IMG/VR virus record: IMGVR_UViG_3300025889_000161
Span: 1-53,391 of that record
Origin: a virus
Lineage: Duplodnaviria > Caudoviricetes
DNA: 53,391 nt
Strand: one strand, 5' to 3'
Part shown: piece after piece, positions 1 to 53,391 of the stretch
Layout of the letters: the number at the start of each line of letters is the position of its first letter
How positions within the stretch are numbered: position 1 is the first letter of the stretch
Made by a program: the position numbers and the translations under genes
The notes under the pieces: model-generated
Seen by the model: only the letters and a program-made list of their open reading frames with translations
Databases searched by the model: none
What the model was told of the DNA's origin: nothing

Positions 1-303
1 CCACCATAGATTATTTTCTATACTTCCTGTAAAGTCATCTCCAGTACTTCCAGTGCCAGAAGCATTAGTACTATTGTTACAATCAAAATTTTCTGCTGCC
101 TGTCCATTAACATAATTTATTGGACAAGATACTCCATAAGAGCAAGTCATTCCATTAGTGGCTAATGACATTGTTGCTTGTGTAATTGAAAAATTAGTAT
201 AGCAACTTCCAATTATTATTGGATTATCAGCACAATCATTAGATGGTTGACTTAAAGAGATAATAGGTATTAAATATAATAATGATATTAATATGTATTT
301 CAT
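1..303 (-). CDS. Secreted Bacteroidota-type protein with signal peptide (N-terminal 101 aa; truncated by window edge; absent from ORF track)
   Basis: Manual translation from ATG at 303: MKYILISLLYLIPIISLSQPSNDCADNPIIIGSCYTNF...DFTGSIENNLWW, open to base 1. Sec-type signal peptide followed by Q-P-S-N-D-C, as in Bacteroidota secreted proteins. Confidence 0.75.
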   Translation of the reverse strand, partial: MKYILISLLYLIPIISLSQPSNDCADNPIIIGSCYTNFSITQATMSLATNGMTCSYGVSCPINYVNGQAAENFDCNNSTNASGTGSTGDDFTGSIENNLWW

Positions 304-323
304 TTTTTTTAGACTTTTTTTTA

Positions 324-3300
324 TTATTTTGTCATCCATTTATATGTATCTTGTACATTTCTATCCAACTGACTTAGTACTGGAAATAAAGCTTTTGTTT
401 TTTTCTCTAATTTAAGCTCTCCTTTTCTTGGACCTCTTACATATCTCTCAGTTGGATCAAATACTAATTGAGAAATAAATTCCCCACTTCTTTGTACCAT
501 AGATATACTAGCGGCAGGTGTTTGTAATATCCTAAGTGCTTCTGATGGATTGGCATAAAACATAACCTCAGAATAATGCCTTCTAGTTATGTAAGCTAAA
601 GTATAATACATTTCTTTATCATCATCATCCGCATCTTCTGCTAATCCAGCCAATATAGTTGAAGCAGTTAAAGATATAGCTATCATACTTAAATCTATTA
701 TTGTTTTTCTTACATTAGCTCTTTCTAAGTCACTTAATTCATCCCATTTTCCACTAATCATAGAAAATTCAAGAGTTTTTAAATCACTAGAAACATTTTT
801 TAAAAATCTTAAAGTTGTAGTATAATAACCCTCCATATCTTTATCTAAGATATCACTAAAATATTTATCTTCTTCTCCTCTTTCATCTTTAAATGCAAAT
901 CTAGCCCCTCTCCATCTTCTTTGTACACCTACAACCATCCATTTTCTAAGCATGAAAATAAATTTACCAGTTGCATATCTTTGTACCATAGCTTGATTAT
1001 TATTATCATAGTTACCATGAAGTTGTTTAATAACTTCTTTAACTTTTCTGGATACTTCTAATTCAAATTCTTGATCTATTTCTATTCCTTCTATAGGTTG
1101 TAATGTACCATCTTTAACTTCATATGCCTCATGTAGAGATATTTCTTTACCGGTAGAAGTTTTAATTTTAATATTATTTAAAATAGCATACATTGCAGTA
1201 CTTTGAATATAATGCTCACCCATATGATTAATAAAATGTCCAGTGTTACTATTAGCTAATCTTTTAATAGTATTATCGTTTGAATATCTAGCTATTATTC
1301 CACTAAAATCTGCAAATGCATCAAATCTTTCTACTAATAAATTAGTTTTAGATGTTGGAACCATGGCTCCAATATCTTTAAGTATATTAGCTGTATCATT
1401 ACCATATAATAATTCAGCTTTACGTATATCTGTACGATTATAAAATTCTCCTGATGTGGATTCTAAAAAATTCTGATATTTACCTTGCATAATATTAACT
1501 GCTCCAGCTAATTTATTAAAGATAAGCATTGTATTACCTGTCCAGCCCATTACAGTATTAGAAATCTTACTTATACTAACACCTTTTATATCTCCCATAT
1601 CAATAGAGGATATACCATATAATCTATCTTGTATAATGGAGTGTAAGGATTTATATGCATTACTTTCAATACCATCTGTTGTTACATAAGACTTTTTTGA
1701 GCTACCTAATGCATTAGTTAAGAATTTACCACCTCTTCTAACTTTAATTGCTCTCCTTCCAGAATAGTTATCTAATACTTCAAGTGTGCCTCCTATTTTA
1801 CTTTTTTCTTCATATTTAGTAACTACATCATAATCCATTAGTGATATACCAACTAAATCAAATGATTGTTGGGACTCTTTCTTAATTTTACCTCTATAGT
1901 GAATAGGTATAGCTTGATTCTCCTTACCTTGTTCATCTACTAATACAGCTTTAAGATTAGGATTAATTTGAACTTCACTACCTTCTCCAAATTCAGTATC
2001 AGTAGTATCTTTTACTACTATATCCCTAACTCCTTCTTTTGCAACAGTAAAAAGACCTTGTTCATATAATCTTTCCATTGTATTTTTTTCAATTGATGGA
2101 AGCTTATAAGTTATTTCATTAATATCTGTTTCTGTACCTGGAGATATTGTTTTACCTGTATATAAAGCTAATCTATAAGAATCTGGAGTTATTGCATCTT
2201 TTTCTGCAGAAGTAGCTGTAAGATGGTCATACATTTTTCTAACAGGATTAGATGTGTCTAAATTCTTTAAAGCTACCCATTGAGGATTAAGATAATTTTC
2301 TTTATTTTTATAATGATTACTTAATTGTTCTTTTGTTGGTTTAGTATTTGTTTCATTATAGAGCTCCCAAAATTCATTTTGAGCAGTAGTCCAAGAAGAT
2401 AAATATTTACCAACTAAATGCCCAGTTTCTTTACCATCAATTTTTTCAATTATACCTTCATATAATTTCTTTTGATTAGATTCTCCCCCTCTATATTCTT
2501 TTAGTTCTGTATGAATTGCATGAGATTCATTTCTTTTAGTTATAAATTTTCTCATTGCATTATAATCCGCAGTATCTAATAACTTAACAGCAATTGCAAT
2601 TAGATTATCATCCTGATTTCTAGGATCAGTTATCCAAGCTTCAGAAGAAGTAATATCTCTAGGAGCATTTCTTAAAATATCCTTTAATTTAACTTTTTCT
2701 TCTTCAGCTATAATCTCTTTATTTTCTAATAACTTCTCTTCAATATATTTATTTTTTGCATTTTGAATATTTAAACCATTTGATTTATAATATTGAGTTG
2801 TTAATGCTCTATTACCTTTACTATTATAAAATTCTTTTTCATATCTTCTAGTGTATTCTCGCTTCATTATTTTAGAATGCGGTAATAATGTTTCAAAAAT
2901 ATATCTATCTTCTACAGCTTCATATTTATTATTAATACTATTTAACTTAGAAGATGCTATTTCTATTTTATTTAATTTATGTTTTAATATATTAGCTAAT
3001 CTCTCATTACCCTCATTTTTAGCTTTAGCAATAGCTTTAGCCATTAATGTTTCTACATCATTAATTAAATCAAATGCTCCAGTAAGTACTCTAATATTGT
3101 TAAGTCTATCTCCATCTATTGGATCTGGAGATTCTAACATTTTAGTTAAGTTGCTAAGTATGACTTCAGATTGATGAGATACTTCATCTGAATATCTAAT
3201 TAATCCTTTTGAATCTTTATGTATTTCTAAAACATTTAATAATTTACCTATTTCTTCTTTAAATGCAGCACCTTTTTTAGACTTTTTATATTTAGCTTTT

Positions 3301-4973
3301 AATATTATAATTCTATCTGTAATTTTTGTAATTAATACATCCATTTCTGCATCCTCATCTGAACTAGCCTCAGAGGTAGACATTGTTTTAGAATTTTGGA
3401 ATACATCAGTAGTAGTTCCAGTCAATTTAGATTTATCTACTTTTTGATTAAGCATTTGTTGAGATAATTCTAATGCTACATTACCATCAATTCCAAATAA
3501 TCCCCCAAAAGCTAGTCTTAATTTATTTAAGAATATTTTTAACCAAGCTTTAAATGGAGATTCCTTTTGTAACTCATATAATTTAGCTCCTTCAATACCT
3601 ATAGCAGTAGTAAGGATTTCTTTATCTAATATATCTCCAGATAACTCTGGATTATTTTTAATAACTTCAGATTCTATTTTAGAGCCATTTAGAAGCTTTC
3701 TACCACGTTTAATAAAGTTATTGGACATTCCCCCTAATAAATCTACAAAGAGATGTCCAAACTCATGTATTACAGTATCTTTTCTTACATAGGTAGGATT
3801 AAGTTCAATTTCTTTACCTTTTACTCTACCATATACATTTGAAGGTAAATCAGCATTCATAGTTACATTAGCATCAAATGTTTGCTGCATTATACTTATT
3901 TTTCTATTTACATCTTCAATAGTATCTAAACCTAAATCAATTGCAGTTTCTCTTTGTTCAGATAAGTTTACCTCGTCTCCAAAACCTAATGCTAATTGAC
4001 CACCTTCAGTTTTACCATCTTCAACATCTTTATCAAATTGAGCATTAGATTCTTTTAATTTAGTCCATTCTATATCTAAATATTCAGGATTAGCTTCTAT
4101 ATTATAGTTAGGTATAATAACTTCTTGACCAAAACTATTTTTTTCTGTTGTAGAAGTTAGTTTAGTAATTATAAAAGGTTGTGCACCATTTGAAGTCCTT
4201 TCATTGAGTTTAGTAATCCATCTATGGTGATCTGTAACAGCACGTAATCTCTGTTCTGGAGTTTGTGTACCACTATAGTTAGTATTCTTAAAGGTGTGGC
4301 TAATAGTTCTTTTTCCATTTATTTTCTTATCTTTAGTGACCCAGCCTTTATCTATAACTAGATCTTTTATCATTCTTAATTGTATTCCTCTTTTATAATT
4401 TTTTTCATTAACAGCAAATTCTTTAGCTTTATGATAATAAATATTATCGTCTTCTTTAGAAAAATCACCATCATTAAATAAAGATTTTACTTTATTTGAA
4501 TCATATACTACATATTCAGTAATAGGTCTTGTTTCATCTCTATTATTTACTGCATAATATTCTTTATCTTTAGATGTATCTAATGTTTCTCTATTATCAT
4601 CTAAATCAACTAATTTTTTTTCTTCTAATGAATTAGCATTTAAAAATAGTGGATATACAGTATCTCCATATATATCTTCTGCAGCACTATAATCGTCTGT
4701 TACAAATATTCCACTATCTGATCTAAAAGTATCAAACTCTTTTATTGAACCATGAAATAATAATAGTGGTTCTCCATTATTATCTTTAACTCCATCTCCA
4801 AACCATTCTTTAAATGTAGGAGTGTAGGTTTTAGCCCATAGTTTTAAAGCTTCTTCTTTATCTGAAATTTCTGGTAAAGCTATTATACTTTCATATAGAT
4901 TAGATTTTTCACCGTTAGGAGCTTCTACTCTATCAATTTCATTACTATCGTTTCTAAATACTTGACAACTCAT
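324..4973 (-). CDS. Large virion cargo/polyvalent protein (N-terminal ADP-ribosyltransferase-like domain, zincin HExxH metallopeptidase domain)
   Basis: 1549 aa adjacent to the virion RNAP. FKEWFG..D.NGEP...FHGS..F..F....GIF.T motif near the N-terminus; HEFGH at 3753-3767; long helical C-terminal region. Confidence 0.75.
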   Translation of the reverse strand: MSCQVFRNDSNEIDRVEAPNGEKSNLYESIIALPEISDKEEALKLWAKTYTPTFKEWFGDGVKDNNGEPLLLFHGSIKEFDTFRSDSGIFVTDDYSAAEDIYGDTVYPLFLNANSLEEKKLVDLDDNRETLDTSKDKEYYAVNNRDETRPITEYVVYDSNKVKSLFNDGDFSKEDDNIYYHKAKEFAVNEKNYKRGIQLRMIKDLVIDKGWVTKDKKINGKRTISHTFKNTNYSGTQTPEQRLRAVTDHHRWITKLNERTSNGAQPFIITKLTSTTEKNSFGQEVIIPNYNIEANPEYLDIEWTKLKESNAQFDKDVEDGKTEGGQLALGFGDEVNLSEQRETAIDLGLDTIEDVNRKISIMQQTFDANVTMNADLPSNVYGRVKGKEIELNPTYVRKDTVIHEFGHLFVDLLGGMSNNFIKRGRKLLNGSKIESEVIKNNPELSGDILDKEILTTAIGIEGAKLYELQKESPFKAWLKIFLNKLRLAFGGLFGIDGNVALELSQQMLNQKVDKSKLTGTTTDVFQNSKTMSTSEASSDEDAEMDVLITKITDRIIILKAKYKKSKKGAAFKEEIGKLLNVLEIHKDSKGLIRYSDEVSHQSEVILSNLTKMLESPDPIDGDRLNNIRVLTGAFDLINDVETLMAKAIAKAKNEGNERLANILKHKLNKIEIASSKLNSINNKYEAVEDRYIFETLLPHSKIMKREYTRRYEKEFYNSKGNRALTTQYYKSNGLNIQNAKNKYIEEKLLENKEIIAEEEKVKLKDILRNAPRDITSSEAWITDPRNQDDNLIAIAVKLLDTADYNAMRKFITKRNESHAIHTELKEYRGGESNQKKLYEGIIEKIDGKETGHLVGKYLSSWTTAQNEFWELYNETNTKPTKEQLSNHYKNKENYLNPQWVALKNLDTSNPVRKMYDHLTATSAEKDAITPDSYRLALYTGKTISPGTETDINEITYKLPSIEKNTMERLYEQGLFTVAKEGVRDIVVKDTTDTEFGEGSEVQINPNLKAVLVDEQGKENQAIPIHYRGKIKKESQQSFDLVGISLMDYDVVTKYEEKSKIGGTLEVLDNYSGRRAIKVRRGGKFLTNALGSSKKSYVTTDGIESNAYKSLHSIIQDRLYGISSIDMGDIKGVSISKISNTVMGWTGNTMLIFNKLAGAVNIMQGKYQNFLESTSGEFYNRTDIRKAELLYGNDTANILKDIGAMVPTSKTNLLVERFDAFADFSGIIARYSNDNTIKRLANSNTGHFINHMGEHYIQSTAMYAILNNIKIKTSTGKEISLHEAYEVKDGTLQPIEGIEIDQEFELEVSRKVKEVIKQLHGNYDNNNQAMVQRYATGKFIFMLRKWMVVGVQRRWRGARFAFKDERGEEDKYFSDILDKDMEGYYTTTLRFLKNVSSDLKTLEFSMISGKWDELSDLERANVRKTIIDLSMIAISLTASTILAGLAEDADDDDKEMYYTLAYITRRHYSEVMFYANPSEALRILQTPAASISMVQRSGEFISQLVFDPTERYVRGPRKGELKLEKKTKALFPVLSQLDRNVQDTYKWMTK

Positions 4974-4974
4974 A

Positions 4975-7900
4975 TTATTTCTTATCTTTATTTTTACAAC
5001 CGTTATCTAATTCACTTAATATATCATCTACCTCATTAGAAATGGTTTTTTTATCTTCTTCAAAAGTACCACTTTTTTCTGTAGTTTCAAAATTAACTGG
5101 AACAATAGATCTATTTTTAATATATAATGCTCCAGGAGGGTCTATATTTATATCCTTAAACTTTTTAGATATTTCTACTCCCATTTTATAGTTATTAGAT
5201 TTAATGATAGACTCTTTATTATCATTTAATGTAAATTCAAATATATCAAATCTTCCAGACTTACTTCCTAACATAGGTATTCTAGCATATACTCCAGCCT
5301 TACCTTCACCTTGTTCAGTATTACCTTCATATTTATATAATGCTTCTACTTTTACCATTGGAAATTGTTTACCTCTAGGATTTTCATAATATAAAGTTCT
5401 AGTTACATATGGTTTAAATATTGGATTTTTATCTTTATCATTTCCTACTTTTAAAGATGGACTAGATATTTCATTTACAGAGAATACATTTTTTTTAGAC
5501 TCTTTTGATTCAAATTCCCCTACTTTTAACACACCTTTATTAGATACTTTTGGTACTACATTATTAAATTTCCAAGCATTTTTCATTACTTGGGGAGTTA
5601 ATTCTTGTAATATATTTTCAGCATTAGACACATCATTTAATTCAGTTCTTAATGTATTAAATGCTTTTTCCCCTAATCCTATTTCATTTATAATTTGATA
5701 TGGTACATATCTCTGTAAAGATGAAATATTATCAGATAATGCTGAAGTATAGAATGAATATACAGCTAAATCCGTAGCTAATTTTTTATCAGTTTCTTTA
5801 TCACTAAGATATAAGGATAACCAATCTTCAGTAATCTTGTTTGTTGTTGTTGCATCTTTACCTTTAGTATTATCTATAAATACATATTCTGGATTATTAT
5901 AAATACTAAATTTAGTATCCAACATATCTATTAGAACATTACTATTATATACTGGATTGTTTTTTAATGCTCTGACTTGTTTAGCTATTGAAGTTGGTCC
6001 TTTAAATAAATCCTCAATAGTACCTTCTTCTCTATCAAAAGCTCCAATTGTAGATAACTTAGCTGCATAAGTTAATTCAAATATTTTATCATATTTTTTA
6101 CTATCACTAGGTTGTTCTCCATATATTTTATAATATATAGTATTAACAACATGTTGCATAACTGGAGTTCCCATTAATGAGTGAGGACCAAATTTATTTA
6201 TGAAATCTGAAATACTATTATTATAATATGCTCCAAGCATAGTATTATCAAATCTTTCTTCCCAATTACCTACTATAGTTCCATTTTCATCTGCTACATC
6301 TCCAACATTCGTTATTAAATTAGATATAATATATGCATATGAAAGTGATCCACTATTACCGTTAGTATCTGCCTTAGATGCTTGATTAATGTCTCCAAGT
6401 ATTTTTGACATATTTTGAGCATGAATAAATAGGTTTAATAATTTAGCTTGTTCTAATTTTTGTTCTGCTGATAAATCAGATAGTTTAATATCTCTATTTT
6501 TAACTATATTATCCATTAAACCTTTTGTTTTAAAACTAGATAAATTAGCTGATTCTAATGAACCTAAACTTGTTGATTTATATATCCCTAATTCTTTATA
6601 AAGTGCAGGTAATGGTTTCTCTGTATTCTTTTCTACTGCTTGACCCTCATTTAAAGCTGTACGTCTAATATATTCTTTAATAGCTGGTTGTCCAATAAAT
6701 GCATTTACATATTGAGGACTAACACCATTTCTAATTAAAAGAAAGGCTGTATTATTAGTTAAGAAGTTAAAGTTAGCTCTACCAATATAATTATCTTTAG
6801 CTGCATCCACAAATGCATTCATATATGCAGAAATAACTTCAGATATATAATATTTATTAGTTACTGTATCTTCTATACTATAACTAGTAATATTCCCATC
6901 TTTATCTTTGTTTATTTTAAGTACTTCAAACTCTTTAACAGTATGATTAGATAAATCTAAATCTCCATTTTCTGTCATATTTCCAAGATCTAATCTTTTT
7001 GAAGAATCTCTTAGAAATAATTTATGTCCTTGAGATATAGCATTATCTCCTTGATGATTAGCTACTTGTCCTACACCACCTTTTGATGTTATAAATTCTC
7101 TACGAATATTCATTTGGAATGTTCCATCATAAATCTCTAAATCAGATAGTTCTTGTCTAGGAAATAATACATCTATTTGATTCTTTAATACTTCTGAATC
7201 TACAGAAGTAATTAATCTTTTATATGAATGTGGTGATTCTAATACTGCTCTATATAAATCTACTCTTCTAGTTTGTAATGCTTTTTCAGTATTTTGATTC
7301 TTTACAGAGCTCTTAGAAAATTCCTCAATAGACGGGATAACTTCTTCTTCTACCAGAATTTCATTAACTATCTCATCAGTATCAGTACTGCCTATAATTT
7401 CTATTATTTTATCTTTTAAATTTTTACTAGAATCTATAAGTGTGGATAATGCATTTTTATCAAATTTATCTAACTTAGCTTCTTTAATTAAATCTTTTAC
7501 ATTATTTCTATTTTCTCTTCTAGTTTTTATATCTTTTATATACTCTTCATATCTATCTTCTATAGTAGAATTAGAATCATCTAAATATTTAACAGTATCT
7601 ATATAATTATATGTAGAACCATCTTCATCAGTTTTCTTAGTTTTAGTTATTTGAGGTAAGATATAATACATCTTATCAATATCAAAATCTGAACCTGTTT
7701 TTGCGGTAATTTCAGAATATAATACAATACTATCTCCGGCATGAGGAGGTAATATACCAACTATTTCTAAACTATCATTAGAAGCTAATTTCTGGTTAGG
7801 AATACGATACCCAATCATTTTTAATGCTGCTGGATCAATTCTTTTAATAATTTCATTAGTAGGTAGTTTTTTAATACTATCCCACTCTCTTCCAAATAAA

Positions 7901-10900
7901 GATGCTAGTTTACTATATGGTAATAAACATTGTCCTGCAGAAAATGTATCATCTGCTTCTACTCTAGGTGGTTTAAGTTTTCTATCATTAGTTAGCCATA
8001 CTATACCATTTTTAGCACTATTCTTTATAGATTCATATGCAACTATATTTTCTCCAGTCTCAAATCCATAATCAGACATTTGTATAGCTGCTCCACCTGG
8101 TTGTTTTATTTTAACAGTTGCACTATTCCATATAGAAGCTATCTTACTCCATATCTTTTTTCTATGAGAAATCATATTATCAATAGGTACACGTTGTTTT
8201 AAAGCTCCTATTATATTGTCTGATTCTCCAGATTTTTCAAATTCTTTTATTAGTTCATCATATACAATATTAATATCTAATTTTCCATCTTTTACATTAA
8301 ATCTTCTATGTAGTTTTTCTAATCCTCTATTAGATAATTCACTATCCATTTCATGGATAGCCTCAATTAATTGCTTACCAGTCATTTTACCATACATGGC
8401 TATTTCATCAATATCAGCAATTATATTTTTTTTAATTTGAGAACCTACTAAAGAATCTTTTTCTAAATTAGTTTTAGATGGTAAATCTTGTTGTAATTTC
8501 CAATTTTTATTAGATAATGTAATTGTATTAAATTTAATTAAATCTGTTAATTGAGTACCTAAATCAGTAGCCTCAATAGCTCCAACTTTAACACCATCTC
8601 CAACTATAAGTTCTGATACACCCTGAGCTTTCATTTGCTCACTAATTCTAGTTAATTGAGGGGAACTAGATACAAGTTCTGGAAATAATACTGCTTGTGA
8701 ATATTTTAGATAAACAGGAGCTTTATTACCATACCCATCATCTACAATTTCAAAATGCATACCTTTCTTAGGTTGCATAGATGTCATTGTTTGAGAAAAT
8801 GCTTTATAATCTTTATATGAAGATTTCTTTTTAGGATCAACAATATTATTAAATGCTTCTTCAAGTTCATCAGTCCATTGACCCATACCTATTTGAATCT
8901 CCTTGAATCTATCCATTGTAATCCAAGCTTGAGCATCTGTTCTATTTACATTCCTATATGGTTTAATAATAGCTTTCAATTCATCTAATTCTCTTTTAGA
9001 TGTAGCTCCTATAAACTTAGCAATTTTTTTTAGACTTTTTTTATCAACTAAAGTTGATTCAAAATTAACATTGGGTGCTACAGCTATATCAAATGTTTCA
9101 TTAACCTTACCTTTAACTATTCTTAAATAATCTCCAGTTGCAGACGTTGCAGGTATTCTTTTTAAGAAATCATCTTGATTTTTATACATTCTAGAATCAC
9201 CAGTAAACATCTTAGCAAATTCTATATTTGCAGCCATTGTATTTAAAGTAAAGTTAGTAGCTATTCTTCTAACTCCCTCTCTAATACTAGGTGCAGATTT
9301 AATATATTTCTCATATGTTTCTGTTGAAAATGAAGTATGTGATACCCCTTTACTATTTACAGTAATAAGTTGATCCATCATCTTATTAGTAGTTGCTTCT
9401 ATTTTATCATTAAGTGTATCAAATACAACTTTTTGTACAGTTTCTCCAAATCCTAAATCTGGAGTTATATTTCCATCTGCATCTTCAACTATATATTCTC
9501 CAGAAATAGTAAAAGGTTTATTATTTTCACTAGAGTTATATAAACCTAATTCATTGGCTAGTTCAGTTCCAGGATTTAAACTTGGAAATGTAGATAGGGT
9601 AAATGCATTACCAGGTACTCTATTACCTTCTTTATCTATCTTATAATGATAATTTAATGTTTGCTTGTCTTCAGGAATTTTATTTTCACCATAAACCTCT
9701 TCCCATGCCTTACGCATAGTATTCATTTCATCAGCTAAGTATCCTACAAATTGTAATACATTATCTCCATTTATTACCATATTAGTAATAGTAGGTAATC
9801 CATCTAAATAGTATACTCTATTTTTATCAGCTAAAGTAAAATATGGAAGTTTACCAGAAAGAACTTTTTCTATTCTAGATGCAAATTCATCTACTTCAGA
9901 TAAATCATTCATAGCTAATCCAGAATCCTCTCCTTGCATTTGCCTACTTAGAAAGAATTGAAGTTTTAATTTTTCTTTATTATCAGCATTTTTTAAATGT
10001 TTTATAAATCTAGAGTTTTTTGTAAAATCACTTTCAATAGATGAAAGATATTCATTACCTTCTTTAATATTTAAAATGGTCTTACTCATAAAATCATGTT
10101 GAGCAAGACTTTGATACATCTTATTATCTGGACCTAATACAGAATTACTAATTAATGTATTTTGAAACCTAGCCTCTAAATCAGATAATTGCTCTAATTT
10201 TGTTTCATTTAAAAATGGTGACTTAATAACTTTATCTTCACTATCTAATTTAGGTGGATTAGATATTAAATATTCTATTGAGTTATCAGAATTTTTAAAT
10301 AAATAACCCATTACATTATTAGAATAAAGACTATTAAGAGCTTCTAATGAAGTTTCTCCTGGTCTTGTATCTAAATACACCTTTAGTGACTCAGTATTCA
10401 TATTAATACCTACTACACTCATTAGAGTCAATGTATCATCTATTAGTTTTGGAGTAATCTCTTTAGCTTTACTTACTTCTAAACTTAATTTATCATATTG
10501 AGCAAGGATTTTTTCAGCAGTAACTTTTTTTAGTAATGGTTTACCTTCATTATCAAAAGATAATAATCTATCTATATAATTAGAATCCCATTTACTTAAT
10601 AATTTAGTAGAATTAGTATACTTATTTGGATCTATATTCCTAACTTCATACCCTATAGTATCTTTATCTGTAGATTTTATATATTCCTTTAACCATTCTA
10701 TTTTAAAATTATCTAATGATCTTACAAATTGAGTACGTTGATTCTCAGAAGATTTTTCTAATAGATTTACTAATTCATTATATTCTTCTCTATATTTTAC
10801 TTGATCTAATAATATATTTTTAAATACTACATATTTATCAGACTCTCCTATAGTATCAGCAGTACTACTTAATATTTCGGATAGATCATTCCAGGTACTA

Positions 10901-11550
10901 GAAAAATCAGCAAATTTTCTTAATCCTAATACAGTACTAGTTCCTTTTTTAGGAAGGAAAGCAACCATTAATTTTGTGCTAACTCTAGCCTTATCTAATG
11001 TACTAATAAGATATGAATCAGTTATGTTTATTCCTTCATTTTTAGTATCTGGATCTTCATCTGGATCTATAGATATTCCTAAACGAATAAGCTTTCTATC
11101 CATTTTTATTTTTAAAGCTTCTAAATTTTCCTGCTTTAATATCTCCTCATAATTATTAGAATAATCAAAAATTCCTTTTTCTTCTAATTGTTTTTTTTGT
11201 TTCTCTATAGATGTCTTTAAATCTTCAGTTGTAATACTAGTAATATCATCAATTAGTTTTTGATTATCTACATCCCATACTGTTAGAAATAATAAATTAT
11301 CTACAAGTTCTTTCACATCATCTCTTGTAAATTTAGATAATGGAGCATCAGTACCTTCAGATAAACTTGATACTAAAGTTGTATCTATATCATTTTCTAA
11401 GAATGCTTTTAATACATCATCTTCATTTTTTAAATGATCAATTTTACCATCTAATGCTATCCATACAAATTCAGCAAGTTGTGAATTATTACCTGCAATT
11501 TTTTCAAAGTCCTTATAAACTTTTAATGTCTTTGGTGCACATTTACTCAT
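4975..11550 (-). CDS. Virion-packaged single-chain DNA-dependent RNA polymerase (phi14:2 gp66-like)
   Basis: 2191 aa. Catalytic GSDFDIDK at 7672-7695, preceded by GYRIPNQ; also TDAQAWIT, KYSQ, GVKVG, LQQD and FVDAAKD motifs typical of crAss-like RNAPs. Confidence 0.93.
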   Translation of the reverse strand: MSKCAPKTLKVYKDFEKIAGNNSQLAEFVWIALDGKIDHLKNEDDVLKAFLENDIDTTLVSSLSEGTDAPLSKFTRDDVKELVDNLLFLTVWDVDNQKLIDDITSITTEDLKTSIEKQKKQLEEKGIFDYSNNYEEILKQENLEALKIKMDRKLIRLGISIDPDEDPDTKNEGINITDSYLISTLDKARVSTKLMVAFLPKKGTSTVLGLRKFADFSSTWNDLSEILSSTADTIGESDKYVVFKNILLDQVKYREEYNELVNLLEKSSENQRTQFVRSLDNFKIEWLKEYIKSTDKDTIGYEVRNIDPNKYTNSTKLLSKWDSNYIDRLLSFDNEGKPLLKKVTAEKILAQYDKLSLEVSKAKEITPKLIDDTLTLMSVVGINMNTESLKVYLDTRPGETSLEALNSLYSNNVMGYLFKNSDNSIEYLISNPPKLDSEDKVIKSPFLNETKLEQLSDLEARFQNTLISNSVLGPDNKMYQSLAQHDFMSKTILNIKEGNEYLSSIESDFTKNSRFIKHLKNADNKEKLKLQFFLSRQMQGEDSGLAMNDLSEVDEFASRIEKVLSGKLPYFTLADKNRVYYLDGLPTITNMVINGDNVLQFVGYLADEMNTMRKAWEEVYGENKIPEDKQTLNYHYKIDKEGNRVPGNAFTLSTFPSLNPGTELANELGLYNSSENNKPFTISGEYIVEDADGNITPDLGFGETVQKVVFDTLNDKIEATTNKMMDQLITVNSKGVSHTSFSTETYEKYIKSAPSIREGVRRIATNFTLNTMAANIEFAKMFTGDSRMYKNQDDFLKRIPATSATGDYLRIVKGKVNETFDIAVAPNVNFESTLVDKKSLKKIAKFIGATSKRELDELKAIIKPYRNVNRTDAQAWITMDRFKEIQIGMGQWTDELEEAFNNIVDPKKKSSYKDYKAFSQTMTSMQPKKGMHFEIVDDGYGNKAPVYLKYSQAVLFPELVSSSPQLTRISEQMKAQGVSELIVGDGVKVGAIEATDLGTQLTDLIKFNTITLSNKNWKLQQDLPSKTNLEKDSLVGSQIKKNIIADIDEIAMYGKMTGKQLIEAIHEMDSELSNRGLEKLHRRFNVKDGKLDINIVYDELIKEFEKSGESDNIIGALKQRVPIDNMISHRKKIWSKIASIWNSATVKIKQPGGAAIQMSDYGFETGENIVAYESIKNSAKNGIVWLTNDRKLKPPRVEADDTFSAGQCLLPYSKLASLFGREWDSIKKLPTNEIIKRIDPAALKMIGYRIPNQKLASNDSLEIVGILPPHAGDSIVLYSEITAKTGSDFDIDKMYYILPQITKTKKTDEDGSTYNYIDTVKYLDDSNSTIEDRYEEYIKDIKTRRENRNNVKDLIKEAKLDKFDKNALSTLIDSSKNLKDKIIEIIGSTDTDEIVNEILVEEEVIPSIEEFSKSSVKNQNTEKALQTRRVDLYRAVLESPHSYKRLITSVDSEVLKNQIDVLFPRQELSDLEIYDGTFQMNIRREFITSKGGVGQVANHQGDNAISQGHKLFLRDSSKRLDLGNMTENGDLDLSNHTVKEFEVLKINKDKDGNITSYSIEDTVTNKYYISEVISAYMNAFVDAAKDNYIGRANFNFLTNNTAFLLIRNGVSPQYVNAFIGQPAIKEYIRRTALNEGQAVEKNTEKPLPALYKELGIYKSTSLGSLESANLSSFKTKGLMDNIVKNRDIKLSDLSAEQKLEQAKLLNLFIHAQNMSKILGDINQASKADTNGNSGSLSYAYIISNLITNVGDVADENGTIVGNWEERFDNTMLGAYYNNSISDFINKFGPHSLMGTPVMQHVVNTIYYKIYGEQPSDSKKYDKIFELTYAAKLSTIGAFDREEGTIEDLFKGPTSIAKQVRALKNNPVYNSNVLIDMLDTKFSIYNNPEYVFIDNTKGKDATTTNKITEDWLSLYLSDKETDKKLATDLAVYSFYTSALSDNISSLQRYVPYQIINEIGLGEKAFNTLRTELNDVSNAENILQELTPQVMKNAWKFNNVVPKVSNKGVLKVGEFESKESKKNVFSVNEISSPSLKVGNDKDKNPIFKPYVTRTLYYENPRGKQFPMVKVEALYKYEGNTEQGEGKAGVYARIPMLGSKSGRFDIFEFTLNDNKESIIKSNNYKMGVEISKKFKDINIDPPGALYIKNRSIVPVNFETTEKSGTFEEDKKTISNEVDDILSELDNGCKNKDKK

Positions 11551-11551
11551 A

Positions 11552-14500
11552 TTAACAATTTGATTTTAATGTATTAATTAATAATGCCTTAGCTTTCTTC
11601 ATAGCTGCTTCTTCTCCAACTAAAGGCTTAAACTTATTAACAGATTGTATAAACTCATCTATTCTTTCTTTAGACAAGAATACACCTAATGTAGAATTTT
11701 TAACATCTGATAAATATGCTTCTACTTTAGAATTAATTTTTTCATTCTCTTCTTTTTTCTTCAAAGCTTCCTTAATTTCTGAAGCTGAGGTACTAGCTTT
11801 AATTGGTTGTCCTGTATCATCTTTAATAACTTCTTTTGGAGATTGCTCTTTTTCTAAAGTAACTAGTTCTGCATCATATTTAGTAATATCATAAACATAA
11901 AGCTTACCTTTACCGTTTAACCATTCTTTTGTTTGTTGATATTTTGGAGTATTATTTTCAAAATCTTCAGATTTTTCTATAGCTTCCCTACTACCAGCTT
12001 CTTTGATTGTCAATAACCCTCTATTAGTTACTAAAAAATCTTTACCACCAATGTTTACAATAGCAGTTTCTCCTACAGGAATATTTATTTGTTTAGCTTG
12101 AGATTCACTTCTTGTAGTAGTTGTTTTAGTCCCAGCTAATATTTTAGCAACATTGTCAGGCTGCATTTGTATTGTTCTTCTTTCTATATCAGCTTTTTGG
12201 GATTCTATTTTATCCTGTTGTGCTGGACTATCAACAATCATTTTATCCGGAATTGCCTTATCTTTTAAATCAATAGTTTCAACTACAGTCCCTTTACTAT
12301 TAGAGTAATCAGAAGATATTTGAAATGTAGGTTGTGCAAATATAATTCCTTTAGGTCCACTAAGACTATTAGTAGTTAATAATTCATTATTTAATAAATG
12401 ATTTTTATATTCTGGATTATTGAAGTTTTTGTAATTAATATTTCTAATCTTTTTTGTTGTTAACCAGTTAATAAAGTTATCTCTAGCTCCATCTGTATTA
12501 TTTGCTAAATTAGACATTGATACTTTATTTTTACCATAAATCATCATATTTTTTTCTCTAAGTAATGGAAACATCTTTTCTTTACTTGAGGCTCCTTCAT
12601 AAACTAATGCATTCAATAAGTCTATAACGGATGATTCTTCTTTATTAGGTAGTGTTTTAATCAATGATGCTATTAATGGACTTGTTAAATCTAATCCAGA
12701 ATCAATTAATAATGTTTTGTTAGCTAATGGATTCTTACTATCCCATATACCATTATATATCTCATATATTAAATTAGCTTCTTCTTCCTTTAAATTAGAT
12801 ACTTGTACCCTTAATGGAAAATATGTACCGTTAGCTGTAGGTATTTTAACAAATATAGCTCCTGGTGAAGCTTCTGGATTTTTAGATAATCCTAAATCTG
12901 GATCATATGTAAACTTTTTATTTGTTTCATCATAACCAGTATATAAGTTACCATCATTACTTCTAACTAAGAATGTAAAGTTATTATTATTTTGCTCTTG
13001 TAATGCAGCTTTTAATTCTACATTATTTTCAGTTCTTTGTACAGATCCAGGACCTTTAGAAGTTATCTTAGAGTATATAGTATTAGTAGGAGAAGATAAT
13101 ATATTTTCAATTATACTTCTTCTAGTTTTAGCCATGGTTGTAGCATATCCTTCACTTTTATTAAAAGAAGGGAGATGCATATACATTTCAATAGGAAAAG
13201 TTAAAAAGCTAAATCCTTGTACATTATCAAATGTAACTTTAATTTTACCATTATCAACTATATTAGATATATAAGCTTCCTTCTCAGTATCAGTTTTTAA
13301 TTTAGAATATTGTTCAATATCTAAATCTTCTATAGTTATGCTAACTTCTTGATTAGTAAATAAATTATCTGGATCTTCTAATATAGTAGCGAGTTGTTCA
13401 TCTCTTTCTTGTTCCTCTGCAGTTTTAGGAGATTCTCCTAGTGTGCCATGCTTCTCTTCATATGATTTAAATCCTTTAGCTTTATCTCCTTGGCTATTAA
13501 ATGAGAACCAAGCTAATGATAAAGGATTACTACTTCTATTAGACTCTTTAGTTTTATCATCATGTTTACTATCAGGAGTATTAGATGGCTCTACATCTAC
13601 TACATCCTTATTAAATACTTGAGTTGCAGATGCTACTATTTCATCCTTCTTTGTTTTAATTGGGTCTTCTTTTACACTAGAGGCTTGCTCTTGTTTAGCA
13701 ACTTCTTTAGCTGCATTTTCAACATCTTGTTTATCTTCTCTAGAAGTTAGCACTCCTTCTGGTGCAAATTGTTTAACAAATTCTTCTGGGGATAATGCAA
13801 CTCCTGATTTAGCACTTAAATCTCCAACAATATACCTACCATCTTTTGTTATACCCATTAACTTTTTAATACTACCATTAGCATCTTCATATAGTTTACC
13901 CACTACTGGAGAGTCTCCTTCTGATTTAACAGGAGTAGTAGCTTCTCTAACTTGTGTATTAACTACAGATTCAACTGCAGCTTTATGTAATTTAGCTCGA
14001 TGCTTTTGTTCACCTTCTTTAGTTAAAGACTTATTAAATTCTTCTTGTAAAGTTTCTAATTTCTTATCACTTTTCTTTAAGGTATCTTTATATTTCTGTA
14101 ATCTAGCAAAGGCAGGTTCTTTTTTTATTCTACCTATAAAGTTATTATACTGATTAAAAGCAGTATTATCCGCAGTTTTATCATATGGATTAGTATCTAA
14201 TGATTCTAGGTTATAAGTAAAAGGTGTTGTTATAAACTCACCTTTAACTCCTTTTTGTACAGGCTTATATCCTGGTGTAATACTAGTATCTACTATATCT
14301 TGAAGTTCATTAGTTGTATCTTGTATCTTATTTAATATACCTTCTCTATATGTTTTAGCAATATCATATTGAGATCTATTACTTAATATACTAGCTATAT
14401 TACTTCTTGATCCATATCTATTATAAACCTTTTCTATTTTACCAATTCTATCTAATAGATTAGTTAATGATTTCTTACCTTCTTCAGTTATTTCTGGATT

Positions 14501-15970
14501 AGATAACATCTCTCTAGTTGATTCTTCTAGATTACCTAGAGTACCCATTTCAATATTACTAATAATCATTCCATCGTTAATACTAATCTCCGCAGCTTCA
14601 GCAGTTTTAATATCATCTTTAGACATAGCCTCATTAATTAAAGCTATTTTTTCATTTGTATTATTAGCACTATTTTTAACATACTCAGCATTAGAAGCCA
14701 TGGTTTCTTGTTGATCAGCATGTCTCTTTTTATATTCTTCCCTAGCTGTTTTATTTAATTTTCCAGATGTTACTTCAGATAGAATACGTTGAGGTCCACC
14801 ACCAAGGAATCCCATCATACCTTCAAGCAATGCTTGATCTGATGTAGCAAATCCTAATAATCTATCTAAAGTATTTTCTGGTAGATCAGAATCTAATCCT
14901 GCATCTTGTTCAGCTCCATATTGAGCTTCCATTTGAATTACATTCTGAACTATTTCTTCTCCTGCTTCTTTAGCTCCTTGTAATACTATATTATCAGCAT
15001 TTGGTGAAATTATATTTTTCCCAAACTCTTTTACTCTATTTCTAAATCCTGGTGCGTTAAGGATATTACGTTGAGCACCTTTGAGTCCTTTTGCTAATCC
15101 ATATAAAGAAAATGCATCAGATAACATCATAGCTCTGTTATTTAATAACATTTCATCTGCTGCTTGTCCTGCTAATTGCCTAGCTTTAGATTCTTCTACA
15201 CCTTGTTTTATTAATGATTCATATGTATTCTCATATGTTTCAATACCCATTATCTTACCTTCAGCATAATTCTGAATAGCACCTGCACCTAATGCAGTAG
15301 CCGCATTAAATCCTGCATCTCCTGCTGCAGCCATTACTTCAGATAATTTAGCTATTCTCATAGCTTTTAATCCTGAACCAATACCTTTTAAACCTGCACC
15401 TACACCTTTAGCAATTGCTCCACCTGGTAATCCAAATCCAACTGCACTATCCAATATACCTTTTACTGATGACCAATAGAACCCAGAATCTCCCCAATCA
15501 AATGTTTCATTATTAGGTCTATAAATAGGCATAGCTTCATCTATCCCTTCTTTAACTTGACCCATTGCTTTAGCTAACCAGTTCTTTTCCCAAGTATCTT
15601 GACCATTTAACCATTTAATATGATTGTCAAAATCAACTATATATGATACATCTTCTACAGCAGTAGCTAAACCTGATGCTATACCACCAACTATACCATT
15701 AAATGCTTGAGCTGTACCAGATTGGTTCTCAGCACGCATTTTATTCACATCTTGTCTAAGTAGGTTAGTTTTATCTAAATCAATATAATCTTCATATTTA
15801 GATAATCTATCTAATCCTAAATCTGCTACAGAATGAGTTCTAGATCCAGAAACTCCAAATCTTCGATCTTGTTCACCACTAAGCTTTAATCTATCTAAAG
15901 CTTCTTTTTTATGAATAGGTAAATTATTTTCATCTAGTTTAGATGGGTTATCTAATGGATCTACTGCCAT
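11552..15970 (-). CDS. Large virion cargo/ejection protein with Gly/Ala-rich hydrophobic N-terminal region and ASCH-like insert near C-terminus
   Basis: 1472 aa directly upstream of the RNAP. GIVGGIASGLA and GFGLPGGAIAKGVGAG segments; ILAGTKTTTTR ASCH-type motif. Confidence 0.7.
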   Translation of the reverse strand: MAVDPLDNPSKLDENNLPIHKKEALDRLKLSGEQDRRFGVSGSRTHSVADLGLDRLSKYEDYIDLDKTNLLRQDVNKMRAENQSGTAQAFNGIVGGIASGLATAVEDVSYIVDFDNHIKWLNGQDTWEKNWLAKAMGQVKEGIDEAMPIYRPNNETFDWGDSGFYWSSVKGILDSAVGFGLPGGAIAKGVGAGLKGIGSGLKAMRIAKLSEVMAAAGDAGFNAATALGAGAIQNYAEGKIMGIETYENTYESLIKQGVEESKARQLAGQAADEMLLNNRAMMLSDAFSLYGLAKGLKGAQRNILNAPGFRNRVKEFGKNIISPNADNIVLQGAKEAGEEIVQNVIQMEAQYGAEQDAGLDSDLPENTLDRLLGFATSDQALLEGMMGFLGGGPQRILSEVTSGKLNKTAREEYKKRHADQQETMASNAEYVKNSANNTNEKIALINEAMSKDDIKTAEAAEISINDGMIISNIEMGTLGNLEESTREMLSNPEITEEGKKSLTNLLDRIGKIEKVYNRYGSRSNIASILSNRSQYDIAKTYREGILNKIQDTTNELQDIVDTSITPGYKPVQKGVKGEFITTPFTYNLESLDTNPYDKTADNTAFNQYNNFIGRIKKEPAFARLQKYKDTLKKSDKKLETLQEEFNKSLTKEGEQKHRAKLHKAAVESVVNTQVREATTPVKSEGDSPVVGKLYEDANGSIKKLMGITKDGRYIVGDLSAKSGVALSPEEFVKQFAPEGVLTSREDKQDVENAAKEVAKQEQASSVKEDPIKTKKDEIVASATQVFNKDVVDVEPSNTPDSKHDDKTKESNRSSNPLSLAWFSFNSQGDKAKGFKSYEEKHGTLGESPKTAEEQERDEQLATILEDPDNLFTNQEVSITIEDLDIEQYSKLKTDTEKEAYISNIVDNGKIKVTFDNVQGFSFLTFPIEMYMHLPSFNKSEGYATTMAKTRRSIIENILSSPTNTIYSKITSKGPGSVQRTENNVELKAALQEQNNNNFTFLVRSNDGNLYTGYDETNKKFTYDPDLGLSKNPEASPGAIFVKIPTANGTYFPLRVQVSNLKEEEANLIYEIYNGIWDSKNPLANKTLLIDSGLDLTSPLIASLIKTLPNKEESSVIDLLNALVYEGASSKEKMFPLLREKNMMIYGKNKVSMSNLANNTDGARDNFINWLTTKKIRNINYKNFNNPEYKNHLLNNELLTTNSLSGPKGIIFAQPTFQISSDYSNSKGTVVETIDLKDKAIPDKMIVDSPAQQDKIESQKADIERRTIQMQPDNVAKILAGTKTTTTRSESQAKQINIPVGETAIVNIGGKDFLVTNRGLLTIKEAGSREAIEKSEDFENNTPKYQQTKEWLNGKGKLYVYDITKYDAELVTLEKEQSPKEVIKDDTGQPIKASTSASEIKEALKKKEENEKINSKVEAYLSDVKNSTLGVFLSKERIDEFIQSVNKFKPLVGEEAAMKKAKALLINTLKSNC

Positions 15971-15976
15971 ATATTA

Positions 15977-17944
15977 TTATTTTAGTATTGCTAAATCTAT
16001 TAATCTTCCAACTGATCCAGCTGTGAGGGATCCGGCTGGGGTTGAGAATCCATCAATATCTCTTTGTTGTATAAGTAAAGATACTGAACCGTCTTCATTA
16101 TTAACTATTTTAAGATCTTGATTTCTAAACTTAGTTTGTTCTTCTCGAGGTAAATAACTTAATATATCTTCAGTTTGATTATAATCTGAATTTTTAGAAA
16201 TAGGTTTTAGATTAGCATATTTATGACTATCTATTAATTGTTGTTTAATAACTGGATCTCCCCCAGAAAGTATATCATATGTTTTTTCAGTAGTTTCCTG
16301 TATAGGTCCACCAATATCTTTAGATTGTATAGTAACACTTTGATATTCTCCCTCAGCATCTTCATATTTAAAATATAATTCTGGACCATTTATTCCGTTA
16401 ATTATTTTAACAGATTGCTTATCTAAAGTTTCTACAGCCTTCTCTAATGGTAAATTATTCTCCGTTGTTGAACCAACTATATCCCAATTAATATCATTAA
16501 TTGCTGATTTAGCTTGATCACCAAAGTACTTTCTAGAGTCAGTAGAACCTTTTGAAGAACTTAATATAATATCTTTAGCTTCAAATATTTCACCTTTAGA
16601 TATATATTCATCTCTATCTTTTTGTAATTTATCAGTATTAACCCCTAGATTTTCTCCTAATACATCTTCCATAAGTGATTGTTTACCTCCTAACTGCATA
16701 CCTATCCATAATCTACGAGTATAGTCTTCATTTGATTCATTAGGTCTTTTTTCATTTCCACCATAAAATGCAGGATTTCTATCCAATACTTGTTTCATTA
16801 ATTCTGGTTTATCTTTAAAATACTCCTTCTTAACATTTATAACTGCCTTCTCATTTGTAGATAATCTTTTTGAAAAGTTATCATTAAGTCTATCTCTTTG
16901 CTCTAGCATATATTCATATTGTCTAGGATCAGTTGTTTTTAGCTCACTTAATTTATTATCATAATCTTCCATTTTAGGATATTCAGCAAAATATCCTTGA
17001 GTTTTACCAGATTGAATAAGAGCAAAAGCTCGTTCTTGTTTCTTTTGTAAGTTTGCGTTAGCAGCTTCATATTGACCAGTAATAGTTCTCTGATCACTAA
17101 CTCTAGGTTTACCAGCATTTACAAATCTCTCAAACATCCATTGATTCTTATCTTTTACATTACCTTCCTTATCCATTAAAGCTTCTGGATTATGTTTTTT
17201 ATAATAATCATAGGTATTAGATTCCTGTCTACCTGCTCCACCTTCTGAATATTGTTGAAATTGATCACCAGCAATATCATATATCTTACTTTCTTTTATT
17301 CCTTTCCAACCTCTTTCAAAATATCTTTTCATATCACCTTCACCAAGGCTATCTAACCATTCTCTTCCGTCAGTACCAATATTTTTAAAGTATTTTTGTT
17401 GCTCAGTTAGTACATCTATTCCAGGTAAAGGAGATTCTTTACCTCTTATAAATTCAGCAGCAAACTTTCTATCTGGACCCTCCTGAGATAAGTATTGATT
17501 ATAAGAATCTAAGAATGCCATATCATTAGGTCTATATAGTTTAAACCCTTTAGGATCTTTTCTATAGTCATCTATTAATTCATCATGCTTCTTTTTAAGA
17601 GCTACACCTTCTCTAATCTTTTGTAATCTAGGATCCACTCTAGATGTCGTTATATATTTATTTATTTCTCTTCTAGTATTAGCATCAGCTAAATCTTTTT
17701 GTGATAATCCTTCTATAAAAGATTTATGCTCTTGCTCTATTGCTTCTAATTGTTCAGAGTCATATTCTGGAAGTGCTATTTCTTTAAGTAATTCACTTTC
17801 ACGTAAATCTAATTCTTGTTGAGATTTATCAGATTGAGCTTGTCTTTGTTGTAATGCTTGATTCATTAACCCAATATTCTCAGGTACAAACTGCGAAACA
17901 TATTGTTGTTGAGCAGGTTGATAATATCTATTTATCTTTGCCAT
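15977..17944 (-). CDS. Virion cargo protein (second gene after muzzle)
   Basis: 655 aa, helical and Cys-free. N-terminal NRYYQPAQQQYVSQFVP; syntenic with crAss cargo genes. Confidence 0.6.
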   Translation of the reverse strand: MAKINRYYQPAQQQYVSQFVPENIGLMNQALQQRQAQSDKSQQELDLRESELLKEIALPEYDSEQLEAIEQEHKSFIEGLSQKDLADANTRREINKYITTSRVDPRLQKIREGVALKKKHDELIDDYRKDPKGFKLYRPNDMAFLDSYNQYLSQEGPDRKFAAEFIRGKESPLPGIDVLTEQQKYFKNIGTDGREWLDSLGEGDMKRYFERGWKGIKESKIYDIAGDQFQQYSEGGAGRQESNTYDYYKKHNPEALMDKEGNVKDKNQWMFERFVNAGKPRVSDQRTITGQYEAANANLQKKQERAFALIQSGKTQGYFAEYPKMEDYDNKLSELKTTDPRQYEYMLEQRDRLNDNFSKRLSTNEKAVINVKKEYFKDKPELMKQVLDRNPAFYGGNEKRPNESNEDYTRRLWIGMQLGGKQSLMEDVLGENLGVNTDKLQKDRDEYISKGEIFEAKDIILSSSKGSTDSRKYFGDQAKSAINDINWDIVGSTTENNLPLEKAVETLDKQSVKIINGINGPELYFKYEDAEGEYQSVTIQSKDIGGPIQETTEKTYDILSGGDPVIKQQLIDSHKYANLKPISKNSDYNQTEDILSYLPREEQTKFRNQDLKIVNNEDGSVSLLIQQRDIDGFSTPAGSLTAGSVGRLIDLAILK

Positions 17945-17946
17945 AT

Positions 17947-20427
17947 TTAAACTGGTTTATTTGTAGCTATAGAATACATAACTGGATTTCCATCCGGTCC
18001 CTTTCTCCATTCATATCCATTTTGTTTCATATAATTATACATTGCTCTATCTTGTGCCTTACCTGCTAGAGCATCTCTATTAGCTGTAGCAACACTTGTT
18101 CCTAATCCAGTTAATCCTTGACTAAGTGCGTTAGCAGCAGCAGCATCATTTTGAGCTTGTAAATTTTGAGTTTGTCCTAATATCTGAGCATTTTGAAAAT
18201 CACCTTGATTATATATTCCTACATTTTGATTAGATTGTCTCTCTTGTATATTAGCCATGGCGTTAGCTTTATCTTTAGTTAAAGATGTATTTTGAGCTAT
18301 CATATTACTTAAAGCTTGTCCAGAACTAGTAGCATTTCTTCTAATATTTTCTCTAGCAACATTAGCTGCAGTATTATATGCATCTGTAGTGCTTTTTAAA
18401 GCTGCAGAATAATCTACACTTTTAGGACTAACTAAATTAGCTTTAACTTGTTCAGCTCCTTTTGCACCTTGTATAATGTTAGAAATATTACCAATATTTT
18501 GAGCAGCAAATATACCAGCTTTTTTCCAATCAAATCCTTGTCCTTGTGGTGGATTAACATCTCCTGATTTCCCTAAATAATTATACATAGATCCTACTGG
18601 TTTGTTAAAATCCTCACCCAATGTCATAGGATTACCTTGTCCAAATGATTGATCAGTATTTCTACCAAAGTTATTTATAGATTGACCACTACCAAATCCA
18701 GTATTAGGCATAACATTTTCACTTTGTAAGAAGTTAGGAGTAGCGTATTCCATATTGGTTGGCTCATTAAGACTATTAGATTGATTAGATATAGGATTAA
18801 TATTTCCTGAATTCCCTGTATAGGATTGTAATATGCCTAGATCTGGATTAAGTGTTTTATTTAAATCATTAAATGCGGATAAATTTAATCCTTGATTATA
18901 ACGTGAAGAATTAAATAGACCACCAGGAGTAAAATCTTGTTCTACTTGTTCATCAAAACTCAGCTCACTTCCTCCTCGATACTTTAGTGTACCTCCATAT
19001 TCACGAGTTCCTCTAATTCTTTCTTCTTGCTCTTTAGAAAGAAGTACCGGTTGAGCTCTTACTGATTGCCTTTGTCCTAAATGCTTGGGACCTATAAGTT
19101 GATCCCAAAGTGGAATATTACCTTCTACTGATCCTGAGTAATTTATAGGTTCCAGTCCTTGTTTCTCACGCCTTAAATTATTCCAATCTAAATTTGCAAG
19201 ATAATCATTTAAATCTCTTTGTGAAACTACTCCTTCCGCAACTAAATCTTGTTGACTTAATTTAGTATTAGCTGGTATATTAGTTCTATCTAAACCTTTA
19301 GCTTTTAAGATTGCTTTTCTAACTCCCTCTATTTGTTTATTTCTTATACTATACTCATCTGATACATTAGAGGGATATTCAACTCTTCCCAAATTATCTC
19401 TCCTAACATGTTCCCATCCACCTAATGCTGTTTCGTTATTTTCATATATTGGATCTCTTGTAGTCATGTATGGATTTGTAGAATCATCTACATTCATACT
19501 TCCTAAATCAGGGACAATATATTTTTTACTACCTATTGTGTCAATATCTCCTGGTTTTACAGTAGCATTTTCTTGATTAATTAAATCTAATTGAGTAGGT
19601 AGTTTTCCTCCATCAGGATATTTCCCTATCTTACCTCCACAGCCAAACATCTCATTCATTTTATCTTGATGTTTAAGCCCTAATCTTTCTCTTTCATTTT
19701 CCTGCATTGCCATAAGAGATTTCATTTCTCTTTCTAATGCTTTCTTATCGTATGCATCATTTTGTCTTTGCGTATATTTCTTATTAATTCTTTTAGATGC
19801 ATCTGAGAAACTATAATCCTTACCGGGTAGTTTTACTTTTTCAGAGAAGATGTAATCTTCCCATCTAGTCTCTTTATCTTCAACTTCATTATTTGTATTA
19901 CCTAATGCAATGCCTCCATTCTCATGAGTATTTCCATTATATTCAGTAAGATTACCGCCATTTTCATATCCACTAGGTAGTTGCATATTGTTAGACATAT
20001 TAGGAGCAGATGTTCCAGCCGCATATCCTCCTAGTTGTCCAGCTATACCTGTAATAGCTCCAATCTGTTGTGCTTCTTGACTCTCTGGAGATCCTGCAGA
20101 AATACCTTGCCCCAAGCCTTCAGAACCTACCGCTATAGATTGTGGTGTTGTAGCTCCACCTGTAGCTATTGCTGTACCTAAAGCTCCTGCAGCTTGACCA
20201 TATCCTGCAATAGATCTTTCTTGATCAGTTATATCTTTATCAATAGATCCATGAATAGTATCTATCCCTTTGTTTGCAATACCACCTATTGGACCTGGTA
20301 GGATTGATCCTGCTATACCTTTACCTACTCCAACATATCCAGCACCTATGTCTCCACCAAGATCATATTGTTTAGTTTTTAAGATTGCAGCTAGATTTGT
20401 TGATTTCTTTTTCTTTTTATTTGCCAT
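17947..20427 (-). CDS. Cargo protein 1 (crAss001 gp45-like)
   Basis: 826 aa immediately after the muzzle gene. Gly-rich hydrophobic segments, GNTHENGGI...EVEDKET motif, repeated aromatic-x-x-GG motifs, Q/N/A-rich C-terminal helix. Confidence 0.7.
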   Translation of the reverse strand: MANKKKKKSTNLAAILKTKQYDLGGDIGAGYVGVGKGIAGSILPGPIGGIANKGIDTIHGSIDKDITDQERSIAGYGQAAGALGTAIATGGATTPQSIAVGSEGLGQGISAGSPESQEAQQIGAITGIAGQLGGYAAGTSAPNMSNNMQLPSGYENGGNLTEYNGNTHENGGIALGNTNNEVEDKETRWEDYIFSEKVKLPGKDYSFSDASKRINKKYTQRQNDAYDKKALEREMKSLMAMQENERERLGLKHQDKMNEMFGCGGKIGKYPDGGKLPTQLDLINQENATVKPGDIDTIGSKKYIVPDLGSMNVDDSTNPYMTTRDPIYENNETALGGWEHVRRDNLGRVEYPSNVSDEYSIRNKQIEGVRKAILKAKGLDRTNIPANTKLSQQDLVAEGVVSQRDLNDYLANLDWNNLRREKQGLEPINYSGSVEGNIPLWDQLIGPKHLGQRQSVRAQPVLLSKEQEERIRGTREYGGTLKYRGGSELSFDEQVEQDFTPGGLFNSSRYNQGLNLSAFNDLNKTLNPDLGILQSYTGNSGNINPISNQSNSLNEPTNMEYATPNFLQSENVMPNTGFGSGQSINNFGRNTDQSFGQGNPMTLGEDFNKPVGSMYNYLGKSGDVNPPQGQGFDWKKAGIFAAQNIGNISNIIQGAKGAEQVKANLVSPKSVDYSAALKSTTDAYNTAANVARENIRRNATSSGQALSNMIAQNTSLTKDKANAMANIQERQSNQNVGIYNQGDFQNAQILGQTQNLQAQNDAAAANALSQGLTGLGTSVATANRDALAGKAQDRAMYNYMKQNGYEWRKGPDGNPVMYSIATNKPV

Positions 20428-20443
20428 GTTTTTAAGTAATTTG

Positions 20444-20475
20444 TAAAAATACTGTATGTTCTATATAGAAACAAA
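20444..20475 (-). promoter_or_regulatory. Bacteroidota housekeeping-sigma-type promoter for cargo operon
   Basis: Minus strand TTTG-N20-TATTTTTA against consensus TTTG-N19-21-TAnnTTTG, in the intergenic gap before 20427. Confidence 0.55.
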
Positions 20476-20524
20476 TATTTTTAGTAATAGTTAGTAATCA
20501 GTTTTATTATAATTAATAATTAAG

Positions 20525-23500
20525 TTAATGAGGAGAAGGTCTAAAACTAGTTTCTATATCATGTAATATTAATCTTTCATTATTATTTGGTGTGTGAGTA
20601 AGTATTAATTTAATAAAATAATCTCTCATTCTAGGATTATTAGTGGAATTATCTCTAGGAATGTTTAATCTCCAGGTTCTAAGCTTTCTAATTACATTAG
20701 CATTAGGAGTTAGAGATATGATTCCACTATTCTGATGATCATTAAGTACTTGTATTGTATCAAAAGTTAAATTAGATTGATCAATATCATTAATAAATAT
20801 TTCACTCTTATATTCTATATTATCAAATATAGAAGTTAATTCTCTAGTGGAAATAATTAATTCAATTATTGATGGATATATAACCCCATAAAATTTATTC
20901 TTATCTCCCTCATAGTGTAAATATCCAGCTTTTAATCTATCTAAGTAGTCAACTATTAGGTTGTTAGTAGATTCAACAGTTAGTATTTTACCATCTGTTT
21001 CTAAATACATTGATGGGATACAGTCTGAAAATTGTTCAATAGCCTGAATATTTTCATTATATTGTATAGAGTAATTAGTTATTTCATCAGGAACAGAAAG
21101 GTCCCCAGAAGATATTCCTGAAGTTAATTCTGCACTTAAGAAAGTCATGTGTACTTTATTTCTAACTCTATCAAATATACCATGTACTCCCTTTCCTTCT
21201 AGTAACCTATCACTTTTTAATAGATTACCATTAATTTTTAAGAAATGAGAATGTAATCCTTTAATATCACTAATAGGATTAGTTGAACCTTCATATCTCA
21301 TCCATTTCTTTAATATAGCATCAAAGAAGTGAATAGAGTTTCCAGTTACAACTACAGATAGTTTATGTCTTGTTCCTGTATTTCTAGATATGTATCCAAA
21401 GTCATCTAGTATCCCACCGGAACCAACTGTTAAAGCTACACCATTTTCATCATTAATAACTGATCTATCATTAATAGAAGCTACACCAAATGACCTATCT
21501 TGAAAGAAAAAGAATTTATCTTTTAGAGTTGTTATTTTATTAATTTGTCCGTACTGACCCTCAACTTCTGTATAATTGTTTATTAGAAATACTCTCCAAC
21601 TATCCAATAATTCTCCATCTATTTTGTTCTCACTTGCCCAAATTCTATGAGGAAACTCTTCTACCGTATTGTTAATAAACCCTTTAGGATAGAATATTGC
21701 CTTAACATTATTCATTTTCCTATAGTGATCTGAAATACTATATGTAGCAGGTCCTTGACCTATTCCACCCATTCCTGAAAGATTAGTAAACCAATCTCTC
21801 CATTTAGGTCCTCCATAGTGACCATCAGTCATATATTCTGTATTGATAGAGGTTTCGCAAGGGAAAGAAAATCCTAAGTGATATTTTACATCTGTACCTG
21901 CAGAATCCAAACCATCTACTGCATCACCACCAAAACCATTCATATAGTAATACTGATAATGAAATTGTGTTACATAAGTATCTCCTCCGAATACTACTCT
22001 AGTTCTAGAAGATTGCGAATATTCTTTTAGAGATTCATATGATCCTGTTGCTATATAAGCATTATTTGACCTTGCCTCATAGGTACTTCCTCCATAAGAA
22101 TTAGAATAAGGTCTTTCATAACTAACCTCTTTCCATAACCATACATCCGGAACTCCACTACCTATCTCTCCAGATAATTCAGTCCATGGAGTATTAATAT
22201 CTACAATTTGCTTAGTATCCCCTATTCCAGCAGGTTTTTTTTGATTATCCATTGATGGGGAACAATTGATAAATTTTTTATTAGTATTATTAGGACCATT
22301 GAATCCAGCGGTAATTATTTGCCCTGGATATAATATTTGCTCCCTAACAATTTCTACTGTTTGACGACTAGCTGATGGGGTCCAATAACCACCTAAGTTA
22401 TTATACCCTACTACACTATTATCATTACTCCCACTTTCTACATTTACAAATTGATACTCACTACCAGCTTCATATCTATCTTTATAAAAACCTATATGTC
22501 TTAATCTATCTCCAGACCTCCAGGAATAATTCGTATTTGCTCTCATTAAGCTGGTAGGTGAAATTATTACTCCAGTAGTAGCAGCCCCAGCATCTCCATT
22601 ACCTAATTTTGGTATATCACTTATAGTAAAACAAGATTTGAGATCTCCATATACTTTAATATCATCATCATAATATATGGAAGTGTTTTGGGTTTGATTT
22701 AATACAAGGTAAGGAAGAAAAGAACTTCTATTTCCATTAACGTAGCTTCTAGATAATCTTCTATGAGTTACTGGATCATTGGTGAAGTTATTCCAAATAC
22801 CTGTTCCTAATCTTGTTTTATCTTGTTCTAATCTTTCTACTCTTACTATTTCGTATCCAGAAATTTTATCTTGAATACTAGAAACATCTAGATTAAATTC
22901 AATACCAATTGATTGCCCTAATATAGGTTCATCAGCAGTAAATGGATTTGAAATAGGAGTGCCAGAAATAGCATATGGATAGCTTCCCCCTACATTCTCA
23001 TATGATTCAGGAAATCTAATATCCCCTATCCATTTAACATTAAATGGATTTCCTTCTTTATCGTAGAATGCCACTCCAAATCTATAAGTCTCTCCTCTAG
23101 CATATCCAGTAAAAGCTCCAGTCATTGTAGGACTTTTGAAATTTTGAAATTCATCCCCATTTCCCCTAACCTCATTGTTAAGCGATGGAGTACCATATAT
23201 AGGAGCTTCTTTATTCCTACCCGCCCCGATAGTATTATATTCCCCACTACCTTGTGCAGTAGGTGGAAAGGCTGTAGGATTTGGAAAATTACTTACCCTC
23301 CCACTCCAAGATTTTTTAAGAGGTATGGGTTGTGTAGTAAAGGTATAGGAAATATTAGGTCCTTCCCCTCCTAACGTAATACCATCTGCCTTGTATTTAA
23401 ACCTATTACTTGTAGATAATAGTGAAGTCATGACAGCATCAGCATCCGATAAAGCTGAATTATAAGGATTAGTAGCATCATGTTCCTCTGGAACAGATGT

Positions 23501-24976
23501 ATATATTGGAGAACTTCCATTTAAAGTAATAGAAGTAAGCTCCCTATCAGTTAAGTAAGCCTTTCTATCAATAGCTGGAGTAGTAGATAGAGCACTGAAT
23601 CTATATGCCCTTGTATCAAATCCATCTAAAGTAGTATCCTCTGTATCAACATTAGCCGCTATAAGTCTTTTATCCTTTATAGTAATTGTCTTACATCTCT
23701 TAAAACTTCTAGTTAAAAATGCAAACTCTTCCGGAGTAATTGGAATATCTAATCCTTTATTAGTATGTATTACCTCTACATTACCATCACTAGGAACATC
23801 AGTTTCAGCAAATTTATATATAGATGTAGACGTTCCTACAGTAACAATAGCTATATGCTCAATTACTTGAAATGAAGTATCTATATTACTAACAGTATAG
23901 TATACTGATTTATTTCCAGTAGAATATGATCCACCATAAGTTTCATAAGCTCTATTTGGAGTAATATCAGAAGAGGGATCAAATGGTGCTAGTGGTATCG
24001 GATTTGTCACAGGAGAGAATGTACTATATCTTCCTCCTGTAGAAAATAACCTATATGCATATTGTATTACTGCTCCGTCTGGAAGAGTTCCCGTCTCTCT
24101 TACTGCAGTTACAACTGGAATACTCATATCTATACCTTCGGTAATATTTAAATCTGATGGAGATTTTCCTGCTAAATTAGGATCTAATACATTTGCAGTA
24201 CGTAAATTATTGTATTCATCTGTCCAATAAATTCTTCCTGTTTTAGAATTTTCATAATGTCCAATAGCCTCTGTTCCAATATGCCAATAAGTAGAAAAAT
24301 TAAGATTGTTATTATATATTAAATGATCAGGTACTGTAAGTGTATTATTAGCTCCTATATTATCTATAATCTTTGTTACTGGATCATATTTAAATTTCCA
24401 TATTTGTCCTGCAGAATTTGGAGTAGCGGAAGTTTCATTAGTAGTAAATAAAATAACATTATCTCTAAGGGTTGTCCAACCAATAATTTTTAAATTGGAT
24501 TGTGCCTCAACTTCGTATGACCCATCATTAACGCTTAATCCTAACCAACCTTTAATACCAACAATACTAGAATCTAAAGGAATAATATAAACAAATTCTC
24601 CATTTCTAATAATTTTTATACTAACTCCTATTAAAGCAGATAAACCTGTATTTAGGTCAGTTACTAAATCTTCTATAGAAGATACTGAAGCTGTAACATA
24701 AGATGTAAACAAGGTGTTATTAATAAGATAATCTACCTGAAATGTTCCAGCAATAGGATCCTCTGGATTATTAAATCTAACCTTCCAAAATGCTGGAATG
24801 TCCGGAATATTAAATGAAAGAATATTACCATCTTCATTCTCTATATTACCTGAAGATAAACCTTCCTCAGTTAATACTTTAATATTTGTACCTTTATAAT
24901 AGTTATTATTATCATACTTCGACTTAGAAGTATCTTGATTCATACCTTTTATAAAAGAATTTTTTAATTTAGCCAT
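20525..24976 (-). CDS. Tail muzzle / tail stabilization protein
   Basis: 1483 aa. N-terminal NSFIKGMNQDTSK, IYWTDEYNNLR, GYARGETYRFGVAFYD, FGGDTY and C-terminal NPRMRDYFIKL are characteristic of the crAss-like muzzle; follows ring protein gene. Confidence 0.85.
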   Translation of the reverse strand: MAKLKNSFIKGMNQDTSKSKYDNNNYYKGTNIKVLTEEGLSSGNIENEDGNILSFNIPDIPAFWKVRFNNPEDPIAGTFQVDYLINNTLFTSYVTASVSSIEDLVTDLNTGLSALIGVSIKIIRNGEFVYIIPLDSSIVGIKGWLGLSVNDGSYEVEAQSNLKIIGWTTLRDNVILFTTNETSATPNSAGQIWKFKYDPVTKIIDNIGANNTLTVPDHLIYNNNLNFSTYWHIGTEAIGHYENSKTGRIYWTDEYNNLRTANVLDPNLAGKSPSDLNITEGIDMSIPVVTAVRETGTLPDGAVIQYAYRLFSTGGRYSTFSPVTNPIPLAPFDPSSDITPNRAYETYGGSYSTGNKSVYYTVSNIDTSFQVIEHIAIVTVGTSTSIYKFAETDVPSDGNVEVIHTNKGLDIPITPEEFAFLTRSFKRCKTITIKDKRLIAANVDTEDTTLDGFDTRAYRFSALSTTPAIDRKAYLTDRELTSITLNGSSPIYTSVPEEHDATNPYNSALSDADAVMTSLLSTSNRFKYKADGITLGGEGPNISYTFTTQPIPLKKSWSGRVSNFPNPTAFPPTAQGSGEYNTIGAGRNKEAPIYGTPSLNNEVRGNGDEFQNFKSPTMTGAFTGYARGETYRFGVAFYDKEGNPFNVKWIGDIRFPESYENVGGSYPYAISGTPISNPFTADEPILGQSIGIEFNLDVSSIQDKISGYEIVRVERLEQDKTRLGTGIWNNFTNDPVTHRRLSRSYVNGNRSSFLPYLVLNQTQNTSIYYDDDIKVYGDLKSCFTISDIPKLGNGDAGAATTGVIISPTSLMRANTNYSWRSGDRLRHIGFYKDRYEAGSEYQFVNVESGSNDNSVVGYNNLGGYWTPSASRQTVEIVREQILYPGQIITAGFNGPNNTNKKFINCSPSMDNQKKPAGIGDTKQIVDINTPWTELSGEIGSGVPDVWLWKEVSYERPYSNSYGGSTYEARSNNAYIATGSYESLKEYSQSSRTRVVFGGDTYVTQFHYQYYYMNGFGGDAVDGLDSAGTDVKYHLGFSFPCETSINTEYMTDGHYGGPKWRDWFTNLSGMGGIGQGPATYSISDHYRKMNNVKAIFYPKGFINNTVEEFPHRIWASENKIDGELLDSWRVFLINNYTEVEGQYGQINKITTLKDKFFFFQDRSFGVASINDRSVINDENGVALTVGSGGILDDFGYISRNTGTRHKLSVVVTGNSIHFFDAILKKWMRYEGSTNPISDIKGLHSHFLKINGNLLKSDRLLEGKGVHGIFDRVRNKVHMTFLSAELTSGISSGDLSVPDEITNYSIQYNENIQAIEQFSDCIPSMYLETDGKILTVESTNNLIVDYLDRLKAGYLHYEGDKNKFYGVIYPSIIELIISTRELTSIFDNIEYKSEIFINDIDQSNLTFDTIQVLNDHQNSGIISLTPNANVIRKLRTWRLNIPRDNSTNNPRMRDYFIKLILTHTPNNNERLILHDIETSFRPSPH

Positions 24977-25749
24977 TATCTAATTCTTGAATTTCTATCA
25001 TTATTAGAATTATTAAATCTTTTTTCCATTTGTCCATCACTTTTAAAAGCAGTATTATGGGAATTAATATTAGGAATAAGTTTAATAAAATTATTTTTCC
25101 AACTTTCCATTTCATCAATAGTAGGTATTCTAGCAGAAGAATCTGCGGCAGCAGTATACCAAGCTAACTCTTGCTCTATTTTTTGTACTACTCTACCTGA
25201 TACTGGATGTCCTTGTATTTCTTTTTTAAATACCATCTTATCACCTATATATGCTTGACAAGCTTTAATATATTTAATATTATCCGGTATCATTGGATAA
25301 CCTCTTTCATCTGTAGGATTAGCTAGATATACCAACATTACATCACCTTTATCAAAACTAGTAAAAATATAACCATTATTTAGTTTGTATGTATCTTCTA
25401 GATTATTACTATTAGAAACTGTATCATTACAGAAATATGAAATATGAGTAGTATCAGTAGATACTCTCATTGGAATATATACATTACCTTCTTTTCTAAA
25501 CCCTTGAATAAGTTTATGTAAATCACAAGGTATTTTACCTCTATTATCTTCTATGGTAATTGCTTCTTGATGACCTAATGATTCATTACCATCTGTTGCC
25601 TTTTGTATATATGTCATAGGAGCACCTATTAAATCTAAACACTCTCCAATCCATTCTACGCAATTAATCCAGTTTAGTTCAGTGAATCCGTAGTCTCTTC
25701 CTACATTTTCAATGACTCTATCTAGTTTAATATATTTACCATTATTCAT
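24976..25749 (-). CDS. Tail tubular / ring protein 1
   Basis: 257 aa directly upstream of the muzzle; YKLNNGYIFTSF..G.V...Y...PTDERGYPMIPDN motif. Confidence 0.8.
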   Translation of the reverse strand: MNNGKYIKLDRVIENVGRDYGFTELNWINCVEWIGECLDLIGAPMTYIQKATDGNESLGHQEAITIEDNRGKIPCDLHKLIQGFRKEGNVYIPMRVSTDTTHISYFCNDTVSNSNNLEDTYKLNNGYIFTSFDKGDVMLVYLANPTDERGYPMIPDNIKYIKACQAYIGDKMVFKKEIQGHPVSGRVVQKIEQELAWYTAAADSSARIPTIDEMESWKNNFIKLIPNINSHNTAFKSDGQMEKRFNNSNNDRNSRIR

Positions 25750-26263
25750 AATAATCTATTTTTATATTTTCTTTAACTATTTTAGATATATATCTTTTAT
25801 TGCTTCTTGTCATTACTAATGAATACACAGAAGAATTTTTAATATTACATGTTCTTTTATCCCAATACCATTTATAATAATAACCATTTGTATGATCATT
25901 AGTGTGATATATAATCTTATTGTTTTCTTTTGCTTCTGGATTCCTTTTCCATAAATCATTAGTAGCCTTCCAATTTGGATGCAAATGCCTAGTTATTAAT
26001 TTTCCATTAGGATCTATCTTTAATCTTGTCTTATGTTTCCTAATTCGCAATCCACCTAATCTAAAAGGTAATCTAAGCTCATTAGAGGCACTTACTATAT
26101 TTTTACATACTTCTACATTAAAATACTTTAAAATAGCTCTATAGCGACTTAAACTAACAACTGGTTTATTATTTGCTTCCTGATTAAGTTTATATGCCTT
26201 ATACATATCTAATATTCCTAAATCAGTTTTATATATTTTTCTATTATCTGTTTTAGTAGCCAT
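25742..26263 (-). CDS. Basic HU/IHF-like protein conserved in crAss-like tail module
   Basis: 173 aa, Lys/Arg-rich. LRLPFRLGGLRIRK, NWKAT..LW and HTNGY motifs; lies between ring genes. Confidence 0.65.
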   Translation of the reverse strand: MATKTDNRKIYKTDLGILDMYKAYKLNQEANNKPVVSLSRYRAILKYFNVEVCKNIVSASNELRLPFRLGGLRIRKHKTRLKIDPNGKLITRHLHPNWKATNDLWKRNPEAKENNKIIYHTNDHTNGYYYKWYWDKRTCNIKNSSVYSLVMTRSNKRYISKIVKENIKIDYYE

Positions 26264-26952
26264 TAATCTTTAGTAACTGTATTATCTGAACCATCATTTA
26301 ATATATCAGATGGTATATTATATCTTTGTGCATACATATTAATTAGTTGTCCCATAATGTATGTATACATCCAAGTTTTTATTGGATAAGGATCATTTGA
26401 AGAATAACAAGGAGAACCATCACTACAATTAATAAATGGAGTTACATCTGCCGGATTCTCAAATACGCCCCTAACATTAATAGTTTCTATAAATTTATGA
26501 TTATCTGATTTAGAAACTAAATATATTCTACTATTAGCTAAGTACCAATATATTTCTCCAGTTGTATATTTACCATTACCAACCCATTTAGCTCCATCAA
26601 AAGTAGTTTTAGAAAAATCTTTTAATGTTTTATTAACTGGTCCAACTGTAGTTATAGCTACATCGTTATATAATTCAATAGCATTAGGAATCTTTAGTAC
26701 TGTTCTAAGTACTTTACATCCTGTAGATACATCACAGCATTCTGCTGGATCAGCTAATTCCATTGTTACACACCCTAAATCTTGAATAGTATTAGGGTCA
26801 ATACTTCTATTTTTATTAAATTCATTACGTAAAAGTAAAGCTCTTTGAGTAGCAACATCAAATGCTATCATTCTAGGAGATAACTCAGTATCATCAGATA
26901 AATGAGGTTTTACTTTTTGTAAGATATTAAATACTATTTCATTTTCTGTCAT
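26263..26952 (-). CDS. Tail ring protein 2
   Basis: 229 aa. SDD..LS.R.I, Q.LGC..M, RGVFENP and YPI motifs; synteny with crAss001 ring gene. Confidence 0.7.
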   Translation of the reverse strand: MTENEIVFNILQKVKPHLSDDTELSPRMIAFDVATQRALLLRNEFNKNRSIDPNTIQDLGCVTMELADPAECCDVSTGCKVLRTVLKIPNAIELYNDVAITTVGPVNKTLKDFSKTTFDGAKWVGNGKYTTGEIYWYLANSRIYLVSKSDNHKFIETINVRGVFENPADVTPFINCSDGSPCYSSNDPYPIKTWMYTYIMGQLINMYAQRYNIPSDILNDGSDNTVTKD

Positions 26953-26953
26953 C

Positions 26954-27781
26954 TTATAAATCCATTAATACGTTAATAGGTTGTTTACCATTATCTAATA
27001 TAACCCCACAACCAATTGCTGGTTTACCATAGTTCTTTGCATATGCCATAGCATATGATTTATGTTCAATACCACACCCAACTTGCATTCCAAATATCTT
27101 TATATTTCTACCTACTAACCATTCAGTATATGCTTGTGTATGTAAATGTCCTTGAACTACACTTTGTAAATCTTTTTTCATTCTACTTCTAGCAGTACCT
27201 CCTTCGCCATGAACATATAATACATCATTGTATGTTACAGACTCTGTAAAGTTCCATTTAGGAGTACCTAATACTTCTTTATACTCTCTAATCCATTTTG
27301 TAGGTATTGCAGAAGATTGTGCTTTTCTCATAATTATTCTATCGTGATTACCTATAATAACATCAGCTACAGGAAATGCCTTATACCAGGCTTCTACTTT
27401 ATCTATTGCCAATTCTAATTCTTGCAATCCACCCATCCCATTTGCATCAGTTTCATGATAACTGGAATAATGATTATCTATTATATCACCTATGAATATA
27501 ACTTTATTACATTCATATTTTTTATATGTTTCTTTACAAAAATTTAAATAATTAGTTAGTTCAAATGGTAAGTGAATATCACCAATAACTAATATATTTT
27601 CAATATTATTTTTTTCTACAATTACCTTTTCTTTAATTTTATTACCTATACTTCTTACATGAAGCCTAGCTATATTAACATCTTTAATTGTACAGTTCCA
27701 TTTCTTAGATAAAGCTCCAGCACCATTAGTCATGTACTTAGGATTATCTATAAACTTTTGTATTACTTCTTCTCTTGTCAT
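26954..27781 (-). CDS. Calcineurin-like metallophosphoesterase
   Basis: All five motifs present: GDIH, GDIID, GNHD, HG, GHLH; about 60-aa basic N-terminal extension. Confidence 0.9.
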   Translation of the reverse strand: MTREEVIQKFIDNPKYMTNGAGALSKKWNCTIKDVNIARLHVRSIGNKIKEKVIVEKNNIENILVIGDIHLPFELTNYLNFCKETYKKYECNKVIFIGDIIDNHYSSYHETDANGMGGLQELELAIDKVEAWYKAFPVADVIIGNHDRIIMRKAQSSAIPTKWIREYKEVLGTPKWNFTESVTYNDVLYVHGEGGTARSRMKKDLQSVVQGHLHTQAYTEWLVGRNIKIFGMQVGCGIEHKSYAMAYAKNYGKPAIGCGVILDNGKQPINVLMDL

Positions 27782-27800
27782 ATTATTTTTTTAGATTAAT

Positions 27801-27849
27801 AAAAAAAGAGTCTAGGGTTTAATAAGTTATATTAGCTCCTAGACTCTTT
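27801..27849 (-). terminator. Intrinsic terminator hairpin
   Basis: Perfect 12-bp inverted repeat (27805-27816 / 27838-27849), AAAGAGTCTAGG...CCTAGACTCTTT, ending in T7 on the minus strand. Confidence 0.75.
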
Positions 27850-27878
27850 AAAAACATGTTTAAAATCAAAAATCTAGA

Positions 27879-27910
27879 CAAATGTAATACTCTTTTTTAT
27901 TAATTCCTAA
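27879..27910 (-). promoter_or_regulatory. Bacteroidota-type promoter
   Basis: TTAG-N20-TACATTTG; the -7 box matches TAnnTTTG perfectly. Confidence 0.6.
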
Positions 27911-27926
27911 TTTTTTAGTACTTTTT

Positions 27927-28532
27927 TTATATCTTAGTTCCGTAAGCTATAATGTTAAATTCATCAATACCCGTCCCTAAATTATCTCTAACCTTAAATA
28001 TAAGTTGGTCAGTAGTTCCTTTTTCTAATCTAACTCCCCAAGGATTCCCAAATAATAGAGATAAATCAACATACACAATAATAGCATCAGCCCCTGATCC
28101 TGATAGATCAATTATTTGAGGGACATATCCTCCGTTAGATAATCTGAAAAATTCTAAATTATCTTTTATGCCATCGTGGATTGTTAGTTCTCCCAGTCTA
28201 ATAGACTTCCATATAAACTCTACACCATTAGTAAGGGCTGTCAAGTTTCCAAACTTTTGTAATGTAGCACTTTGGTCGGCTAACTTTATGGATAACGATT
28301 TAATGAAATAGTCAAAATCAGCATCAGCATTTATTGAAAATTCAACATTAGTGCTGGAACCATCAACCCTCATATCATTACTCACGCCATTCTTAAAGTA
28401 ATTCCTAAATGGTAAACTCTCTACTTTTTCATCAGTAGGTGGGTGAGTGTGTACGGTTACAGCAATTTCTCCCTCTCCATTTACTTTGAGAGGTTGACCA
28501 TTTGCTCCAATTATCCTAGTTACAGTCGCCAT
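27927..28532 (-). CDS. Putative structural beta-rich protein
   Basis: 201 aa. MRVDGS...VEF.I and FG.LTALTNGV motifs seen in phage structural proteins; coupled to neighbour by TAATG overlap. Confidence 0.45.
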   Translation of the reverse strand: MATVTRIIGANGQPLKVNGEGEIAVTVHTHPPTDEKVESLPFRNYFKNGVSNDMRVDGSSTNVEFSINADADFDYFIKSLSIKLADQSATLQKFGNLTALTNGVEFIWKSIRLGELTIHDGIKDNLEFFRLSNGGYVPQIIDLSGSGADAIIVYVDLSLLFGNPWGVRLEKGTTDQLIFKVRDNLGTGIDEFNIIAYGTKI

Positions 28533-29140
28533 TATTCTTGGTTTCTTGGATCTTTTAAATAACCTATTAACGCACCATACACATTGAATCCACCACTGGT
28601 ATTACCATCAATTTCAATAGCTAATGACCCCCCTCTAGGAATTACTATATTTAGTGACGCATATAACCTACCGTCAGACATATACAATAATGCGTGATCA
28701 GCACCTCCAGAAGTAGCTCCCTCACCATCAGCTCCTTTATAAGCTAATGTTGTGGTTTTTAAAGATTTACTACTACCAAAATTTGTATTACTATTTATGT
28801 CAACATTATTGGCATTAGTGATAGTAGTACCACTTAAAGGATTTTTAACCACCCATATATTAGCTGCATCACTTACTGTCGCAGACCTAGTACCTAATCC
28901 AACAGCTACTGCTGTGATAACGTAATCATCATCTTCATCATTTTTAAAGTAAAGAATTGTTGTTCTTGTAGTAGAAGCTGAACTAAATGCAATACTTCCA
29001 GTATTAATGTTGTATTCATTACCTACAACTGCGGCTTGTCTTTGTTCAGTCTCTGTAACTGCAAAAGTATGCAGTTGATTGTTATTGTCAACCCTAGCCC
29101 TAGAGGCTCCTGTTGTTCCGTCTAAAATTTGCTCTGCCAT
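28532..29140 (-). CDS. Putative structural protein, paralog of 29147-29731
   Basis: 202 aa. Shared N-terminus DG..G..RARVDNNN.L.TF..TE; also LY.KN.D, KNP..GT.I..ANN and IP.G.S.AI. Confidence 0.5.
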   Translation of the reverse strand: MAEQILDGTTGASRARVDNNNQLHTFAVTETEQRQAAVVGNEYNINTGSIAFSSASTTRTTILYFKNDEDDDYVITAVAVGLGTRSATVSDAANIWVVKNPLSGTTITNANNVDINSNTNFGSSKSLKTTTLAYKGADGEGATSGGADHALLYMSDGRLYASLNIVIPRGGSLAIEIDGNTSGGFNVYGALIGYLKDPRNQE

Positions 29141-29146
29141 AATTTA

Positions 29147-29731
29147 TTATTTTTTTTCCATCCAACATTGAACTTCAATACAAGCTGTGGTTGCTACTCC
29201 AGGTTGTACTGCTATAGCAATAGAACTTCCTCCTGGAACAATTAAAGCACCATCATACTCCTGTATTGAGTGTCCTGGTAAATGTATTGTGAATTGACTA
29301 AATTGAGTTCCATCTGTTACAGTTTTACCATCAGCAGATGCTGCGTAAACTAACCCAGGGAAAGTTTCATTAGATCCTAGGTTTGAAGGTACGACTATAC
29401 CATTATTTGCATCACTAATAAGTGTGCCTGTGGTTGGGTTTTTGTAAAATTTAGATTGTAAGCTATTCATACTTGTACCTGTCCCACATATCCTAACTTT
29501 ATCTATAAATAAATTTTTAGATGAGTCTGTGTTTTTGATGTAGAGCATACCTGTAAAGCTTCCTGTAGTCGTTAAACTAATGAAGTCTGATGTTATAATA
29601 TAACCTGTTCCATCTCTAAGTGAAATGTCAGCCATTCTACTTTCTGTAATAGAGAATGTTTCAAGCCTATTATTATTATCAACTCTAGCTCTTTTTTCTC
29701 CCCCTGCCCCATCTCTGATTTCTGTTGCCAT
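29147..29731 (-). CDS. Putative structural protein, paralog of 28532-29140
   Basis: 194 aa; same motifs as neighbour. Confidence 0.5.
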   Translation of the reverse strand: MATEIRDGAGGEKRARVDNNNRLETFSITESRMADISLRDGTGYIITSDFISLTTTGSFTGMLYIKNTDSSKNLFIDKVRICGTGTSMNSLQSKFYKNPTTGTLISDANNGIVVPSNLGSNETFPGLVYAASADGKTVTDGTQFSQFTIHLPGHSIQEYDGALIVPGGSSIAIAVQPGVATTACIEVQCWMEKK

Positions 29732-29733
29732 AA

Positions 29734-30105
29734 TTATTGTGGATTATAAATTTTTCTTAAATATTTTGAACATATTTTTAATTCTTCAAGCATTTCTTCT
29801 TGAACTTCTGTTTGTCTTCTTATTATTTCTAGCAATCTATTTGATTCTGATACTTTATCTTCTTCATATATTATAATACTAATTTCATCAGTATCTTGCA
29901 TTAGGGTGGTGTCATATTCTAATGTAAGAATTCTATTAGAAATAGTTCCTCCCCTTCCTTCACAAGCAAAATTATAAATTACAATATTATCAGTAATATT
30001 AGTAATTAAAAGAATATGACTTATTTTTACTACTTCATTAAAAGTAATTGTTTGAGCAATTGCGTCAAAGGTATATTCTGAATTATCTAATATTTTTTTT
30101 ATCAT
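29734..30105 (-). CDS. Putative tail-associated protein (start revised to ATG 30105)
   Basis: MIKKILDNSEYTFD...LLITNITDNIVIYNFA...LEYDTT motif plus C-terminal coiled coil; ATGA overlap with the upstream stop supports the start. Confidence 0.5.
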   Translation of the reverse strand: MIKKILDNSEYTFDAIAQTITFNEVVKISHILLITNITDNIVIYNFACEGRGGTISNRILTLEYDTTLMQDTDEISIIIYEEDKVSESNRLLEIIRRQTEVQEEMLEELKICSKYLRKIYNPQ

Positions 30106-30416
30106 AATATAATACTCATTGCTATAGCAAAACATTTATCTGCTTTAATAGCTTCTAAATTAGTTATTCTATTTTCGTGATCAATTATTTTTTGTTCATT
30201 TTTTTCTATATCAGTAGTATTATTACTAATATCAGTTTCAGCATTAACTAGTTGAGTTTCTTCTTTTAGCCTTCTTTCGTGAGTACCTCTATAAGTTCTA
30301 AGGGTGCCATCACTACCATAACCATAATATACTTTATTTGGTACAGCTATAGCTTTTGTGTGAATATTTCTTATCTGTAAGTAAGAACCTGGATTTGATC
30401 TAGTAAAGTTACTCAT
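30102..30416 (-). CDS. Short coiled-coil fibre-like protein
   Basis: 104 aa. Heptads ISNNTTDIEKNEQKIIDHENRITNLE; hydrophobic C-terminus FAIAMSIIL. Confidence 0.45.
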   Translation of the reverse strand: MSNFTRSNPGSYLQIRNIHTKAIAVPNKVYYGYGSDGTLRTYRGTHERRLKEETQLVNAETDISNNTTDIEKNEQKIIDHENRITNLEAIKADKCFAIAMSIIL

Positions 30417-31027
30417 CTTTTTTTTCTTAAACTAATTACTTTTTTAATTCCTACTTTACCCATAGTATTGAATCCTGTACCAAAATCACCATATCCTACA
30501 CCAGCTTCAGCCTGCCATCCTTTATGACTTATAAAATCTGCAGATATAAAACCTCCTTTAAAGCCAGGATAAACTATAAGTTCTGGACCTAAATATAATT
30601 GATTAACTCTAACTTTTTCTGTAATATTATTAATTAAAGTATCTACTCTAAATATAGTAGGGAAAGCCATTGAATAATCTAAAGTTATACTATCTGGTTT
30701 TTCTTTTGACCATACTCCTATTGTAGCGTTTAATAGAGAATCCTTTTTTGTGTACATGTGACCAATACTCCAGTTAGAGGTATCTGATTTAAATATAGTG
30801 TCAGTAGTATAATAATGAAAGTCTTTAGTTATATATCTAATATCTTTAATTGTATCATATATTATACTATCTTTTCCTTCTATATATACAGTAGTAGTGT
30901 CTCTTTTTATTATTGTTTCTCCACTAAATGGAGATATAGGAGAGCATCCTTTATCTAATAATAAAATAACCACAACTATTGTTATAAGTAGTGTCCAACC
31001 GTTTCTTATAGCACTTCTTAGCTCCAT
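30413..31027 (-). CDS. Putative spanin-like membrane protein
   Basis: 204 aa, downstream of endolysin and holin. N-terminal TM helix followed by Cys28, DT-rich stalk, C-terminal amphipathic beta strands. Confidence 0.5.
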   Translation of the reverse strand: MELRSAIRNGWTLLITIVVVILLLDKGCSPISPFSGETIIKRDTTTVYIEGKDSIIYDTIKDIRYITKDFHYYTTDTIFKSDTSNWSIGHMYTKKDSLLNATIGVWSKEKPDSITLDYSMAFPTIFRVDTLINNITEKVRVNQLYLGPELIVYPGFKGGFISADFISHKGWQAEAGVGYGDFGTGFNTMGKVGIKKVISLRKKR

Positions 31028-31240
31028 TTATTCTTCTGTAGAAATTTCTTCTTTAGAAGGTAAAGCTATTAAGCTATCTTTACTTCTTAAAAATGTTACA
31101 CCTAATGTTCCCCATCCGGCAACCTCCATAGCAGAAGCACTTTTAGTAAATACTGCTACAACTGAGGCTAATATTAATACTACACCTAATGAAGTAGTTA
31201 CATAATTTTTAAATAATCTTTCTTTCATCTTATTATACAT
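31028..31240 (-). CDS. Putative holin (two TM segments)
   Basis: 70 aa directly after the endolysin; KNYVTTSLGVVLIL hydrophobic helix, second helix, charged tail. Alternative ATG at 31228. Confidence 0.65.
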   Translation of the reverse strand: MYNKMKERLFKNYVTTSLGVVLILASVVAVFTKSASAMEVAGWGTLGVTFLRSKDSLIALPSKEEISTEE

Positions 31241-31709
31241 TAAATTTATAAACTTTTGGATTAGCCATATTCCAAATTACATCTAAGTGAACCCAGCTAA
31301 TAGGTCTACCATTCATATTATTTTCTAATCTTATTTTAAAAGGTAAAACTTCATCATGTTGTTTTAACCAATCCCTTACTTCAACTGCAGTCATTCCTTC
31401 TACATCAAAATCTACAGCTTTACCCAATACATGTCCTGATAGATACATAGTACCTTTTTTAAATTTAGACATGAATATTGATCCCATATTACTTCTTAAT
31501 CCTCTTTGAGAAAATTTACCTCCTAGATGCCAATTATTTACAGTAATTGGTTTGTCTATTAATACTCTAACTACAAGTAAAGAATGTAATAACCTTGGAC
31601 ACATGAACTGCCAGGCTGTTTCTCCATATTTTTTGAATACTTTGGGGCTAACAAGTTCTTGTATTTTGAAATACTTTTTAATTTCAATATATATTTTCTC
31701 ATCTGTCAT
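31233..31709 (-). CDS. Endolysin, peptidase M15-like Zn peptidase
   Basis: YF.I.ELV, RGLR, SGHVLGKAVDFD and WVHLD give the H-D-H zinc ligands of the M15/Hedgehog-DD-peptidase fold. Confidence 0.85.
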   Translation of the reverse strand: MTDEKIYIEIKKYFKIQELVSPKVFKKYGETAWQFMCPRLLHSLLVVRVLIDKPITVNNWHLGGKFSQRGLRSNMGSIFMSKFKKGTMYLSGHVLGKAVDFDVEGMTAVEVRDWLKQHDEVLPFKIRLENNMNGRPISWVHLDVIWNMANPKVYKFNV

Positions 31710-31719
31710 ATACTCTTTT

Positions 31720-32154
31720 TTAAAATTCTGCAGTTGGTTTCCAATTATATTTTTTTATTAAACTTACTACTTCTTCTTCTGATAAAATCCTTTTATTATT
31801 TCTTTTATCTAATATCATTACTGCAATAGAATCAGCTATTGATTCTACAGTTAGTCCAGTTTTAGCACTAAGCATTGCACTAAACTTAACTCTTATACTA
31901 TCTTTAGAATTTAAAGTTTCATTAATTATCCTTATCTCATTAGCTGTTTTATACTTAACCATATAATCTGTTGTCATCACACCTTCCATAAAATCATGCG
32001 ATTCAATAAGTTCAATTACTACATTCTCAACTTCATCTTTAAATATTGCTTCATTACCCTCAGCTATTAGTCCCCAAATCCACATAGCAATTATTGAAAT
32101 TATGGGAGATATGAATCCTATTAATGCACCGTATTTATCAAAAAAATTTTTCAT
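31720..32154 (-). CDS. Membrane-anchored protein in lysis cassette
   Basis: 144 aa with a single N-terminal TM helix. Confidence 0.5.
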   Translation of the reverse strand: MKNFFDKYGALIGFISPIISIIAMWIWGLIAEGNEAIFKDEVENVVIELIESHDFMEGVMTTDYMVKYKTANEIRIINETLNSKDSIRVKFSAMLSAKTGLTVESIADSIAVMILDKRNNKRILSEEEVVSLIKKYNWKPTAEF

Positions 32155-32399
32155 GATGTAATATGTAAAAAATTAGCTATTTCTTTCCAGAATCCCTTAA
32201 TAAAAGTTAATAAAGTTATTGCACCTAAAACCATATATTTTTGTTTCTGATCTTTATTCTGATAATCTTCTATTGTTTTTACTCTTTCAATTAAACCTGT
32301 ATCCATAAAATCATTACCTAATAATGCATCTTTTATTTCTTTCACATCTTTAGCTGTTGTATTAGCTACTTCCTCTATTTTATTAACTTGTTCTTGCAT
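32151..32399 (-). CDS. Small coiled-coil plus C-terminal TM protein (holin/antiholin-like)
   Basis: 82 aa; IKDALLGN....GLIERV..IE followed by a hydrophobic helix. Confidence 0.5.
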   Translation of the reverse strand: MQEQVNKIEEVANTTAKDVKEIKDALLGNDFMDTGLIERVKTIEDYQNKDQKQKYMVLGAITLLTFIKGFWKEIANFLHITS

Positions 32400-32423
32400 T
32401 GTAATTCTTTTTTATTTCTTTGC

Positions 32424-32732
32424 TTAGATGTTATTTTGTGCAATTATTGATTTATCTAAGTCTTGAAAATTCAATGGTAAAGTAGGCATCAAGACAGCCC
32501 AATCTGATCGCTTCGGCTCTACCAAAATTGGTTTGCCATCGGTAGTCCATAAATCAGGGACACCATTCCCACCCGCAAAAAATTGACTTGTATACTCACC
32601 AACCTCAATAGTGTTGCCCTCACCATCTTGGCGTTGCTCTGAAAAACTACCATACAAAAAGTTGTGAATTACACGTTCTTTTTGTCGGTAATCATTATCA
32701 TTTTGACATATTAATCCTCTAAAAGTTTCCAT
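32424..32732 (-). CDS. Hypothetical protein coupled to LamG protein (start revised to ATG 32732)
   Basis: METFRGLICQN... starts 2 nt after the LamG gene stop; the longer ORF-track start overlaps that gene. Confidence 0.55.
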   Translation of the reverse strand: METFRGLICQNDNDYRQKERVIHNFLYGSFSEQRQDGEGNTIEVGEYTSQFFAGGNGVPDLWTTDGKPILVEPKRSDWAVLMPTLPLNFQDLDKSIIAQNNI

Positions 32733-32734
32733 TA

Positions 32735-34960
32735 TTAAGATATATTGTAGGTGTCCATTAGTGTTGTTGTTAATGCTGAGTCCTCGGAAGCACTTAAATA
32801 AGGTGTGTAACACATTAGGACTCCTTTACCACTCCAATAAGTTTGAAAACCATTTATTAAAAACCCATAAGGGATAATGTTTAATCTTGTACCCGTGTTG
32901 TCCATCCAATCCCCATCGTCCGTACCTGTTATAAAATTTAGGTTTTGACTGACATTGTTTATTGTTATATCATAAGCACTACCACTACTTTCAATTTTTG
33001 CCACATACTTTGTGTTAGTATTAATCACACCCGCGTCAGTGGTAAGGTTTGTTACGGTTGCGGAAGCATTAACGGTAACAAAATTTAAAGCACCAGTTGA
33101 CAATAGTTTAAACTCAAATCTATTTCTATTGTTTGAAGGTATGTTTTGTGACGAAAATAAAGGCTCATTTGAAACGGGTAAACTTGCGCCCGTTTCAAAT
33201 ACGAAATACATTGCGCCCGAGCTATCCGCACCCCTCCAATCTGTAACCGTATCACTTAAATAATCATTTATTCCATCATAATCAAAACTGTCATAATTAT
33301 TAAAATCACTATCGGGAGATACTAACGTTGGCTGATTTGATGCCCCGGGGTTAAACACATCGTATTGCCCTTTTACATCGAATAAAGTTGTTGTTGTACC
33401 GCTTACACTATTGTTTCCAGCATACCATAATTGCGTAATATTATAATTGTTAGTTATTTGACTAATAATTAATTCTTCGGTCATACCGTAATAAGTCATA
33501 AAATCCTCGTGCATTGCCTGAATATCTGCATCTGGTTTTACTACTGAATGATAACCACTCATTGCCCAATATTGTGAGCCATAATCAGGAGAATTGTCAA
33601 GTATTTTCCCGATTGTAATATTATCTGTTCCAGTTACTTGAATATCACTAAACCACATACCATCATTTACTCCTGTGACCATATCCTCAACTACTTCAAT
33701 ACCGTTAAGCCAAATTTTGTAAGCTGTTCCTGTAGAATAAATTGAAAGAACTATTGTGCCGTACTCAGATGCCGCCGGCCTTGAGGCTGTCGACAATCTA
33801 TTTAATCCTCCCGTATCATTTGCTCTAAAAAGTCCAGCACCTGCGGTATTAAACATTCCTAAATAGTTATTATTAACCCCATTATCTGAAGCTGCTAAAC
33901 CAACCCAAATATCAGATAAAGGTTGCAATACGGTAGTTATCATTCCTAAGCTATCAGCACTTCTCCAATTAGATACAATCTTTTCGAACCCTTGAGCACC
34001 GGAAAATTGAAACACTGGTTTTCCACCAAAATCTGAACTTGTTGTTAATGTAGGTTGCTCACCAACTGCATTTGCTAAATCGTGTTCACCCGCATAATCG
34101 TATGTAATTAATTCGGCACTTACATCCTCACTTGCAACATCACCCTCTTCACAATTTACCGTTGAACTTTGGATGCTTGAAATATTATCATAAAAATTCC
34201 ACTCATTTGCCACATCTGAATTATAATTGTCAAGGGCATTACTAAATCTGTAATAAGCTACTGCATTTGAAATACTTGCCTCATTCTTTGGAACACCATC
34301 ATTGTAAATGTCAGCAATTTGTGGTGCAGTTTTAGCATCACTTGTAAATAACACATCAGTTATTGAGCCGTTAAAGAATAATGTATCTCCACCACTATTA
34401 GTATTACCACAACCTAACCTACCATTATCTAAACCAGCAATATCATTAAACCATTGCGTAGCATCTGTACTGACTAAAAATGACTGAGCAACCGCTACGC
34501 CATCTACATATAATACGGGTGATGTTGCGTTTTGCACTAATGCAATATGTGTCCAAGTGGCATCTGAAAAAGCTGATGCATCAGTTGTTAATTGCCATTG
34601 AATAGTACCACTATTTCTAATAACACACACAAAAGTTCCGGTTGGAGTAATATAGCCGGTTATTATGCTGTTATCATCAGTATCTCCAAAGGCAAAAAAT
34701 CTCTCACTAACCGTTGGTGTGGCATCTATAGGTTTAACCCACATAGAGATAGTGCCAGTAGTTGTATTAGCTAATGGTGTTAGTACGTTGTCTGCATTTA
34801 CATACTCATCCGTTGCAATACTTAATACGTTTTGATTGGATGGTGTATTAATGTTTTCAGCACTCCACATATTTGTAAAATTGTAAGTACTAAATATTGA
34901 GGCAAGAGAGAGACCTCCCAAATTCCTCCACTTATGTATACCTAATCCTAATCCAAACAT
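32735..34960 (-). CDS. Multi-LamG / concanavalin-A-like receptor-binding protein (three domains)
   Basis: 741 aa. TISMWVKP, WTHIALV, LYVDGV and FFNGSITDV LamG motifs; two further related domains (QPTL...SDF...W R.ADS.G). Confidence 0.8.
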   Translation of the reverse strand: MFGLGLGIHKWRNLGGLSLASIFSTYNFTNMWSAENINTPSNQNVLSIATDEYVNADNVLTPLANTTTGTISMWVKPIDATPTVSERFFAFGDTDDNSIITGYITPTGTFVCVIRNSGTIQWQLTTDASAFSDATWTHIALVQNATSPVLYVDGVAVAQSFLVSTDATQWFNDIAGLDNGRLGCGNTNSGGDTLFFNGSITDVLFTSDAKTAPQIADIYNDGVPKNEASISNAVAYYRFSNALDNYNSDVANEWNFYDNISSIQSSTVNCEEGDVASEDVSAELITYDYAGEHDLANAVGEQPTLTTSSDFGGKPVFQFSGAQGFEKIVSNWRSADSLGMITTVLQPLSDIWVGLAASDNGVNNNYLGMFNTAGAGLFRANDTGGLNRLSTASRPAASEYGTIVLSIYSTGTAYKIWLNGIEVVEDMVTGVNDGMWFSDIQVTGTDNITIGKILDNSPDYGSQYWAMSGYHSVVKPDADIQAMHEDFMTYYGMTEELIISQITNNYNITQLWYAGNNSVSGTTTTLFDVKGQYDVFNPGASNQPTLVSPDSDFNNYDSFDYDGINDYLSDTVTDWRGADSSGAMYFVFETGASLPVSNEPLFSSQNIPSNNRNRFEFKLLSTGALNFVTVNASATVTNLTTDAGVINTNTKYVAKIESSGSAYDITINNVSQNLNFITGTDDGDWMDNTGTRLNIIPYGFLINGFQTYWSGKGVLMCYTPYLSASEDSALTTTLMDTYNIS

Positions 34961-35272
34961 TTATTTAATATTAAAGAATGATTTAAATCTTGTAATCCAA
35001 GTAATATTAGCTTCTGTTGGTACATTAAATTGTTTTAATGTTTTATGAGTAGAGATCATATTCCAAGCATCATCTCCAGACATATATCCTCCTCCCTTGT
35101 TTACAAATTCAAATGTACGAGAGTTTCTTAAAGTTCCACCTTCTTCTATAAAGATTAATTCAAATCTAACCTTATTATCTCCACTCCAACTATATGTAAT
35201 ATTTTCTACTTCCATACTAGGATTAGTTAATGTTAATTCTTCTGTTATTTTTACTGTTCCTATTGCTTTCAT
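34961..35272 (-). CDS. Hypothetical protein in fibre block
   Basis: 103 aa, tightly coupled between the DUF1566 and LamG genes. Confidence 0.55.
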   Translation of the reverse strand: MKAIGTVKITEELTLTNPSMEVENITYSWSGDNKVRFELIFIEEGGTLRNSRTFEFVNKGGGYMSGDDAWNMISTHKTLKQFNVPTEANITWITRFKSFFNIK

Positions 35273-35277
35273 TTTTT

Positions 35278-35925
35278 TTAGTTAAAATGGTTTCTACAAA
35301 TAAAATAAACTCCTACACCAATCGCCTTTCCGAATATGGCAGTGTCAAGCGAGGTGTTCACTATTTTTATTGTGTTTGCTGAATTATTTATTTGCGTGTT
35401 GCTACAGTTTATATATTGACCGCTAACATAATTAAATGGCGAATGATTAAAAACACCTGTAAGGGCTTCAGCTTCTGTAACACTAATCAATTCTTGTTGG
35501 TTAGGTATTCTCCAATCACTATATCCTAATGTAGTAGAAGCATATGCGTTACTTATAGCTGTATCCCAAGTTGTACCCGTAGCTGATACCACTCTATACC
35601 AGCCTAATCCAGTTAAATGATCTATAATATAATTATCTCCATAAACCTGCAAACCATTAATATCTGTATATCTGTTTGTATTTCCAAAAGTATTATCACT
35701 AACTAATGTTCTATGTGGGTCTAAGGCTGTTGTGTCTAATTCGGCATAGCTAACGGGATAAATGGGTGGTGTATAATCATAAGTTCCATTCGCTAAATGC
35801 CATGCGTCATCACCTGTCGAATAGGATGTTATTTGACCTGTAAGAGTCGGTCTCTTATAGGCAATACCACTAGGCGAAGCCCCTCCAGAACCCATACTTA
35901 CTTGACCTAAACCTAATCCAAACAT
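35278..35925 (-). CDS. DUF1566 / Lcl C-terminal (C-type lectin-fold) protein
   Basis: TGQITSY..GDD, IDHLTGLGW, TWDTA, GYSDWRIPNQQELIS and terminal ICR motifs. Confidence 0.8.
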   Translation of the reverse strand: MFGLGLGQVSMGSGGASPSGIAYKRPTLTGQITSYSTGDDAWHLANGTYDYTPPIYPVSYAELDTTALDPHRTLVSDNTFGNTNRYTDINGLQVYGDNYIIDHLTGLGWYRVVSATGTTWDTAISNAYASTTLGYSDWRIPNQQELISVTEAEALTGVFNHSPFNYVSGQYINCSNTQINNSANTIKIVNTSLDTAIFGKAIGVGVYFICRNHFN

Positions 35926-35942
35926 TTAATTATTTTTATATA

Positions 35943-36242
35943 TTAATTACCAGAAGTGGTATGTTGATATATGATTACTGCTCCTCCTGCTAATGTTACT
36001 GTTCCAACAATAGGTACATACCATATATGTCCTGCTGAAAGAGTTTGTGCAGATAAATCATCTCCTTCTGCTACAACATTTAATGTCGTAAAGGTTGCAT
36101 CTGTTATAGCATAAATAGCATATGCATTAATATTAGTATTAACATTTGTATCCGTTATAACTAAAGGCAAAGCTCCTGTAAGAGACTTACTCATAAGTTC
36201 TTGCAATCTTTTATTTGTAGTTTCCGTATCTATTTTTGTCAT
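35943..36242 (-). CDS. Small beta-rich structural/adaptor protein
   Basis: 99 aa; AIYAITDATF and TLSAG...VTLAGGAVIIY. Confidence 0.5.
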   Translation of the reverse strand: MTKIDTETTNKRLQELMSKSLTGALPLVITDTNVNTNINAYAIYAITDATFTTLNVVAEGDDLSAQTLSAGHIWYVPIVGTVTLAGGAVIIYQHTTSGN

Positions 36243-36254
36243 TATATTTTATTT

Positions 36255-36767
36255 TTAATTATATATTCTCACTTCAATGTACCCATCGAAATGTCCATCT
36301 GTAAAAGCTTTTTCTGTAGCTGCTCCATTAACGACAATATCCCATACTTGACACCTAACGTGCCCGTTACTAAATTCAACAGCTATTTGTTGGCAGTTTG
36401 GATCATTTTGTCCTGCGTATGGAAAGTTATGTAATATTACAGTATTATAATATTGTAAATCCCCAGCTCCTCCAGGGTCTCCAAAGTTTAAAACATACTT
36501 GCCTGGGTCACTCCTGGTGAATGTAGGAGTTATTCCCGTTGTGTTTTCATATACTTTTTCAATAGTAGGTACACCTGTTCCAGATTGTTCTACTAAAGCT
36601 GTGAAAGAAGTATAACCTCTTGCAGTAGTAGCTAAAGGTAAATTAGAAGAAAAATCTTCCAATGACATTTCTACTTCTTCATTATTATAAACTACGGATA
36701 TTCTATCTGAAGTTTTTAAATTAGTTTTAATAATTTTCTTATTTCCTGGTTTTCTATTAGTTCCCAT
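36255..36767 (-). CDS. Tail-fibre-tip-like protein
   Basis: Y.SFTALVEQSGTGVP...ENT.G....TR..PG.Y...IEVRIYN resembles C-terminal domains of Bacteroidota phage fibres. Confidence 0.55.
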   Translation of the reverse strand: MGTNRKPGNKKIIKTNLKTSDRISVVYNNEEVEMSLEDFSSNLPLATTARGYTSFTALVEQSGTGVPTIEKVYENTTGITPTFTRSDPGKYVLNFGDPGGAGDLQYYNTVILHNFPYAGQNDPNCQQIAVEFSNGHVRCQVWDIVVNGAATEKAFTDGHFDGYIEVRIYN

Positions 36768-36779
36768 ATTATTTATATT

Positions 36780-37040
36780 TTAACAATCTTTTGGTAAAAG
36801 CTTGTAACAATGTGTTATTATTTTATCTATTTTAGCACTTGTAAGACAGTTTAAAGTTGCATCTGGATCATATCTACACAATACTCCTAAAAGATTGTCT
36901 ACAATCTTCATTTTAATCTCTAGACATTTAGTATTTCCTCCGATGGCTAATTTATCAGAAATAGATACTCCTAAAGTACCTCTTCTACACTGAAGTAATC
37001 TTCTATGTGCTAATAGACAAGCTGAAGTTATATCTGCCAT
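36780..37040 (-). CDS. Small Cys-rich helical protein (tail hub B-like)
   Basis: 86 aa with 7 Cys; NCLT...IDKII motif; position after hub and fibre genes. Confidence 0.45.
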   Translation of the reverse strand: MADITSACLLAHRRLLQCRRGTLGVSISDKLAIGGNTKCLEIKMKIVDNLLGVLCRYDPDATLNCLTSAKIDKIITHCYKLLPKDC

Positions 37041-37042
37041 AA

Positions 37043-38077
37043 TTAATTAAAATCTATTATTCTATATAATATTGATAAGTTTAGTATACCATCTCCTGAA
37101 GCAAAACTTCCGGTAAGATTATTTAAATAAACTCCTGCATTAATTCCTGCTGTATTAACTCCTGTTGGTAAATCCCATACTGCAGTAGTATCTACTGAGC
37201 CTGTCATAGCTGTTGCAGCTACACTTGCTATAGCAGTTCCTGCTGTTCCAGTATAATCTAATTGTAAAACTCCACCACCAGTATATGCAACAGTCCCATA
37301 ATCTAACCAACTTCTAACGCTTACTACATCTATAAATTTTCCTGCTCCTGCTGCTGCTATAACATTTACTGCAGAACCACCACCACCAACATACATATCT
37401 GCAATTGTTGCAGGATCTAAAGCACCAGTATACTCTAAATAAGTTACAGGAGCTGTAGCTAACATAGCATTAGTTACTTTTCCTGCTCCAATTGTAGTTA
37501 CTCCTGTATTACTTATAGTAACATCTCCAGTAACTGTAACTGAATTTATAGTAGTTCCATCTCCTACTAATATTTTAGTATCTCCTGATGCATCTAAGTC
37601 ACCAACATTAGCTCCATCTACTCCTATAGTTAAGGTTCCACCAGGCTTTTGTGCAAGCTGGTTATTAGTTATTGCATTATTAGCAATAGCTGCGGTTGCT
37701 ACTGAACCTGCTACTAATTCTGCTCCATTTAAGTTTGCTACCCCTTCTCTAGAAGGAAATATTTTAACCTTCCAAGCAGAACCATCAAAAAGAGCAGTAA
37801 TTTCAGCTTCATATAGTGCTTGTGCATCCGCTAAAGCTGTACCAAATATATTTACTGTCCATCCAGAAGCTGTATTACTTGTTATAGTACCAGCATATAA
37901 AAATTTAATATACTGATTTAATTTAGGAGTACCGCTTACTGTTATGTTAACATCTGCAGATATAGTAATTGGTGCTGCAGGTCTAATTACTACATGTTCT
38001 ACATCACTATCAATATCTACAGGATATGTACCTCCTCCAGCTACTGGAATTAAAGTTGTTGTATTAAATCTATTCAT
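37043..38077 (-). CDS. Tail fibre protein
   Basis: 344 aa, Gly/Ala/Thr-rich; GDVTISNTGVTTIGAGKVTNAMLA fibre repeat; C-terminal domain shared with 40749-41462. Confidence 0.65.
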   Translation of the reverse strand: MNRFNTTTLIPVAGGGTYPVDIDSDVEHVVIRPAAPITISADVNITVSGTPKLNQYIKFLYAGTITSNTASGWTVNIFGTALADAQALYEAEITALFDGSAWKVKIFPSREGVANLNGAELVAGSVATAAIANNAITNNQLAQKPGGTLTIGVDGANVGDLDASGDTKILVGDGTTINSVTVTGDVTISNTGVTTIGAGKVTNAMLATAPVTYLEYTGALDPATIADMYVGGGGSAVNVIAAAGAGKFIDVVSVRSWLDYGTVAYTGGGVLQLDYTGTAGTAIASVAATAMTGSVDTTAVWDLPTGVNTAGINAGVYLNNLTGSFASGDGILNLSILYRIIDFN

Positions 38078-38084
38078 AGTTATA

Positions 38085-38690
38085 TTATTTTATAAGATGT
38101 TCTATAGTTAATTGATCACAGTTGAATGTAGTAATTGTTCCAGATACTTTACCTCTACAATCAAATACTAATGTATTAGCAGATAAATCTGCTACTGTTT
38201 CATCTTCAGAAAAATGATAGTGATCAATAGTAGAACCTGTTTCATCACATACATAACTATCAGAAGCAATAACTAAGTTTGTAGTACTTTCTCTTGTGAT
38301 TTCTAATCTAACTTTTAAGTAAAATTGATAATCAGAAGTTCCATGATTTATTTGATATGGATAGGTTTTAGAAGTATAACTAGAACCAGCCATATAAATA
38401 TATGCATTTGAAGTTCCAGAAGTTCCTGCTCCAGTTGTAGTAAAAATAGCTGTAAGAATTAATTTACTTCCATTTGTACTTAATGTATTAATAGGCAAAG
38501 TATAAGCCTTAGTTGCACTAAATAGTGCTATACTAGTTGAACTAGTAGTACTTTGAGTTGTATCGTTGTGTAATATTGCTACACCATTTGAACCATTTGA
38601 ACCTGCTGCTCCAGTAGCTCCTGTTGCACCAGTTGGTCCAGTTATTACTGGTAACGTAATATTATCACAATCTTGACATGTATCGCACAT
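38085..38690 (-). CDS. Collagen-like fibre protein with N-terminal CxxCxxC
   Basis: MCDTCQDC followed by GPT-GAT-GAT-GAA-GSN-GSN-G triplets and a beta-rich head. Confidence 0.65.
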   Translation of the reverse strand: MCDTCQDCDNITLPVITGPTGATGATGAAGSNGSNGVAILHNDTTQSTTSSTSIALFSATKAYTLPINTLSTNGSKLILTAIFTTTGAGTSGTSNAYIYMAGSSYTSKTYPYQINHGTSDYQFYLKVRLEITRESTTNLVIASDSYVCDETGSTIDHYHFSEDETVADLSANTLVFDCRGKVSGTITTFNCDQLTIEHLIK

Positions 38691-38696
38691 AATTTT

Positions 38697-39254
38697 TTAG
38701 CAATTGCAATCTTCAAAGTCACAAAGAGCTTGAAGTTTGGTTAATAATTTTGTTATACCTGCTAAGTTATAGCAAGCTCCTAAACTAGTTAAAGATCTAT
38801 ATAGACCTTCTGCAAAGTTTAATCTATCTATGAAAGCTTCTGTTTCACATTCAGCACAAAGTTTATCTGGTACTTGAGCTTGTAGTTTATCTAAACAACA
38901 TCTCACTTTACCAATAAAAAGTTTATGTAAAGTATAAGTTACTGTTCCACTAGGTGAAACAATAGTGTATAAAAAGGTATATACTCCATCAGCAGTACTA
39001 GTAGGAGTTATATCTGTAAAGACATAATTACCAACTACTACCTGAGCATTAATTTGAGTTGTAACATCTACAGTTTGAGTAGATGAATCAGGGAAAGTAA
39101 TAAGTATAGTAGCAGATGTTATAGCTGTACTAGCATCATTAGGCGTACCAAATCCACCAGTATTACCTACTGCGTATGCTAAAGTTATATCTGTTACTTG
39201 TATTAAAGTATTATTTTCTTTAAAGCAAGCTTTTATTTTTGGACTGATTGCCAT
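38697..39254 (-). CDS. Tail hub A-like protein
   Basis: 185 aa. Ig-like N-terminal half (DGVYTFLYT), helical Cys-rich C-terminus ending CDFEDCNC; follows the auxiliary capsid gene as in crAss001. Confidence 0.55.
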   Translation of the reverse strand: MAISPKIKACFKENNTLIQVTDITLAYAVGNTGGFGTPNDASTAITSATILITFPDSSTQTVDVTTQINAQVVVGNYVFTDITPTSTADGVYTFLYTIVSPSGTVTYTLHKLFIGKVRCCLDKLQAQVPDKLCAECETEAFIDRLNFAEGLYRSLTSLGACYNLAGITKLLTKLQALCDFEDCNC

Positions 39255-39278
39255 TCTTAATAGTTTTAATAATTAGTT

Positions 39279-39314
39279 AAAAAGAAAAGGAGAGGAGTGT
39301 TTCCCCTCCTTTTC
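39279..39314 (-). terminator. Intrinsic terminator after auxiliary capsid gene
   Basis: GAAAAGGAGGGGA-AACAC-TCCTCTCCTTTTC followed by TTTTT on the minus strand. Confidence 0.8.
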
Positions 39315-39337
39315 GGTATTAATTGCTTATTAAACTA

Positions 39338-40696
39338 TTAACCGCAAGTTAAATCAGCAGCAGTTAATGCAGTACCATCGAAAGAGTTAGCAGTAGTGTA
39401 AGCTGGTACACCATCTAATAAATCTTCTAATACATCAGTAGTATCATCAGTACCACCATTAGCATACCATTCTCCTCCACCAGTAGTAGCAGGAATTGCT
39501 ATATAAACAACTTGTGGGTTGTTAGTAGGAATTAAACCACTTGTTTCAGATTTAGTAAGATTGATTGTAACAATATCATACGTTTCAGTAGATAAAGCCA
39601 TTTGAGTATAGCTATTTACATTAGGTTCACCAGCTCTGTATAATTCACCATTGTTACCATTTAAGAACCATTCTAGTTCAGCAACTTGATGATAAGTACC
39701 AGTACCTAAAGTAGCAACAGCAGAGTTAGTTAGTGTAGTAGCTCCAAATGCATCAGAATCTAAATTTAATTTCCATTTAGCAATCTTATCTTGAATCTTA
39801 CCTAATTTCCAATCTAAATCTTGACCTGTTAAACCAACACCCCAATTAGCAGCAGCTCCTTGAGCTACAGTAATTGCTTGAGTTGAGTTATTACCAGTAG
39901 TTCTAGTACCAGTAGCACCTTGATAAGGTCTGTCTAAAGTGATAAAATCAGTAGTACCAGAAGCATTCGCATTAATTACTTCTACTTTATAAACTGCATC
40001 TGTCAAAGCTACAGTAGCATCAGAATCAGCAATTCTAATAAAATCTCCAACTACTAAATCAGTACCAGTATTGTAATCATAATCAGTAGCAATAGAAATT
40101 ACTTTTGATCCCTTAGTTACAGTTACTGTTTCATCCATAGTATTGTTAGTATCTAAAGCAGTATTACATAAAGCTTTAAATACAATCATTGGATCTCCAG
40201 AAGTATTTTTTACTTCTCTAGAAAAGTTTGAAATTCCAGATCCAGCTAATCCTAGAGCAATTTCAGCTTGAGTTGCAGAAGAATCACTTTCGTATACTAA
40301 ATCTTTTACATATACTTGACCATGATTAGTTTCTAATGATTCTAATACATTAATGGTAGCTCTATATACAGTATTATTGTTTACTACGATTGATCCGCTA
40401 ACTCCTGTATATCCAATATAATCTAATTGTTCTACATCAGCAACGTAATCTTTTTTAGATACACTAGTTACCCAGTCTTTTTTAATTTTTTGAGAAACTA
40501 ATGGTTGATCACCAGTTCTACCCATAGCTAATACAAATTCATCATTTGCATCAGCCGTAGCTTCAGTATACAATGTTCCACCAGGAGTAAAACATCTTAC
40601 CTCACCATCCGCTAAAGTATTGATGGTAGTTCCTGTTATATCTACATCTTTTCCCACCAATATCATTGCGTGGTTTGTTTGACTAAAAGTTGTCAT
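39338..40696 (-). CDS. Auxiliary capsid (decoration) protein
   Basis: 452 aa. G.GTYHQVAELEWF..G..G..YR and YD.VTI motifs; strongly biased codons (GGT/GCT/ACT), own terminator, syntenic with crAss001 gp36. Confidence 0.65.
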   Translation of the reverse strand: MTTFSQTNHAMILVGKDVDITGTTINTLADGEVRCFTPGGTLYTEATADANDEFVLAMGRTGDQPLVSQKIKKDWVTSVSKKDYVADVEQLDYIGYTGVSGSIVVNNNTVYRATINVLESLETNHGQVYVKDLVYESDSSATQAEIALGLAGSGISNFSREVKNTSGDPMIVFKALCNTALDTNNTMDETVTVTKGSKVISIATDYDYNTGTDLVVGDFIRIADSDATVALTDAVYKVEVINANASGTTDFITLDRPYQGATGTRTTGNNSTQAITVAQGAAANWGVGLTGQDLDWKLGKIQDKIAKWKLNLDSDAFGATTLTNSAVATLGTGTYHQVAELEWFLNGNNGELYRAGEPNVNSYTQMALSTETYDIVTINLTKSETSGLIPTNNPQVVYIAIPATTGGGEWYANGGTDDTTDVLEDLLDGVPAYTTANSFDGTALTAADLTCG

Positions 40697-40719
40697 TTTT
40701 TATTTGTTTTAATTAATAT

Positions 40720-41462
<743 letters not shown>

Positions 41463-41481
41463 TTTTATATTTTTTTAATTT

Positions 41482-42189
41482 CTAGTTATTAATTTGCTCC
41501 TCATTTAGTTTTATTTGGTACTCTTGAGGTTGAGTTATTCCAGCAGCAATCCTTATTGCTACTTCTATTAGTTCTCTATGTATTGTTGGGTTAAGTTCAC
41601 AATCCACTTGAGCAGTTGTTGTACCATCACCTGTAAAAGGAACTATATTAACTGGTTGTTTAAAATATGCTACATGATATGTAGTAATTGTAAATGTACC
41701 ATCTGTAATTAGTTCAATTCTTTTTGTTCCATTTGTGTTGTCCCAGAAATCCATTCTTAAAACAGTATCATAATCTGATCCCGTTAATTGTGGTTTTTCA
41801 AAAGGATTTTTAATCTTTAATGAATATTCATCTTCCGTAGTAGGATCAACAAGTATTCTATTCCCTGTAAAACATGCATTAGAACTCGATACTGTAACTT
41901 CTTCTCCTTCAAAATACATAAAATCCGTAGGTAAGTCATATCTAGTTCCATTTGGTTTTCCTGTATCTTGTGTTGTAGAAGCTGTAGTAATATCTACATT
42001 ACGAGTTAAATTAGCCATATCCCTTCTTCTTTGTTCTTTATATTCAGAAGGTTGATACCTCTTTACTAAAATTTCTTGAGCCTTGCTCAGGATTACAGAT
42101 TTTTCTCTATCTGTATATCCTGGGCTACTTTGACTCGCTATTTTATCGTAAAGAACATCAAATTCATATGACATTTCATTTGCATCCAT
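41482..42189 (-). CDS. Tail ring protein (crAss gene-74 family)
   Basis: M...EM..EFDVLYDKI.S.S.PGY...EKS..L.KAQ and CELNP.IH.E....A motifs. Confidence 0.8.
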   Translation of the reverse strand: MDANEMSYEFDVLYDKIASQSSPGYTDREKSVILSKAQEILVKRYQPSEYKEQRRRDMANLTRNVDITTASTTQDTGKPNGTRYDLPTDFMYFEGEEVTVSSSNACFTGNRILVDPTTEDEYSLKIKNPFEKPQLTGSDYDTVLRMDFWDNTNGTKRIELITDGTFTITTYHVAYFKQPVNIVPFTGDGTTTAQVDCELNPTIHRELIEVAIRIAAGITQPQEYQIKLNEEQINN

Positions 42190-42192
42190 TTA

Positions 42193-43089
42193 CTAATCTT
42201 TCTTTATTAATTTTGCTGTTAATATTAATCTAATATCTTGATTCTCTTCAGCATCTAAATATTTAAGAGTATTACTTAAATTATTAACTTCACCTTTGAA
42301 ACATAATTCATCACCACCAGGTAAGAAATATTTGTTTCCATCTCTTAATACACTTTTAATAGTTAAAGATTTCATCAATAAAACTCTAGTTTCATATCTT
42401 TCATCTTCTAAAGTTTCTAAGAATTGATTAATATTAGTATCAATTTGCTTATCTATTTCAGATCTAAGGAACTCTAATTTAGAATTATCAGAAGGTCTTT
42501 TACCTATTACAGTTAAAAAGTCAATCATCTTTTCTCTACTATCTTCCATTTTAGTAGCTAATCTCCAAGCTCTTTTATTCTTATCACCTTTAGATAGAAT
42601 TGTAACTTGTTCCTCTTCATCAGAAGTAATAACAAATATATAACTCTTTTTAGAAAATTCTTCTTTTGCATTAGGTGCAACAAGATCTGAATTACTTAAT
42701 AATATTTTATAAGTTATATAATCAGTAGGTTTAGATAGATCTAATACTTTAGGTCTATTATTTAAAGTGACTTTTGATCGCTTGCTATACCAAAAATTTG
42801 AGGCTTTAGGTTGATCTACTGATAGATCCCCTATTTCAAATGCCATTCCTGATTTAGCTTTATTTTCAAAGAACGCTATTTCTTCCCTAGTCAAGGGACA
42901 ATCAATTATTCTAGTACCTTTAAGATGTTTAGGGCAAAGTTCAAATGTTACTCCAGAAGGCATGTTATACATAGCATGTTCTTTTTCATGCCTCATACCT
43001 CTTGATCTATCCACTAATCTTACTGTTATTTTCTTATTAGGTAATTTAAATTCTTTTACTTCATTTGTTTCAATTGTTTCTTCTTCCAT
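42193..43089 (-). CDS. Conserved crAss-like protein downstream of MCP (gene-75 family)
   Basis: 298 aa; NFW, LDLS.P.DYI.YKILL and NQDIRL motifs. Confidence 0.75.
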   Translation of the reverse strand: MEEETIETNEVKEFKLPNKKITVRLVDRSRGMRHEKEHAMYNMPSGVTFELCPKHLKGTRIIDCPLTREEIAFFENKAKSGMAFEIGDLSVDQPKASNFWYSKRSKVTLNNRPKVLDLSKPTDYITYKILLSNSDLVAPNAKEEFSKKSYIFVITSDEEEQVTILSKGDKNKRAWRLATKMEDSREKMIDFLTVIGKRPSDNSKLEFLRSEIDKQIDTNINQFLETLEDERYETRVLLMKSLTIKSVLRDGNKYFLPGGDELCFKGEVNNLSNTLKYLDAEENQDIRLILTAKLIKKD

Positions 43090-43116
43090 TTTTCTCCAAT
43101 TTGTTATTATTAATTT

Positions 43117-43147
43117 AAAAGGGTAACTCCCGAAGGAGCTACCTTTT
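43117..43147 (-). terminator. Intrinsic terminator after major capsid gene
   Basis: AAAAGGTAGCTCC-TTCG-GGAGTTACCCTTTT; stable C(UUCG)G tetraloop with a short U tract. Confidence 0.8.
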
Positions 43148-43158
43148 ATTGTTTACTA

Positions 43159-44628
43159 TTAGTTACCATTATAGATAAAGTGAGCAGTTTTTGTAGGATC
43201 AGTAACCATTACGCCACCAATATACATTTTGTGCTCTTCCCAAGCATCTTTTGCAGTTCCCATTGGAGCAATAGCACCATCAGGAGAGAAAGGATTTCTT
43301 AAACCTGGAATATATTTATGAATAATATCAACACCTTTTGGCTTACACTTTCTAATGTTAGCTGCACCATTAGTTGTTCCAATATCATAAATATCATATC
43401 TGTATGATTCAGTTACACCACCATCCGGGTGATAAACTTTATTACGATTTCTATTATCATACATAGATTCAATAGATAAGTTAAACTTAACCATATTTGG
43501 ACCCATATACTCTACGAATTGTCCACCGTAACCCATACCTTTGTTTGCATATTCAGATTGTGCATCGTAGATTCTTTTAGTTTCTCTTGTAGGAGTAAAC
43601 AATTGAGAATTATCTTCTAATGCCTTATGGAATTGAAAAGCTCCACGTTCACCTGTTGAACCAACGAAAGCTCTTTCATCCATTCCTAATTTACCTTCAG
43701 ATAAATCTAACAATCTGTTTGATAAAGAATCAATATCAAAGTTAGTATATAAAGATGTGTTAGATGCTTCACATTGCTCTCTTAATCCAGAACCTTGTAC
43801 AATAGAGTATCCATTTTCACCTTTTTGCATATAGTCACCATTTGCTGTTTTGTTAGAAGTACCAAACATTAACAATCTGCTAATATCTTGACGGAACTCC
43901 ATATCAAATACAAATGATTCATATTGTTGCCACATTACGAATTTTTCACCATTTTCTCCTAACATGTAAGTTCCCATCTTTTTACCAGACAAGTTACCAG
44001 GAGTAGCTTTTTCAATTCTAATTTGAGAGAAAGCATTTCTCATAGAGATATGAGATTTGTGCTTGATTTGTCTACCACCTTCAGACATAGTTCTTTCAAC
44101 AGAAGCAAATTCTCTAGAGAATAATTGTCCACCTGAGATTTCTTCAAAAGGAATGAAATCTGTTGAATTACCAGTCATTAATTCAGCAGTATACACAGTA
44201 TTTAAACCTTCACTTCTTCCTTCAGACTTTAATCTAATTGGATAAAGTTCATTTTTCTCACCAACGATAATTTCTCTATGAGAGAACCAATCTTTAGGGA
44301 AAACAACTTCAAATTCACTGAAACCAATACCTGCTTGAGATGCTGCAGTTACTGCTGTACCATCAACACGTACTTCTACTAAAGGTAGGTTATCAATCAA
44401 TTGAGATTCTAATTCCCAATAGTAATCTCTATCATCATCAAATTCTTTTACTGGAAATTTATTTAAAATTGAGTCAATATCGTTACCAAAATACTTTTGT
44501 TGTATTCTTGTAACAACATCATTTGCTTTTTGTGGATTTAAACCCCAAATAGCACCCAAATGATTCTCGGTAGTCAACCCTTTCCAAGAGGTTGCATCGG
44601 TCATTTGTAGTTCACTTATTCTTGCCAT
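43159..44628 (-). CDS. Major capsid protein
   Basis: 489 aa. WKGLTTENHLG, MRN.FS.IR, GSGL.EQ, TGERG..QFH, GGQF.EY and HPDGGV.ESYR motifs of crAss-like MCP; high-expression codon bias. Confidence 0.92.
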   Translation of the reverse strand: MARISELQMTDATSWKGLTTENHLGAIWGLNPQKANDVVTRIQQKYFGNDIDSILNKFPVKEFDDDRDYYWELESQLIDNLPLVEVRVDGTAVTAASQAGIGFSEFEVVFPKDWFSHREIIVGEKNELYPIRLKSEGRSEGLNTVYTAELMTGNSTDFIPFEEISGGQLFSREFASVERTMSEGGRQIKHKSHISMRNAFSQIRIEKATPGNLSGKKMGTYMLGENGEKFVMWQQYESFVFDMEFRQDISRLLMFGTSNKTANGDYMQKGENGYSIVQGSGLREQCEASNTSLYTNFDIDSLSNRLLDLSEGKLGMDERAFVGSTGERGAFQFHKALEDNSQLFTPTRETKRIYDAQSEYANKGMGYGGQFVEYMGPNMVKFNLSIESMYDNRNRNKVYHPDGGVTESYRYDIYDIGTTNGAANIRKCKPKGVDIIHKYIPGLRNPFSPDGAIAPMGTAKDAWEEHKMYIGGVMVTDPTKTAHFIYNGN

Positions 44629-44663
44629 TATTTATTTATTTTATTGAGTTTGTAATTTTATTA

Positions 44664-45812
44664 TTATAATTTAAACCTATCTAAAGCTTTTGCTAGTCCT
44701 TGTGATGAAGAACTCTTTATTTCTTTAGGGCTTCCGCCACCAGTTTGCGTGGTCTTTAATTTTTTATCTAAATCTTCAATTGCTGAAGTTTTTACTGCAT
44801 TTTCAAATTTAGAAAAATCTTTAAATCCTTTAGTATATGTATGTAAGAAAGCTTCCATTATTGCATACTCATTTGGATTCTCCAATCTACTTTTAGTTAT
44901 TGCATTAATTGGATTACCTGATTTATCATACCCAGCAATATCTGTAAGATTCTTAAATATCTTTTCTTTAGTAGTAGAGTTTACTTTAACATTAGGAATA
45001 AATTCTTCCCTTGTTAAAATAGTTTCTTTTAATTTAGAAAGATCTTCCTCACTTCTTTTTATATCTAATTCTCTTTGCTTCTTTATATTTTCAGTTTCAG
45101 TAGCAATTCTTTTCTTTTCAAAATCTAATAAAGATATATGAGCTTCTTTAGCATCATCTACATCCTCACCTAAATCAATGCTACGTTTAGCCATTTTAGT
45201 TGCTTCTGCTTGAGATAAACCTTTAGCAATAAAATTTTGAACTATTAAAGTAGTTCTTAAATTTTCATCCTCATCTATTCTGCTTTGATCTAAATTAGTT
45301 AATACATCTATATTACCTATATTTGTTTTAACATCTTCTTCAGGTATACCATTTCTAATGGCATCTAAGTAAAGCTTTTGAGTTTCATTTAAATCAGAAT
45401 ACTCATTCTCAAGCATTTTCTTTCTCCAACCTTCTATAAGATCTTTTGCATCTTTAACTTCTTCACCTTCTTCAAGAGTGATTAACCCCTCAGCAAGGAG
45501 AGTTTGAGTTACAAGTTGCAACGGAGAAGAAGAGTTGTCTGCTGAGGAGTCATCACTTGAAGTATGACTTTCTAAATTATCAGTATTTTCAAAGATCGTT
45601 GGGTCTATCCCATCTTTTTCTTCAGAGGAATCTTCCTCGTTGTTATTGTTATCTGCAGCTTCTTTAGCTACTTTAGTTTCTTTTACTTCTTTTTCTTCTT
45701 TTCCTGCACTAGCTTCTCTAGTTTCAGGATCCTGTGTAAAAAAGGAATCATCAATTCCTTCATCGTTACCAGAGTTTAAATCAACTCCTTCAAATAAATC
45801 TTCTTTCTCCAT
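44664..45812 (-). CDS. Acidic scaffold-like protein upstream of MCP
   Basis: 382 aa with a D/E-rich disordered N-terminus and helical remainder; lies between portal and MCP. Confidence 0.7.
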   Translation of the reverse strand: MEKEDLFEGVDLNSGNDEGIDDSFFTQDPETREASAGKEEKEVKETKVAKEAADNNNNEEDSSEEKDGIDPTIFENTDNLESHTSSDDSSADNSSSPLQLVTQTLLAEGLITLEEGEEVKDAKDLIEGWRKKMLENEYSDLNETQKLYLDAIRNGIPEEDVKTNIGNIDVLTNLDQSRIDEDENLRTTLIVQNFIAKGLSQAEATKMAKRSIDLGEDVDDAKEAHISLLDFEKKRIATETENIKKQRELDIKRSEEDLSKLKETILTREEFIPNVKVNSTTKEKIFKNLTDIAGYDKSGNPINAITKSRLENPNEYAIMEAFLHTYTKGFKDFSKFENAVKTSAIEDLDKKLKTTQTGGGSPKEIKSSSSQGLAKALDRFKL

Positions 45813-45819
45813 TCTTTTA

Positions 45820-45895
45820 CAATTTTACGTATTAATTATTTATAATATCAAGATAACTAATTAGTATATTCATTTTTTATACTATCTCCTATAGC
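45820..45895 (-). promoter_or_regulatory. Putative late promoter with upstream GCTATAG motif
   Basis: GCTATAGGAGATAGTA (45880-45895), then CTTG-N21-TAAAATTG before ATG 45812. Confidence 0.5.
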
Positions 45896-45899
45896 CTAT

Positions 45900-48296
45900 T
45901 TAGTTTCTTGTCTTTTTTGGTTTCATTCTTTCCAATTCTTTTTTATTAGCTCTTTCTTTTTCATTTTCAGATGCTTCAAATGTTCTTTGTTTCTCATTTT
46001 CTGCAGCTTCTGCTTCTCTTTGTAGTTTAACTTTAACAATTTCAACATCATCTCTGATACCATCTTTATCTACATCTAATCCACCATGTAAAGTTTTAAA
46101 TTGTGCTTTTACTTCTTCTAGTGTAATAGCATTACTTCCCTTAAGTGTTTCTAAATTTATATCATGTTGATAATTCTCTTGTCTAGTTTTTTCTGCAGCC
46201 TGAATCTGTTCTGTCTGCATTCTTTCAGCTTGTTGTTGTGAATCCTGATCTCTTTTTAACTTAGACTCTTCACCTCTCTCAATTTTTCTTCTAATAGAGG
46301 ATAATGAATCAGAAGTATAAATATCCATAAGTTGGCTAAAGTTTATCTTATCATTTTGAATACCAGCATGAGCAAGTTGTTTCATATTCTCTAATAGTTC
46401 TTGATCTTCTCTAGAGTTACTGATATACATATCAAAATCAATAGATCTGATATCTTCCATGTTAATGGTAATCATTTTAGTAGCCATATCACTAAGAACA
46501 AATTGAAGTTTCTTAGTTTTAGATGATCCCCAAGCAATCTTAGCTGTTTCTAATCCAGTAATAAGTACTCTTTTCTTTACATCTGCATGTTCTACAAAGT
46601 AGTATTCTGTTTGATGAGATGATTGTACTACTTCTCTTTGTACATTTCCTGAAGTAGAACTAGGTGATATTTGACCTTCTCTAGCTCTAGATATTCCTAC
46701 TATTTCACCAACTTCCTGTTTAATATGTTCCATCATAGATATATACAACTGAATTGTATTACCTTGTGTCATATCAATAACAGGATTAGCATTACTAGAT
46801 TGTAAGTTACCTGATATTTTTCCTAGAGCTGCTCCTTTTTGACCTTCCTTAAATGGATCTACTGGAGCAATTTTTAGAAATTTAGCATAGCTCATCCATT
46901 TCTCTACATCCCATCCATCTGGAACTTGAGATACATCAAGTTTTAATATTTTACCCCAGTTAGTTGAAATAGCTAATTCCACATTATACATAAGGGCATT
47001 ATACATATATTGGTAAGGTTTCATTCTATCATAAAATGACATGGAAACATTATCATTAGTATTATATATAGTTCCTACAATTCCTGGGTAACATATAGAA
47101 GGATTTTCCATTCTTCTAAATTGCACCGGTCTAACTTGCATTTTAACATAAATACCATCATCTGATGCTGTTTTACCACAAGCTATTTTATGTCCTTCCC
47201 ACCATTCATTAATCCATAGAGTAGTGGCTTCTTCACCTTTATCTTTATCTATAGTATATGTTTCGGGCATTAATTCATATTGCTCATCACCTTCATCATC
47301 ATAGTATTTAACCTTTTGCATTTTACGCATAGATTTCCAATATACTTTAAGCACTCTAACATTTCCATTAGAATCAAAAGGTGTTGCATAATCTCTAAGA
47401 CCTGTTTCAAAAATAGCTGTATCAACAGTGCTATCTAACATATCTTTTCTATCCATCATTGCATCTGGATAAGAAGAATCTCCAGAACCTGTGCTTTGTA
47501 ATGATCTAGTTTCAATTGATTCTATTTCAGATTCAGTAAGATATTCATTATATTCATCTATAATTTTACCTGGAGCATAGTAACTATCTATTACTATAAT
47601 CTCTGCATCTTCAATATATGGAGATTCTCCACTTCTTACTGTATGAACATTAAGTGGATTGTGTTTCTTTAATACTGGTTGTTCTGATATAATATCCCAT
47701 TGATATATTTCTTCTCCTGCAATAAGTGCATCTTTGAAACCTTTATCTAGTTTCATTTTAATACCTTGTTCCTCCCATAGATGTTTTAATATCCATGTAC
47801 CAGCTTCTTCTCTTTTATCTTGGTAGTTATATTTCTTATATTTTTCAAATTCTGCTAACTTCTCATTAAACTCTTCTTCATTGTGAGACTCAGCTTTAAT
47901 TTGTTCTATTATTAATTGTTGTAATTCCCCATTAAGATCTTCTTCTTTTTGAGAAATAGCATCATCATTAATAGTTCTAAGTCTCCAGTCAAATCTACGT
48001 TTAGTTTCCTCTCCCCATAATAAATCTACTTTAGGATTAATTATAGGGTAATTCTGCATCTTAGCAGGAGTATAGGTATTATCTAATCCTAATGGGTCAA
48101 CAATTTTTTTAACATCATCTTGATCAAGAATATCAGAATAAAGATTGTAATTAATCTTTTTTGTTTTAAATGACTTCCTTAGATTCTCATCTCTATATAT
48201 AGCCATTGCCTCAGCACCATCTATACAATCTTTTTTCCATTGTTTAGTCTTCTTAGCTAGTGATTTTTTTTGTGAAGGAAATTGTTTATATGACAT
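45900..48296 (-). CDS. Portal protein (start revised to ATG 48296)
   Basis: FPSQK, NYPIINPKV.LL.GEE, RVL.VYWKS, WINEWWEG, MKPYQY.Y and GIS..REGQI motifs of crAss-like portal; follows TerL. Confidence 0.92.
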   Translation of the reverse strand: MSYKQFPSQKKSLAKKTKQWKKDCIDGAEAMAIYRDENLRKSFKTKKINYNLYSDILDQDDVKKIVDPLGLDNTYTPAKMQNYPIINPKVDLLWGEETKRRFDWRLRTINDDAISQKEEDLNGELQQLIIEQIKAESHNEEEFNEKLAEFEKYKKYNYQDKREEAGTWILKHLWEEQGIKMKLDKGFKDALIAGEEIYQWDIISEQPVLKKHNPLNVHTVRSGESPYIEDAEIIVIDSYYAPGKIIDEYNEYLTESEIESIETRSLQSTGSGDSSYPDAMMDRKDMLDSTVDTAIFETGLRDYATPFDSNGNVRVLKVYWKSMRKMQKVKYYDDEGDEQYELMPETYTIDKDKGEEATTLWINEWWEGHKIACGKTASDDGIYVKMQVRPVQFRRMENPSICYPGIVGTIYNTNDNVSMSFYDRMKPYQYMYNALMYNVELAISTNWGKILKLDVSQVPDGWDVEKWMSYAKFLKIAPVDPFKEGQKGAALGKISGNLQSSNANPVIDMTQGNTIQLYISMMEHIKQEVGEIVGISRAREGQISPSSTSGNVQREVVQSSHQTEYYFVEHADVKKRVLITGLETAKIAWGSSKTKKLQFVLSDMATKMITINMEDIRSIDFDMYISNSREDQELLENMKQLAHAGIQNDKINFSQLMDIYTSDSLSSIRRKIERGEESKLKRDQDSQQQAERMQTEQIQAAEKTRQENYQHDINLETLKGSNAITLEEVKAQFKTLHGGLDVDKDGIRDDVEIVKVKLQREAEAAENEKQRTFEASENEKERANKKELERMKPKKTRN

Positions 48297-48314
48297 TAAA
48301 AAAGGATTAAGTTG

Positions 48315-48389
48315 CAAATATCTAGTTTATACGAAAGATATGAGTAATTTGTATGCAATATTTCTAATATTTTTACCATCTACTATAGC
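48315..48389 (-). promoter_or_regulatory. Putative late promoter with upstream GCTATAG motif
   Basis: GCTATAGTAGATGGTA (48374-48389) and -7-like GATATTTG (48315-48322); no clear -33 box. Confidence 0.45.
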
Positions 48390-50731
48390 TAAAATAAAGA
48401 TTTATTAAAGTTTGTAAAATGCCTATCCCAAAATTTATCTGATATTATAGCATCTTTTTTATTATTAATGATTCCGGATGTTAGTTTAGCTCTATCTTCT
48501 TTTAGTATCATAAGCATACCCATAGCAGATACTCTATCCGCATTTATCTCTATATTCCATGCTATTAATTCTTTTAGGTATCCTATACTTCTAACTGTTT
48601 GTAGATTTAATTTACCTTTATCTTTATCTTCTTCTTCATCTTCTCCTACTTCTTGAAAATATGCTGGAGCAACTAACCAATCTGCTTGTAGTCTTCTTCC
48701 CCATCTATTTATTTGGGTTCCAGAATTAGTACCTTTAGCTTTATTACCATAATAATTTGGCTTCATCATGTCCATATCTTTTAGGATAGTTGGATTATCA
48801 CATAATAAGTATAAGGCATTTTTCTGATCAAAATATGAAAATAAACCTTTCTTATCATTCTCATAGTTACATATAGCATTATAATACACTAATAATCTAT
48901 ATACATTTTCATAAAACTCTGTAGCTGTTCTAGGTCTACCTGTATATTCAGCTACTATCTGTTCAGTTAATGCATCCATTATAAATAATGATCCTAGCGA
49001 ATTAGTACTAGATTCATCATCATCATATGGATCACATCCAGCTATATATCTACCTCTAGTTACTTTACCATCTGAATCTCTATAGGGTTTTTGGAATATC
49101 TCTATACATCCCTCTTTATTTTTATTATCTCTAATTGGATAATCTCTAATTGGAGTAGCTTCGCTAAATACATCTATATCTAATCCATCATTTTTATATA
49201 CAAGATTACCTATATAATGTTGCCCAACAAAACTATTTAAGTTTGGCATTACTTCTGATAAGTATTCCTTTAAATCAGCTACAGGAAATATAGTACCTTC
49301 AGTACGCATTACTGCCTCTTGTGGTACTAGTGGTTCCTCAGCCATAGCTTGTGTAATAGCTGTAGGATCAGTAGAATGTTTTCTAATTGTATATCTATTA
49401 CATAATATTTCTATTAGTGCTTTGATAACATCAGGTTCTCCATTCTTTTCATCATAGCAATTATTTCTATTTAAATATGCTCCCCAAAAGAAACCACACT
49501 TAGTACCACCATTAGTATTTTTATCATATCTGTTTGGTACTCCATAAATATTAAATACTCCTGGATTATAAAATAACTTTTCAGAACCTTCAAAAGAAGC
49601 ACCTTCAGTACCACCAGTTCCACCAGCTAACATATATCCAAAAGATACATCACCATCCTCTACAGCTTTCCTGTTAACATTCCAAGCTTTTTCTAGATTA
49701 GGGAATAAACCATCTTCTTCATAATGAATCAACGGACCCCTTATACCCCTGGCTTTGTCAGGATTATCTTTTAATGAAATTCCAAATACTGAAGATAATA
49801 AACCCTTACGAGTACCATACTCATCTTCGTATCCAAGCTGAAGTTCCATAGCTTTCTTACCATCTACTAATTTCATTCTAGGAAATGGTGTATGTTCAGC
49901 TATCCAATCTAATGTATCTAGTACTTTACCCCAGATACCTTTATCTCCTGAAAGGAAACCTTTATCTGAAGCTAAATGAAAGTTAGGATTACCAGAACCT
50001 GGGAATACATACATATTTCTAGGACTCCATGATCCAGTTTTAAATGAGAATCCTACACCCCTAGTTTTAAGTAATTTTCCATGCTGACCTCTATCTTTTC
50101 CTTGTGATACATAATGAAAGAATAAATAGTCTCCTAACCAAGGCTTTGGAAATTGTCTCTTCCTTTCCCCTTTAGTTTTTGATTTAGAACTATCCTCATT
50201 ATTTCCATCATCATATGATGTTATTTTTTTTATCCATTCTTCTGTAGTTAATGGTGCATCAATTTCTTTTGTTAACCATATTGGAGCATAGTTCCAATAA
50301 AAGTATAATTCTCCGGGTATCCATTCTCCATCAGATTCTCTAACATAACCATCTTTCCATCTTCTTTTTTCTTCTCTCCAAAATTCTGCATATTCACTCT
50401 TTGGATTACCATTTGGTGTAATGTTTGTATATCTACCATTGTTTTCAAAAAAGATAGCTCTTTCTCTAAAGTAGTCCATATCCTCTAGAATATGTGGCTT
50501 TGTAATATCTATTACTTTTCTACCTCTCGGATCAACTTTACCTCTATCCATCATAAAAGGTCTATCTTTAGCGAAACCCCTTATTTCTTCTGGCTGTATT
50601 AACCAATGAATGTGCTCTACTGTAGATATATAATCTATAATAGAAGTATATACTTCTTTTGGAAGTATATTAATTAATTCCTCAGTAAGAGGAGTTTGGA
50701 ATTTATTTAAATTATTCAAGTCCATCTTCAA
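48389..50731 (-). CDS. terL: Terminase large subunit
   Basis: 780 aa. Walker A-like LKTRGVGFSFK, Walker B-like IHYEEDG, GTGG coupling motif, nuclease YIAGCDPYD and DRVSA. Confidence 0.93.
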   Translation of the reverse strand: MKMDLNNLNKFQTPLTEELINILPKEVYTSIIDYISTVEHIHWLIQPEEIRGFAKDRPFMMDRGKVDPRGRKVIDITKPHILEDMDYFRERAIFFENNGRYTNITPNGNPKSEYAEFWREEKRRWKDGYVRESDGEWIPGELYFYWNYAPIWLTKEIDAPLTTEEWIKKITSYDDGNNEDSSKSKTKGERKRQFPKPWLGDYLFFHYVSQGKDRGQHGKLLKTRGVGFSFKTGSWSPRNMYVFPGSGNPNFHLASDKGFLSGDKGIWGKVLDTLDWIAEHTPFPRMKLVDGKKAMELQLGYEDEYGTRKGLLSSVFGISLKDNPDKARGIRGPLIHYEEDGLFPNLEKAWNVNRKAVEDGDVSFGYMLAGGTGGTEGASFEGSEKLFYNPGVFNIYGVPNRYDKNTNGGTKCGFFWGAYLNRNNCYDEKNGEPDVIKALIEILCNRYTIRKHSTDPTAITQAMAEEPLVPQEAVMRTEGTIFPVADLKEYLSEVMPNLNSFVGQHYIGNLVYKNDGLDIDVFSEATPIRDYPIRDNKNKEGCIEIFQKPYRDSDGKVTRGRYIAGCDPYDDDESSTNSLGSLFIMDALTEQIVAEYTGRPRTATEFYENVYRLLVYYNAICNYENDKKGLFSYFDQKNALYLLCDNPTILKDMDMMKPNYYGNKAKGTNSGTQINRWGRRLQADWLVAPAYFQEVGEDEEEDKDKGKLNLQTVRSIGYLKELIAWNIEINADRVSAMGMLMILKEDRAKLTSGIINNKKDAIISDKFWDRHFTNFNKSLF

Positions 50732-51272
50732 ACATACCCATTGTTCTGGATCCTTTTTTCTTACCTTCTACTTCATTTTTTTCTTTAATAATTTCTTTTT
50801 CTGCAGCTTTTAAATCCCTCATAATACCTGGTACTTGTTTAAGAGCACTTGTAATACTATTAATTGTGTATACAGGTTTATCTTTATCATCTCTTTCTGA
50901 TAATAATGCTTCTGTTTTAGATAGGTGATTAGCTATATCATTAGCTGACTTAGACGCACCTTTATATAAATTACCTATTATACTAGTTGATCTCTCTATA
51001 TAAAAATCCATAGCCACTTGTAATACAGGATCAATTACCCACTTCTCAGGTAACATTAAATCTTTTTTTATTTCAGCTATTCTATCTTCTAGATTAGTTA
51101 TATAATCATAATCAGAAACTATATCACAATAGTAATAAATAACAAGCATATCTTTAAGAGCCTTTTCTTTTTCTTTTGTTTTATCTCTATCTAGTAACTT
51201 CTTAAATGGTTCCAATGCCCAAGTTTGTTCATCTACTTGAAGTACCCAATTTTTCATTTTAAATAATCTCAT
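50712..51272 (-). CDS. Putative terminase small subunit / conserved protein upstream of TerL
   Basis: 186 aa, helical, overlapping the TerL start; RDKTK.K..A motif. Confidence 0.5.
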   Translation of the reverse strand: MRLFKMKNWVLQVDEQTWALEPFKKLLDRDKTKEKEKALKDMLVIYYYCDIVSDYDYITNLEDRIAEIKKDLMLPEKWVIDPVLQVAMDFYIERSTSIIGNLYKGASKSANDIANHLSKTEALLSERDDKDKPVYTINSITSALKQVPGIMRDLKAAEKEIIKEKNEVEGKKKGSRTMGMFEDGLE

Positions 51273-51721
51273 ACTCCTATCATTTTAAGAACTTTTTTTA
51301 GTTCGGATTTATTTTTTATTATTATATCTCTTATCATATAATCATCTTTCCTATGAATAGTTACTGTATGGTCCTCTACATCATAATGTAGTTTAATACC
51401 TTCTTTATCAAATATTATTAGTGAATATGGGTCTGATTTATCATATGCATACTCATCATGCTCCCACCCTAAACTCTCTATATCTTCTCTGTCTAAGTAT
51501 TTTACTCTAAGATTTTCACTTTTTAAATAACTAGCTAATGTTTCAATATAACTATCTTGCTTATAGCTTGAGTATAAGTCAGATGTTTTTAACTCCTCTT
51601 TATTCCATATCGCTTTCTCAGGGCTCTTTCCATATTCAGTAGAAGCTAAGTCTAGTATTTCGTACTCAAACCCTATATGAAGTTCTTCTATTTCTGGTGT
51701 GTAATATTTATTTTCTTCCAT
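51269..51721 (-). CDS. Hypothetical Bacteroidota-phage protein
   Basis: KYYTPEIEE.H.GFEYE...RVKYLDREDIESLGW...IKNKSELK pattern. Confidence 0.6.
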   Translation of the reverse strand: MEENKYYTPEIEELHIGFEYEILDLASTEYGKSPEKAIWNKEELKTSDLYSSYKQDSYIETLASYLKSENLRVKYLDREDIESLGWEHDEYAYDKSDPYSLIIFDKEGIKLHYDVEDHTVTIHRKDDYMIRDIIIKNKSELKKVLKMIGV

Positions 51722-51917
51722 CTATTAATTTCTTTTCTTCTTCATTAACTTTCATAAGAGTATAGTTTCTATTAGTAGGAAATACTTCTTTATAATCTCC
51801 TATTCTAACATATTGTACTTCCCCATTAACTCCTATTTCTTCAGGTGAAAACATATGATAAACTAATTCACCATCTTTATATTCTCCTTTGTATGTTCCT
51901 TTCTTTAGTACTGCCAT
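51708..51917 (-). CDS. Hypothetical protein
   Basis: 69 aa, tightly coupled, typical codon usage. Confidence 0.55.
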   Translation of the reverse strand: MAVLKKGTYKGEYKDGELVYHMFSPEEIGVNGEVQYVRIGDYKEVFPTNRNYTLMKVNEEEKKLIDGRK

Positions 51918-51921
51918 TGTA

Positions 51922-52137
51922 TTACCATTTATTTAAGTCACACTTATTAGTCTCTCTCATACTTCTTGTTTTAGCATAAAGAGGACATCCACATTCTTTA
52001 CAAGTATTATTTACATTACTATCACACTTAGCACAAATATTGGCTCTAGATTTAGCTATCTTTTCAACTTCAGGATCCATAATTGCATAATTCTTCCATC
52101 CATCGTAAATATTTAAAAGTTTATCCTTCCAATGCAT
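51922..52137 (-). CDS. Small Cys-rich Zn-binding protein
   Basis: R..ICAKC...CKECGC.L.AKTRS.....C...KW. Confidence 0.7.
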   Translation of the reverse strand: MHWKDKLLNIYDGWKNYAIMDPEVEKIAKSRANICAKCDSNVNNTCKECGCPLYAKTRSMRETNKCDLNKW

Positions 52138-52756
52138 TATGTATTTTATTTAATTGTATTATTATTTTAGCAAATCCTCCTGCTTGTTCTCTAGCTATTA
52201 AATTCTTACACATTACTAATTTAACAAAATCTATATCTATATTACTATTGGAACATAGTTCTGCTTCTCTAGGTAATTGTTCTATAAAATTATTTAACAA
52301 TTCTATATTTTTATTATAACTATCTTCTCTATATAAATTCTTTTCTCCTCTATAGTATTTGCTGTTTTCTTTATTTCCGTAATGCATTGCTGTAACAAGT
52401 ACTATTTTTTTATCTGGATACTCTACTAGACTATCTAAATAGAATTTAATATTTCCAAGATTCATTAATCCTCTGTTTCTAAAATCATCTCCAGTTCTTA
52501 CATGTAATAATACGTAAGAATCATCATATAGTTGTATGGAGTTTTTTTCTTGGTATTCCTTAAGTACTTCATATAATAAATTTAAATCCTTATTCTCATT
52601 GGTAGTTTTCTGAAAATAGTTATACATTATTGTATCCTTATAAATAGGATTCTCTAATAACTCTTTAGTTATACCATACCCTTTAGGGAAATTTAATATA
52701 TCATGAACTCGATATATCTCATTTCCCTTTAATATTTCTATTTTACTTAAATCCAT
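52121..52756 (-). CDS. Fucosyltransferase-like (GT-B, GT11-type motif) protein
   Basis: VLLHVRTGD (HxRxGD nucleotide-sugar motif), IVLVT, and D.DF..L..CK.LI....GGF. Confidence 0.5.
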   Translation of the reverse strand: MDLSKIEILKGNEIYRVHDILNFPKGYGITKELLENPIYKDTIMYNYFQKTTNENKDLNLLYEVLKEYQEKNSIQLYDDSYVLLHVRTGDDFRNRGLMNLGNIKFYLDSLVEYPDKKIVLVTAMHYGNKENSKYYRGEKNLYREDSYNKNIELLNNFIEQLPREAELCSNSNIDIDFVKLVMCKNLIAREQAGGFAKIIIQLNKIHNALEG

Positions 52757-52762
52757 AATTTA

Positions 52763-53391
52763 TTATCTTACATTACCTGGATCCATTTTAATAGATTCTG
52801 CTAAATGATTTTCTGAATAATAAACAACTGCCTCAACAGTAAGAATCATTTTAGCAACTGATGCTGCATTTTCTAATGCAGCCCTAGTTACCTTAGCTGG
52901 ATCAATAATACCTTCAACCATCATATCTTTTATATATGTATCATTATTGGCGTTATATCCAGTATTCTTAATTGTTTCAATTGCTGTTTCAGTTTTATCA
53001 TCTAATTCTTTACCTGCATTATCTAAAATAGTATAGAAAGGCTCTAAACAAGATTTACCTACTATTCTAATTCCTAATAATATATCATCATTATCTACAT
53101 TATATTTATTCTTTAGGATATGCTTACCAGCTTTATATAGTGAAACTCCTCCTCCAGGAATAATTCCTTCATGTAAAGCTGATTGTGTAGCAAGTATAGC
53201 ATCTTCAATTCTATCTTTCTTTTCTTTCTGTTCTAACTCAGAATTAGCTCCAATATAAACAGTAGAGATACCTGAGAACATTTTAGATAACCTATCACTG
53301 TGTCTATCATCAATACCTTTAGGTGCTTTCTTTATATTTTCTAATATAGATTTCTTTCTATCTTCAATCTCATCTAAATTCCCAGCTCCAC
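52763..53391 (-). CDS. groEL: Phage-encoded chaperonin GroEL (C-terminal part; truncated by window edge)
   Basis: Frame open to the window end (GAGNLDEIEDRKK...DRLSKMFSG); E.KEKKDRIEDA..AT, GIIPGGG.SL and GIIDPAKVTRAALENAASVA. Confidence 0.93.
   Translation of the reverse strand, partial: GAGNLDEIEDRKKSILENIKKAPKGIDDRHSDRLSKMFSGISTVYIGANSELEQKEKKDRIEDAILATQSALHEGIIPGGGVSLYKAGKHILKNKYNVDNDDILLGIRIVGKSCLEPFYTILDNAGKELDDKTETAIETIKNTGYNANNDTYIKDMMVEGIIDPAKVTRAALENAASVAKMILTVEAVVYYSENHLAESIKMDPGNVR

Follow-up and report, generated by a model that had tools for sequence, protein, structure and literature searches.

The window, by which we mean the whole stretch of 53,391 nt analyzed here, carries on its minus strand a series of giant genes (Table 1), directly upstream of which lie genes for a muzzle protein (PF25731, PF25729) and a cargo protein 1 homolog (PF25725, CARG1), i.e., the synteny of crAss-like phages. 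The presence of the muzzle protein identifies the window as the virion module of such a phage. The three giant products further downstream are referred to as A, R, and C. Protein R is a two-barrel RNA polymerase (RNAP) of the phi14:2 gp66 type that matched phi14:2 in tblastn (E 3e-132, 27.7% identity, 86% of the query covered) and the 'DNA-dependent RNA polymerase' of PDB 6VR4 (E 1.4e-126), and in related loci it is flanked by homologs of A and C. No family match was found for A in Pfam or PHROG; BLAST recovered relatives of it in 80 loci, and its position corresponds to that of phiCrAss001 gp47 and of the 1797-aa phi14:2 virion protein. Protein C contains an ART-PolyVal domain at residues 64-175 (Pfam PF18760, E 3.2e-7, 31.6 bits with a cut-off of 31.2) and a HEFGH zincin-type motif at residue 403. 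Based on homology and synteny, A, R, and C are assigned to the crAss-like (Crassvirales-type) virion RNAP cargo block. A DFDID-type motif such as the one found in R is called catalytic in the preprint 10.1101/2020.03.07.982082. The internal Cys of R is unconserved, with no Cys at the equivalent place in its nearest relatives (loci L001 and L003). At both window junctions (A/R and R/C) consecutive genes meet as TAA-T-ATG.

Table 1. Genes, cysteine codons and motifs of the cargo block and its upstream neighbours in the window
Feature	Position	Strand	Remarks
Protein C	324..4973	-	Cargo protein, 1549 aa; single Cys = Cys3
Codon of C Cys3 (C head thiol)	4965..4967	-	Opposite R tail
Protein R	4975..11550	-	Virion RNA polymerase, 2191 aa; two-barrel RNAP, phi14:2 gp66 type
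Codon of R Cys2185 (R tail thiol)	4996..4998	-	7th residue from C-terminus; opposite C head
DFDID catalytic-type motif of R	7675..7689	-	Residues 1288-1292; coordinate by arithmetic
Codon of R Cys1208	7927..7929	-	Sole internal Cys of R (in GQCLL); coordinate computed from gene start
Codon of R Cys4 (R head thiol)	11539..11541	-	Opposite A tail
Protein A	11552..15970	-	Cargo protein, 1472 aa; single Cys = last residue
Codon of A Cys1472 (A tail thiol)	11555..11557	-	C-terminal residue
655-aa protein	15977..17944	-	Cargo protein 2 position; 0 Cys; control
826-aa protein	17947..20427	-	Cargo protein 1 homolog; one internal Cys (263); PF25725 crAss_CARG1, E 4.5e-12
Muzzle protein	20525..24976	-	1483 aa; 5 Cys; Pfam PF25731, E 7.6e-136, and PF25729

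A recount in the window returned all coordinates and Cys counts of A, R, and C as given in a preliminary description of this DNA, and confirmed its claim that four of the five Cys in these 5212 aa are located at most 7 residues from one of the two junctions, each facing a partner, with none at the outer ends. The probability that at least four of five randomly placed Cys fall into the 28 junction-facing positions of 5212 is 3.3e-9 (hypergeometric); as this test is post hoc, the comparative data presented below weigh more. Taken together, the window's five proteins of cargo type, namely A, R, C, and those of 655 and 826 aa, contain 6 Cys in 6693 aa (0.09%), compared with 80 in 10,206 aa (0.78%) in the 33 remaining ORFs with a length of 100 aa or more (Fisher p = 8e-12), hence a frequency far under that of the remaining proteome, as in Cys-suppressed ejection proteins. 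The junctions of the 655-aa control protein have no Cys, and its positional homologs in related loci are likewise Cys-free.

Cysteine pairs at split junctions and their loss on fusion

Terminal Cys were compared across a non-redundant set of 60 related loci with 22-43% RNAP identity, representing clusters formed at 90% RNAP-core identity; the comparison also covered another 12 loci and 11 phages from GenBank, among them phi14:2, phiCrAss001, DAC15, crAss002, and Fpv1. To be counted as paired, a junction had to have a Cys among the 10 C-terminal aa of the upstream protein and another among the 15 N-terminal aa of the downstream protein; our own ORF caller takes the first ATG, and some head positions shift. 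In the 60 representative loci, both Cys were found at 81/88 junctions between consecutive chain ORFs, one Cys at 3 and none at 4, to which the window adds two paired junctions out of two. Outer ends were without Cys (0/31 N-termini of A and 0/57 C-termini of C in the same loci), and among 61 upstream control junctions a terminal Cys was seen at only two, which belong to L060 and L065, both doubtful loci. Where additional splits occur, as in L078 (1803, 3406, 754, and at least 1720 aa), Cys are present at all three joints. The exceptions comprised L038, with the Cys of A 18 aa from its end; L079, split into 272 and 5472 aa without Cys; L048, in which ~4.3 kb interrupt the RNAP and the Cys ends the homologous part, 287 aa before the called stop; and L060, a low-quality contig containing an N, with breaks that have no Cys.

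Junction Cys were absent from the fused lineages, of which 24 were A/R-fused and 10 R/C-fused. The A+R fusions, e.g., L005 (3935 aa, 1 Cys), L019 (5322 aa, 1 Cys), Fpv1 (4401 aa, 1 Cys), L024, L049, L064, and six gut Suoliviridae, retain only the R tail and C head Cys, the R+C fusions (L013, L014, crAss002) only those of the A tail and R head, and the fully fused polyproteins (4231-5639 aa; ~5500 aa) contain no Cys at all. In L005, L019, L024, L049, and L155 more than 5000 aa hold two Cys only, those of the two facing ends. On an RNAP-core tree of 81 rows, at least 7 split/fused transitions were placed at A/R and at least 3 at R/C, and the independent contrasts on supported branches (6 and 3, respectively) were all concordant; given the small number of transitions, formal testing on the tree is weak (sign test, median p 0.031 for A/R and 0.25 for R/C). 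At the level of sequence, this comparison, proposed as a check in the preliminary description, shows the pairing rule and its disappearance on fusion: since the Cys are kept at split junctions and lost at fused ones, they are both conserved and paired in homologs.

The chain proteins (314,697 aa) contain 220 Cys, 178 terminal and 42 internal, the latter amounting to 0.013% in comparison to 0.31% Cys in neighbouring ORFs. In alignments of 33 A tails (150 aa, 15% mean identity) and 33 R heads (150 aa, 22% mean identity), a Cys is the sole invariant column. The tail Cys is the final or penultimate residue in 58/83 cases and is followed by 0-8 residues overall, while the head Cys occupies position 3 or 4 in 72/83 and is preceded by 2-6 residues; in most cases, the distances are 0-3 residues from the C-end and 2-4 from the N-end. 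As judged from these alignments, the terminal Cys are shown to be under strong purifying selection.

Both Cys codons are used (TGT 149, TGC 20), and the gaps between genes range from -29 to +58 nt in all three relative frames and reach 1.7 kb with an inserted gene. With gene A on the opposite strand, the sole Cys of its product is Cys2339 of 2341 in phiCrAss001 (gp47) and Cys2220 of 2222 in DAC15. Of seven metagenomic loci of this arrangement that were scanned, five showed a minus-strand ORF with a length of 500 aa or more, and the terminal Cys of A was present in all of these (5/5). Since the pattern persists with gene A on the opposite strand, it is a feature of the protein level, and across the loci compared the pairing is shown to be independent of gene order and DNA context. 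The preliminary description had A, R, and C linked in gene order; the protein order A-R-C held, the tie to gene order did not (phiCrAss001, DAC15, and the five loci), and on this evidence the A-R-C order is a property of the proteins.

Possible roles of the facing thiols

The comparative data support the view that facing Cys function in pairs which, in the order A-R-C, probably take the place of the peptide bond present in fused orthologs, and a single inter-chain disulfide per junction, which would yield a covalent thread that is reduced after ejection, is on balance a probable form of this link. In such a scenario, A, R, and C would be Cys-suppressed, capsid-ejected proteins that retain one thiol at each end facing the next chain protein. 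In the mature virion, every tail Cys and the head Cys of the next protein would form one disulfide, and the resulting A-S-S-R-S-S-C thread would be the functional equivalent of the ~5500-aa single polyprotein of other crAss-like phages. As the Cys are so near the termini, the joint would have almost no side stubs and could traverse a narrow tail channel; once inside the host, reduction in the cytoplasm would open the joints and set the three proteins free. We infer the disulfide chemistry, the formation of the bond after cell release, the sequential threading, and the reductive release from the distribution of the Cys, and the same holds for a switch-on of the RNAP by release from the chain.

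Several points limit this scenario. Virions assemble in a reducing cytoplasm and gut phages inhabit anoxic surroundings; assembly under reducing conditions means that a disulfide could form only later, which counts against it. The tails of A and R are alike in many phages (e.g., ...KKCK), so the tail-to-head pairing may not be specific for A-R-C, and the counts are equally compatible with a circular R plus an A-C pair. Moreover, the fused polyprotein is described as 'likely cleaved' in the Drobysheva preprint (10.1101/2020.03.07.982082), and if cleavage precedes ejection, covalent continuity would be unneeded in those phages. On the other hand, inter-subunit disulfides were reported in the gp57 dimer, tail hub, and ring proteins of the phiCrAss001 virion, a phage grown anaerobically, and tail constrictions of < 50 Å require partial unfolding of its cargo for passage (PMC10172136), which together make a disulfide plausible.

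A shared metal (zinc-hook-like, iron or copper) bridging the facing Cys would produce the same chain, to be released by metal loss. Cys is a common metal ligand, any two-thiol link fits the pairing and fusion data equally well, and the ferritin-like genes located at cargo junctions in 7 loci hint at nearby iron chemistry; yet each terminus offers a single Cys, the tail and head alignments show no other conserved ligand, neither a CxxC nor a conserved His provides the two or more ligands per chain of a zinc hook, and a two-thiol site would be a weak tether for a 600-kDa chain. We regard a metal bridge as unlikely. It is also distinctly unlikely that the terminal Cys have other partners than each other, i.e., that they bind a component of the capsid, portal, or tail, a cofactor, or a modification, form same-protein dimers, or serve as a redox sensor. 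The phiCrAss001 virion has several structural disulfides, and hence Cys-bearing partners exist in the particle, but terminal Cys always come as two per junction and are lost together on fusion, they are missing from all outer ends (0/31 and 0/57), L005, L019, L024, L049, and L155 have nothing but facing-end Cys, and cargo proteins 1 and 2 are Cys-free (save for the internal Cys 263 of the window's cargo protein 1 homolog).

Inteins and introns have been reported as frequent in crAss-like phages (PMC7886860), and a Cys that ends the upstream protein together with one just past the downstream start resembles intein-flanking residues, as if the split proteins were ligated or spliced (intein-like or by a transpeptidase) into a true polyprotein. 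Nevertheless, the 0-8 residues after the tail Cys and 2-6 before the head Cys leave no room for a HINT fold, a Pfam search of A, R, and C gave no intein family, and the joint of fused orthologs is free of Cys, although spliced exteins would be expected to retain the one at +1, so ligation is very improbable. The notes in the phi14:2 record imply virion proteins of the sizes predicted from their genes. That the pattern arose by chance, as a by-product of a DNA signal (translational coupling), or as an ORF-calling artefact is hardly conceivable: the string TAATATGAGT is indeed common to both window junctions and first-ATG calling moves some head positions, but the hypergeometric P in the window is 3.3e-9, the pattern is kept at 22-43% identity, irrespective of Cys codon, relative frame, and gap length, and it survives inserted genes between the partners as well as an opposite-strand gene A.

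Returning to the disulfide-linked thread, a wider reading is more tentative: crAss-like cargo may be a redox-cleavable pseudo-polyprotein, in which disulfide and peptide bond would be evolutionarily interchangeable, and which would be ejected in fixed order, with host thiol reductases freeing and perhaps activating the polymerase; the ferritin-like genes at the junctions of 7 loci might be part of the same redox chemistry. As a whole, the earlier interpretation is partly supported by the homologs compared. Crassvirales include the most abundant human gut viruses, and the rule of one thiol per facing end provides a concrete and testable molecular handle on their cargo; for virions of phi14:2 or phiCrAss001, a ~600-kDa species on non-reducing gels is predicted. 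The Cys suppression already known from ejected phage proteins is refined as well, in that the few surviving Cys are the informative ones, and the rule supplies a simple annotation marker for true termini and start codons in giant genes, which separates real splits of cargo genes from assembly errors.

Relation to known systems

A, R, and C of the window form the same block as phi14:2 gp65, gp66 (RNAP, PDB 6VR4), and gp67, and phiCrAss001 gp47, gp49, and gp50. The crAss-like block is described as packaged in virions, as a single polyprotein in some phages, and as having a zincin-like protease domain in one RNAP neighbour (10.1101/2020.03.07.982082; PMC10172136). The phi14:2 record annotates its three cargo proteins as virion proteins by MS/MS proteomics, and packaging of the phiCrAss001 cargo was established by mass spectrometry (PMC10172136); virion packaging and ejection into the host, known for these two relatives, are predicted for the window proteins. 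The accessible part of the preprint (10.1101/2020.03.07.982082) does not contain the words cysteine or disulfide, and in that of PMC10172136 they concern gp57 and tail proteins only, not the cargo. No description of the terminal Cys rule was found in the searchable part of the literature, and the rule is an addition to the published descriptions of this block.

In the N4-like phages (Schitoviridae), a giant virion RNAP and two co-ejected partners are likewise almost Cys-free, with 0.00075% Cys in vRNAP homologs vs. 0.865% in proteomes, which was ascribed to passage through the periplasm (PMC11445570). Unlike these phages, for which the accessible part of that study reports no retained Cys, crAss-like cargo keeps one Cys per junction-facing end. 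In being a single chain, the N4 vRNAP resembles those crAss-like polyproteins that are fully fused and have no Cys. The structural disulfides of phiCrAss001 demonstrate that S-S bonds exist in crassvirus particles; those bonds fix stable parts, whereas the proposed cargo bonds would join mobile proteins that exit and then separate. Split inteins share the Cys ending one product and the Cys near the start of the next, but the flanks in the cargo proteins are far too short for intein halves (an N-intein after the tail Cys and a C-intein ending in Asn before the head Cys), there is no intein domain, and fused orthologs are without Cys. Two-chain AB toxins, whose chains arise by cleavage of one chain, are held together by one inter-chain disulfide, pass a narrow pore unfolded, and are separated by reduction in the cytosol. 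With these toxins, crAss-like cargo would share the logic of the mechanism only, as proteins, organisms, and origin are unrelated and there is no homology. The cargo presents the signature expected of a disulfide-linked hetero-chain, with one Cys per partner at the putative contact and co-occurrence of the two (81/88 split junctions, none when fused, and 9 concordant contrasts).

Cargo operon of the window and its cysteines

The minus strand of the window carries a tight operon in the order muzzle, cargo protein 1 homolog, 655-aa protein, and the three giant cargo proteins A, R, and C. By homology, R is a crAss-type virion RNA polymerase (RNAP), matching PDB 6VR4 ('DNA-dependent RNA polymerase', E 1.4e-126) and, in tblastn, phage phi14:2 (27.7% identity, E 3e-132), with DFDID at residue 1288. 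C may combine in one protein an effector and the protease proposed for processing fused polyproteins, as it has a 'polyvalent protein'-type ADP-ribosyltransferase domain (ART-PolyVal, PF18760, residues 64-175; 31.6 bits, barely over the Pfam cut-off of 31.2) and a zincin-type HEFGH motif at residue 403. A search of PHROGs gave no families for A and R, and a search of GenBank phages gave no near-identical DNA. Both window junctions share TAATATGAGT (stop, one base, start, and Ser codon), which reflects tight coupling only, and junction sequences vary in relatives.

The preliminary description had placed four of the five cysteines of A, R, and C at the two facing junctions and none at the outer ends, and the placement was found to be exactly as described. 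The single Cys of A is its final residue, R has Cys4, Cys1208, and Cys2185 (the seventh residue counting from the C-terminal end), and C has Cys3 only. Under random placement over 5212 positions, the probability of at least 4 of 5 Cys falling in the 28 facing positions is 3.3e-9 in a post hoc test. Cysteine content was 0.09% in the five cargo-type proteins vs. 0.78% in the other 33 window ORFs of ≥ 100 aa (Fisher p = 8e-12).

Coordinates of features in the window and in related loci
Sequence	Feature	Coordinates	Strand	Detail
Window	Muzzle protein	20525..24976	-	Pfam crAss_MUZ, E 7.6e-136
Window	Cargo protein 1 homolog	17947..20427	-	crAss_CARG1, E 4.5e-12
Window	655-aa protein	15977..17944	-	
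Window	A	11552..15970	-	1472 aa
Window	R	4975..11550	-	2191 aa
Window	C	324..4973	-	1549 aa
Window	TAATATGAGT, R-C junction	4970-4980		
Window	TAATATGAGT, A-R junction	11547-11557		
L114	RNAP, not Cys-poor	4062-13079		
L118	RNAP, not Cys-poor	4142-13126		
L133	RNAP, not Cys-poor	4607-13816		
L138	RNAP, not Cys-poor	4547-13834		
L169	RNAP, not Cys-poor	1538-11560		
L023	Ferritin-like gene	15487-15984		between R and C
L025	Ferritin-like gene	8017-8520		between R and C
L027	Ferritin-like gene	17830-18333		between R and C
L042	Ferritin-like gene	8327-8821		between R and C
L058	Ferritin-like gene	10447-10929		between R and C
L059	Ferritin-like gene	14483-14974		between R and C
L038	Ferritin-like gene	7770-8264		between A and R
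L043	GIY-YIG endonuclease ORF	14353-15114		PF01541, E 3e-8
L048	Interrupted RNAP	7574-19568		
L079	272-aa ORF	713-1531		
L079	5472-aa ORF	1604-18022		
L083	crAss002 gp33, start region	16788-16892		

Terminal cysteines at split and fused junctions

Related viral loci (L-numbers) were collected by an R-based scan of viral contigs, in which 97 of 104 pattern-matching stretches were confirmed and the best 80 of these 97, with RNAP identities to R of 22-43%, were kept. The RNAP core was clustered at 90% identity, resulting in 60 clusters plus the window; L050 and L066, which have no RNAP ORF, were excluded from clustering. ORFs were re-called in eight loci with TAG as sense. Long frames required this reading in L044, L046, L047, L054, L055, L056, L065, and L073, as well as in L089 and L090, and the GenBank annotations of cr113_1 and cr56_1 include proteins with 7-73 in-frame stops when read with table 11. 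TAG reassignment in crAss-like phages, reported in PMC7886860, agrees with these TAG-as-sense loci.

Junctions were scored for Cys in the last 10 residues of the upstream protein (the tail) and the first 15 of the downstream protein (the head). As the preliminary description had led us to expect, the pair occurs at split junctions: between consecutive chain ORFs of the 60 representatives (one per cluster), 81 of 88 junctions had both Cys, 3 had one, and 4 had none. The outer ends were Cys-free (A N-termini 0/31, C C-termini 0/57), and any terminal Cys was seen at only 2 of 61 upstream control junctions, those of L060 and L065, whose upstream ORF probably belongs to the chain without having been recognised as such. 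The tail Cys was the last residue in 28, the second-last in 30, and the third-last in 13 of 83 junctions, and the head Cys, counted from the nearest Met, stood at position 3 in 51 and at position 4 in 21 of them. The 151 chain proteins (314,697 aa) contain 220 Cys, 178 terminal and 42 internal, an internal rate of 0.013% vs. 0.31% in the remaining plus-strand ORFs of these loci. Alignments of 33 A tails and of 33 R heads (150 aa each; mean column identity 15% and 22%, respectively) have this Cys as their sole invariant column. These comparisons establish the pairing rule (a Cys at each junction-facing end, outer ends without) as real, conserved, and specific. In L015, L023, L032, and L045, Met-x-Cys lies a few codons past the first-ATG start, and by the same rule the downstream Met is probably the true start.

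Named phages gave a similar picture. In the marine phi14:2 (Steigviridae; host Cellulophaga baltica), the chain consists of proteins of 1797 aa (Cys1797), 2180 aa (Cys3 and Cys2179), and 1421 aa (Cys3), and its record annotates each of them as a virion protein on MS/MS evidence. The gut Steigviridae phiCrAss001 (host Bacteroides intestinalis) and DAC15, which have an opposite-strand A, also follow the rule. In crAss002 (Intestiviridae), the only Cys of gp32 is Cys2019 of 2020 aa, and the R+C fusion gp33 has an annotated start 32 codons before an internal Met-Ser-Cys (residues 33-35), whose Met is probably the true start according to the rule. Six gut Suoliviridae (cr50_1, cr55_1, cr10_1, cr113_1, cr56_1, and cr118_1) have A+R fused, with a tail Cys at a distance of 2-11 residues from the C-terminus and a C head Cys at positions 3-6, and the Flavobacterium phage Fpv1 has a 4401-aa protein with one Cys at 4400, followed by one of 1596 aa with Cys3 and Cys1461. 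Terminal Cys are also kept in lineages whose interiors are not Cys-poor (21 Cys in L114 and L118, 40 in L169), so that internal suppression and terminal retention are separable traits. Among phiCrAss001-like lineages, five loci have RNAPs of ~3000 aa that are not Cys-poor (12-40 Cys) and keep both head and tail Cys.

The expected disappearance of the pair on fusion was likewise observed. A+R fusions keep just the R tail and C head Cys (e.g., L005, whose 3935-aa protein has its one Cys at 3932 and is followed by C with Cys3, and L019, whose 5322-aa protein has its one Cys at 5321 and is followed by C with Cys4), R+C fusions (L013, L014) keep only those of the A tail and R head, and single A+R+C proteins, 4231-5639 aa long, lack Cys entirely (L062, L063, L068, L070, L072, L076, L077, L079, L080, L096, and L102). 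An added split in L078 comes with an added pair (1803, 3406, 754, and at least 1720 aa, every joint with Cys). The split relative L020 has a tail of 23 aa and a head of 42 aa where fused L013 has a 40-aa linker free of Cys; alignment of the linker with these termini detected no similarity, and the exact fusion point is thus not mappable residue by residue.

To judge phylogenetic independence, a tree was built with FastTree from 81 RNAP-core sequences: those of the 61 representatives, 9 other viral contigs, and 11 phages from GenBank. On it, the A-R junction (45 split, 24 fused) changed state at least 7 times, and supported branches yielded 6 independent contrasts (median sign-test p = 0.031); the R-C junction (68 split, 10 fused) did so at least 3 times, with 3 such contrasts (median p = 0.25). 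These event counts are approximate because FastTree is unreliable for long branches. In all contrasts the Cys pair tracked the split state, never the reverse, with a partial exception in L038, which was conservatively scored 'no pair' and drawn in some random pairings; the sign test understates the case, as it assumes a 50:50 null. Several sister groupings are telling: L103, with three genes and four terminal Cys, adjoins a Cys-free, fully fused clade, split L078 adjoins A+R-fused L166, and split L020 and L053 adjoin R+C-fused L013 and L014.

Non-conforming loci and junction insertions

In L038, the A Cys stands 18 residues short of the C-terminus, and R is preceded by an inserted ferritin-like gene. 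In L048, ~4.3 kb interrupt the RNAP: a Cys closes the homologous part 287 residues ahead of the called stop, the tail-like '...EDIENC' being followed by a 287-aa in-frame extension and then a 1161-aa ORF, for which no Pfam family was found, and the next RNAP piece begins with Met-Gly-Cys. The interrupting DNA may represent a mobile insertion, placed at a new split point. L060, an old contig containing an N, has Cys-less breaks. In L079, which belongs to an otherwise fully fused, Cys-free clade, the first 272 aa form a separate ORF without Cys at either end, 72 nt upstream of the 5472-aa ORF; this reflects an assembly error or else a true split that breaks the rule. Cys-less internal breaks in L002 and L054 (not representatives) are probably assembly frameshifts, their near-identical sisters L001 and L044 being intact. 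Other apparent exceptions were also dismissed: L065 has a C head 'MNKYC', an in-frame stop further on having made the ORF call start late, and the partner at the L049 'junction' is a Cys-free upstream neighbour outside the chain.

Ferritin-like genes (160-167 aa; PF00210, E 7e-14 and 2.5e-19 in the two genes scanned) sit exactly at cargo junctions within the operon in seven loci. With 2-5 Cys each they are not Cys-suppressed, and tying them to thiol or iron redox chemistry would be guesswork. In L043, a GIY-YIG endonuclease ORF at the R-C junction overlaps the end of R, and its C-terminus (...IKRIKNCN) resembles the R tail (...TRIKECN), as if the tail had been copied by the insertion.

Explanations for the paired cysteines

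Terminal Cys codons are TGT in 149 and TGC in 20 cases (445:106 for all Cys in the same ORFs), partner genes are separated by -29 to +58 nt, each of the three relative frames being represented, and pairs are kept despite 0.36-1.7 kb of other genes between partners; given the use of both codons, the varied gaps and frames, and the inserted genes, a DNA motif was rejected as the explanation of the pairs. In phiCrAss001, gene A (gp47, 2341 aa, single Cys at 2339) lies on the strand opposite R (gp50, 2412 aa, Cys5, Cys1334, and Cys2404) and C (gp49, 1349 aa, single Cys5), and DAC15 has the same pattern, A strand included. From this arrangement, loci so organised were predicted to hold a convergent gene ending in Cys, as was found in 5 of 5 loci with a minus-strand ORF of ≥ 500 aa (L075, L114, L118, L123, and L169) among the 7 scanned. 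For the L075 R head, an apparent orphan, partner A was located on the opposite strand.

At the protein level, split inteins were rejected on a Pfam scan and on the positions of the terminal Cys. A metal bridge could also join two facing Cys, but it would require further ligands, and none is conserved in the A tail and R head alignments. For two flexible ends that each carry a single thiol, the simplest chemistry is a disulfide. The counts are those of a linear chain (two thiols per junction, zero at the outer ends, both lost with fusion), and in several lineages the facing ends hold the only two Cys in > 5000 residues. We therefore lean, without strong conviction, towards the disulfide-linked A-R-C chain put forward in the preliminary description as the best explanation. 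The terminal Cys would be the joints of a thread acting like the polyprotein of fused phages, and cytoplasmic reduction would sever these joints; the bond, when it forms, the threading, and any influence on RNAP activity are what we infer from sequence patterns. A tails and R tails are alike in many phages, so that pairing may not be strictly specific to A-R-C. Complex prediction for the A tail (90 aa) with the R head (150 aa), run on custom alignments, scored 0.03 and 0.27 vs. a mark of 0.32, a result that weighs on neither side of the binding question. AlphaFold2 modelling of the 150-aa R head from an alignment of 33 rows gave a mean pLDDT of 62.7, too low a confidence for further conclusions, with residues 1-5, including Cys4, as coil before helices.

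Full-text literature searches, covering few subscription papers and no supplements, returned only PMC10172136 and PMC11445570 and no description of a terminal-Cys rule in crAss-like cargo. The word 'cysteine' does not occur in the accessible portion of PMC7886860, nor 'cysteine' or 'disulfide' in that of the phi14:2 preprint (10.1101/2020.03.07.982082). PMC10172136 lists virion disulfides in its Extended Data Table 2, and those discussed in the available part of the paper concern gp57 and tail proteins. That part reports inter-subunit disulfides in the phiCrAss001 virion, argues that the cargo needs to unfold in part to get through constrictions of < 50 Å, and holds that extrusion order probably depends on interactions among cargo proteins, while the accessible portion of PMC11445570 describes Cys suppression in ejected proteins of N4-like phages and explains it by passage through the periplasm; together, these reports make a disulfide chain plausible. 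Such a chain would be a new twist on both Cys-free ejection proteins and disulfide-held chains that separate after translocation, each of them a known theme.
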